Source: an uncultured Desulfosarcina sp. | GTDB taxonomy: Bacteria > Desulfobacterota > Desulfobacteria > Desulfobacterales > Desulfosarcinaceae | DNA length: 24,000 nucleotides | Direction: 5' to 3' | NCBI GenBank assembly: GCA_963668455.2 | Contig: CAXXOY010000009.1 | Span: 191,467 to 215,466 of the forward strand | Shown: one piece after another, positions 1-24,000 of the stretch | How positions within the stretch are numbered: position 1 is the stretch's first letter | Layout of the letters: every line of letters begins with the position of its first letter | Translations under genes and position numbers: made by a program | Notes under the pieces: model-generated | Told to the model about the DNA's origin: nothing | Databases searched by the model: none | Seen by the model: the letters and a program-made list of their open reading frames with translations, nothing else

Positions 1-2208
1 CGAACCACTCAGTTTTTGTCCTACATTACCGAAGGCGACGTGAGTCCATCGGAAGTCACCCGAAACCTGTTGATTGCCCGTGAACTCTGGAACGCGGCCA
101 GGGATGCCGATATCGCCACCCTTGGAGACTATAAGATCGGCACGGCCCTTATGGGCGAAGCCATTTCCACGGATAGGTGGCTGCCGTTGATCAAGGAGGT
201 AATGACGGCCATATACTTGGGCCTGGTGCCCTTTCTTGTGATTTTATTGCCAACGCCGCTTGTCGGTCGGATCGGCGGTCTCATTATCGGCTTTTTCTGT
301 TTTCTGACGGCCTGGGAGGTCTGCGATGCATTGGTCCACAGCTATGCCATGGATCATACCGTCAACTTCTTCGATGAAATTCGCCGCCACGGCTTGAGTT
401 TCAGATCCATTGCCATGATGGAGAACCATAGTCACCGGTCCATGCTGATGTTCGGTAAAACCCGTGCGGCAACGATGATCCTGGCCGGCGTGATCTCCGG
501 GGTAATCGCCAAATTCGGCGGTTCTGCCCTGGCCCACTTCGCCAATACGATGAACTTCGGTCATTTGGGCCGTGAGGCGGCGATTCAGGTCAACGATCCC
601 TCTCAGCAGGCAAATGCCCTGGAGTCCTATGCCAAATCGCCGGTTCCGCTCGAGACACACCGCAACCAGGGTTATAACGAGATGGTTCGCCTTTCCAATC
701 TCGCTTACGCCGGGAACCTGGTGGGAAGTAAAAACCTGATTGACGATAGTGACGGCTCGTTCCAAGCCGCAGCCACACATAAGGGACGGGAAACGACCAA
801 CCGCACGCTCGAAGGTTCCGCCGGATATTCCGCCGTCAACAAACAGGCCGGGATCAGGGACATGGACGATCAGGATGCCCGTGAGCTGATGCGGGAAAAC
901 CAGGTGGCCAGCGGCTTGGCGTCGGCAGCGACCGCCGAAAACCTTGGCATGGAGCAGCACTATGACCGCACCAGTACGGAAATGATCAGGAACGATGCCG
1001 CCTTAAAAACCTTGGGCAAAGATGGCGATTTAAGCGAAAGACAGGCAGAGGTGGGAGTCATCCAGGGAACGCAACAGCGTGGGGCCTTGGACGCCAGCCG
1101 CGCTGTCGGCACCGAGGGAGTCTACAAGGCGGCCCACACCGACACGGCCCGCCACAGCGCCCATTCCATCATGGCCAACATCTTTGCTACTGATATTCTC
1201 CAGCATGGCGCCGTCAGCACGGGAAACCGCGATCTTCTCAACCGCTTGAACGGGGACCCGGCCATAAAAGGTTATCTTCAGACAGCCACCCGCATGGACG
1301 TTTCTCCAAACGCGGATGAAGCCGCTGCATTGGCCGCCTATTTCGGTTCTCACGGTCATCGTTTTGTACCGGGCATGCTCCAGGGCTCCCAGGTAAGTTT
1401 TAAAATGGCCTACGATCCCAATACCGGCGACATCGTTCCATCCAATATCGACGTATCGACCGGCGCGGGCTTTCACAATTTTGGTCAATACTTCGAGCGG
1501 CCCATTACGCCCGATCATCCTTACGTGCTGACCAATCCATCGTCGGGCGATGCGGTCACGATTACATCGGGAAGGGTTTACGGGCAATCCGGCATCTATC
1601 AGCAGGCCGAGGGCTTCATGGCCGACGGAACGCCCGTCAGTTTGGGATCTTCCGACGGCCATGTGTTGGATCGCATGTCGCTGGGCGAGAGGTTTGGCGG
1701 GTTCGGGAGCCCTTATGTGCTTTCGCGCCTAAGCCGGGGTATCGACACGATGATCAAAGGGGTCGATCTCACGGAAGCCTCGCAACGCACTGAAGTAATC
1801 CCTCAGATTGCAGGGGCTGTCTCCTCCAATTTTGTATCCGCGAATCAAAGCTATATAGATCAGGTGACGTCGACAATGTCGGGCTCTATTGGTGGCGGAG
1901 TGACCAAATACTTGGGCGTTTCAGGCAAGGCGGATGCCTCGTTCACAAAACAGGATCTTAACAGGTACGCCCAGAACCTGATTACACAGCGACTATTGGA
2001 TGTAACTGCTCAAGCCGAGGATAACGAAGCCGCCAGAGAAGCTCTCCAAAAAGAAATCGGTTACATGACAGCGAACAATTACAGACACATGAAGTCCGCC
2101 ATCAATGAGTACAGCCAAAATCATATCAAGGATACGGCGCAAAAAGCCGCCCGACGATTCGAAGAGGAAAACAAAGGATTCGACAAGATCATCGACAATA
2201 TAAAATAG
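1..2208 (+). CDS. Conjugal-transfer membrane protein, TraG N-terminal-domain-like (mating-pair formation/stabilisation). The 5' end is cut by the window edge.
   Basis: Frame 1 is open from position 1, and the TTG at 16 is only the first in-window start. The N-terminal third has several hydrophobic helices (LVPFLVILLPTPLVGRIGGLIIGFFCFLTAW; TMILAGVISGVIAKFGGSALA). A soluble region of about 500 aa and a charged helical tail follow. Architecture and T4SS context fit TraG_N-type proteins, but this is a recall-based call. Confidence 0.55.
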   Translation, partial: RTTQFLSYITEGDVSPSEVTRNLLIARELWNAARDADIATLGDYKIGTALMGEAISTDRWLPLIKEVMTAIYLGLVPFLVILLPTPLVGRIGGLIIGFFCFLTAWEVCDALVHSYAMDHTVNFFDEIRRHGLSFRSIAMMENHSHRSMLMFGKTRAATMILAGVISGVIAKFGGSALAHFANTMNFGHLGREAAIQVNDPSQQANALESYAKSPVPLETHRNQGYNEMVRLSNLAYAGNLVGSKNLIDDSDGSFQAAATHKGRETTNRTLEGSAGYSAVNKQAGIRDMDDQDARELMRENQVASGLASAATAENLGMEQHYDRTSTEMIRNDAALKTLGKDGDLSERQAEVGVIQGTQQRGALDASRAVGTEGVYKAAHTDTARHSAHSIMANIFATDILQHGAVSTGNRDLLNRLNGDPAIKGYLQTATRMDVSPNADEAAALAAYFGSHGHRFVPGMLQGSQVSFKMAYDPNTGDIVPSNIDVSTGAGFHNFGQYFERPITPDHPYVLTNPSSGDAVTITSGRVYGQSGIYQQAEGFMADGTPVSLGSSDGHVLDRMSLGERFGGFGSPYVLSRLSRGIDTMIKGVDLTEASQRTEVIPQIAGAVSSNFVSANQSYIDQVTSTMSGSIGGGVTKYLGVSGKADASFTKQDLNRYAQNLITQRLLDVTAQAEDNEAAREALQKEIGYMTANNYRHMKSAINEYSQNHIKDTAQKAARRFEEENKGFDKIIDNIK

Positions 2209-2257
2209 TGTCTAAGAAGTAATCATTAGTCGTTAAAAAGAATTTTGGAGGCCTATT

Positions 2258-2491
2258 ATGAAGGATGAAACATACGCTCTCAGCATGATCCTTATTGGGG
2301 CAATTATAATCGTTGCAATCATTTATATACTGACCTTCAGAGGAGACAAGCCCTCGAAGAAAAAAACAAAAGCAAACGCCAATGACTTCGCTGTAACGAG
2401 CGGGGAACGTAGATTTGAAACCGATGTCGTAACCAATCCTGCATTCTCCGACATGGAATGCAATATTTTTTACGAAGACCATCGTGGATAG
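2258..2491 (+). CDS. Small single-pass membrane protein, unknown function
   Basis: GGAGG lies 7 nt upstream of the ATG. There is one clear TM helix (LSMILIGAIIIVAIIYILTF) followed by a Lys-rich stretch. The gene sits in the transfer operon. Confidence 0.55.
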   Translation: MKDETYALSMILIGAIIIVAIIYILTFRGDKPSKKKTKANANDFAVTSGERRFETDVVTNPAFSDMECNIFYEDHRG

Positions 2492-2547
2492 CATATTTTT
2501 TTAAGCCATCAGACAACCTTACAGGTTTTAGAAAGGCGAAATTGACC

Positions 2548-3261
2548 ATGGAACAATCCTCAATCGACCTGAATGAAATCGCGGAAGGCGCGGCCTACCA
2601 GGCCATCGAAACCGCCATTATCCGGTATTTTCAGGTACGGGATTGCATTGTCGATTTCGATACCCAAAGCGCCTGTGTGCTCTTCGATCCTGTTGTTCAT
2701 CAAAAATGGATAGAACGGTTCAATGGGCAGCTCGATTCCGGTGGTTCAAGGGATGTCCCGATTTCAATACCGCTGAAGCGGTTGCCACCCCAAATCAAAC
2801 ATATGGCCCGTCCCGTTTTGGAAAACCTCATGGCGGGCCAAGAGATGCTGGAGTCTTATCGTATTTGGAAACCCCTCGAACGAACAATCGTACCAGGAAC
2901 CATAAGCGAGGCGCATCATACTCACTTCAAAATCAGTTTGAAGGGAGAAACAGGCATCTTGGACACCAGGGACGGAATCAAAGGCGAAGAGTACTCGCTT
3001 GGCAAGGCCCACTTGTTCCATGTCAAGCGGGTTCGGATGGATGGGCAAAAGGTCCGGATTCATCTATCGCGCAGGTCCAGAAGGCTTCCGGAATTCGTTC
3101 TGTCCAGCAAGTTTCCAAAATACAGGTTTACGTGTTATCGGCGCCTGCCAGGCATAAAATCCTGGATTCGAACGACGGCACCCCGCTATCGATGGGGGTT
3201 GTTCCTTTCCAAGGAAATTCGCCAACCCCTGGCAGGAGAATATCTTCAGTTTTATTCGTGA
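2548..3261 (+). CDS. Hypothetical protein with remote, collinear resemblance to the NusA N-terminal domain, S1 and the first KH region
   Basis: I prefer the ATG at 2548 (MEQSSIDLNEI) to the track start at 2458. The segments GTISEAHHTHFKISLKGETGILDTRDGIKGEEYSLGKAHLFHVKRVRMDGQKVRIHLSRRSRRLPEFV and RRLPGIKSWIRT...IRQPLAGEYLQF parallel the NusA S1 ...FVSRSKPEMLIELF and KH1 ...RDPGSRAKIAV...ELGGERIDIV. Identity is low and judged by eye. Confidence 0.5.
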   Translation: MEQSSIDLNEIAEGAAYQAIETAIIRYFQVRDCIVDFDTQSACVLFDPVVHQKWIERFNGQLDSGGSRDVPISIPLKRLPPQIKHMARPVLENLMAGQEMLESYRIWKPLERTIVPGTISEAHHTHFKISLKGETGILDTRDGIKGEEYSLGKAHLFHVKRVRMDGQKVRIHLSRRSRRLPEFVLSSKFPKYRFTCYRRLPGIKSWIRTTAPRYRWGLFLSKEIRQPLAGEYLQFYS

Positions 3262-3277
3262 GGAAAAGGAGTCGCAA

Positions 3278-3640
3278 ATGACGGAGGCACAAAAAAGCCC
3301 CAAAGACGGGCCGGCAAAAGGAAGGGAGTATTTCATCGAGATGGCCAAACATCCCCGATCCCGGGTCATCATGGCCAATACATCGGACACTTACATGATG
3401 GCCGATATCACCCGCCAAGGGGATATTATCATCAGCAGGCTTAGAGACGAATTGATGCGATCGATTAGCATCGAGGATTTTTCACGTTATATGGACGAGT
3501 ACTACAAAATCATATTCGGTCTGGAGGACCACCTGCAACGCATTGGAGCCAAGGTGGGCATCGATTATCGTCCCTCACGCACCTACAAAGCCATGAAGAA
3601 AAACAATCAGGCTTCGGTGGAAACCCCAACGGAACTATAA
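3278..3640 (+). CDS. Hypothetical protein (120 aa)
   Basis: AAGGAG lies 7 nt upstream of the ATG. It is co-directional and 16 nt after the previous stop. I recognised no motif. Confidence 0.55.
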   Translation: MTEAQKSPKDGPAKGREYFIEMAKHPRSRVIMANTSDTYMMADITRQGDIIISRLRDELMRSISIEDFSRYMDEYYKIIFGLEDHLQRIGAKVGIDYRPSRTYKAMKKNNQASVETPTEL

Positions 3641-3654
3641 AACACCATTCCGAT

Positions 3655-4266
3655 ATGTTTGCATTTTTCTCAAGAAAAAAAAGGTCGGGTTTGTCGGGCA
3701 TCCGTACCATATCGATTGCGGATCTGGCGCCTCTGTGGCGTGATTGCAATGAGGCTATCGGCCAAACGTTGGATGCTCAATCGGATGACACACAAAGAGA
3801 GGGAGCAAGCGGCGGGATACAAAGCGCTACACAACTGGAAAATGGGGAAATAGAATCCGGTCCGAAACAAAAAGAAGTCTTGGAAGATGAGGACGCTGCA
3901 TGGTTTGACGAAAAGCGTTTCTTTGCTGAAATGAAGGATAAATTGGAAGAAAACCGGACCTCGGCTTTTCGTTACAACGGAAATGCGTACTATACCCTCG
4001 ACACCGTTGCACGGGCATTGAACCGTCAACGGCGGGATAAATCCCTCGAACCCTTGCAACCCCAGGCCGTCATCGACTTTTTTCAAACTAATCGCCTATT
4101 GAAAAGCGGCAAGTACGTGATGCGGTTCGATACAGGGCTGCCCGTTAAAATTTACCTTTACTCGCACACCTACCAGGCGAGTGAAAATTCGAAGAGCGAA
4201 CCCCCCGTCACGGAAAACGGCCGCCATCTGAAAAGCATAAAAGCCATGGAGAAGCGTGAGACATGA
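3655..4266 (+). CDS. Hypothetical protein (203 aa) with an acidic central region
   Basis: A long ORF in the operon frame context. Its stop overlaps the next start (ATGA at 4263-4266). The Shine-Dalgarno is weak and I recognised no motif. Confidence 0.5.
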   Translation: MFAFFSRKKRSGLSGIRTISIADLAPLWRDCNEAIGQTLDAQSDDTQREGASGGIQSATQLENGEIESGPKQKEVLEDEDAAWFDEKRFFAEMKDKLEENRTSAFRYNGNAYYTLDTVARALNRQRRDKSLEPLQPQAVIDFFQTNRLLKSGKYVMRFDTGLPVKIYLYSHTYQASENSKSEPPVTENGRHLKSIKAMEKRET

Positions 4267-4520
4267 TCCTTCATGGGATAAAAACCTTCATCGGTATACT
4301 GGCGCTGTTGGTCCTGATTGCCGGATTCTATTACCGGATTGAAATTCAGCGGCGATACCCGGGATTCGATCCAACCTTGATGGCGACAGGCGCTTTTTTT
4401 CTTGCGGGTATAATCTATGCGGTCATCGACCGGAATATCGTCATTGCATTCATAACAATGGCCGTTACTGCCGCCATTCCGTATTTAAAGCAGTCGATTG
4501 TGGCCTATTGGCCCTATTAA
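4263..4520 (+). CDS. Small polytopic membrane protein (3 predicted TM helices)
   Basis: An ATGA start/stop overlap with the upstream ORF suggests translational coupling. Hydrophobic segments are IGILALLVLIAGFYY, GAFFLAGIIYAVI and IAFITMAVTAAIPYL. Confidence 0.6.
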   Translation: MILHGIKTFIGILALLVLIAGFYYRIEIQRRYPGFDPTLMATGAFFLAGIIYAVIDRNIVIAFITMAVTAAIPYLKQSIVAYWPY

Positions 4521-4553
4521 AGTACCCTACCCTATTCGTGCTGAGGTTACGAC

Positions 4554-5285
4554 TTGACCAGGGATGAAACGATAAACGCAATTCCCATCGAAAGTAACGG
4601 CAATGCCGGAACGCGCACCTATTTCAGGAATATCGTCGACGCCATTTCTCAGATTCAGCAATTCGCTGTCATGGAAAGATCCGATTACGAAATCCCCGAA
4701 GATTTTCTCACCCTTCGCGGGTCACTGAACTTTTTCAGCATCGGGTTTGGCAACGGCTTTATCGAAGGCATGGTGTTTACGTTCCTGTTGGCCATCGTCA
4801 TGACGCTCACGCACAGCGAATACCTTATGGATGTGGTCTCCCATAGCTTCCCGCTGGCCCGATCCCGCGCATTCCTGTGGATGTTGAACCTGTTGCCCGT
4901 TATCGTCGCGGTGGCGCTATGCTCTTATCTGAGCCGATATCGGATAGGCAAAATCGCCAAACGTGCCGTCGACGCGCTTTTGGTGGGACGCATGTTCAGT
5001 CTGATTATCAAGGCCATCGTTATTTTCGTTCTGTTGATTGCCCTCTATCGTTACAACGAAGTCGTTGCCCATGGTCTGGGGCGGGCATTGGCAAAGGTTC
5101 ATTATGGCTTCGGCAATGGTGTATTTTTGACCATCGGCAGAATGAAAGAGCATCTCTTGATCACCGCTTTTCGAATTCTGGCCATTTTTACCGGAGCGAT
5201 ATTGGCGCCATTTTTCACGATCTGGACGGTTTCCCTTTATCGCACACATCAGCGAAAAAAAGCCGAACGATTCTGGAGGGAATGA
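4554..5285 (+). CDS. Polytopic membrane protein, candidate membrane-anchor half of a split type IV coupling protein
   Basis: The TTG start has GAGG 7 nt upstream, and an alternative ATG lies at 4671. At least 4 TM helices are present (MVFTFLLAIVMTL; LNLLPVIVAVALCSYL; MFSLIIKAIVIFVLLIALY; ILAIFTGAILAPFFTIWTVSLY). Its stop TGA (5283-5285) overlaps the ATGATG start of the T4CP ATPase. Confidence 0.6.
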   Translation: MTRDETINAIPIESNGNAGTRTYFRNIVDAISQIQQFAVMERSDYEIPEDFLTLRGSLNFFSIGFGNGFIEGMVFTFLLAIVMTLTHSEYLMDVVSHSFPLARSRAFLWMLNLLPVIVAVALCSYLSRYRIGKIAKRAVDALLVGRMFSLIIKAIVIFVLLIALYRYNEVVAHGLGRALAKVHYGFGNGVFLTIGRMKEHLLITAFRILAIFTGAILAPFFTIWTVSLYRTHQRKKAERFWRE

Positions 5286-6616
5286 TGTTCCGGCCACGAA
5301 AACTCACCACTCTGATCGGCCGCGGTGTGCCTCTCCACGATTTAAAGGGCGCCATCCGCAAGATCGAACTCCCGGACAGGGACCGTATCGGTCATATGGG
5401 ATGCTTCGGAACCACCCGCATCGGCAAATCCAAGCTGATCGAGAACATGGTCGCCCAGGACATCGCCAAGGGCTATAGTGTCGTCATCGTGGACCCCAAG
5501 GGGGACCTGGATCTATTCTCTAAAATCGTACAGATAGCATGCGACAACGGTAGAGAGAAAGAGCTTTGCCTGATCAATCCCATCTACCCTGAGTTTTCTG
5601 CCAGGATCAATCCCTTGGCCTATTATTTCAGTCCTGAAGAAATCGTCAACCATGTGGTCGCGGGCGTCCACGCCAAGGATGCCTATTTTCATAATGTGGC
5701 TTATGAGACGACCCTCATGATCGTTTTAAGCCTGTTGGCGTTGAAAGCGAAGACAGATCCCGACTTGCCCATCAATTTCTCGGAGATCGGCAGGCGATGC
5801 GGAGCGGAAGAAATAGAGGATCTGATGAGTGCACTAACCAAGATCCAGGATCCCGGCACGCAGGAGATCGTGCAGATTGCCAACAAAATTCTTCAGGCCA
5901 AGCAGGAATTTTTCGGGAAGGTTACCTCTTCCCTTCGCACGGTCCTGACGGCCTTATCCATTGGCAATATGGGCAAGATCATCGGCAAGGCCCGCTCCAA
6001 CCAGTTCGTGGAGCGCCTGGAAAACGGGAAACGGGTCATCCTGGTGGTTCAGACCGGCAGCATGCTTTCCGGCAAGGTCAGCGACATGATGGCTCGAATT
6101 TTGATTTCCATGATCCAAAGTTTCATTGGCCGGCGTTTTGCTTCAGGTCAAAAGATAGATCCACCGCTCTCCATCTATATCGATGAATTTTCCAACGCAT
6201 GCTACATGGGCATCGAGGATCTATTCAACAAAGCCGGCGGCGCCGGTGCCATGGTAAGCGTGTTTACCCAATCGCTGGCAGATATCTCCGCGGCCATCGG
6301 AGAGCAGATGGCCCGCAAGATTCTGGACAACCTGAACACCAAAATATTCATGCGCGTCAACGATCCTTTGACCGCCAAGTATGTCAGCGAGTCCTCGGGC
6401 ACTCGAAAAAAATACGATCCCTTCCTTCAACTGGGGGGCGGTATCACCATGCGGTGTTCGGAGGAAGCTGCCGTGCGTCCCGAGGATGTGCTCAATTTGA
6501 ACAAACGCATCTTCTTTCTTTTCGGCATCGATGGCCGGTACAAGGGAAAGACCGAACTGGTCAAACCGTCCCGGTTGAAGGTGGAGTATCCTGACATTAT
6601 CTCCAAGGTGGTTTAA
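5282..6616 (+). CDS. Type IV coupling protein (TraD/VirD4/TrwB-like) ATPase domain protein lacking an N-terminal TM anchor
   Basis: The start is MMFRP at 5282/5285, with GGAGGG just upstream. The track ORF from 4877 is an upstream read-through of the frame. Motifs include Walker A GTTRIGKS, VVIVDPKGD, Walker B-like LSIYIDEFSN, VFTQSLADI and NTKIFMRVNDPLTAKYVSESSG, which are typical of T4CP/TrwB_AAD_bind proteins. Confidence 0.85.
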   Translation: MMFRPRKLTTLIGRGVPLHDLKGAIRKIELPDRDRIGHMGCFGTTRIGKSKLIENMVAQDIAKGYSVVIVDPKGDLDLFSKIVQIACDNGREKELCLINPIYPEFSARINPLAYYFSPEEIVNHVVAGVHAKDAYFHNVAYETTLMIVLSLLALKAKTDPDLPINFSEIGRRCGAEEIEDLMSALTKIQDPGTQEIVQIANKILQAKQEFFGKVTSSLRTVLTALSIGNMGKIIGKARSNQFVERLENGKRVILVVQTGSMLSGKVSDMMARILISMIQSFIGRRFASGQKIDPPLSIYIDEFSNACYMGIEDLFNKAGGAGAMVSVFTQSLADISAAIGEQMARKILDNLNTKIFMRVNDPLTAKYVSESSGTRKKYDPFLQLGGGITMRCSEEAAVRPEDVLNLNKRIFFLFGIDGRYKGKTELVKPSRLKVEYPDIISKVV

Positions 6617-6636
6617 AGCCCCAAAAGGAATCCTCC

Positions 6637-7395
6637 ATGAAAAAGATCGGTATCTGCAACAACAAGGGCGGTGTGGGCAAAACCACCATCACCCTATGTC
6701 TGGCCGGAGCCCTGGCCGAAATGGATCTGAAAGTGCTCCTGGTAGACATGGATCAGCAAGGGTCTTTAAGTTCCTCCTTTTTGCCCTATATCCACAACCT
6801 ACCGTTGGTGGTCACGGATGTGATCCGGGATGATAATGTATCCATCAAAGCGGCGGTTCATCGGACCCAATACGCCAATATCAAGATCCTTCCTTCCAAT
6901 TTGAGCCTTGCCAAACTGGAAAGCGAACTTCAATCCGAACGGGACGCCCATTACTATCTGGCCGACAGGCTTGATGAGATCAATGGTCAATACGATGTGG
7001 TCATTATCGATTCGCCTCCCAATTTAGGACTGGCCACATGGTCGGTATTAGCAGCAGTTCAGGATCTGATCATCCCTTTGGAGGCCCAGGATTACAGTGT
7101 CAAAGGCACGGGGTATGTCCACGGGTTGATCGACAAGGTAAAAAAGCGAGCCAATCCCCGGCTGGAAATTTTGGGTTACCTGATTAATAGATACGATGGC
7201 CGGCGGCGTATCGAGCAGGATTTCAAGGCCATGATCCAAGACCATCTGGGCAACCGAGTGTTCGATCAGGTATTGAAAGACGCCGTTGCATATGTGGAAG
7301 CTGTCACTTTGGGAATACCGATTACCATGCTTTATCCAAAAAGCGAGCATGCCGAGATGTTTCGCCAGCTTGGCAGGAAGGTCATGTATGGCTAA
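6637..7395 (+). CDS. parA: ParA/Soj-family partition ATPase
   Basis: It has the deviant Walker A (KIGICNNKGGVGKTT), plus VLLVDMDQQGS and VVIIDSPPNLG. A parB gene follows. Confidence 0.95.
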   Translation: MKKIGICNNKGGVGKTTITLCLAGALAEMDLKVLLVDMDQQGSLSSSFLPYIHNLPLVVTDVIRDDNVSIKAAVHRTQYANIKILPSNLSLAKLESELQSERDAHYYLADRLDEINGQYDVVIIDSPPNLGLATWSVLAAVQDLIIPLEAQDYSVKGTGYVHGLIDKVKKRANPRLEILGYLINRYDGRRRIEQDFKAMIQDHLGNRVFDQVLKDAVAYVEAVTLGIPITMLYPKSEHAEMFRQLGRKVMYG

Positions 7396-8266
7396 GGACT
7401 TTTCCCAGAATGCCCGGGACCGATCCACCTTTCTGGCTCCTTCGGCTTTGAATACAGCTGCAAAAATGGGCGATCGGGCGGATACCCGCCCGCTCCGGAC
7501 GGCAAGGTTGATTGAAATCGAGCGTATCCGGCCGGACCCGAACCAACCCAGAAAAACCTTTGTCCAGAAAACACTTGAGTCCCTTGCCCAATCCATAGGA
7601 GAAATTGGCGGTATCATCGATCCGATAACGGTCCAATTTTCTGAAAATGAAGACTGTTTCCTGATCATCAGTGGAGAGCGCCGTTATCGGGCCGCCAAAA
7701 TCGCCGGTCTCGACACGCTTCCCTGTATCGTCAAACAACCAGATGACAAAACCCGTTTTCTCATGCAGTTTATTGCCAACATCCAGCGGGAAGATATCCC
7801 GCCCCTGGAAGAGGCCGCGGCCATTCGGCGATTGGTTCAGACCTATGGGTTCACCCAACACGAGATCGCAAAACTGATCAATAAATCGAAAAGCTATGTC
7901 AGTCAGATCCTGGGCCTGGAGCGGCTTTCCGATGAAGCCAAAGAGAAGGTTCAGACGTCTGAACTTTCCAAAGAGGTTCAGATCCAGGCATCTCGGGAAA
8001 CAAAGCCTGAAAAGCAGATTGAAATTTTGAAGATGGCCTCCGACGATAAAAAGACCGTTCGGGATATCCGCAATCAGACCAAGCAAGTTGGCGTCCAAAA
8101 TCCGGATCGCAATGAGACTTTCAGCCAGTGGACCTGGCGATCAAATAAGGGACGTTTTACGGTGTCGGTACGGTTTATGGAGGAGCATCCATTCGAAAAA
8201 AAGACGAACATGGTTCGGGATGCTTTAGAGGAAGCGGTCAATCAGATTTCTGCTAAACACAAATAA
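7388..8266 (+). CDS. parB: ParB-family partition/DNA-binding protein
   Basis: The start is ATG 7388 (MAKDFSQ), overlapping the parA end by 8 nt. The track start at 7286 lies inside parA. ParB N-terminal motifs are IEIERIRPDPNQPRKTF and ISGERRYRAAKIAGLDTLPCIV. An HTH-like segment reads HEIAKLINKSKSYVSQIL. Confidence 0.9.
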   Translation: MAKDFSQNARDRSTFLAPSALNTAAKMGDRADTRPLRTARLIEIERIRPDPNQPRKTFVQKTLESLAQSIGEIGGIIDPITVQFSENEDCFLIISGERRYRAAKIAGLDTLPCIVKQPDDKTRFLMQFIANIQREDIPPLEEAAAIRRLVQTYGFTQHEIAKLINKSKSYVSQILGLERLSDEAKEKVQTSELSKEVQIQASRETKPEKQIEILKMASDDKKTVRDIRNQTKQVGVQNPDRNETFSQWTWRSNKGRFTVSVRFMEEHPFEKKTNMVRDALEEAVNQISAKHK

Positions 8267-8269
8267 ACC

Positions 8270-8329
8270 ACTGGTGAGTCAATGTATAGGCCGATGACCT
8301 GTGCCAGTTCCTCCTGAGTTGACACCAGT
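8270..8329. repeat. Imperfect inverted repeat downstream of parB (ACTGGTG(AG)TCAA ... TTGACACCAGT), a candidate partition site or transcript stem-loop
   Basis: The arms at 8270-8282 and 8319-8329 are complementary except for a 2-nt bulge. No T-run follows, so it is not a canonical terminator. It does not match the chromosomal parS consensus. Confidence 0.3.
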
Positions 8330-8398
8330 TGAAATATTTGCAAACGTGGATGTATCCTGCCGATTATGTCCACCATCAACGAAACGGAGCTCCTCCTT

Positions 8399-8686
8399 AT
8401 GGCACTAACAAAAAACGATATCGTTGAGCGTGTCTATATTGATCTCGGGTTACCGAAAAATCAGGCCATTAACGTTGTTGAATCATTGCTTGAACTAATC
8501 AAATCCGCTTTGGAATCCGGTGATGATGTGTTGGTTTCTGGTTTTGGCAAATTCTGCGTAAATGACAAGCACTCTCGGAGAGGCAGAAATCCGGCGACCG
8601 GTGAAGATTTAATTTTGCAGGCACGGCGCGTGGTCACATTCAAGTGCTCGGGGAAATTACGAGAGAAGGTTAATGGTGAATCATGA
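8399..8686 (+). CDS. ihfA: Integration host factor alpha-like (HU/IHF family) DNA-bending protein
   Basis: From the ATG at 8399 the protein reads MALTKNDIVERVY...GFGKF...RGRNPATGEDLILQARRVVTFKCSGKLREKV. This is near-collinear with E. coli IhfA (MALTKAEMSEYL...GFGNF...[31 protein letters not shown]). The track start at 8366 adds 11 aa and has no Shine-Dalgarno. Confidence 0.9.
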   Translation: MALTKNDIVERVYIDLGLPKNQAINVVESLLELIKSALESGDDVLVSGFGKFCVNDKHSRRGRNPATGEDLILQARRVVTFKCSGKLREKVNGES

Positions 8687-8772
8687 TGCTCATTCCTACC
8701 AAACCTGCTGATGGCTGAGACAATTACCTTATAATATGTTTGCCACGGTGTGTCACCCGCCCCCCTATTAAA

Positions 8773-9690
8773 TCATTCGGCAAAAACTGATTCCACCAGT
8801 CTTTGTGTGGCTGCCAAGGCATCCACAAACGTAATAATCTCGTCAGGGCCGGCAAACGACACTTGCAGCACGAAGGTTTCGTATTCCTTCGCCCACCCTC
8901 TGTCATGGTGCAAATGGTCGAGCATGGTGGTGAAGCGCTCGACCGGGTCCCGAGGCGCCCCTCCTCCTCCCCGGCCAGCGTCCTTTTCCGCTATTTTCCG
9001 CACTAAGGCCACGAATTCCGGCGCGCTTTCGATACGGCTTTCAAGAGCCGCCAAATCGTAAAGGTGACGTATGATGGCGGGATCGTCATTTTCCGCCCCT
9101 CGCTTGCGCGTGCAAACGCGCCAAGCCAAGGCGTTCAATTTATCGGCGGCTGTTTCCATTGGGTCAACGCAGGGGAAACCCAGAACCTCGGGCGGATTCT
9201 TTTCAAACCGTGCAATCAAAGACCGAATAGGCCGGGTTATTGGTTGCAGCACCGGCGCAAGGAAAGACATTTCGATACGGATATAAGGTCTCAGGCCCGG
9301 GCCTGTTTGGAAATGACTGTGATAGGCCAAATCGGCGGAGAAAAAGCGGCTTTCATTACCCTTTTTAACGGCGATCAAATTTAAATCAGCGGAGGTCAGG
9401 ACCGATAAAACTTGCTCTCGGTAACCGCTACGCTGTTTTCGCTGCTGAGCGTTACTCGCGTCGGCGGGCATGGAGACCTTGAAGTCGATATCTTCGGAAA
9501 AACGTTTGATAAGCCCCCATCCCTTCGATAACGACGTGCCCCCCGAAAAAGCAGGTACCGCGCCGACACCGTCGAGGGACGAAATCACACGTATGGCTTG
9601 AACGACATGCCAATCCTTCTCGACCAGACGTTCGTCGCTCAAAAACGCGCCAGCGACCCGCTCAATAATTTTCCGCTCAAGCACGTTCAA
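8773..9690 (-). CDS. abiEii: AbiEii/AbiGii-family nucleotidyltransferase toxin (type IV TA / abortive infection)
   Basis: Family motifs EKDWHV and FSGGTSLSKGWGLIKRFSEDIDF are present. It overlaps the upstream antitoxin-like gene by 14 nt. Confidence 0.9.
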   Translation of the reverse strand: MNVLERKIIERVAGAFLSDERLVEKDWHVVQAIRVISSLDGVGAVPAFSGGTSLSKGWGLIKRFSEDIDFKVSMPADASNAQQRKQRSGYREQVLSVLTSADLNLIAVKKGNESRFFSADLAYHSHFQTGPGLRPYIRIEMSFLAPVLQPITRPIRSLIARFEKNPPEVLGFPCVDPMETAADKLNALAWRVCTRKRGAENDDPAIIRHLYDLAALESRIESAPEFVALVRKIAEKDAGRGGGGAPRDPVERFTTMLDHLHHDRGWAKEYETFVLQVSFAGPDEIITFVDALAATQRLVESVFAE

Positions 9691-10084
9691 AACTCATAAA
9701 AACCCCTTTGTAACCGATCTTGCGGCGCACCCTTTTCCGGGTGGCGATCACTCGGCCTGCCGGGACTTGGGTTGTTTTACCGGCATTATAGGCTTGTTCA
9801 AAACGCGTTGGGGCGCTTTCGACCCCCAACCGGTTAAGCGCCTCGGCCGTCAAAGAATAGAGCCCCTTGACCGGCGTCGGTGTACCGTCGAAGGGCGATG
9901 GCACGGCACGCGTGTAAAGCCCCTGGCCTATTTTCATAAGCATCCCCTTCTTCACAAGCCCCCGAAGGGCACGACCAACCTGGTCATAGCCGCCAAGGTC
10001 TTTAAAGTCGGCACGCAGAAAGACGTCGCCGCGCTTACGGTCGATACGTTTCATCAAACGTGTTTCCAAATTTTCGGTTCTCAT
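9677..10084 (-). CDS. abiEi: AbiEi-like wHTH antitoxin/transcriptional regulator
   Basis: I prefer the ATG at 10084 (MRTENLETRL), which has GAGGTG 4 nt upstream, over the track start at 10135. RGDVFLRADFKDLGGYDQVGRALRGLVKKGMLMKIGQGLYTR matches the AbiEi N-terminal wHTH pattern. It is paired with abiEii. Confidence 0.75.
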   Translation of the reverse strand: MRTENLETRLMKRIDRKRGDVFLRADFKDLGGYDQVGRALRGLVKKGMLMKIGQGLYTRAVPSPFDGTPTPVKGLYSLTAEALNRLGVESAPTRFEQAYNAGKTTQVPAGRVIATRKRVRRKIGYKGVFMSFERA

Positions 10085-10106
10085 ATTGCACCTCGCATTT
10101 AATGTC

Positions 10107-10135
10107 AACTTACGACATTTTTGAGATGATTTCAA
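10107..10135 (-). promoter_or_regulatory. Candidate sigma70 promoter for abiEi-abiEii (TTGAAA-17 nt-TAAGTT on the minus strand)
   Basis: The -35 complement lies at 10130-10135 and the -10 complement at 10107-10112, giving a leader of about 15-20 nt to the ATG at 10084. TAGTTAA direct repeats (10136-10142, 10148-10154) abut the -35. Confidence 0.35.
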
Positions 10136-10470
10136 TAGTTAATCAATTAGTTAAAACGAAAATCAGCGCGCCCCTACTTAATATTCGCTCTGGTATAATC
10201 CTCATCTCATATTGCAACGATTTGCGATATATTTTTTAACCCTTTTCGGTCCTCCTGTGTATTAAAAGAAAGATGCGTTTGAACTACTTTAAGAAAAAAT
10301 AATATTCCGTATCAAGCTGAAATATTGAATAAATCTATGATGTTTGAGTATAATCCAAAATAGAAAATAAACATATACGTAGTTTGGTTTATAAATACGT
10401 CGCAGAGAAGTAATATTTTACTTGACGATCTATGTCTTTTTCTTTAAATTTATTTTAGTTATTCGCTCAA
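10136..10470. other. AT-rich non-coding region between the divergent AbiE and ssb modules, containing promoter-like hexamers, short repeats and an IHF-consensus match
   Basis: The region is visibly AT-rich compared with the roughly 50% GC flanks and has no credible ORF. An extended -10 TGGTATAAT lies at 10191-10199, and TTGAAT-18-TATAAT at 10325-10354. AATCAATTAGTTA (10141-10153) fits WATCAANNNNTTR. Confidence 0.5.
10422..10450 (+). promoter_or_regulatory. Candidate sigma70 promoter reading toward ssb (TTGACG-17 nt-TAAATT)
   Basis: The hexamers lie at 10422-10427 and 10445-10450. AT-rich context makes chance matches likely. Confidence 0.3.
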
Positions 10471-10749
10471 TGAAATTTCTTCATTGTTCCCTCCGCCACT
10501 GAGCGGACCTCGGGATGACAGGTTTTATCCTGAACAATCCTTCTTTCAGATCCATTCATTCCTTCAATGGATCGGTGTTCGCCAATCGACCATAATGCCC
10601 AAAACGGCATAAGCCAAACCTTGGGTAAATGCTTTTCTACGACGGCCAAGCCAAACAGTAGAATTGCCAATCCGTGGTCGTGTCATATCCACACTTCATG
10701 CAACACAATTAACAACTTCCAGTAAACATTCACTAACGAGGGGCTAAAG

Positions 10750-10786
10750 CACTTGTGCGCAATTCTTCTGCTACAGGTGTTTTTTT
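10750..10786 (+). terminator. Terminator- or attenuator-like hairpin with a T7 run just upstream of the ssb RBS
   Basis: CACTTGT (10750-10756) pairs with ACAGGTG (10773-10779) as 7 bp including one G-T, with a 16-nt loop. TTTTTTT follows at 10780-10786. The ssb Shine-Dalgarno AAAGGAG starts about 15 nt later. Confidence 0.4.
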
Positions 10787-10814
10787 ATGTCCTACCAACT
10801 GAAAGGAGCGTTTC

Positions 10815-11519
10815 ATGAACAAGGCAATCATCATCGGTAGATTGGGTAAAGAAGCATTTTTTTTAAATGGTGGTGAGCAAACCGCCTGCCGATTTCAATT
10901 GGCGGTAAAGGAGACATGGAAAAACAAAAACAACGAACCTCAGGAGCGAACCGAGTGGGTCAATGTGGCTGCCTGTGGGTCCATCGCCGAACGGATGAAA
11001 GGCGTTGCTAAAGGCACGCTTGTGTTTGTTCAGGGATCGGCCAGCACAGGCAGCTACACGAAAGATGATGAAACCCGCTACTATTTCGAAATCATGGCCA
11101 GCCAGCTGGGCATTTTGCCTGCAACCGAAGAAAAATCGTTTAAAGATCTGGATCAAAATGAAATCGCCTTGGTCGGTCGTCTTGGGCAGGATCCAATGAC
11201 CCCCAAGGAGGGAATTACTCACTTCTCTTTGGCATGTAACGACTATTTCAACGGCCAGGAAACCACCCAGTGGATCAGCGTTGCCACATTCAATGGGTTG
11301 TCTGTCAATGCTGCCAGAATATTGAGCAAAGGCCGTCTGGTTTTCGTCGAAGGCAAAGTGCGAACCAGAAAATATGACAAGGATGGGCAGACCCGTCATA
11401 CCACGGGTGTTATCGCACACAAGTGGCGGGCACTGGATTCGAAGCCTAAAAAACAAGAATCAAGCGAGTATCACGAATCTGCATTCTACGGCTATGCGGA
11501 TGACGATATTCCGTTTTAA
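10815..11519 (+). CDS. ssb: Single-stranded DNA-binding protein with two tandem OB folds and one C-terminal acidic tip
   Basis: OB1 begins MNKAIIIGRLGKEA...WVNVAACG and OB2 begins EIALVGRLGQDP...WISVATFNG...GRLVFVEGKVRTRKY. The C-terminal tail ends ...YADDDIPF, the canonical SSB tip. Confidence 0.9.
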   Translation: MNKAIIIGRLGKEAFFLNGGEQTACRFQLAVKETWKNKNNEPQERTEWVNVAACGSIAERMKGVAKGTLVFVQGSASTGSYTKDDETRYYFEIMASQLGILPATEEKSFKDLDQNEIALVGRLGQDPMTPKEGITHFSLACNDYFNGQETTQWISVATFNGLSVNAARILSKGRLVFVEGKVRTRKYDKDGQTRHTTGVIAHKWRALDSKPKKQESSEYHESAFYGYADDDIPF

Positions 11520-11526
11520 CTCAACG

Positions 11527-11556
11527 CCCCTGGATCTTAAGCCCTTGGATCCGGGG
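11527..11556 (+). other. GC-rich hairpin between ssb and the primase-like gene
   Basis: CCCC(T)GGATC at 11527-11536 pairs with GATCCGGGG at 11548-11556 (9 bp, one bulge). No T-run follows. The GATCCGGGG arm resembles the P1 hairpin of the DUF932 leader. Confidence 0.35.
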
Positions 11557-11567
11557 GCTCACAACCC

Positions 11568-12359
11568 ATGAGGTTATCGATGGAACGAATCTTTCAAAAA
11601 CTCGAACGATATTTTGGCAGATGGAAAATCGGTGTGCTGAATCCGGACAGAGGACTATGGTCGCTTTCGCCTTCCGTAAATAAGTTGGGATATCTGAGGG
11701 CAATGAACGCCAGCGGCTATCACATCTTCATGAAGCCGGAGGACGAAAGCCGCTTCCTGCTTTTGGACGATATTCCGGAAAACAAATTGGCATACCAAAA
11801 AGAGTTGAAACGATTTAAGCCCGGGCGTCTGGTGGTGGAAACCAGCCCCGGAAATTATCAGATATGGATCAGGGCTGACCGAAGCATCGGCAATCCGGAA
11901 AAGAGATACTGGATCAACTTTTTCCGGGCAGATCCCGCCTGCGATCCGAACTTACGTTGGGGCCGCTGTCCGGGGTTTCGCAATTGCAAACCGAAATACG
12001 GCAAGAATGGTCGCTATCCCCTTTCCCGCCTTGTTTGGGTGGATTGGAAAAAAGCTGCCCAGATCCCGAACGTGGCAATGCCGGCAAGGCCAACAGACCG
12101 GCAGACTATCAAGGTAAAATCGATAAGCCATCACATATCGCCCCTCCCTATCCTGCGTTCCGACTATGAGCGCGGGGATGATTCGGCCACCGACTTTGCT
12201 TATGCGCTCGCACTACTTCGGCGGGGAACCGACCCGGAAGTCGTTGCCGATAGGCTGCTGCAAGAAAGAAGTAATTGGATCCACCATAAAGGCCAGCGGC
12301 GCCAGGCCGATTACCTTCAGCGCACGATCAAGCGCGCCGTTGAAATCATAAATCAATAA
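11568..12359 (+). CDS. RepB'-type (RSF1010-like) plasmid primase-like protein
   Basis: FLLLDDI ... LVVETSPGNYQIWIRA resembles the catalytic-core motifs I recall for the RepB primase family. The true start may be the second ATG at 11580, which has GAGG 6 nt upstream. This is a recall-based call. Confidence 0.5.
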   Translation: MRLSMERIFQKLERYFGRWKIGVLNPDRGLWSLSPSVNKLGYLRAMNASGYHIFMKPEDESRFLLLDDIPENKLAYQKELKRFKPGRLVVETSPGNYQIWIRADRSIGNPEKRYWINFFRADPACDPNLRWGRCPGFRNCKPKYGKNGRYPLSRLVWVDWKKAAQIPNVAMPARPTDRQTIKVKSISHHISPLPILRSDYERGDDSATDFAYALALLRRGTDPEVVADRLLQERSNWIHHKGQRRQADYLQRTIKRAVEIINQ

Positions 12360-12383
12360 AAGATCGTTTGATTCTTAAACCCA

Positions 12384-12471
12384 ACCCCAGATCCGGGGTA
12401 CCGCAATGGTTCCCAGACAGGGTTGTGTTCTCCCTATGGTTAGAACCATTGCGGCTTTATTCATAGGGAGG
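12384..12471 (+). promoter_or_regulatory. Structured 5' leader, copy A (upstream of DUF932): P1 hairpin, 12-bp P2 stem, apical anti-SD segment, SD
   Basis: P1 is ACCCC/GGGGT at 12384-12399. P2 pairs 12401-12412 with 12443-12454 as perfect CCGCAATGGTTC/GAACCATTGCGG. CTCCCTATG (12430-12438) is the exact reverse complement of CATAGGGAG (12462-12470), which covers the SD. Confidence 0.6.
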
Positions 12472-12477
12472 CAACCA

Positions 12478-13278
12478 ATGAAATCACAATTAATCCCCCT
12501 TACCAATGATCAAATCGTCGAATTGGCTCCTGCTACGGGAGCGATAAACCCACACGAAGCGGTTTCGGATCGGTATAGCTTTGTACCAACCATCGAGGCC
12601 GTCGATTTATTGAGATCGGTCGGATGGCAACCCGTGCATGTAAAGCAATCCGGAACAAGAAAAGATGATCGCAACGGTTATCAAAAACACATCATTCGAT
12701 TCATGCAGGGAGCGTTTTCAACCGAACAGGAACGCGTCGATCTGGTAATGACCAATTCCCATGATCGTGGCTGTGCGTTCCAGCTTTACGCTTCCATCTG
12801 GCGTAAAATTTGTGGAAATGGGTTAATGGTTTCCTCGAAACTGTTTAATTTTTCACATAGACATGTAGGTTTTGACTTAAAAGCCTTCTTGAATTCCGCC
12901 TACCAAATTGCCGAAGGCGCCGGAGAGATTGCCGAACAAGTCAATGATTTAAAGGCAATAGAACTATCTCCAAACGAAAAAGGCGTGTTCGCCATGGCTG
13001 CACATAAATTGGTTTATGACGATATCAATATGGCACCGATTTTGCCATCACAGTTATTAAACGAACGGCGCTATGACGATCGAGGCAATGATCTTTGGAC
13101 AACATACAATGTTGTCCAGGAGAACATAATAAAAGGAGGCATATTTGGAAGCAAGCGAAATGAAAAAGGCCATATTCGTCGGGTCAAAACCCGACCCGTA
13201 AAATCCATTGATCGGGATGTCAAACTCAACAAATCACTGTGGGTATTGACCGAAGAGATGGCCAAACTAAAAGCCTGA
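12478..13278 (+). CDS. DUF932-family protein (common in plasmid/ICE leading regions)
   Basis: The start is ATG 12478 (MKSQLIPL), with GGGAGG 6 nt upstream. The track start at 12406 would translate the structured leader. TNSHDRGCAFQLYASIWRKICGNGLMV matches the DUF932 core pattern (NSHDGS...R.vC.NG). Confidence 0.8.
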   Translation: MKSQLIPLTNDQIVELAPATGAINPHEAVSDRYSFVPTIEAVDLLRSVGWQPVHVKQSGTRKDDRNGYQKHIIRFMQGAFSTEQERVDLVMTNSHDRGCAFQLYASIWRKICGNGLMVSSKLFNFSHRHVGFDLKAFLNSAYQIAEGAGEIAEQVNDLKAIELSPNEKGVFAMAAHKLVYDDINMAPILPSQLLNERRYDDRGNDLWTTYNVVQENIIKGGIFGSKRNEKGHIRRVKTRPVKSIDRDVKLNKSLWVLTEEMAKLKA

Positions 13279-13337
13279 TTAAATAAACAGGCAATGCTGT
13301 ACGGTTCTTCAAAATATGCGTTAACTCAAATATTGAA

Positions 13338-13426
13338 TCCCCCAAATCGGGGAACCGTAAAGGTTTCCCGATGGGGATATCCTCCCTTATTCGTGGGAAC
13401 CTTTGCGGCTGACAACAGGGAGGATA
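13338..13426 (+). promoter_or_regulatory. Structured 5' leader, copy B (upstream of radC), with the same architecture as copy A
   Basis: P1 is CCCC/GGGG at 13340-13352. P2 pairs 13355-13368 with 13395-13408 (14 bp including 2 G-T). TATCCTCCCT (13378-13387) is the exact reverse complement of AGGGAGGATA (13417-13426), which covers the SD. Confidence 0.6.
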
Positions 13427-13428
13427 AA

Positions 13429-13968
13429 ATGAGCACAAAAGAGTATCGTTTCTATTCATATAAGCTGCATATGGTCAAGGAACAAGAAATCAAGTTCTTG
13501 AGTGACCAGGAAATCCACAACAGCTTCGCGGGTTCCGAAGTAATCAGAAAAGTTATCCGCCAGACTGGCCAGACAGATCGTGAAAACTTCGTAGTTGTTA
13601 TGCTGAATACAAAGCTCAAACCCATCGGTGCAAACCTGGTGTCTACCGGAAGCCTGACCCGTTCTATCGTTCAACCCCGTGAAATCATAAAAGCGGCATT
13701 GAATATGCCATGCAAAGCCTTGATCCTTGGCCACAATCATCCGTCAGGAGACCCCTCGCCATCCATGGAAGATAGGTTGATAACCTTCATGATAATGGCG
13801 TCCGCGCAACTTTTCGAAGTGGAGATTCTGGATCACATCATCGTGGATATGGATTCCGATAAATACTTATCCTTTGCGGATGAAAACATCATTAAAATTA
13901 CGAAACGTAACGTACGCTCACTGTTGGAAAAAATCTCAAATATACAAATGAATATGTGCCAGGTTTGA
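13429..13968 (+). CDS. radC: RadC-like JAB/MPN-domain protein
   Basis: The start is ATG 13429 (MSTKEYRF), with AGGGAGGA upstream. The JAMM-type motif GHNHPSGDPSPS is present, followed by ED..T and EILDHIIV. Confidence 0.9.
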   Translation: MSTKEYRFYSYKLHMVKEQEIKFLSDQEIHNSFAGSEVIRKVIRQTGQTDRENFVVVMLNTKLKPIGANLVSTGSLTRSIVQPREIIKAALNMPCKALILGHNHPSGDPSPSMEDRLITFMIMASAQLFEVEILDHIIVDMDSDKYLSFADENIIKITKRNVRSLLEKISNIQMNMCQV

Positions 13969-14018
13969 TTGGAAACGCTCTGGGCACACCATGAAGCAGA
14001 GTTGACCAATCAGACTGT

Positions 14019-14060
14019 CCGACCGTCTGTTTTTGATTTTAAAAAAAAACAGACGGTCGG
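14019..14060. repeat. Perfect 16-bp inverted repeat (CCGACCGTCTGTTTTT / AAAAACAGACGGTCGG) downstream of radC, either terminator-like or a protein-binding hairpin
   Basis: Arms at 14019-14034 and 14045-14060 are separated by a 10-nt A/T spacer. The T and A runs lie inside the hairpin rather than after it, so it is not a textbook intrinsic terminator. A smaller CAGAC/GTCTG hairpin (14011-14029) followed by TTTTTGATTTT could terminate + strand transcription. Confidence 0.6.
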
Positions 14061-14425
14061 CAAGCTTGCTTATTCCATGACTGCGCAAGAATTTATTACC
14101 GTCTGGAATAAATAGATAATCTTCAATCCTCACTGCGACCGTTCCTGTTTAAAAATGCCCTGAAAAAAACAAATTGGCGACTGACGACCATTTTTTTCGG
14201 CACACGGAAAAGGCAAAAAGGGAAAGATCGCAATTACCAAAATCCCATTCTTTGTAACCGCTGATCATCACATCAGCGTATGTATAAAGCGATTATCCTT
14301 ACCCTGTACCCGTTTCCGGGGCGTCGCCTACGGCGATGCGGGGTAAAATCGCATTAACCGAGATTCTTATTAATCCGGTGATCTCACCGTTTGATAGATC
14401 GCTATAAGATTGCAAATGAAGGGAG

Positions 14426-15388
14426 GTGGTCGAACTGATCAACTCAACGAGGACAGATACCCTGGTAATGCAAGCGATACGAGGCATAAAGAAAACGAAA
14501 TCGGGATCAACCAAAACCAGGCACAACCATATAAAAGAAGCCCGCAGATTTGTAATAACGATTCGAAAGATAGGTTATGGTGTGAAAAGATGGAAAAATG
14601 TAACCAACCTTCACGTGCAAAAAGCGGTTGATAAATGGAAGGAAGATGGTTTGAAACCGGCAACGATCAAAGAATACTTATCCGGTGTCAGAACTATTTG
14701 CAAGATCTACGATAATGATAAAATCAAACAGGACAATACACAATTCGGGATCCCCAATCGCGTGCTTGTAGACAATCGTGATAAGTCATTGCCCCAAGAA
14801 GTGTTTCAAAATGCGGTGGCAGAATTGAAGCAAAGCAACAACAGCGATGACAATAGAGTTGCTGCCCAATTGCAATTGCAACGTTATCTTGGATTACGAG
14901 TGGAAGAGTCGTGCAAATTCAATGCGCATCAAGCAGTAATGACAAATGGTAGAGTATTCATTCAGCATGGAACAAAAGGTGGAAGGGAGCGGATAATAAA
15001 CAAGCTTACCGAAAAAGGAAAAGAGGCGATTGAATATGCAAGAAAAATATCTGGAAACAGCAATCTTATCCCCAAGGATCACAGCGAAAAACAATGGATT
15101 CAAAAATATTATCGAATAACCAGAGCCAAGGGAATTTCAAAACAAGAATGCGGAGCATCAAGCCATGGATGTCGGCATGCTTATGCACAGGATCGCTATG
15201 AAGAAATAACCGGATTTAAGGCGCCGTGCAAGTTTGACTCAAAAAGAGCATTCAGGAATAATGCAGAAACAATAGCTGGCGAAAAATGGAAAAGGTTGAA
15301 TCAGGATGCACGGCAGATAATAAAAGCTGAGTTGGGCCACGGCCCGGATCGTGACGATGTGGTAAGTCAATATTTGGGCGCGATTTAA
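14426..15388 (+). CDS. int: Tyrosine recombinase / phage-integrase-family protein
   Basis: Catalytic signature: GLRVEES (Arg I), HGCRHAYAQ (H-x-x-R-H), and LGHGPDRDDVVSQYLG (LGH ... Tyr). The start is uncertain, either GTG 14426 right after GGGAGG or ATG 14468. Confidence 0.85.
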   Translation: MVELINSTRTDTLVMQAIRGIKKTKSGSTKTRHNHIKEARRFVITIRKIGYGVKRWKNVTNLHVQKAVDKWKEDGLKPATIKEYLSGVRTICKIYDNDKIKQDNTQFGIPNRVLVDNRDKSLPQEVFQNAVAELKQSNNSDDNRVAAQLQLQRYLGLRVEESCKFNAHQAVMTNGRVFIQHGTKGGRERIINKLTEKGKEAIEYARKISGNSNLIPKDHSEKQWIQKYYRITRAKGISKQECGASSHGCRHAYAQDRYEEITGFKAPCKFDSKRAFRNNAETIAGEKWKRLNQDARQIIKAELGHGPDRDDVVSQYLGAI

Positions 15389-15417
15389 AAAAGAAGTTTT
15401 TCTTGTGCAATTTAAAA

Positions 15418-15445
15418 GCCTTCGCTTGAAAGCGAGGGCTTTTTT
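15418..15445 (+). terminator. Rho-independent terminator after the recombinase gene
   Basis: GCCTTCGC/GCGAGGGC form an 8-bp stem (one G-T) with loop TTGAAA, followed by a T6 run. An A4 run precedes it, so it may act bidirectionally. Confidence 0.75.
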
Positions 15446-15884
15446 ATTTACCGGCACTGTGAACAGCAATTCTGCAAGATACTAACACCAGTGCTGCCAT
15501 AAAGAAGTAAATTAACATTAATAGGGGATTGCCGGTAATGGTAGCCACTGAATAAAACAAGAGGAAATGGATTTCGCAACCATAGATACTATGTCAGTAA
15601 GTATCTTTTACCAATTATGTGTCATTTTACACATTTCCAATAAAACTCTTACATGAATGCCACACGTCAGTCCTATTATCTTCCTTCTTTTCTTCTTATG
15701 GACAGCTTTTCAAAAACTATTTTTCATTGTTATTTTAGTATGTTTTAAGCACATCGAGTAGAATTCTTGCATTGGCATATATGTTGCGACAACAATTGAA
15801 CGCGATTCACAGTATTTATTGAAACGCAAGATAAACCAGCCCACTACATAACGGTAGGGCCAGCCTAACATACAGAGGGTTATC

Positions 15885-16790
15885 GTGGATAAAAAAAGAA
15901 ATACGAAAAAACTAATTTGTATGACGGTTGTCGGTTTAATAATGGGGGCTTTGCCGCTGTTATTATTTGATCGTTCGGATAATAATAACGCCCAAAATGA
16001 AACCATTACAAAAACAGTTCACTACCGATTTCTAATTCGCAATACGTCCGGACAGCCGATTCAGAACGCCATTTTCTATGTCCAAACTCCCATGCAGGAG
16101 ACGGGAACTCAGCGTTGCTTAACCATTGAAGCGTCCCATCCCTATGAATTGATATCGAACAAAAACGATGGTCAACTCGCCAAGTTCATATTCAAAATTT
16201 TTCCGCCCTATGCTTCAAAAACCATATCAATCCGGGCATCCTTGGCGCTCGACACCCTGCCGAATCGAATATCCGGAACCGATCCGATATTGCTCACCTC
16301 TGTGTTAGAAAATAGCGATCCATACAAAGAAGCAATGCTTGAACTCGCAACCTCGCTAAAAGCGGACACTGTGAAAGACACGGCCACCAATATTTTTAAC
16401 TGGGTTTCCAAAAACGTTAAATACACCGGGTATTCCTCGAAAGCCAAAGGCGCCAAGCGTACTTTCATTGACCGTCAAGGTGACTGCACCGAGTTTGCGG
16501 ACTTGTTTGTTGCCTTGGCATCTCTTGCAGACATTCCCGCGCGTCGAGTTTCTGGATATCTTTCCAGCGGCTCCGGCCTCCTAAAACCGGAAGCCTACCA
16601 TGACTGGGCAGAATTTTACGATGACGGTGTATGGCACATCGCCGACCCTCAAAGAAAAAACTTCGACGCCCGCTACACAAACTATATTGCCATGCAACTG
16701 GCCAGCCCGACACCCTCTACCGATCCGATTAACGGATATAGCCGTTTTTACATCGACGGTAACGGGTTGAAAGTAAAAATGGATTCATAA
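15885..16790 (+). CDS. Membrane-anchored or secreted transglutaminase-like cysteine enzyme
   Basis: The N-terminus is MDKKRNTKKLICMTVVGLIMGALPLLLF, a signal anchor. The transglutaminase-core triad context is RQGDCTEFADLFVALASLADIPARRVSGY (Cys), AYHDWAEFY (His) and VWHIADPQ (Asp). The GTG start has AGAGGG upstream, and an alternative ATG lies at 15921. Confidence 0.85.
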   Translation: MDKKRNTKKLICMTVVGLIMGALPLLLFDRSDNNNAQNETITKTVHYRFLIRNTSGQPIQNAIFYVQTPMQETGTQRCLTIEASHPYELISNKNDGQLAKFIFKIFPPYASKTISIRASLALDTLPNRISGTDPILLTSVLENSDPYKEAMLELATSLKADTVKDTATNIFNWVSKNVKYTGYSSKAKGAKRTFIDRQGDCTEFADLFVALASLADIPARRVSGYLSSGSGLLKPEAYHDWAEFYDDGVWHIADPQRKNFDARYTNYIAMQLASPTPSTDPINGYSRFYIDGNGLKVKMDS

Positions 16791-16824
16791 TCGGGAATCC
16801 AGTCCTATTACCACGGAGGGAACA

Positions 16825-19800
16825 ATGTTCAAGAACCTTTTATCGAACAACCGGCAAACTGCGTCTTTATGGGCACTGGTGTTACTTTTTGCCTTCTTCG
16901 TGTTTTTTAACGGAACGACGGTAGTTTTTGCCGACGACAGCTTATGCGCGGTTGTCAAAATTGAAATCCAACAGGAACTTACCCTTGAGCGTCAGGCGTT
17001 CGACGCCCATATGACGATCAACAACGGTCTTTCCCACATCTCGCTTGAAGATGTAAGCATAAACGTTTGGTTTACAGATGAGGCCGAGAATCCGGTATTG
17101 GCCACATCCGATCCCAACGAAACCTCCGCCAGTTTTTTCATCAAAGTCGATTCCATGACCAATATTTCCAGTGTGGATGGGTCAGGCACCGTAGCACCAT
17201 CCACTTCAGCCGATATCCATTGGATGATAATTCCCTCCCCTGGGTCTTCCAATGGATTGGAAAGTGGCACGTTGTATTATGTTGGTGCTACGCTGTCGTA
17301 TACTCTCGGCGGGGAAGCCAATATCACAGAGGTCACTCCCGACTATATTTATGTCAAACCAATGCCTACTATCGCGCTGGACTATTTTCTTCCTTCCGAG
17401 GTCTATGGCGATGACGCTTTCACTACAGAAATCGAAGCGCCGGTACCTTTTTCCCTGGGCGTTAGGGTTTCAAACAACGGAGACGGAACTGCACGTCAAC
17501 TTAAAATCGAGTCCGCCCAGCCCAAGATTGTAGAAAACGAACAGGGACTGCTTATCGGGTTTGCATTAGAGGGCAGCCAGGTAAACGGGCAACCGGCAAC
17601 CGATAGTCTGATGGTTGATTTCGGCGATATAGCGCCTGGGACCTCGGGAACTGCCCGTTGGACCATGAGCTGTACCCTCTCGGGCAAATTTACTGAATTT
17701 GAAGCGGATTTTTCCCATTCGGACGAACTGGGCGGCGAGGTGACTTCGCTTATAAATGCAGCTCAGACCCACTTTTTAGTACATGATGTTCTGGTTGATC
17801 TGGTCGGGCGGGACCAAATTCGCGACTTTCTTGCCAAGGATGGCGACATTCTGCGTGTTTATGAATCGGATAACGTGGATACCGTGGCAACCGATCTGTC
17901 CTCCCAGACAGGAATATACTACCAGGGTACCCAAAACGGCCGGCCGGTTTATAAATTCTCTATGCCCGTCAATGTTGGATTCGTATATACCCGCCTTCCC
18001 GACCCTTACAATGGCAGCAAGGTTATTTATTCAGCTGTTCGAAACGATGGAAAAGTCATTAAAACCGATAATATCTGGCTTTCCAAATCTCGGGACGAAC
18101 AGAGCTGGGATTATTACATCGACCTGTTCGATGCAAACACCACCGGTGAATACACCGTGGTGTTCGATGATCCGGAAGCCACTCCCCAGGCACCGGTGCT
18201 TCAATACATAGCCAATGTCATTGCCATTGAAGGCGAACGCATTTCTTTTGTCTCCATGGCCAGCGATCCGGATGGCACCATTCCATCCTTGTCCGCCGCC
18301 GTGCTGCCGGCTGGGGCTACATTCACCGATCAAGGCGACGGCACAGGTGTTTTTGACTGGAAAACGGTGGTCGGCCAGGCCGGCTCCTACGGGATTACTT
18401 TTAAAGCCTCCGACAGTGCGTTGTATAATACCCAACGGGTAATTCTGACCATACGTTCCATTGACGATACAGATGGCGACGGTATGAGCGACGCCTGGGA
18501 GATGGCGAATTTCGGTACTCTGGACCGCGATGGCACCGGCGACTTCGACGGCGATGGAATCAGCGATCTGGATGAATACCTGGCCGGTTCCGATCCCACG
18601 GACGAAGACCATGCTCCCACCGTGCCGGCAATTATCTCCCCCTTGCCGGGTGAATCAGTATCTGCTTTAATCCCGGCGCTGGAAATCGAAAACAGTACCG
18701 ATGCAGACGATGATGAAATTTCTTATCAATTTGAAATCTATGCAGATGACCAATACAGCACTTTGGTCGCTGCCAATGATAATGTCCCCCAAACCATGGA
18801 CACCACTTCCTGGACGCTTACAGAGGAGCTAACCGAAAACCAGAACTATTTCTGGCGGGTACGGGCCACGGACGGCTACAGCTTCAGCCAATGGGCCTAT
18901 GGAAGCTTCTTTGCCGCAGGCGAGAACGACTCGCCACAAGGAGTGGCTATTAGTTTCCCACAGGACGGTTTTGACGTCGATTCCCTGAATCCCTTGTTGG
19001 AGGTAACCGGCATCTCCGATCCCGACGAGGAAGAGCTTACCTGTTCCTTTGAAGTATATGAAGACATGGCCATGACCGCCCCTGTTGCAGAAGTGCATGA
19101 TCTGATTGTCCAGGCTGACGGCGTGGTTGATTGGGCAGTGAATGTAGAGTTATCGGACAACACAACCTATTTCTGGCGTGCAGTAGTGACCGATGACCAA
19201 GGTGCGGTTGAAGAAACATCTTTAGCCTCTTTTACGGTCAATACGAGTAACCACGCCCCAAACGTTCCGATCATCAATTTTCCTGCCTATGGGGAAGATG
19301 TATCGTCAACATCGGTGGAACTATCGGTGGTCAATGCACAGGACACCGATGGCGATATCCTTGACTATTATTTCGAAATCGATACGGACCCCGGTTTTAA
19401 CAGCTCTGAGAAACATGTTTTCGATTTCATAGAAGAAGGCGTGGATATAACATCCTGTCCGGTCTCAAACTTGAGCGACAACACCACCTACTATTGGCGT
19501 GCCATGGCCACGGACAACCTTTCCTCAAGTAGATGGGTAAACGGTAGTTTTTTCGTCAACACCGCCAATAATGAACCGAATGCCCCCGCCTTGAAGAACC
19601 CTGGCGAGGAAGCCTGGGTAGGCGTACTAAAGCCGAACCTGATCCTTGCTGATGGCGTTGATGTGGACAACGATTCCTTGAGCTATCGATTTGAGGTGTA
19701 CTCTGATTCTAACCTGGAAAATCTGGTCGCATGGGCTAAATCCGAATCCTGCGATTGGACGGTGGTCACCGAGCTGACCGATCAAACCCGTTATTACTGG

Positions 19801-22800
19801 AGAGCCCGCGCAATCGATGAGCATGGCGACGAAGGCGATTGGAGCTGCACGGCATCCTTCTTTGTAAAAGAGGAGGAACAGCCGCAACCTGAAGTGATCA
19901 CAGTCAATGTTTCCACCGACAAGGGTGATGGGCTCGAAAACATTAAGGTTTACGTATTTACCGAGGCCGATAGATACACAGGCGTCAGTGCCACAACGGA
20001 AACGGACGGAAGTGCGATTTTCGATGTAGATGCATTGGAACCGGGCGTGTATAAGTTCAGAGCCGACTACCTGCGCAGCAAATTCTGGTCGGACGCCGTA
20101 TCCATCCCGGAAACCGCAACCGTTCCTATACAGATAGACGTGGAAACCGTGACCGTCAATGTCGGTACGGCGTTCGGAACGGTGTCCGGAGCAAGGGTTT
20201 ATCTCTTCTCGGAATCGGGTAAATATCTTGGCGTTTATCTGGAAACCGACGCCAATGGCCAGGTATCCTTTGATCTTCCCGCTGGGGAAACCTACCTCTT
20301 CAGGGTCGATATTCTACGCAACCAATATTGGAGTGCCGTAACCACCATACAGTCTGGTGAAAGCACTGCTGTTGACGTCGATGCAGGCGGCGGAAAGCTC
20401 CAAGTTGTCGTGAAAAAGGATGAAACGGCGACTATCGAAGGGACAAAAGTCTATCTTTTTAACGACAGCGAGAAATACCTTGGTGTTTGTGCCACCACGG
20501 ACGATGCCGGCACCGTGGAATTTAATGTCACCGAAGCCGATTATAAAATAAGGGTCGATTATCTGGGATACAAATATTGGAGCGAGACGCTTCATATAAC
20601 GACCGATACAGTTGAAACCATGGTTATTCCACACCAAGAAGTCAGGTTGACACTGCAAGGTCGCTATCAGGAAATCGACACACCAATATCCGGCATCAAA
20701 AGCTACCTTTTCACCTCGGACAGTTCCTATGTGAAACAGTACCTGGAAACCGACGATAATGGCCAGGCCACTTTCTACCTCCCCGAAAAGGAATACAAAA
20801 TCCGCTCGAATGCTTTCAAAAGCCAGTATTGGTCGGAGCCCTTCATCTGGGAAGACCCGGTAATAACCATTCCCATGGCCGAGGCACGGATCACGGTGGA
20901 CGCTGCCGGCGTTCCCAAGGAGAATGTGCCTGTCTACGTGTTTAACGCGGATGGAAACTACCTGGGTATCAAGGACGTCACCGACGAAAACGGTCAGGCG
21001 ATCTTCCGGATTCCTGAAGGCGAATATGCATTTCGCGCGGACTATCTGAAAAACAAATTCTGGGCGGAAAGCTGCACAGCGGTCGCCGATATGGTTAACG
21101 ACTTTAGCGTATCGCTTGGCGGAGGCACCTTTCAACTGACTGTCATGGACGATGACGATGCGCCGATTTCAGGTGCTAAGTGCTACGTTTATAATGAAAA
21201 CGACGCCTATGTCGGCCTAAAGGCAGCCGCCGACGATAATGGCGTGGCAAGTTTCGATCTTGCCAATGGTACTTACCGTTTCCGCGTGGACTATTTAGGG
21301 CATCGTTTTTGGAGCGACTCCGTCACGGTAACCGGCAATGCTGAAGAAACCATGGTTATCGCAAAATCCATGGTTTGGGTCCGTGTTCTCATGGCGGACG
21401 GCGTCGCCACCGGAGCCAAAGTTTATCTTTTCTCCGAATCCGATAAATACCTCGGGCAATATGCCGTAACCGACGATAATGGCGAAGTTGAATTCGACCT
21501 GCCCACCGGCGTTGTCTTTAAATTCCGGGCCAACATTCTTGGCAGCCAGTACTGGAGCGAAGACATCACCGCTTCGGACGATTTATCCACCGTGACAATC
21601 GATGCCGGCGGCGGCCGGCTGCAAGCAACGGTTCAAACCGACGATGGAACGCCTTTATCCGGCCTATCGGCATATCTCTTCAGCGAAGAAGGAAAATACC
21701 TTGGCCTTTCCCAAACCACGGATGCATCCGGTGATATAGCCTTCACCGTTCCCGAGGGCTCATACCGCATTCGCGTCAACTATCTGGGATACACGTTCTG
21801 GGAAGAAGATATAGAGGTTATTGACGACACCACGGTTTCGTTCATCATCGCAATTCAGCCGACAACGATCACCGTTGCCGGCGGCTACCAGGGTGTGGAT
21901 ACGGCACTTGAAGACATTCGTGTTTATCTTTTCAGTCCCACCGGGAAATATTTGGGTCTTTCCGGTTATACCGACGACCAAGGCACGGTAGTCTTCGATC
22001 TCCCCAAGCAAGACTATATGGTTCGAGTAGATTTGGCGGGAACACAATTCTGGTCCGATCCGTTTACCTGGCAGGATACCACCGTGAGAATTCCCATGAC
22101 CGAAGCCGTGGTAACGGTGACCGGAGCCGGCCTTCCCACCGCGAGTTGTAATGTCTACCTTTTTTCTGCCGATAATACTTACCTGAAAAGCAAAATAACT
22201 ACCGACGATCAAGGGTCGGTCCGTTTTCATTTGCCTGCGCAAACATATAGATTCCGAGCGGATTATCAGGCCAAACAGTACTGGAGCGGAGATGTTGTTC
22301 TGGAAGCGGATGCTGAAAACCCGGTACTGATCAGCGTCGGCGGTGGAAATGTCACACTTGGCGTTAAAAAGGACGATGGTACAGCCATTGCCGGCATCAA
22401 CTGTTATGCGTTTGCCGATAGCGGCTCTTACCTTGGCCTTAAAGGCGCCACTGGCGATGATGGGCAGGTTGCCTTCAGCCTGGCTGACGGTGATGTGAAA
22501 TTCCGCGCGGATTATTTTGGCTACAAATACTGGAGCGACATCCTCTCTGTTCCCGGCAACCAGAACCAAACCATTACCATCGAGCATTCAGACATCTCTG
22601 TTACTTTTCAGGGGCGTTATCAGGGAACAATTCAGCCCTTGGAAGGGCGTAAGGTGTATTTGTTTACGCCTTCCGGCCGCTACCAGGGGCAAAACCGGGT
22701 TACCGATGCCGAAGGGCATGTCAGCTTCAATTTGCCAGACCAATTGTATCAGGTTCGCTGTGATGAATTGCGCCGGAAATATTGGTCGGAGTCTTTTCAA

Positions 22801-23076
22801 TCGCGGGATACCACGGTCACCGTTCCCATGGGACAGGCTGTGATCGATGTGACCTTTTCCGGTGAACCGGCCGAGAATGCCAGGGTTTATCTGTTCAGCG
22901 ATGAGAATCGTTACCTGGGCCGATACGAGACCACCGACAGCGATGGGACCGTTCGATTCATGCTCCCGGTTGGTTCGTATCTTTTCCGCACAAACCTGGA
23001 TGGCAAACAAAGCTGGACAGATATCACGGAGGTAACCGCTGACCTGGAAACTGTCGCCGGCGTGGCGATGGAATAA
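16825..23076 (+). CDS. Giant secreted multi-domain repeat protein (2083 aa)
   Basis: GGAGGG precedes the ATG. The signal peptide is MFKNLLSNNRQTASLWALVLLFAFFVFFNGTTVVFA/DD. A roughly 410-aa N-terminal region carries a CARDB-like segment (VRVSNNGDGTARQLKIE). An Ig/cadherin-like domain spans about aa 455-545, and Asp-rich TSP3-like Ca-binding repeats span aa 546-596. Four beta-sandwich repeats of about 105 aa follow, then 13 repeats of 77-84 aa resembling carboxypeptidase-regulatory or Cna-B-like domains. I recognised no C-terminal sorting signal. Confidence 0.9.
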   Translation: MFKNLLSNNRQTASLWALVLLFAFFVFFNGTTVVFADDSLCAVVKIEIQQELTLERQAFDAHMTINNGLSHISLEDVSINVWFTDEAENPVLATSDPNETSASFFIKVDSMTNISSVDGSGTVAPSTSADIHWMIIPSPGSSNGLESGTLYYVGATLSYTLGGEANITEVTPDYIYVKPMPTIALDYFLPSEVYGDDAFTTEIEAPVPFSLGVRVSNNGDGTARQLKIESAQPKIVENEQGLLIGFALEGSQVNGQPATDSLMVDFGDIAPGTSGTARWTMSCTLSGKFTEFEADFSHSDELGGEVTSLINAAQTHFLVHDVLVDLVGRDQIRDFLAKDGDILRVYESDNVDTVATDLSSQTGIYYQGTQNGRPVYKFSMPVNVGFVYTRLPDPYNGSKVIYSAVRNDGKVIKTDNIWLSKSRDEQSWDYYIDLFDANTTGEYTVVFDDPEATPQAPVLQYIANVIAIEGERISFVSMASDPDGTIPSLSAAVLPAGATFTDQGDGTGVFDWKTVVGQAGSYGITFKASDSALYNTQRVILTIRSIDDTDGDGMSDAWEMANFGTLDRDGTGDFDGDGISDLDEYLAGSDPTDEDHAPTVPAIISPLPGESVSALIPALEIENSTDADDDEISYQFEIYADDQYSTLVAANDNVPQTMDTTSWTLTEELTENQNYFWRVRATDGYSFSQWAYGSFFAAGENDSPQGVAISFPQDGFDVDSLNPLLEVTGISDPDEEELTCSFEVYEDMAMTAPVAEVHDLIVQADGVVDWAVNVELSDNTTYFWRAVVTDDQGAVEETSLASFTVNTSNHAPNVPIINFPAYGEDVSSTSVELSVVNAQDTDGDILDYYFEIDTDPGFNSSEKHVFDFIEEGVDITSCPVSNLSDNTTYYWRAMATDNLSSSRWVNGSFFVNTANNEPNAPALKNPGEEAWVGVLKPNLILADGVDVDNDSLSYRFEVYSDSNLENLVAWAKSESCDWTVVTELTDQTRYYWRARAIDEHGDEGDWSCTASFFVKEEEQPQPEVITVNVSTDKGDGLENIKVYVFTEADRYTGVSATTETDGSAIFDVDALEPGVYKFRADYLRSKFWSDAVSIPETATVPIQIDVETVTVNVGTAFGTVSGARVYLFSESGKYLGVYLETDANGQVSFDLPAGETYLFRVDILRNQYWSAVTTIQSGESTAVDVDAGGGKLQVVVKKDETATIEGTKVYLFNDSEKYLGVCATTDDAGTVEFNVTEADYKIRVDYLGYKYWSETLHITTDTVETMVIPHQEVRLTLQGRYQEIDTPISGIKSYLFTSDSSYVKQYLETDDNGQATFYLPEKEYKIRSNAFKSQYWSEPFIWEDPVITIPMAEARITVDAAGVPKENVPVYVFNADGNYLGIKDVTDENGQAIFRIPEGEYAFRADYLKNKFWAESCTAVADMVNDFSVSLGGGTFQLTVMDDDDAPISGAKCYVYNENDAYVGLKAAADDNGVASFDLANGTYRFRVDYLGHRFWSDSVTVTGNAEETMVIAKSMVWVRVLMADGVATGAKVYLFSESDKYLGQYAVTDDNGEVEFDLPTGVVFKFRANILGSQYWSEDITASDDLSTVTIDAGGGRLQATVQTDDGTPLSGLSAYLFSEEGKYLGLSQTTDASGDIAFTVPEGSYRIRVNYLGYTFWEEDIEVIDDTTVSFIIAIQPTTITVAGGYQGVDTALEDIRVYLFSPTGKYLGLSGYTDDQGTVVFDLPKQDYMVRVDLAGTQFWSDPFTWQDTTVRIPMTEAVVTVTGAGLPTASCNVYLFSADNTYLKSKITTDDQGSVRFHLPAQTYRFRADYQAKQYWSGDVVLEADAENPVLISVGGGNVTLGVKKDDGTAIAGINCYAFADSGSYLGLKGATGDDGQVAFSLADGDVKFRADYFGYKYWSDILSVPGNQNQTITIEHSDISVTFQGRYQGTIQPLEGRKVYLFTPSGRYQGQNRVTDAEGHVSFNLPDQLYQVRCDELRRKYWSESFQSRDTTVTVPMGQAVIDVTFSGEPAENARVYLFSDENRYLGRYETTDSDGTVRFMLPVGSYLFRTNLDGKQSWTDITEVTADLETVAGVAME
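18613..19872 (+). repeat. Four tandem coding repeats of about 105 aa inside the giant gene
   Basis: A recurrent pattern is seen: P-x-x-P ... acidic cluster (NSTDADDDEISYQFEIY / ISDPDEEELTCSFEVY / AQDTDGDILDYYFEID / GVDVDNDSLSYRFEVY) ... NTTY(F/Y)WRA ... W..GSFF. The (F/Y)WR anchors fall at aa 676, 783, 890 and 991. Confidence 0.8.
19888..23073 (+). repeat. Thirteen tandem coding repeats of 77-84 aa with higher-order three-unit modules
   Basis: The anchor motif (K/R)VY(L/V)F...YLG...TD..G.V.F.LP.G.Y.FR.DY....YWS recurs at aa 1041, 1124, 1208, 1292, 1369, 1452, 1532, 1615, 1699, 1776, 1859, 1943 and 2020. Unit subtypes (GGG-type, RYQ-type, PM.EA-type) recur in the same order three times. Confidence 0.8.
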
Positions 23077-23094
23077 ACCATTGGAGAATAATCG

Positions 23095-24000
23095 ATGCTT
23101 TCAACAGGAAAACCATGGGTGGTGGCAAGGGGAACCAAATGCTCTTCATTAATAGCTGTCGTATCCTTGTTTTGCATGGCAGCCACCATCCATGCGTCAA
23201 CCATTCCCAATGAGGTAATCGTACGCAACACCAAAACACTGGATGCCGATCTTGTCGCGTCCTCCGAATCGCTTATCGGCGAACGCGACAACAAAACAAA
23301 ACCAGTATTTATCGATGTCAGAAGCCCCCGGGACTTCGATGCGCTGCACATTTCCGGGGCCATGAACATCCCTCTTCATTTCATTAAAACCAAGACCTAC
23401 CTGAAGTCCTCACCATTGGTACTGGTGGACCAGGGCCTCTCATTCCATCGGTTGGCACCCACCTGCCGAAACCTGAAAAAAGCGGGTTTCGATGCCCGCA
23501 TCCTCGAAGGTGGCATGCGGGCCTGGTGCGTTCACGGTGGTCAAATAACAGGCGAACGGGTTCGCCAGATAGACTATGGGAACATATCGGCGGCGGATTT
23601 TTTCAAGGAGAAGGACTATTCGAACAGGATTGTCTGTGATGTATCCTCTACTCTTTCAGCAACCTCCAGGCAATTGATGCCGTATGCCACCCATCTTCCT
23701 TTGGGGGGAACTTCCAAGGACAAAACAAAAGCGGCTGCTGAATTCAAGTCGGCAAAATCCGGGTGGAACACGGCAACCATTATCGTGGTCAATGAAGATG
23801 GTGAAGGATACCGGGACGTGCAACACGCCTTCAAGCAAGCCGGCCTGAAAAACGTATTTTATCTCGATGGCGGCATACGTGCTTACGAGAAATACCTGGA
23901 TGGAATGGTTCGTTCATGGTCTCCGCGCGCACAGCGGATGAAAACCGATAGTCCATGTGCAAAATGCGGCGATACCGCCATGACCTCACAGGACCGGTAG
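23095..24000 (+). CDS. Secreted tandem rhodanese-homology-domain protein with no catalytic Cys in either domain
   Basis: GGAG precedes the ATG, 18 nt after the giant gene stop. The signal peptide is ...SSLIAVVSLFCMAATIHA/ST. Domain 1 reads FIDVRSPRDFDALHISGAMNIP...PLVLVDQGLSFHR...ILEGGMRAW. Domain 2 reads TIIVVNEDGEGYRD...FYLDGGIRAY. The active-site position is Asp in domain 1 and Asn in domain 2 instead of Cys. The stop TAG falls at 23998-24000. Confidence 0.8.
   Translation: MLSTGKPWVVARGTKCSSLIAVVSLFCMAATIHASTIPNEVIVRNTKTLDADLVASSESLIGERDNKTKPVFIDVRSPRDFDALHISGAMNIPLHFIKTKTYLKSSPLVLVDQGLSFHRLAPTCRNLKKAGFDARILEGGMRAWCVHGGQITGERVRQIDYGNISAADFFKEKDYSNRIVCDVSSTLSATSRQLMPYATHLPLGGTSKDKTKAAAEFKSAKSGWNTATIIVVNEDGEGYRDVQHAFKQAGLKNVFYLDGGIRAYEKYLDGMVRSWSPRAQRMKTDSPCAKCGDTAMTSQDR

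Follow-up and report, generated by a model that had tools for sequence, protein, structure and literature searches.

The 24-kb window, by which we mean the whole stretch of DNA from an uncultured Desulfosarcina sp. analyzed here, encodes TraG_N, a type IV coupling protein, ParA, ParB, HU, SSB, a RepB-primase, DUF932, RadC and an integrase. The genes for SSB, the RepB-type primase, DUF932 and RadC follow one another in a single plus-strand transcription unit, and two short segments of shared architecture lie between its cistrons: copy A, upstream of a gene with a Pfam DUF932 match, and copy B, upstream of a gene with a Pfam RadC match. The first C-runs of the two copies begin 25 and 60 nt after the preceding stop codons, and no further copy was found in the 24-kb window.

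A first-pass annotation had described both segments as variants of one structure, and every hairpin, stem and coordinate that it listed is present, with 76% column identity between A and B. Copy A begins with a short hairpin (P1; CCCC 12385-12388, N6, GGGG 12395-12398) and a long stem of perfect complementarity (CCGCAATGGTTC 12401-12412 with GAACCATTGCGG 12443-12454), which was also recovered independently in an inverted-repeat search (repeat I9), along with a small apical hairpin (AGGG 12419-12422 / CCCT 12432-12435); it closes with GCGGCT (12451-12456), the Shine-Dalgarno sequence (SD) AGGGAGG (12465-12471) and the true DUF932 start ATG (12478-12480). The corresponding plus-strand elements of copy B are P1 (CCCC 13340-13343, N5, GGGG 13349-13352), a long stem of 14 pairs, two of them G-T (CCGTAAAGGTTTCC 13355-13368 with GGGAACCTTTGCGG 13395-13408), an apical hairpin (GGGA 13374-13377 / TCCC 13383-13386), GCGGCT (13405-13410), the SD AGGGAGG (13417-13423) and the true radC start ATG (13429-13431). 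The seventh stem pair is, as had been claimed, T:A in copy A (12407:12448) and A:T in copy B (13361:13402), while three leaders of the same type carry a U.U mismatch at this position. The linker between GCGGCT and the SD, given as 7 to 8 nt, has that length in copy A but is 6 nt in copy B.

Open reading frame calls starting at 12406 and 13294 absorb both segments into N-terminal extensions, which we agree are artefacts. Most DUF932 homologues use the short start, and the extensions are broken by in-frame stops or a frameshift in L003, L065, L066, L090 and three radC leaders. A coding reading is rejected on these broken frames and on the lack of conservation of the extension upstream of radC, and annotation should replace the long calls at 12406 and 13294 with shorter ones. 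The two segments are duplicated, structured, non-coding mRNA leaders.

Both copies fold better as RNA than shuffled sequences (z = -3.4 and -5.1). A 12-bp inverted repeat alone is unremarkable here, because 10 inverted repeats with arms of 11 nt or more occur in the 24-kb window; what raises the observation above chance is its conservation in 17 further leaders of the same type, recovered from other genomes and metagenomes. The predicted minimum-free-energy (MFE) RNA fold of either copy consists of two hairpins, H1 and H2, the second of which pairs the SD. In copy A, H1 (12382..12425) is built from an outer helix (CAACCC 12382-12387 with GGGTTG 12420-12425), an inner helix (GGGG.ACC 12395-12402 with GGTTCCC 12408-12414) and the apical loop GCAAT (12403-12407), and is predicted at -17.7 kcal/mol on its own. 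H2 (12430..12470, inverted repeat I4; -20.8 kcal/mol alone) joins the anti-SD CTCCCTATGG (12430-12439) to TCATAGGGAG (12461-12470) and covers most of the SD at 12465-12471. A small hairpin at the H2 tip (12441..12459; TAGA.CC / GG.TTTA) presents the loop ATTGC (12448-12452), which is complementary to the H1 loop, and the 3' arm of the long stem (12443-12454) falls inside this hairpin. In copy B, H1 (13337..13378; -27.8 kcal/mol predicted alone) comprises ATCCCC 13337-13342 with GGGGAT 13373-13378, ATCGGGGAACC 13346-13356 with GGTTTCCCGAT 13362-13372 and the loop GTAAA (13357-13361), and H2 (13379..13425; -18.8 kcal/mol predicted alone) pairs the anti-SD ATCCTCCCT (13379-13387) with AGGGAGGAT (13417-13425), covering the whole SD; the H2 loop contains CC-TTTGC-GG (13400-13408), whose own loop is complementary to the GTAAA of H1.

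The long stem and the two-hairpin fold are mutually exclusive and lie close in predicted energy. Forcing the long stem gives -38.9 against an MFE of -39.4 kcal/mol in copy A (a difference of 0.5) and -44.0 against -46.0 kcal/mol in copy B (2.0), and both pair sets, that of the long stem and that of H1, are conserved among the close relatives. Across 16 leaders of type I (defined below) the two global folds differ by 0 to 12 kcal/mol, mostly 0 to 5, and the long-stem fold is the RNA minimum in 3 of the 16. DNA parameters, in turn, return the first-pass structure as the minimum-energy fold of copy A. Some long-stem folds let the first C-run pair anew with the SD, and given this re-pairing the "open" long-stem state may not be fully open. 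We also computed the ensemble probability of an unpaired SD, for which C-rich shuffled upstream controls still paired the SD and a bulged A dominated the measure.

With nhmmer we recovered 148 leaders, 129 of them unique, from the window and 111 other loci; all lie on the gene strand and end in an SD and a start codon, and a single locus has up to 4. The genes that follow encode mainly DUF932 (80), a 114-aa unknown protein (27) and RadC (24), with SSB, DUF6927, DUF3846, DUF2786/DUF7168 and a YqaJ-like gene also represented. The leaders are 60 to 95 nt long, precede genes of the establishment or "leading-region" kind in conjugative elements of Desulfobacterota and fall into 19 close leaders (type I) and about 127 more distant ones (type II). 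The fold common to the family is that of two hairpins, a GC-rich 5' H1 pairing the first C-run with the second G-run and an H2 pairing the anti-SD with the SD and spacer. Of the 127 matches to a covariance model of H1 and H2, 122 fall on the gene strand and the other 5 are weak. At E ≤ 0.01 this type II model misses both copies in the window, and the kinship of the two types is suggested by their shared architecture and a single intermediate, L066:259-366. Distance between the H2 arms varies from about 9 to 35 nt, which favors a hairpin over a duplex-DNA operator. Related DUF932 loci of 68 to 72% identity carry only a variable GC hairpin before each SD and lack an anti-SD. Because a blastn search of copy A against 72,556 plasmids returned no match and the exact type II pattern occurred at one locus only in viral contigs, the family seems to be confined to chromosomal elements of Desulfobacterota.

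H2 covaries strongly in type II. In an alignment built on the model structure, a procedure that inflates the number of pairs, 94.2% of type II cells are paired (at most 62% when partners are slid), compensatory change affects 19 of 21 pairs in 152 cells (34 ± 5 in shuffles, 0/500), and all 10 H2 pairs are changed on both sides, with 96.4% of cells paired. This inflation is mitigated by an alignment-free partner-swap test, which gave z = -7.6 for H1 and z = -10.9 for H2 (0/2000) and no signal for control pairings. Indels misalign H1 when 68 type II leaders are aligned with MAFFT alone, so that RNAalifold found no more than 6 H2 pairs there, and the swap test and the covariance-model alignment were therefore used instead. 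The swap test also detects anti-SD:SD pairing in type I (z = -4.2, 1/5000). Among the 19 related type I sequences, where scores at the 1/500-shuffle level are reached by unconstrained relatives in 5 to 25% of trials, pairing reaches 83% in H1 (3 compensatory pairs), 92% in the small H2-tip hairpin (compensatory change in 2 of 4 pairs, 7 cells, 0/500 shuffles) and 91.9% in the long stem, where both sides of 4 pairs have changed (11 cells).

These patterns bear directly on a static reading of the first-pass architecture, in which P1, the long stem and the apical hairpin would form a single functional fold, for example an aptamer or protein-binding platform, with the SD constitutively free. The long-stem pairing just described, together with its standing as the DNA-parameter minimum of copy A and as the RNA minimum in 3 of 16 type I leaders, speaks for this model, and the long stem does show conserved complementarity and some compensatory change; it is restricted to type I, however, being absent from the roughly 127 type II relatives that retain H1 and H2, and is not the only fold available there. 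P1 has no compensatory change and cannot be told apart from shuffled or slid controls; the first C-run covaries with the second G-run of H1 and not with its P1 partner. None of H1, H2 and the H2-tip hairpin can coexist with the long stem, yet each has compensatory changes in these 19 sequences, and at alignment position 85 the small hairpin has a G-C pair in four radC leaders (L001, L002, L003, L064), in three of which (L002, L003, L064) the long stem would give A.C. The leaders offer neither a multi-stem junction nor an invariant unpaired block hinting at a ligand pocket; a conserved ligand-binding core was sought, and invariant columns lie almost entirely in stems or the SD. Two of the covarying long-stem positions belong to the H1 apical loop and pair with the loop of the separately covarying small hairpin, so that the long-stem covariation would fit a kissing-loop contact equally well. 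We conclude that a static fold with a free SD is very unlikely, and that the proposed structure is one of two mutually exclusive folds in a family that conserves the SD-pairing H1 and H2 throughout.

The neighborhood of ssb, a RepB-type primase, DUF932 and radC resembles a conjugative leading region, which raises the alternative that the hairpins act in the incoming single strand of transferred DNA as Frpo-like promoters or as priming sites for the RepB-type primase. Frpo/ssp single-stranded DNA promoters of F-like plasmids were reportedly described by Masai and Arai in 1997 (cited in PMC13478746). Leading regions of F-type plasmids use such hairpin promoters (PMC13478746, PMC9849209), which are known as long hairpins in which -35/-10 boxes re-form when the transferred strand folds (PMC13478746). 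The likeness extends to the placement of structured, GC-rich elements upstream of ssb and anti-defense genes in the first-transferred region; the alternative also draws on the DNA-parameter minimum of copy A and on type II leaders folding equally well on both strands, where we looked for a sense/antisense asymmetry in folding energy and found none, which leaves the mRNA strand only the putative acting strand of type II. Type I behaves differently, the sense strand folding 4.8 kcal/mol better than its complement (14/16, p = 0.0013), and its stems contain many G.U pairs that become C.A mismatches on the complementary (template) strand. In contrast to Frpo, the leaders are only 60 to 95 nt long, overlap the ribosome-binding site and show, by promoter scan and inspection, no promoter-like hexamer pairs in their stems or region. 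Every copy stops exactly at the SD and start codon and its helix covaries with the SD spacer, which would be unexpected for a DNA element, and all but 5 weak model matches lie on the gene strand. A single-stranded DNA function thus appears highly improbable. The long-hairpin form of an Frpo-like promoter is itself rejected, the leader stems consisting of CCGCAATGGTTC and GGGG/CCCC runs with no promoter site, and a promoter reading in general is ruled out by a scan that returned no site at 12360-12480 or 13300-13430. An intrinsic terminator or attenuator, which would require a GC-rich stem with an immediate U-run, is likewise rejected: the long stem is followed by 3 to 4 T in DUF932-type leaders and by GCGGCTGACAA in radC-type leaders, and a terminator scan was empty at both copies.

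The first-pass annotation had pointed to the radC and STAXI RNA motifs as possible identities, and no radC, STAXI or other Rfam 15 family matched the leaders. With cmscan neither radC nor STAXI matched at the gathering score, at E ≤ 10 in 12300-13500 or at E ≤ 1 in the whole window, nor did either match in 33 (20 + 13) related loci. Across gathering and permissive thresholds, the window and the 33 loci gave only unrelated or chance matches (Flavo-1, Leu_leader, a group II intron and tRNA). The radC motif (RF01754), described from Proteobacteria, is a candidate cis-regulatory RNA that lies in what are presumed to be the 5' UTRs of mobile-element genes with DNA-related roles, radC and integrase among them (Weinberg et al. 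2010, PMC2864571). Our leaders are similar in being structured RNAs of mobile elements, with copy B directly preceding a radC gene, but they belong to Desulfobacterota and are defined by SD occlusion, and without a covariance-model match they are not members of RF01754. STAXI (RF01728) is a pseudoknot found as two or three tandem repeats in Enterobacteriales near ssb, antirestriction, topoisomerase and integrase genes, and whether it acts as RNA or single-stranded DNA is debated (PMC2864571). The leaders share that RNA/DNA ambiguity but are hairpins, one element per cistron and ending at the start codon, and membership in STAXI is also rejected.

A closer functional parallel is found among controls that sequester the SD, such as riboswitch expression platforms, RNA thermometers (ROSE/fourU), fold-back inhibition in IS10/IS50 and the hok mRNA. 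As in these systems, the SD and start region are paired to an anti-SD lying upstream, and an alternative pairing can release the SD; the leaders have the features of an SD-occluding element, namely an upstream complement to the SD on the mRNA strand that adjoins the start and is maintained by compensatory change. By this analogy they most probably work like SD-sequestering translational control elements, with differences in each case. No aptamer domain is recognizable and several copies occur per operon, one per cistron; the stems (-19 to -21 kcal/mol) are far too GC-rich and stable for an RNA thermometer; and there is no internal promoter of the kind that makes fold-back inhibition conditional.

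We propose that cis-acting control of translation at the RNA level, through occlusion of the SD, is the most likely function of the leaders, and on the basis of the modeled folds and their covariation we consider it fairly probable. With the anti-SD paired in H2 to the SD and to the spacer as far as the start codon, the ribosome-binding site would be occluded by default, and occlusion would hold down translation of each cistron, an effect that we infer from the predicted structure and its covariation. Release could be triggered by a protein, by RNase cleavage between the anti-SD and the SD, or by the action of a ribosome or helicase.

Cleavage is also the core of a different explanation, under which the leaders would serve between cistrons as cleavage sites for RNase III or RNase E, or as protective stem-loops, so that the polycistronic mRNA is divided into stable units, with SD pairing secondary or relieved by cleavage. 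The RNase III sites of T7 early mRNA and adhE are precedents for SD pairing relieved in this way. The elements do lie between cistrons of one operon, several of which have a copy of their own; the type I long stem with its apical extension reaches 20 to 28 near-continuous pairs in some members, such as L090; type II H2 loops are A/U-rich and single-stranded; and the GC hairpins without an anti-SD in related DUF932 loci would suggest a general role for intercistronic hairpins. What processing leaves unexplained is that the anti-SD tracks every change in the SD spacer as far as the start codon, and type II has no duplex of RNase III size spanning the anti-SD and SD. We think processing or stability unlikely to be the main role, although it is compatible with SD occlusion, for which cleavage could serve as the trigger.

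A relay by translational coupling, in which the base of H1 is opened by a ribosome terminating on the cistron before it, permitting initiation at the occluded start directly or by reinitiation, was considered as well. In type II the median distance from the upstream stop to the first C-run is 9 nt (mode 8 nt), which would put the base of H1 at the leading edge of a terminating ribosome, and the two hairpins would bring stop and start codons spatially close. About 40% of type II leaders are nevertheless more than 10 nt away, and the stop is 25 to 63 nt upstream, out of reach, in the window and in all type I leaders with an upstream ORF except L066:364 (6 nt). The takeover pairing that coupling calls for, between the second G-run and the anti-SD, is weaker than H2 and shows no covariation above slid controls. 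The distances of 25 and 60 nt rule coupling out for the window copies, and as an account of the family it is very doubtful.

Within the favored reading of SD occlusion, type I leaders have an additional feature that may make the occlusion conditional. Their H2 loop contains a segment that matches the top of H1 as its inverted complement, and this segment could act in either of two ways: by kissing the H1 loop, which would lock the closed form, or by invading H1 to form the long stem of 12 to 15 bp, which would move the anti-SD into the apical hairpin and free the SD. Because the two folds are predicted to be near-isoenergetic, we tentatively propose a two-state translational switch for type I, a suggestion drawn from modeled energies that we judge possible but rather less than an even bet. 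A kissing-loop complex is familiar from ColE1 RNA I/RNA II. The complementary loops of the leaders (GCAAU/AUUGC and GUAAA/UUUGC) are similar in kind, and their contact could nucleate strand exchange into the long duplex; they differ in that both hairpins belong to the same leader and the loops measure only 5 nt, the putative contact being suggested by sequence covariation.

More speculatively, and with low expectation that it will prove correct, the leaders could form a timing device: a bistable RNA before each establishment gene, closed by the kissing contact and open in the long-stem form, would keep that gene untranslated in the donor or integrated state and allow a burst of translation only after entry into a new host, flipped by a factor of the element or host or by cleavage between anti-SD and SD, with type II opened by the ribosome finishing the previous cistron. 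If true, such leaders would give "zygotic induction" a post-transcriptional level of control that is new and differs from single-stranded DNA promoters.

The leaders are a previously uncatalogued family of about 150 copies to date in mobile elements of sulfate reducers. Conservation among them is highest in the hairpin concealing the ribosome-binding site, and they add a well-populated candidate supported by covariation to the catalogue of structured RNAs. They accompany the same genes that flank the unexplained radC and STAXI motifs, so that a logic shared by all three can now be tested. Expression of the genes needed first by a mobile element, among them ssb, the anti-restriction-like DUF932 and radC, is currently accounted for mainly by single-stranded DNA promoters of enterobacterial plasmids; this family suggests a different, post-transcriptional layer in an abundant and environmentally important phylum, in which a leader hiding the ribosome-binding site has been copied before each cistron.

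Both leaders lie in a row of plus-strand genes that Pfam assigns to SSB (10815-11519), a RepB-type primase (11568-12359), DUF932 (12478-13278) and RadC (13429-13968), with an Integrase_1 gene 3' of RadC and genes for TraG_N, a type IV coupling protein, ParA, ParB and HU upstream of the row. This arrangement suggests the establishment end of an integrative conjugative element, to which the name "leading region" might be applied. A promoter and terminator scan found no promoter-like or terminator-like site at either copy, and a strong bidirectional terminator-like hairpin is present 3' of radC; the simplest reading is thus that the leaders are intercistronic pieces of a single mRNA. The hairpin past radC (14008-14071; CCGACCGTCTGTTTTT...AAAAACAGACGGTCGG) has a perfect 16-bp stem with T-run and A-run flanks (-28.9 kcal/mol) and looks like a bidirectional terminator at the end of an ssb-radC transcription unit.

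Several other features of this neighborhood deserve mention. The SSB, 234 aa long with two stretches matching the OB fold, is a tandem protein unlike the SSBs of related loci (∼107 to 132 aa). The 48-nt gap between ssb and the primase gene holds a strong 12-bp GC hairpin (11526-11558, GCCCCTGGATCT...GGATCCGGGGGC; -25.5 kcal/mol for the stretch 11510-11575), followed by CACAACCC and the ATG at 11568 without an evident Shine-Dalgarno (SD) sequence; this region has GATCCGGGG in common with copy A, the leader upstream of DUF932. Genes for an AbiEii toxin and DUF6088, a type IV toxin-antitoxin/abortive-infection pair, are inserted on the opposite (minus) strand between the HU gene and ssb (8773-10135), and a 2,083-aa open reading frame with many internal repeats (16825-23076) lies just beyond the element, past a transglutaminase-like gene, and is presumably chromosomal cargo or flank.

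On reading positions 12200-13600 we found every feature that the first-pass annotation had described, each at the coordinates it gave. Copy A (12384-12471) comprises CCCC-N6-GGGG (12385-12398), a perfect 12-bp complement (12401-12412 with 12443-12454) that we refer to as the long stem, AGGG/CCCT, GCGGCT and AGGGAGG, followed by the ATG at 12478, while copy B, upstream of radC (13338-13426), comprises CCCC-N5-GGGG (13340-13352), a 14-bp long stem including two G-T pairs (13355-13368 with 13395-13408), GGGA/TCCC, GCGGCT and AGGGAGG, followed by the ATG at 13429. At the seventh pair of the long stem A has T:A and B has A:T, as had been noted. The copies are 76% identical when aligned, as RNA they fold better than dinucleotide shuffles (z = -3.4 for A and -5.1 for B), and pattern and profile searches of the window detected no further copy. 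Since ten inverted repeats of 11 nt or more occur in the window, a 12-bp repeat is not rare in itself, and the case for the leaders rests on their homologues.

Through alignment of DUF932 we collected 63 loci from genomes and 48 from metagenomes, of which nearly all belong to Desulfobacterota (Desulfosarcina, Desulfobulbaceae, Desulfocapsaceae, Desulfopila, Desulforhopalus and others), in which the regions upstream of DUF932 carry two related types of leader. Type I, the kind found in the window (19 instances), occurs in Desulfosarcina and allies with a DUF932 identity of 70 to 90% and precedes DUF932, radC or one unknown ORF. Type II occurs in Desulfobulbales (about 60% identity) and reads, in order, TCCC(C), a GGGGCA-loop-TGCCCC hairpin, GGGAG, GTCTTGYCCC, an A/U-rich loop, GGAGRCAAGAC and ATG. 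Profile searches returned 148 instances (129 unique) with up to 4 per locus, every one of them on the gene strand and with its 3' end formed by an SD and a start codon; the genes that follow encode DUF932, RadC, SSB, a 114-aa unknown protein, DUF6927, DUF3846, DUF2786/DUF7168 or a YqaJ-like protein. DUF932 loci at 68 to 72% identity show a third, simpler arrangement of a variable GC hairpin, AACCCCAA and an SD.

In these last loci (L113:1444-1556, L113:1847-1959, L113:2391-2503, L114:2391-2503, L115:2391-2503 and neighbors), which also carry ssb, Antirestrict, DUF4942, DUF3560 and ParB genes, a variable GC-rich hairpin, (A)AACCCCAA(C) and an SD stand before almost every gene without an anti-SD helix, and the ssb-primase gap hairpin of the window is similar to these "hairpin + AACCCC" leaders. 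At L117:1215-1448, 3' of DUF932, a radC-type leader is cut short after its first ∼25 nt (AATCTCCAATTCGGGGTGATGG), the contig has no radC gene, and a near-identical copy of the window's terminator hairpin lies on the 3' side; the locus resembles a deletion remnant. Two related elements (L001:6113-6287 and L043:4167-4331) carry matches to group II intron domain D1-D4 (130 to 131 bits) a few kilobases 3' of their DUF932 genes. A 4.4-kb contig binned in a Promethearchaeota archaeon MAG (L005, JAIWHJ010000216.1) carries a DUF932 gene (62% identity) preceded by a sigma-70-like TTGACA...TAAAAT, without the family leader, and is probably a mis-binned bacterial contig.

The leaders are non-coding. DUF932 homologues (266 to 275 aa) use the short start, with the N-terminal extension present in only three gene calls. 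In related leaders the extension frame does not stay open: L065, L066 and L090 have a stop one codon 5' of the ATG, L003 has a frameshift and three radC leaders contain stops. The extension is therefore not conserved as protein, and the extended ORFs are artefacts, as had been proposed. The Rfam 15 library, which includes the radC (RF01754) and STAXI (RF01728) models (PMC2864571) suggested for comparison, gave no relevant match across the window at gathering score or at E ≤ 1, across 12300-13500 at E ≤ 10, or in 20 + 13 related loci. The main intuition of the first-pass annotation, that of a non-coding, structured and duplicated leader, is right, and the element is outside the catalogued motifs, but its specific fold has to be revised.

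RNA folding of both copies returned two hairpins instead of the structure proposed earlier. The 5' hairpin (H1) pairs the first C-run with the second G-run around a GGGG..ACC-loop-GGT..CCC hairpin, and the second (H2) pairs an anti-SD with the SD side (CTCCCTATGG with TCATAGGGAG in A, ATCCTCCCT with AGGGAGGAT in B; -20.8 and -18.8 kcal/mol, respectively, for H2 alone). Both are plain by eye in type II, where the anti-SD tracks variants of the SD spacer (CAAGAC, CAGGT, CAAAAC, CAATCA, AGATAC and AAACAGA are each matched upstream). A covariance model of H1 and H2 built from six seeds found 127 matches in 100 sources, with 94.2% of cells paired (≤62% with slid partners), changes on both sides in 19 of 21 pairs and 152 compensatory cells against 34 ± 5 in shuffles. 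Because this alignment is fitted to its own model, an alignment-free test matters: when every 5' half was scored against every 3' half in type II, own partners beat foreign ones for H1 (z = -7.6) and H2 (z = -10.9; 0/2000 permutations), and control combinations gave no signal. H2, which is conserved and covaries, sequesters the SD and extends to the start codon; a conserved GC hairpin precedes it, and the pair is repeated before several cistrons. The CCCC/GGGG hairpin of the first-pass annotation is pairable in 88% of cells but shows zero compensatory change, with shuffled and slid controls equal to it; the linker is too short for it in, for example, L009:2356, and in L012:795 the first C-run and second G-run form a continuous 12-bp helix.

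In an alignment of the 19 type I leaders the long stem is 91.9% paired (≤57% when slid), with four pairs changed on both sides (11 cells); position 4 varies among C-G, U.G and U-A, and at position 7, 4 leaders have U-A, 11 A-U, 1 U.G and 3 U.U, so that the complementarity is conserved and the swap genuine but not strict. Two pairings that exclude the long stem, H1 (83% paired, 3 compensatory pairs) and anti-SD:SD (partner swap z = -4.2), are likewise conserved in this set of sequences. The predicted penalty for imposing the long stem is just 0.5 kcal/mol in A and 2.0 in B, and 0 to 12 (mostly 0 to 5) across 16 type I leaders, in most of which the optimum is the two-hairpin fold. A pseudoknot holding the long stem and H2 together seems implausible on geometric grounds, as 5 nt would have to cross a 12-bp helix. 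Both covarying long-stem positions map to the apical loop of H1, which is 5 nt long (GCAAU or GUAAA), and their partners map to the loop, likewise 5 nt, of a small hairpin that caps H2. This hairpin, (A/G)(A/G)CC-WUURC-GG(Y)(Y), is 92% paired, with changes on both sides in two of its four pairs (7 cells, 0/500 shuffles). Alignment position 85 is G-C in this small hairpin in four radC leaders (L001, L002, L003 and L064) and would be an A.C mismatch of the long stem in L002, L003 and L064. These patterns fit two descriptions of type I equally well: H1 and H2 linked by pairing between loops, or a two-state element that would pass into the long stem by strand exchange nucleated at this loop-loop contact. 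The G-run 5' of the small hairpin is conserved and is paired only in the long-stem model, which is therefore kept alive.

The sense strand of type I folds 4.8 kcal/mol better than its complement (14/16, p = 0.0013) owing to its many G.U pairs, an asymmetry absent from type II. Exact abutment on the SD and start codon, spacer covariation, loops of variable length and the bias of model matches toward the gene strand point to both types acting as mRNA. Known single-stranded DNA promoters are long hairpins with -35/-10 boxes (PMC13478746), and the promoter scan found nothing alike here.

We hypothesize that translation of each cistron would be repressed until H2 opens, which, at close to -20 kcal/mol, would need an opening mechanism. 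In type I the long stem would be a built-in competitor and is the obvious candidate. In type II leaders the upstream stop codon and the H1 base are separated by a median of 9 nt (mode 8; e.g., L009:2896, L016:2901 and L026:2910), which invites the explanation that the terminating ribosome of the upstream cistron acts on the leader, but the stop codon is 25 to 63 nt away in the window, as in most of type I, and this coupling is therefore inapplicable there. The type II spacing is typical of structures acting on a ribosome positioned at a stop codon. Further candidate openers are a cut that separates the anti-SD from the SD and a trans-acting factor that recognizes the unusually constant GUCUUGCCCC/GGAGGCAAGAC pair. 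The proposed general mechanism, SD occlusion, is already of a known kind, and the element belongs to a large new family. The leaders are a solid new RNA-motif candidate with a possible switch, in the type of gene neighborhood that also harbors the unexplained radC and STAXI motifs.

Follow-up and report, generated by a model that had tools for sequence, protein, structure and literature searches.

The two intercistronic leaders that precede a DUF932 gene (leader A) and a RadC-like gene (leader B) of a conjugative element in the window, a 24,000-nucleotide stretch of the genome of an uncultured Desulfosarcina sp., are probably (about 55%) cis-acting translational control elements of the sense-strand mRNA with two mutually exclusive folds. 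The complementarity between an upstream segment of each leader and the Shine-Dalgarno (SD) sequence is a real feature and not a product of chance. The original prediction had offered either a static pseudoknot or a pair of exclusive ON and OFF states, and the latter option is the better supported one, since the long stem and the hairpin H3 both co-vary. Control by SD masking is already known in kind; the layout encountered here is new.

Leader A occupies positions 12380-12480 of the plus strand, between the stop codon of a RepB-type primase gene (12359) and the start codon of the DUF932 gene, and leader B occupies positions 13334-13431 of the same strand upstream of the RadC-like gene. The anti-SD segment of leader A, CTCCCTATG (12430-12438), assigned from complementarity and covariation, pairs exactly with CATAGGGAG (12462-12470), and that of leader B, TATCCTCCCT (13378-13387), pairs exactly with AGGGAGGATA (13417-13426). 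Both target segments contain the SD, with the respective ATG located at 12478 and 13429; the SD region of leader A as a whole, CATAGGGAGG (12462-12471), has the core GGGAGG. Re-checking shows that these coordinates and sequences had been predicted correctly, as had two G-T pairs in copy B (13358:13405 and 13366:13397) and a strand order that in both copies is the S1a-S2a-S1b-S2b order of an H-type pseudoknot. The linker measures 7 nt in copy A and 8 nt in copy B. Among 3000 dinucleotide shuffles of the upstream 80 nt, an equally long perfect complement to the 23-nt ribosome-site window arises in 12 cases for copy A and in 9 cases for copy B. Only the DUF932, RadC, and primase genes, out of 16 genes in the window, possess a comparably strong upstream complement, and the leader motif itself occurs in the window in two copies only.

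The genes for SSB (10815-11519), the RepB-type primase (11568-12359), the DUF932 protein (12478-13278, 266 aa from the ATG at 12478), and the RadC-like JAB-domain protein (13429-13968) are all encoded on the plus strand and seem to share one operon, because of their order, because the sole promoter-like sites detected in a scan of 10000-14500 (10325-10354 and 10422-10450) are situated upstream of them, and because promoters and terminators are absent from the leaders. Within the same scanned region, there is no -35/-10 pair in or beside leader A or B on either strand, no antisense promoter at the leaders, and no terminator-like site at either of them, and an ordinary promoter or terminator function of the leaders was rejected on these grounds. 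A long hairpin without mismatches, bordered by runs of T and A (14019-14060), is the probable two-way terminator at the end of the operon. An intrinsic terminator or attenuator, with a GC-rich stem directly followed by a U run, is not found either, as the long stem is followed by merely TTTAT or TTTTA in A-type copies and by no U run in B-type copies. In-frame stops in 6 of 16 leaders indicate that the leaders are non-coding, and an ATG in the loop of hairpin H2 is missing from several copies, lacks an SD, and opens frames that hold stops, by which a leader peptide or a coding extension is ruled out. The longer DUF932 ORF, with its start at 12406, is artefactual and results from the open frame of the leader, and open frames running through such leaders account for over-long DUF932 annotations in public databases.

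Each leader is laid out with three C-tracts and four G-tracts, and each of its segments has a partner in both folds. In leader A, the 5' C-tract S0 (CAACCCC, 12382-12388) is followed by S1 (GGGG) and hairpin H2 (GGGGTACC-GCAAT-GGTTCCC), which together span 12395-12414, by the G-run S2' (GGGTTG, 12420-12425), by the anti-SD, and by the right arm GAACCATTGCGG (12443-12454). The corresponding segments of leader B are S0 (ATCCCCC, 13337-13343), an 11-bp H2 with the loop GTAAA (13346-13372), the S2' G-run GGGG (13373-13376), and the right arm GGGAACCTTTGCGG (13395-13408). Positions 12401-12412 and 13355-13368, the left arms, double as the 5' strand of the long stem, which comprises 12 bp with 12443-12454 in leader A and 14 bp with 13395-13408 in leader B. 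In the proposed OFF fold, S0 would pair with S2' (12420-12425 in A, 13373-13378 in B), S1 and the left arm would fold back on each other as H2, the right arm would form the small hairpin H3, and the anti-SD would pair with the SD, so that the ribosome site would be hidden. In the ON fold, S0 would pair with S1 (12395-12399 in A, 13349-13353 in B) as hairpin H1, the left arm would pair with the right arm in the long stem, S2' would pair with the CCC of the anti-SD, and the SD would be the sole G-rich segment without a partner. As three C-tracts face four G-tracts, one G-tract is always left over, namely the right arm in the OFF fold and the SD in the ON fold. The balance between both folds would then set the amounts of DUF932 and RadC protein. 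A G-quadruplex formed from the four G-tracts was set aside, given that each G-tract has a matching C-tract and that the class 2 relatives described below possess too few tracts.

Conservation was analyzed in 20 homologous leaders from Desulfosarcina-type elements, which represent few lineages, with two alignments being hand-anchored or model-fitted; copies homologous to leader A lie in L001-L003, L009-L011, L049, L097, L098, and L100. Across the 20 leaders, the flanks of the SD and those of the anti-SD co-vary, in line with the earlier proposal that complementarity and not sequence is conserved. Homologous leaders elsewhere do not lack the complementarity, the 7-bp core of the anti-SD:SD helix being paired in at least 18 of the 20, and eight flanking pairs of this helix show changes on both sides. 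The core CTCCCT/AGGGAG is nearly invariant and therefore gives no covariation signal on its own. The covariation score of the whole OFF structure, consisting of H2, the anti-SD:SD helix, and a mis-registered H3, was reached by none of 500 shuffles, and the same structure, including the mis-registered H3, is 71% paired versus 44-62% in slid registers. The long stem is 89% paired, versus 41-60% for H1 plus long stem in slid registers, it co-varies at bases that belong to the H2 loop (27:85, CG11/UG5/UA4; 30:82, AU11/UA4/UG1), and RNAalifold recovers it together with H1 from a plain MAFFT alignment. H3, which is incompatible with the long stem, is 92.5% paired and co-varies at 78:90 (AU15/GC3/GU2) and 79:89 (AU11/GC4/GU1), and an extra pair of H1 that exists only in the ON fold co-varies as AU6/UA5. 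Individual copies carry compensating changes as well: AAACCC/GGGTTT in the S0/S2' pairing of L003A and, in L100, a CCTC in place of CCCC, by which pairing to the GAGG of the right arm is regained. The helix sets of both folds are conserved, and all helices co-vary except for the invariant C:G core of H1 and for H2, which has one both-side change. That the long stem and H3 share bases and both co-vary points to a two-state switch in these few lineages; alternatively, H2 and H3 may touch through their complementary 5-nt loops, and such a kissing contact could account for the covariation seen at the H2 loop positions.

Fold energies, which are predictions that include neither pseudoknot nor tertiary terms, are close for the two folds. 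In both copies, the minimum-energy fold consists of the 5' hairpin domain and the anti-SD:SD hairpin, not of the long stem, with predicted energies of -39.4 for the OFF fold, -38.9 with the long stem forced, and -36.3 with the SD free in copy A, and of -46.0, -43.4, and -41.3, respectively, in copy B. For the A-type homologues L001A, L002A, and L049A the long-stem fold is the predicted minimum; it leaves the SD free in L002A and L049A, and part of the SD of L001A is bound by S0 in a helix that encloses the long stem. Opening of the ribosome site in the window copies is predicted to cost 4.7-6.1 kcal/mol, and the equilibrium opening cost amounts to 6.3 for A versus 8.0 +/- 1.7 with shuffled upstream sequence, and to 7.0 versus 6.6 +/- 2.5 for B. 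Simple strong repression by the window leaders was rejected, since their ribosome sites are no more occluded than in the shuffled controls, and the element therefore appears to be poised rather than simply repressive. When prefixes of the leaders are folded, the predicted optimum flips as the chain grows, from the 5' domain to the long stem and then to the OFF fold. Co-transcriptional folding is one candidate trigger, and the fold is probably chosen during RNA synthesis, in which case fresh transcripts would be translatable for a limited time; the other candidate, for class 2 only, is unlocking by a ribosome that terminates just upstream.

It is the sense strand that folds, as G:U pairs far outnumber A:C mismatches, and on the template strand the sense-strand G:U pairs would become A:C mismatches. 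For the window-type leaders, the ratios of G:U to A:C cells are 25:8 in the long-stem core, 28:4 in the anti-SD:SD helix, and 11:0 in H2 (64:12 in total), and for class 2 they are 62:17, 55:6, and 23:1 (140:24 in total). These counts bear out, for both groups, a sense-strand specificity that had been deduced from the two G-T pairs of copy B, and the accompanying argument against an Frpo-type promoter also stands, with the wrong strand folding and a -35/-10 pair lacking on either strand. The strand is discriminated only by these family-wide counts, because single-sequence folding, discarded as uninformative, favours neither strand, be it as RNA or as DNA (as DNA, both strands of both copies beat shuffles, z -3.4 to -4.6). 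In both window-type and class 2 leaders, an upstream complement of the SD is maintained by compensatory change, as would be typical of an SD-sequestering leader, and it is situated on the sense strand, directly upstream of the start codon, where the helix stops 2-6 nt short of the ATG or GTG, in non-coding sequence whose presence in the transcript is suggested by the operon layout.

Class 2 relatives were sampled as 83 hits representing at least 77 distinct copies. Of these hits, 79 are on the gene strand, and each of the four on the minus strand overlaps a leader of the plus strand. Class 2 leaders occur at densities of up to six per 3 kb and sit before genes for SSB, RadC, DUF932, and other proteins, and their covariance model matches both window leaders weakly. 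Pairing of their anti-ribosome-site helix reaches 94%, both-side changes affect 8 of the 10 pairs in it, and for this helix and H2 together 48 double-change cells are counted versus 9.4 +/- 2.6 in shuffles. Segment s3 pairs either with the ribosome site or with segment s1, which mimics the ribosome site, and the alternative s1:s3 helix, 83% paired, employs the same bases as the anti-ribosome-site strand. The anti-ribosome-site segment of class 2 is at the same time the 3' strand of the long stem, a design by which formation of one helix precludes the other. For most class 2 leaders, opening of the ribosome site is predicted to cost 8-17 kcal/mol (overall range 1.1-17, mean 9.6), and masking of S0 cuts the mean from 9.6 to 4.5 kcal/mol. 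In class 2 the OFF fold would be strongly favoured, and it could be unlocked by a ribosome that terminates 4-12 nt ahead of S0. Most window-type copies have their stop codon 20-63 nt from S0, and for about half of class 2 the distance is 16-29 nt, so that unlocking by terminating ribosomes cannot be general; the idea was kept for part of class 2 and given up for the window copies, in which S0 masking has no consistent effect and the stops are this far away.

The leaders belong to a wider family, apparently undescribed, whose members in related elements stand ahead of almost all early "establishment" genes, with nearly every gene of the ICE establishment operons being preceded by one. Between the 3' helix and the start codon there are invariably 0-6 nt, and A-rich spacers are found ahead of S0. 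Searches with Rfam 15 yielded no gathering-threshold hits in the window or in 20 related loci and none of relevance at E <= 10 or E <= 5, and membership in the radC, STAXI, or other Rfam families was rejected for want of a covariance-model match. BLAST of 10800-14400 against a plasmid collection gave no match, and six pattern-scan matches in viral contigs were shown by covariance model not to be the motif. Unrelated DUF932 leaders, for example L005 and L007, occlude their ribosome sites to an extent that none of 60 shuffles attains, and a third, unrelated repeated leader in the relatives consists of a hairpin followed by an unstructured CA-rich ribosome site. The competing 5' hairpin domain, the pairing of the G-run with the anti-SD in the proposed ON fold, and the large multi-copy intercistronic family had not been part of the original prediction.

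Several other explanations have to be weighed. It seems unlikely, yet worth serious consideration, that the leaders are constitutive attenuators, insulators, or stabilisers that do not switch, with the GC-rich 5' hairpin domain protecting each cistron after processing of a polycistronic mRNA, the anti-SD helix keeping translation low independently of the upstream context, and the long stem being a tolerated by-product of near-palindromic arms. The recurrence of the element before nearly every gene in compact operons, the A-rich spacers, the window-leader opening costs equal to those of shuffled controls, and the third hairpin leader, which suggests a generic intercistronic hairpin function, would all fit such a role. 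A passive hairpin, however, needs no such matched alternatives as a long stem that co-varies at positions unpaired in H2, an H1 that gains a co-varying pair limited to the ON fold, a change in L100 that restores pairing of the right-arm GAGG, and a class 2 segment s1 that looks like the ribosome site and finds its partner in the anti-ribosome-site strand in 83% of cells. We consider it improbable that the long stem and the anti-SD:SD helix coexist in a static H-type pseudoknot that locks the ribosome site or gives it a defined geometry. Although the strand order is of the H-type, both helices co-vary, and the loops, about 8-20 nt, 1-7 nt, and 7-8 nt in length, provide a measure of slack, the 7-8 nt linker must cross a stem of 12-15 bp, which is sterically borderline, H3 co-varies in spite of its incompatibility with the long stem, no role is left for H2, for the S0:S2' pairing, or for the conserved G-run S2', and the class 2 helices share nucleotides and therefore cannot coexist.

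A single-stranded DNA signal on the transferred strand, be it a priming site for the RepB-type primase, a replication roadblock, or an Frpo-like promoter, is brought to mind by the primase gene adjoining leader A, by the better-than-shuffled folding of both DNA strands, and by the repeated ssDNA hairpins that leading-region genes of F and ColIb bear (PMC11541004). Such a signal is quite improbable here, however, as selection acts on the sense-strand fold and an Frpo must form on the template strand, which by the usual layout would be the transferred strand, judging from the relaxase gene downstream on the same strand in L094. In addition, a -35/-10 pair is lacking, and a DNA signal would have no reason to end its 3' helix 0-6 nt from the start codon and to co-vary with the ribosome site of each gene. 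Both copies lie on one strand, unlike the ssi pair of RSF1010. Finally, mere chance or plain paralogy, by which duplicated leaders would have inherited a functionless complementarity, is highly improbable; the leaders are clearly paralogous and the nearly invariant CTCCCT/AGGGAG core carries no covariation signal alone, but the flanks differ and compensate, the covariation counts contradict this explanation, chance rates are 0.3-0.4%, and even the unrelated leaders L005 and L007 mask their ribosome sites beyond any of 60 shuffles.

The two-state reading can be compared with known systems. The leading regions of F and ColIb-P9 contain repeated, structured Frpo/ssi elements in fixed orientation before ssb and other establishment genes (PMC11541004), and in the pLS20 family of plasmids the conserved EGeRS1, GC-rich and rich in inverted repeats, is located directly upstream of the ribosome sites of several establishment operons, its mechanism being unknown and a ssDNA promoter having been judged unlikely (PMC8708921). 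Compared by description, our leaders resemble Frpo as repeated structured elements that always face the same way ahead of ssb and further establishment genes on a conjugative element, but an Frpo measures about 300 nt, forms on the transferred template strand, and carries -35, -10, and UP boxes in its stem, whereas the leaders are about 95 nt long, fold on the sense strand with stems of merely 12-14 bp, lack promoter boxes, and include the ribosome site. EGeRS1, likewise compared by description, shares with them the GC-rich, inverted-repeat-rich composition and the position just upstream of establishment ribosome sites, but it measures 400-600 bp, occurs in Bacillus plasmids, and has no described pairing with the ribosome site. 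The radC and STAXI RNA motifs were defined by comparative genomics near radC, ssb, integrase, and anti-restriction genes; they share with the leaders this gene neighbourhood and the question whether RNA or ssDNA is active, but the architecture of the leaders is different, and neither the window leaders nor relatives are matched by an Rfam 15 model, even at E <= 10.

In mechanism, the leaders can be likened to ermC, whose leader is a translational attenuator based on alternative pairing, and to the MS2 maturation gene and hok mRNA, whose leaders are under kinetic control. There, an upstream complement masks the SD, a competing helix frees it, and the outcome is set by folding order or by an upstream ribosome; the leaders described here, in contrast, lack a leader peptide, are intercistronic and multi-copy, and have their own layout of three C-tracts and four G-tracts. 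In the repZ/repA genes of IncI/IncB plasmids, a hairpin loop pairs next to the ribosome site in dependence on termination at the repY leader ORF. The pairing of a hairpin loop with the ribosome-site sequence of a plasmid gene is thus similar, and a terminating upstream ribosome would be a plausible activator for class 2 as well, but the repZ/repA pseudoknot promotes translation, with an antisense RNA acting against it, whereas the loop-to-SD pairing of the leaders is a masking helix and no antisense promoter was found. Integron attC sites, whose hairpins can impede translation of a following cassette when present in mRNA, are, like the leaders, imperfect palindromes between promoterless genes beside a tyrosine recombinase gene. 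In attC, however, the bottom (antisense) strand folds, IntI is the recognising enzyme, and the sites mark cassette 3' ends regardless of the next start codon, so that this analogy was rejected for leaders in which the sense strand folds, the integrase belongs to another family, and the helix tracks the start codon. The ssiA and ssiB sites of RSF1010, priming sites for the RepB' primase, form a pair on opposite strands, and an ssi pair of this type was rejected because both copies and 79 of the 83 related hits are on the gene strand.

To our knowledge, the fast and transient burst of establishment proteins is understood for only few conjugative elements, all of them plasmids. F and ColIb achieve it through single-strand promoters and p576 through a repressor; we know of no described control of the burst in pLS20 or in most integrative elements. 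A tentative and rather unlikely extension of the two-state reading is that the leaders constitute a post-transcriptional "establishment regulon" and thereby the equivalent, at the level of translation, of the Frpo promoters, in which a shared two-state device before ssb, radC, DUF932, DUF3846, DUF6927, and other genes would allow their translation in a short, ordered burst after entry, followed by shut-off. Such a burst might arise because fresh transcripts become trapped ON, because every ribosome that terminates opens up the following cistron, or because a hypothetical factor, encoded by element or host, recognises the common 5' domain. The leaders offer a small, directly testable system and are a candidate for a new entry in RNA family databases. 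What emerges is an RNA device of about 95 nt, supported by covariation, before each establishment gene in a group of Desulfobacterota elements and, if the proposal is true, establishment control in those elements would act at the level of translation rather than transcription.

In leaders A and B, the structured stretches that precede the DUF932 gene (ATG at 12478) and the RadC-like gene (ATG at 13429), an anti-SD segment complementary to the Shine-Dalgarno (SD) sequence had been proposed, and the coordinates and sequences of both partners are all correct in either leader. Perfect complements to the ribosome-site window extend over 9 nt in leader A and 10 nt in leader B, which occurs in 0.4 and 0.3% of dinucleotide shuffles, respectively. 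Of the 16 genes of the window, only those for DUF932, RadC, and the primase are preceded by a complement of this strength; the motif itself is found only twice in the window.

In neither copy is the long stem, formed by the left and right arms, the fold of minimum energy. In the 5' domain of the latter fold, the S0 C-tract pairs with the S2' G-run around H2, which is the left arm folded on itself; in its 3' part, the right arm forms a weak hairpin (H3) enclosed by an anti-SD:SD hairpin. The alternative fold combines H1 (S0 paired with the S1 G-tract) with the long stem, at whose apex S2' pairs with the CCC of the anti-SD, and leaves the SD free. Each segment has a partner in either fold and, since there are three C-tracts for four G-tracts, one G-tract is always spare; in the masked fold this is the right arm, in the open fold the SD. 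Predicted energies for the masked (OFF) fold, the forced long stem, and the free SD are close in both leaders (-39.4, -38.9, and -36.3 for A; -46.0, -43.4, and -41.3 for B). The long-stem fold is the minimum in three A-type homologs, in two of which the SD is free, and at equilibrium, opening of the ribosome site in the window leaders costs no more than with shuffled upstream sequence. As modeled, the window leaders are poised and not simply repressive.

The original prediction had considered a pseudoknot or an ON/OFF switch. Scans for DUF932 in genomes and metagenomes, together with individual homolog look-ups, provided 20 distinct, non-redundant leaders of the window type, which precede DUF932, RadC, and a small Cys-rich gene downstream of the primase; they represent few lineages and their alignment was anchored by hand on the helices. 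In this alignment, the 7-bp core of anti-SD:SD is paired in at least 18 of the 20 leaders, and eight pairs of its flanks have changes on both sides (for example TATCC/GGATA, GGGTG/CACCC, CGTC/GACG, TGCGTCT/AGATGCA, TTTGG/CCAAA, and TATT/AATA). The long stem is 89% paired, compared with 41-60% in slid registers of H1 plus long stem; of two positions that lie in the H2 loop, one alternates between C:G, U:G, and U:A and the other between A:U and U:A. H1 and the long stem are recovered independently by RNAalifold on a plain MAFFT alignment, and an extra H1 pair alternates between A:U and U:A. H3, which is incompatible with the long stem, is 92.5% paired, with exchanges of A:U to G:C at two of its four pairs. 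Such selection on two incompatible helix sets, as read from these alignments, is predicted by a switch and not by a static pseudoknot. The covariation at loop positions could also stem from kissing of H2 and H3 through their complementary loops; if present, such a contact would be a natural first step toward the long stem.

DUF932 homologs at about 60% identity possess a related (class 2) leader with the order S0, H2 (GGGGCA-loop-TGCCCC), S2', s3 (GTCTTGCCCC), an A/U-rich linker, and the ribosome site (GGAGGCAAGACC-ATG). A covariance model trained on 26 such leaders gives 83 matches at E < 0.001 across 38 loci, 79 of them on the gene strand, at densities of up to six per 3 kb and with one preceding nearly every gene; at locus L014, these are genes for a 102-aa protein of unknown function, SSB, DUF6927, DUF3846, RadC, and DUF932. 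The model also matches both window leaders weakly (E of 0.015 and 0.12), which ties the two classes together. In the model-fitted alignment of 77 distinct copies, the helix between s3 and the ribosome site is 94% paired, with changes on both sides at 8 of 10 pairs, and this helix plus H2 display 48 double-change cells vs. 9.4 ± 2.6 in shuffles. The H2 5' arm resembles the ribosome site, and in 83% of cells the same s3 bases are able to pair with the H2 5' arm and loop. Because both helices use the same nucleotides, the ON and OFF folds of class 2 are mutually exclusive by construction; OFF is favored by about 8-17 kcal/mol in most copies, well beyond shuffles.

It had been argued from two G-T pairs that the fold belongs to the sense strand, and counts across the families agree: G:U cells outnumber A:C cells 64:12 in the window type and 140:24 in class 2, with G:U ahead in every helix, so that the sense strand is the one under selection. 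Folding of single sequences is uninformative in this respect, both strands folding equally well as RNA or DNA. The L094 locus has a gene for a MobA/MobL relaxase downstream in the same orientation; with the usual layout, the template strand would therefore be the one transferred, as is the rule for leading regions in general (PMC11541004). In addition, the 3' helix always ends beside the start codon, following each gene's own ribosome site. Together, sense-strand selection, the hints on the transferred strand, and start-codon tracking favor mRNA over single-stranded DNA as the active molecule. An Frpo-type promoter is excluded by the strand evidence and the start-codon tracking, and the -35 and -10 boxes it requires are missing.

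The window is a portion of an integrative conjugative element from a bacterium of the Desulfosarcina type, and Desulfosarcina genomes hold DUF932 homologs of 82-90% identity. Genes for a TraG-like protein, the TraD coupling protein, ParA, ParB, and an HU/IHF-like protein are separated from the ssb operon by an AbiEii toxin and AbiEi-like antitoxin pair in opposite orientation (8773-10135, minus strand) and a non-coding, AT-rich gap of 700 bp (10100-10814). The region's sole sigma-70-like sites (10325-10354 and 10422-10450) lie in this gap, which is a candidate for the operon promoter and possibly for oriT as well. The genes for SSB (10815-11519) and the RepB-type primase (11568-12359), leader A, the DUF932 gene (12478-13278), leader B, and the RadC-like gene (13429-13968) follow. 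Just past radC, a GC-rich inverted repeat with perfectly matched 11-bp arms (CCGACCGTCTG / CAGACGGTCGG; 14019-14060), flanked by a run of T and, on the opposite side, a run of A, is probably a strong two-way terminator, also kept downstream in L099 and L100. Scans of both strands found no promoter-like or terminator-like sites at leaders A and B, and we infer that they are most simply intercistronic parts of one ssb-to-radC transcript. The SSB-primase spacer forms a hairpin (11526-11561; GCCCCTGGATC...GATCCGGGGGC) that has GATCCGGGG in common with the S0-S1 part of leader A and whose 3' arm is the only G-rich, SD-like stretch preceding the primase ATG (11568); judging from this likeness, the primase gene may be under a simpler version of leader-type control. 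The leaders happen to be open in frame with their downstream genes (12406-12477 and 13294-13428), and ORF finders therefore lengthen the predicted products to 290 aa (DUF932) and 224 aa (RadC); the 279-290-aa database homologs P0002, P0003, and P0006 probably share the same false N-terminal extension. An integrase gene lies beyond the two-way terminator, and directly past it a hairpin followed by a T run (15383-15450), with weak matches to several leader and terminator models of Rfam, is an ordinary intrinsic terminator. A 2083-aa protein with repeated carboxypeptidase-regulatory-like, Ig-like, and macroglobulin-like domains (16825-23076), preceded by a transglutaminase-like gene, is cargo or flanking chromosome. 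The window contains no tRNA genes.

Other features were noted in relatives. An unrelated third repeated leader (L094:1950-5430, L095:1900-3010, and L096:1960-4610) precedes genes for SSB, an anti-restriction protein, DUF932, and others in elements whose DUF932 is 69-72% identical. It starts with a hairpin whose loop is conserved (GGCCAAC or GGCCAGG) and whose stems covary freely, and continues with single-stranded AACCCCAAC and an unmasked SD; SSB in these elements has a clear TTGACA-17-TATATT promoter overlapping a palindrome. L001 has a group II intron (domains 1-4; 6113-6287) 3 kb downstream of its DUF932 locus, two tRNA genes adjoining the element in L005 (381-543) may mark its integration site, and in L100 (1215-1300) the leader B sequence is truncated (AATCTCCAATTCGGGGTGATGG...) with the terminator directly after it, radC appearing to be deleted.

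The analyses show a bistable design centered on the ribosome site; in the sequence comparisons, both helix sets are conserved and most helices covary. In prefix folding, the predicted optimum flips during chain growth, from the 5' domain to the long stem when the right arm or s3 has been synthesized, and to the masked fold after synthesis of the SD; the folding order could thus trap fresh transcripts temporarily in the open fold. The S0 of class 2 leaders is unpaired in the open fold only; in about half of these leaders it lies 4-12 nt past the stop codon upstream, and masking of S0 cuts the mean opening cost from 9.6 to 4.5 kcal/mol; a ribosome terminating upstream could therefore unlock the next cistron. 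This cannot be general in class 2, since the distance is 16-29 nt in the other copies, and it is rejected for the two window copies, where stops lie about 20 and 60 nt upstream and the masking effect is inconsistent.

No family of Rfam 15 matches the leaders, and no account of DUF932 leaders was found in the searchable literature. By role, the leaders come closest to the Frpo/ssi promoters and to the EGeRS1 repeats of pLS20, themselves unexplained; by mechanism, they are nearest to translational attenuators that work by alternative pairing and to leaders under kinetic control (ermC, the MS2 maturation gene, hok, and IncI repZ). Masking of the SD with a competing helix is classical and already known; new are the leader family itself, its tract logic, and its multi-copy intercistronic use across establishment operons, in which the balance between folds would set the translation of each cistron.

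Follow-up and report, generated by a model that had tools for sequence, protein, structure and literature searches.

A transglutaminase-like enzyme, a tandem pseudo-rhodanese and giant secreted proteins are co-encoded in a widespread, uncharacterised bacterial cassette with predicted envelope location

Three co-oriented open reading frames at the end of the DNA stretch analysed here (the window, 24,000 nt) raise the question whether a transglutaminase-like enzyme (TG), a giant repeat protein (GIANT) and a tandem rhodanese (RH) belong to one system and what such a system might do. We verified the three frames; their coordinates and those of their parts are collected in Table 1. TG starts with GTG, GIANT and RH with ATG, and SD-like purine-rich motifs precede the three starts (AGAGGG, GGAGGG and GGAGA, respectively). 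The gaps of 34 nt (TG to GIANT) and 18 nt (GIANT to RH) and the SD for each start, on which the first-pass annotation had built its operon, were both reproduced from the sequence. N-terminal hydrophobic segments, read there as signals or anchors, were found on all three products and on 91–97% of their relatives; export of all three to the envelope is a supported prediction.

Table 1. Features of the cassette and of the spacer that precedes it
Feature	Position in window (nt)	Position in protein (aa)	Strand	Description and basis
AT-rich spacer, integrase gene to TG	15389..15884		.	GC ~0.38; sequence, GC profile
Strong intrinsic terminator	15414-15443			in integrase-TG spacer; 13-bp stem + T run; terminator scan
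TG	15885..16790		+	301-aa transglutaminase-like protein; PF01841
TG N-terminal TM anchor	15903-15968	7-28	+	
TG beta-sandwich		40-123	+	
TG core		134-300	+	
TG catalytic residues	16485-16487; 16599-16601; 16644-16646	C201; H239; D254	+	
GIANT	16825..23076		+	2083-aa secreted all-beta protein; ORF, translation, Pfam domains
GIANT signal peptide		1-36	+	
GIANT N-module	16933..18174	37-450	+	three or four tandem beta-sandwich domains
GIANT He_PIG Ig domain, then TSP3/dockerin-like segment	18190..18624		+	PF05345 E 2.3e-5; PF18884 (TSP3_bac) E 3.2e-5, 24.1 bits, slightly below the 25-bit Pfam cut-off
GIANT four Fn3-like repeats, ~105 aa each	18625..19911		+	PhoD_N, Pur_ac_phosph_N, Ig_Rha78A_N matches
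GIANT thirteen CarboxypepD_reg (transthyretin-like) repeats, ~80-84 aa	19912..23073		+	PF13620 E 3.3e-56
RH	23095..24000		+	301-aa secreted tandem pseudo-rhodanese; PF00581
RH domains		~65-153 and 165-270	+	
RH C-terminal CxxC	23956-23967	C288/C291	+	kept in ~50/56 relatives

That the three genes belong together had been proposed from the window alone, and the families do co-occur elsewhere. Among the 28 loci with enough flanking sequence, RH and GIANT were each present in 24, the full set of RH, GIANT and a fourth protein (see below) in 20, and at least one giant partner stood beside TG in all 28. The ~80–81 TG loci from GTDB species genomes contain RH in 61 and GIANT in 59 cases, many of the loci that miss one or the other being truncated contigs. 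On the Desulfosarcina ovata chromosome the order is again TG-GIANT-RH, the genes are separated by 30 and 9 nt, and the next one encodes a 3718-aa RHS protein; in RefSeq annotation TG and RH share 4 nt in Methylomonas and lie 2 nt apart in Eleftheria. Dozens of genomes from two or more phyla, sediment and sulfur bacteria among them, keep the genes grouped, although their order is permuted in several ways (RH orthologues sit behind GIANT or ahead of TG); syntenic carriers occur among Desulfobacterota, large sulfur bacteria, Methylomonas and Eleftheria. Because the gene order and the close spacing are found again in other phyla, the grouping exceeds chance; because the three genes co-occur and are syntenic across these lineages, the comparison supports the prediction that TG, GIANT and RH form a functional unit. 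ORF clustering of 81 loci found no conserved neighbours beyond these three and the fourth protein. A characterised system of the same composition was found neither in Pfam, NCBIfam or PADLOC nor in the literature, in line with the earlier remark that the trio has no known counterpart.

Directly upstream lies the backbone of a conjugative element (TraG_N, T4CP, ParA/B, SSB, RepB primase, DUF932, RadC and a tyrosine integrase), and no sigma-70-like promoter was detected ahead of TG. Both observations would suit accidental neighbours, or cargo hitch-hiking on the element, without any shared function. However, the genes also stay together in chromosomal contexts free of mobile genes, and we put the probability of this explanation close to nil; accidental adjacency as such is contradicted by the synteny across at least two phyla. 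The first-pass annotation had suggested horizontal mobility from the neighbouring element. Mobility is supported, because copies occur on plasmids (three in all: two Methylomonas plasmids and one Eleftheria plasmid record, the latter typed as non-mobilizable in PLSDB), but the adjacent integrase is a weak sign of it, because a strong terminator and ~440 nt of AT-rich spacer intervene and the nearest relatives with visible context occupy ordinary chromosomal neighbourhoods. It is probably in this spacer, where no tRNA and no Rfam match were found, that the mobile-element backbone gives way to the cassette.

The window closes with the RH stop codon, and in relatives the next gene encodes a Sec-signal Rhs/YD-repeat protein of polymorphic-toxin type with 3700–4650 aa. 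The ‘three-gene’ extent first assigned to the unit is therefore an artefact of the window edge, and the fourth gene would lie just past position 24000. Behind the nearest RH relative with a visible downstream flank (62% identical), for example, the next ORF, at least 827 aa long, belongs to this family. The central ~1500 aa of the fourth protein are 41–45% identical across phyla; 2000–3000 aa of beta-helix and Ig arrays stand ahead of the Rhs shell, and the Rhs-associated core carries a DPxGL-type motif. RHS repeats, an Rhs core and divergent tails were seen where the C-terminus is visible (L061, L075, L079, Methylomonas pLM6 and Eleftheria), and Pfam scans of the fourth proteins gave no PAAR, VgrG or TcA-type domains. 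Since the fourth partner is a giant protein of Rhs/YD toxin type, the reading of the locus shifts toward polymorphic toxins or surface display. In Eleftheria the gene behind this partner is an ankyrin immunity-like one; the toxin role is a candidate reading that is not settled, because no adjacent immunity gene was found for some Rhs partners (L061 and L079).

TG matched Transglut_core (PF01841, E 1.9e-20) and contains the motifs GDCTEF, HDWAE and IADP. The Cys-His-Asp core noted earlier as intact proved to be so throughout the family, C201, H239 and D254 being invariant in 81/81 relatives. The AF2 model (pLDDT 85.9) had 3ISR as its top fold match (Foldseek E 2.6e-17; E 4.5e-17 in a profile search). 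We counted ~109 full-length homologues, and 384 TG relatives in GTDB species genomes.

RH matched Rhodanese (PF00581, E 1.3e-17) over two stretches and has a signal peptide that ends in ...IHA before ST. Its active-site positions are D112 and N233, and neither is Cys in any of 56/56 relatives. The label ‘Cys-less’ in the first-pass annotation holds for both active sites but not for the whole protein, which has seven Cys including the conserved CxxC tail. Sequence comparison supports the prediction that RH is catalytically dead, and for this reason it is probably a binding partner. It is very unlikely that RH is a working periplasmic sulfurtransferase in a cluster for sulfur metabolism with GIANT as an unrelated neighbour. 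The carriers are indeed biased to sulfur-cycling bacteria (sulfate reducers and sulfur oxidisers), the rhodanese fold is there and the conserved CxxC could in principle bear sulfur or metal. However, the active-site loops lack Cys throughout the family, a methanotroph and a soil betaproteobacterium carry the cassette too, and the synteny of RH is with TG and the giants, not with sulfur-metabolism genes.

GIANT had been described as a beta array with Ca-binding Asp clusters and no sorting signal. Pfam and NCBIfam agree: LPXTG, PEP-CTERM, T9SS, autotransporter and RTX models were not matched in either collection. The He_PIG Ig domain (aa 456–543) is followed by two predicted DxDxDG Ca-binding loops (aa 548 and 573) in a type of segment where some homologues match Dockerin_1 (PF00404), and each Fn3-like repeat closes with [YF][YF]WR (aa 675, 782, 889 and 990). 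All thirteen CarboxypepD_reg repeat starts were located; this array is the variable distal part of GIANT and is missing or different in many homologues. In relatives, an orthologue of 2035–2500 aa is encoded at the corresponding place. The constant part of GIANT, overlooked in the first-pass annotation, is the N-module (~410 aa), the most conserved element of the cassette with 50–69% identity across loci. It has at least 483 homologues and 1765 cluster representatives (E<=1e-30), almost always right behind a signal peptide, and no Pfam, NCBIfam or PDB sequence match. Its AF2 model (pLDDT 83.5) gave only generic Ig arrays as fold matches (TM <= 0.21). The N-module opens with an invariant motif, C41-A-x-V-K-I-E-I-x-Q50-E-L-T-L-E-R-Q57-A-F-D-A; Q50 and Q57 within it are invariant and K45 is kept in at least 90%. 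C41, present in 40/40 homologues, is not a lipobox cysteine. Over the first 20 mature residues conservation is highest and AF2 confidence low, which fits an interaction or processing site.

We propose, with middling confidence, a Sec/T2SS-dependent cassette for surface display or delivery, in which TG and the dead RH process or tether the giants. Its four members would be TG, RH, GIANT and, in most genomes, the Rhs-type giant, all exported by Sec. TG, anchored in the inner membrane and facing the periplasm, would pair with RH, which may have become an adaptor or regulatory subunit after loss of sulfurtransferase chemistry. The pair would then act on the giants by proteolytic processing or covalent tethering, most likely at the invariant start of the N-module, and a type II-like secretin pathway may bring the giants to the surface, where they would display their variable distal arrays and Rhs toxin cargo. 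Precedents for the scheme are the LapG/DvhG proteases and the Sec/T2SS RHS toxins discussed below, and the secretion route is favoured by genes of a dedicated T2SS beside or within the cassette in Eleftheria, L018, L058 and L074. Against the scheme, T2SS genes adjoin only ~4/85 loci, and N-modules also turn up where neither TG nor RH is close by, namely in Desulfonema magnum and within a 5297-aa protein of Nostoc. The loci that keep TG but have no GIANT motif, the lack of an assigned activity for 3ISR, the distant match to LapG and the missing [T/A/P]AAG site, all described below, weigh against it as well. For the ‘matrix-fibre’ system suggested earlier we found no specific support.

Alternatively, TG might be a true transamidase that polymerises N-module proteins head to tail through Gln-Lys or Gln-amine isopeptide bonds, or anchors them to peptidoglycan or another envelope protein in a sortase-like role for diderms, with RH as CxxC redox partner or adaptor. 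The intact triad would allow this, Q50, Q57 and K45 are possible acyl donors or acceptors, and the motif, with the hydrophobic/polar alternation of an exposed beta-strand, packs poorly in the monomer model. Donor-strand pilins and isopeptide-bonded Gram-positive pilins are among the generic fold matches of the N-module, and anchoring by TGase domains has been proposed for Sec-dependent RHS toxins (Zhang et al. 2012, PMC3482391). The low scores of these fold matches argue against a transamidase, as does the finding that characterised bacterial PF01841/BTLCP enzymes acting on giant surface proteins are proteases (PMC13090378). Furthermore, eleven loci combine TG, with or without RH, with the Rhs-type protein in the absence of GIANT; the Rhs-type partner does not carry the GIANT N-terminal motif and the Q/K motif is missing from these loci, so TG cannot depend on that motif alone. 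On balance we regard a transamidase as unlikely, and return to the display or delivery cassette as our preferred reading: a widespread, uncharacterised envelope system of new composition, whose chemistry we infer.

Among known systems, the LapG/DvhG transglutaminase-like proteases cut N-terminal modules of giant adhesins (PMC13090378). The cassette likewise sets a periplasm-facing Cys-His-Asp enzyme of transglutaminase/papain fold beside a giant beta-rich surface protein whose conserved N-terminal module would correspond to the enzyme target, and DvhG of Desulfovibrio is membrane-anchored like TG (PMC13090378). LapG itself appears among the fold matches of TG, but distantly (rank 21, E 7e-4). 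In contrast to LapG, TG belongs to PF01841 and has no PF06035 match in the Pfam scan; GIANT carries a Sec signal peptide and neither a T1SS C-terminal signal, RTX nor the di-alanine [T/A/P]AAG site. The cassette adds a dead tandem rhodanese and a co-encoded giant Rhs protein, and the untargeted clustering of ORFs in the 81 loci brought up no LapD, LapE or LapBC homologue among the conserved neighbours. Release of a T1SS adhesin by cleavage of its retention module under c-di-GMP control is thus extremely unlikely here, and a LapG/LapA system was rejected since its family-defining features fail (PF06035, T1SS export and [T/A/P]AAG).

A second comparison is with the Sec/T2SS RHS toxins of Zhang, de Souza, Anantharaman, Iyer and Aravind (2012), in which a TGase domain directly follows the signal peptide and toxin anchoring was proposed (PMC3482391). 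They share with the cassette a TGase fold, signal-peptide RHS proteins and bacterial Ig domains, as well as presumed Sec/T2SS export and proposed surface anchoring (PMC3482391). However, their TGase is a domain of the toxin itself and no longer has the triad, whereas TG is separate, membrane-anchored and invariant in its triad, and is paired with a pseudo-rhodanese (24/28) and usually also with an N-module giant; rhodanese has 0 occurrences in that study (PMC3482391).

The two-domain layout of TG recurs in 3ISR, a structural-genomics ‘putative cysteine protease’ of Cytophaga hutchinsonii, and in the periplasmic domain of Pseudomonas TgpA (6G49/6G4H). These structures match TG best, by sequence as well as by fold, yet at 14–18% identity they do not settle its chemistry, and 3ISR itself has no assigned activity. 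The fourth partner resembles T6SS-delivered or Tc (ABC) Rhs/YD toxins and teneurin-like YD proteins in its RHS repeats, its Rhs core and the variability of its C-terminal tail, but it is set apart by its N-terminal Sec signal and by the beta-helix/Ig arrays before the shell. Inactive rhodanese domains serve as interaction modules beside papain-fold thiol peptidases, for example in USP8 and yeast Ubp4/5/7. A dead rhodanese there accompanies a Cys-His-Asp enzyme of peptidase fold as RH accompanies TG, but these are cytosolic eukaryotic fusions, whereas TG and RH are separate exported bacterial proteins and RH carries a CxxC tail.

The three genes at the 3′ end of the window encode a transglutaminase-like protein (TG), a giant repeat protein (GIANT) and a tandem pseudo-rhodanese (RH). 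They belong to a conserved, exported four-part cassette of a thiol enzyme, a dead rhodanese, a giant protein and a giant Rhs partner. As described in the first-pass annotation, the three genes are co-oriented with gaps of 34 and 18 nt, and a purine-rich, SD-like motif precedes every start. An N-terminal hydrophobic segment is present in 91–97% of the members of all three families.

Features of the locus (positions in the window; for GIANT, the domain layout is given from N- to C-terminus)
Feature	Position	Strand	Description
Conjugative-element backbone	1–15388		Upstream of TG; F-type TraG_N, TraD/TraG-type coupling protein, ParA, ParB, HU, AbiEii/DUF6088 pair, SSB, RepB primase, DUF932, RadC, tyrosine integrase
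AT-rich stretch	10136–10814		Non-coding
Tyrosine integrase	14426–15388		Terminal gene of the conjugative backbone
AT-rich stretch	15389–15884		Non-coding; contains the terminator
Terminator	15414–15443		Strong, 13-bp stem; between integrase and TG
TG (gene 1)	15885–16790	+	GTG start, 301 aa
GIANT (gene 2)	16825–23076	+	ATG start, 2083 aa; signal peptide, 410-aa N-module (three or four beta-sandwich domains), He_PIG Ig domain, TSP3/dockerin-like segment with two DxDxDG loops, four Fn3-like repeats, thirteen CarboxypepD_reg repeats
RH (gene 3)	23095–24000	+	ATG start, 301 aa; its stop codon coincides with the window end
CxxC of RH	23956–23967	+	aa 288–291; family conservation, orthologues in related loci L001–L081

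Homologues of TG are numerous, with ∼109 full-length sequences in the protein collection and 384 relatives among GTDB species genomes, from which 80 TG loci were retrieved. Using tblastn and ORF clustering we found RH in 61 and GIANT in 59 of these 80 loci, many of the remaining ones being short contigs. Twenty-eight loci are well flanked, with at least 3 kb upstream and at least 9 kb downstream of TG: here RH occurs in 24, GIANT in 24, a fourth family of giant Rhs/YD-repeat proteins in 25 and all of these in 20, and at least one giant partner accompanies TG in 28 of 28. The trio read as an operon in the first-pass annotation therefore recurs elsewhere. Most carriers of TG are Desulfobacterota (Desulfosarcina, Desulfobacula, Desulfospira, Desulfosudis, Desulfoluna, Desulfatiglandales, Syntrophaceae and an Olavius symbiont); others are Thiomargarita, Parabeggiatoa, a Thiotrichaceae MAG and a betaproteobacterium. 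In Desulfosarcina ovata a gap of 30 nt separates TG (297 aa) from GIANT (2082 aa) and one of 9 nt separates GIANT from RH (288 aa); this locus is chromosomal, and its context is not mobile. With X as the fourth member, the gene orders TG-GIANT-RH-X, RH-TG-GIANT, RH-TG-X and X-RH-TG-GIANT were observed, and this permutation points to selection for linkage rather than to a single inherited arrangement. Where RH precedes TG, the two genes overlap by 4 nt in Methylomonas and lie 2 nt apart in Eleftheria according to the RefSeq annotation. When the ORFs of the window and of 81 related loci were clustered, no widely conserved neighbour emerged beyond TG, RH, GIANT and the fourth protein. The Olavius-symbiont contig (L030) contains tandem TG-RH pairs at 7245–8889 and 9794–18356, one stand-alone and one within a TG-GIANT-RH set, which suggests that the enzyme-partner pair was duplicated.

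TG passes the curated cut-off of PF01841 (73.6 bits, cut-off 23, E 1.9e-20), and the Cys-His-Asp triad of its papain-like core (C201, H239 and D254) is invariant in 81 of 81 relatives; the intact core of TG itself had been noted at first inspection. The AF2 model (pLDDT 85.9) comprises a TM helix (aa 7–28), a beta-sandwich (aa 40–123) and the TG core (aa 134–300), and matches TG-fold structures. The best structural and sequence relatives are 3ISR, an uncharacterised ‘putative cysteine protease’ of Cytophaga, and the periplasmic domain of TgpA. LapG structures are distant fold matches (ranks 21 and 27, E 7e-4 and 2e-3), and PF06035, the LapG family, does not match TG at E≤0.01. TG is an active-looking thiol enzyme. 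A neighbour-joining tree of the TG sequences compared with gene arrangement was star-like and uninformative for enzyme-substrate co-evolution.

The rhodanese fold is present in RH, with two stretches matching PF00581 (64.5 bits), and the nearest PDB sequence match is the thiosulfate sulfurtransferase 1YT8. Across the 56 members the first active-site position is N, D, G or H and the second N, D, S or T, but never Cys; the protein of the window has a signal peptide and D112 and N233 at these positions. A sulfurtransferase system can thus be dismissed, as the catalytic cysteines are absent from the active-site loops in 56 of 56 members. The first-pass annotation had called the protein ‘Cys-less’, which holds for both catalytic residues but not for the protein as such, as it contains seven cysteines. 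A C-terminal CxxC(P/G) is kept in ∼50 of the 56 members and often ends the protein (for example KKCxxCP-end); it may serve in redox chemistry or in metal binding, or it may pair with the invariant Cys41 of GIANT in a mixed disulfide. The CxxC-tailed pseudo-rhodanese is new. Some orthologues are 400–500 aa long (L061 8598–9902 and the RH genes of L005, L035 and L037) and carry an extra N-terminal Ig-like segment (DUF1573/ASH-type) ahead of the two rhodanese domains.

The export signal of GIANT is a Sec-type signal peptide, and its C-terminus falls inside the thirteenth CarboxypepD_reg repeat. None of the LPXTG, PEP-CTERM, T9SS CTD, autotransporter and RTX/T1SS sorting models of Pfam and NCBIfam matched the protein at E≤0.01, which agrees with the earlier statement that it bears no recognisable sorting signal, and the cleavage motif [T/A/P]AAG is absent from its entire length. 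Conservation is concentrated at the N-terminus: the first 450 aa are 50–69% identical across loci, compared with 31–47% for TG and 25–51% for RH, and the distal arrays are variable or missing. The conserved part (N-module, aa 37–450) matched nothing in Pfam, NCBIfam or the PDB sequences. A word-indexed search yielded at least 483 homologues, many of them in proteins of just 600–800 aa, and a full phmmer scan returned 1765 cluster representatives at E≤1e-30, in which the module almost always starts at residue 30–45 of proteins of 430–7485 aa. The N-module is a large, new and unannotated module lacking a Pfam or NCBIfam model, and it sets apart an entire class of secreted giants. Its AF2 model reached a pLDDT of 83.5; the fold search gave no functional lead, since only generic Ig arrays were matched (TM ≤ 0.21).

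The mature N-terminus of GIANT follows an AxA-like signal-peptidase site and reads [DE][DE][ST][LIV]-C-A-x-V-K-I-E-I-x-Q-E-L-T-L-E-R-Q-A-F-D-A, where C41, Q50 and Q57 never vary and K45 rarely does. Cys41 is not a lipoprotein cysteine, because the preceding residue is L, I or V instead of completing a lipobox, and the AxA-like site for signal peptidase I precedes it by four residues. This stretch is the most conserved of the N-module yet the part modelled with the lowest confidence, a combination that fits an interaction or modification site. The motif is confined to GIANT and was not found in the Rhs-type partner. N-modules lacking TG or RH nearby occur in Desulfonema magnum and on the Nostoc sp. 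PCC 7120 plasmid pCC7120alpha (L092). The Nostoc copy (35% identity) is internal, at ∼aa 2700 of a 5297-aa ‘Calx-beta domain-containing protein’ (3913–19806), with transposases on the flanks and no TG or RH gene near.

In most loci the gene beside the trio encodes a giant protein with a Sec signal. Its N-terminal part is variable (beta-helix/NosD, CARDB, Big_5, Big_13, fn3, Big_7, Glucodextran_B or Calx-beta), and every visible C-terminus (L001, L061, L075, L079, L091 and L093) consists of RHS repeats, an Rhs core (PF03527/TIGR03696) and a divergent tail of 130–200 aa. The protein measures 3718 aa in D. ovata and 4648 aa in Methylomonas pLM6; in Eleftheria it is divided between two polypeptides, an Ig protein of 2121 aa and an RHS protein of 1529 aa. 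These copies represent one orthologous family, since their central ∼1500 aa are 41–45% identical among Eleftheria, Methylomonas and Desulfobacterota. In the closest RH relative with a visible downstream flank (L084, 62% identical) the next ORF, of at least 827 aa, belongs to the same family, and the contig of the window very probably continues into such a gene beyond position 24000. The RHS gene of Eleftheria is followed by an ankyrin-repeat gene, a typical immunity type. No plausible immunity ORF follows the Rhs gene in L061 and L079, and these giant Rhs proteins may not be classical antibacterial toxins. At both loci RH or GIANT comes directly after the Rhs gene (L061 8534–8598, L079 5898–5982), leaving no room for an immunity gene; the Rhs tails are either hydrophobic and rich in Gly (glycine-zipper-like) or rich in Cys and Gly.

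In Eleftheria terrae a full set of type II secretion genes (gspG, gspF, gspE, pseudopilins and a TPR-secretin) is interspersed with those of the cassette, and T2SS genes also adjoin the cassette in L018, L058 and L074, a minority of the loci. This neighbourhood points to a putative T2SS-type export route for the giants. The E. terrae secretin (L093, NZ_CP106952.1, 10660–13044) combines N-terminal TPR repeats with a C-terminal cohesin domain. A secretin-cohesin fusion is also encoded at L074 2901–5042, and next to the Methylomonas cluster a cohesin with a PEP-CTERM-like tail is encoded as a protein of its own (L094 233–823). The giants carry TSP3/dockerin-like Ca loops, and docking onto the secretin by cohesin-dockerin contacts is conceivable; as a general feature of the cassette we discarded such a link, which is too sporadic at just a few loci (Eleftheria, L074 and Methylomonas).

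The first-pass annotation had suggested that the genes may be horizontally mobile, given the adjacent mobile element. Mobility is supported by the spread of the cassette over Desulfobacterota, Gamma- and Betaproteobacteria, and by its presence in three plasmid records, two Methylomonas koyamae plasmids and one Eleftheria record. The latter is non-mobilizable by PLSDB typing; in pLM6 an F-type transfer system encloses the cassette, with mobI on one side and mobH/traD on the other. The adjoining element, however, does not prove the point, as the cassette may lie outside it: the window shows one side only, with the integrase, terminator and AT-rich spacer preceding the cassette and no tRNA, and this order is equally compatible with a cassette just outside the element. 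The closest relatives whose context can be seen lie on chromosomes (L001, L082), and megablast of window positions 15400–24000 against plasmids gave no match. GC content is ∼0.38–0.40 in 1-kb bins around both AT-rich stretches compared with ∼0.50 elsewhere in the window. No tRNA and no Rfam family was found in the window, including these two stretches, and the spacer before TG accordingly offers no such element as att site or regulator. A relaxase is not visible within the backbone part of the window, which may belong to an ICE or to a large plasmid; the source contig measures ∼235 kb. On the minus strand of the backbone (8773–10135) an AbiEii nucleotidyltransferase toxin gene (PF08843, E 4.6e-30) overlaps a DUF6088 gene; the two genes form a type IV toxin-antitoxin or abortive-infection pair.

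How the parts work together can be proposed with the guidance of two precedents. LapG/DvhG transglutaminase-like proteases cut N-terminal modules of giant adhesins (PMC13090378), and for TGase domains right behind the signal peptide of Sec-dependent RHS toxins an anchoring role was proposed (Zhang et al. 2012, PMC3482391). In the cassette, the uncleaved TM helix would tether TG, which would pair with RH; the pair would act on the giant proteins in the periplasm, and the giants would then cross the outer membrane via a secretin pathway. We consider it an even chance that TG and RH together serve the giants of a surface or toxin cassette of the Sec/T2SS type. This simple mechanism is weakened by GIANT-less loci that keep TG, by N-modules found without TG, by the rarity of T2SS linkage and by some Rhs genes that have no adjacent immunity gene. 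Regarding the chemistry, proteolytic processing or release is a tentative option, and covalent transamidation is improbable; the rest of the weight falls to roles that nobody has yet conceived. Still less probable is the full combination in which a new diderm envelope machinery would consist of an active, inner-membrane-tethered transglutaminase with its CxxC pseudo-rhodanese partner, giants covalently installed by transamidation at the invariant C-x-x-V-K-I-E-I-x-Q...E-R-Q in a sortase-like anchoring or polymerisation, and a surface scaffold that presents or fires the giant Rhs toxin, itself exported by Sec, with no need of T6SS, Tc or CDI pathways. A role in anti-phage defence was dropped, as PADLOC returned only an 18-bit, chance-level match.

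The cassette provides conserved, testable accessory genes for the processing, anchoring and delivery of Gram-negative Sec-exported Rhs/YD proteins without T6SS or Tc, and for the first time it places a tandem rhodanese that is dead throughout its family and bears a CxxC tail in a functional context. Its carriers, Desulfosarcina and other Desulfobacterales, Thiomargarita, Parabeggiatoa, an Olavius symbiont and methanotrophs, are environmentally important, often filamentous or aggregate-forming and genetically poorly studied; the cultured D. ovata, M. koyamae LM6 and E. terrae are open to experiment. The cassette joins an accessory thiol enzyme to giant surface or polymorphic-toxin proteins, and the interest of the finding is real, if unproven.

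The first-pass annotation knew of no characterised system with this composition, and we likewise found none in curated models, the defence catalogue or the literature; searches on transglutaminase, rhodanese, Rhs/YD repeat, Desulfobacter*, Beggiatoa and Thiomargarita returned no description of the cassette, PMC13274458 being a coincidental table listing. LapA-type adhesins possess the cleavage site behind an N-terminal retention module and a C-terminal T1SS signal, whereas GIANT has neither a [T/A/P]AAG site nor an RTX or T1SS domain. Lap loci also encode a LapD-type c-di-GMP receptor and a LapBCE transporter nearby; around the cassette, ORF clustering showed no conserved neighbour apart from its four members. 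Membership in the Lap systems was rejected on the missing PF06035 match, the missing TAAG site and the Sec signal peptide in place of T1SS features. The putative export route of the cassette matches the ‘Sec/T2SS-dependent’ RHS toxin class of Zhang et al. 2012 (PMC3482391). In those toxins, however, an N-terminal TGase is fused to the RHS protein and its triad is degenerate, whereas the cassette encodes TG as a protein of its own (301 aa) whose triad is invariant. The parts of the cassette are of known kinds, and their conserved combination is new.
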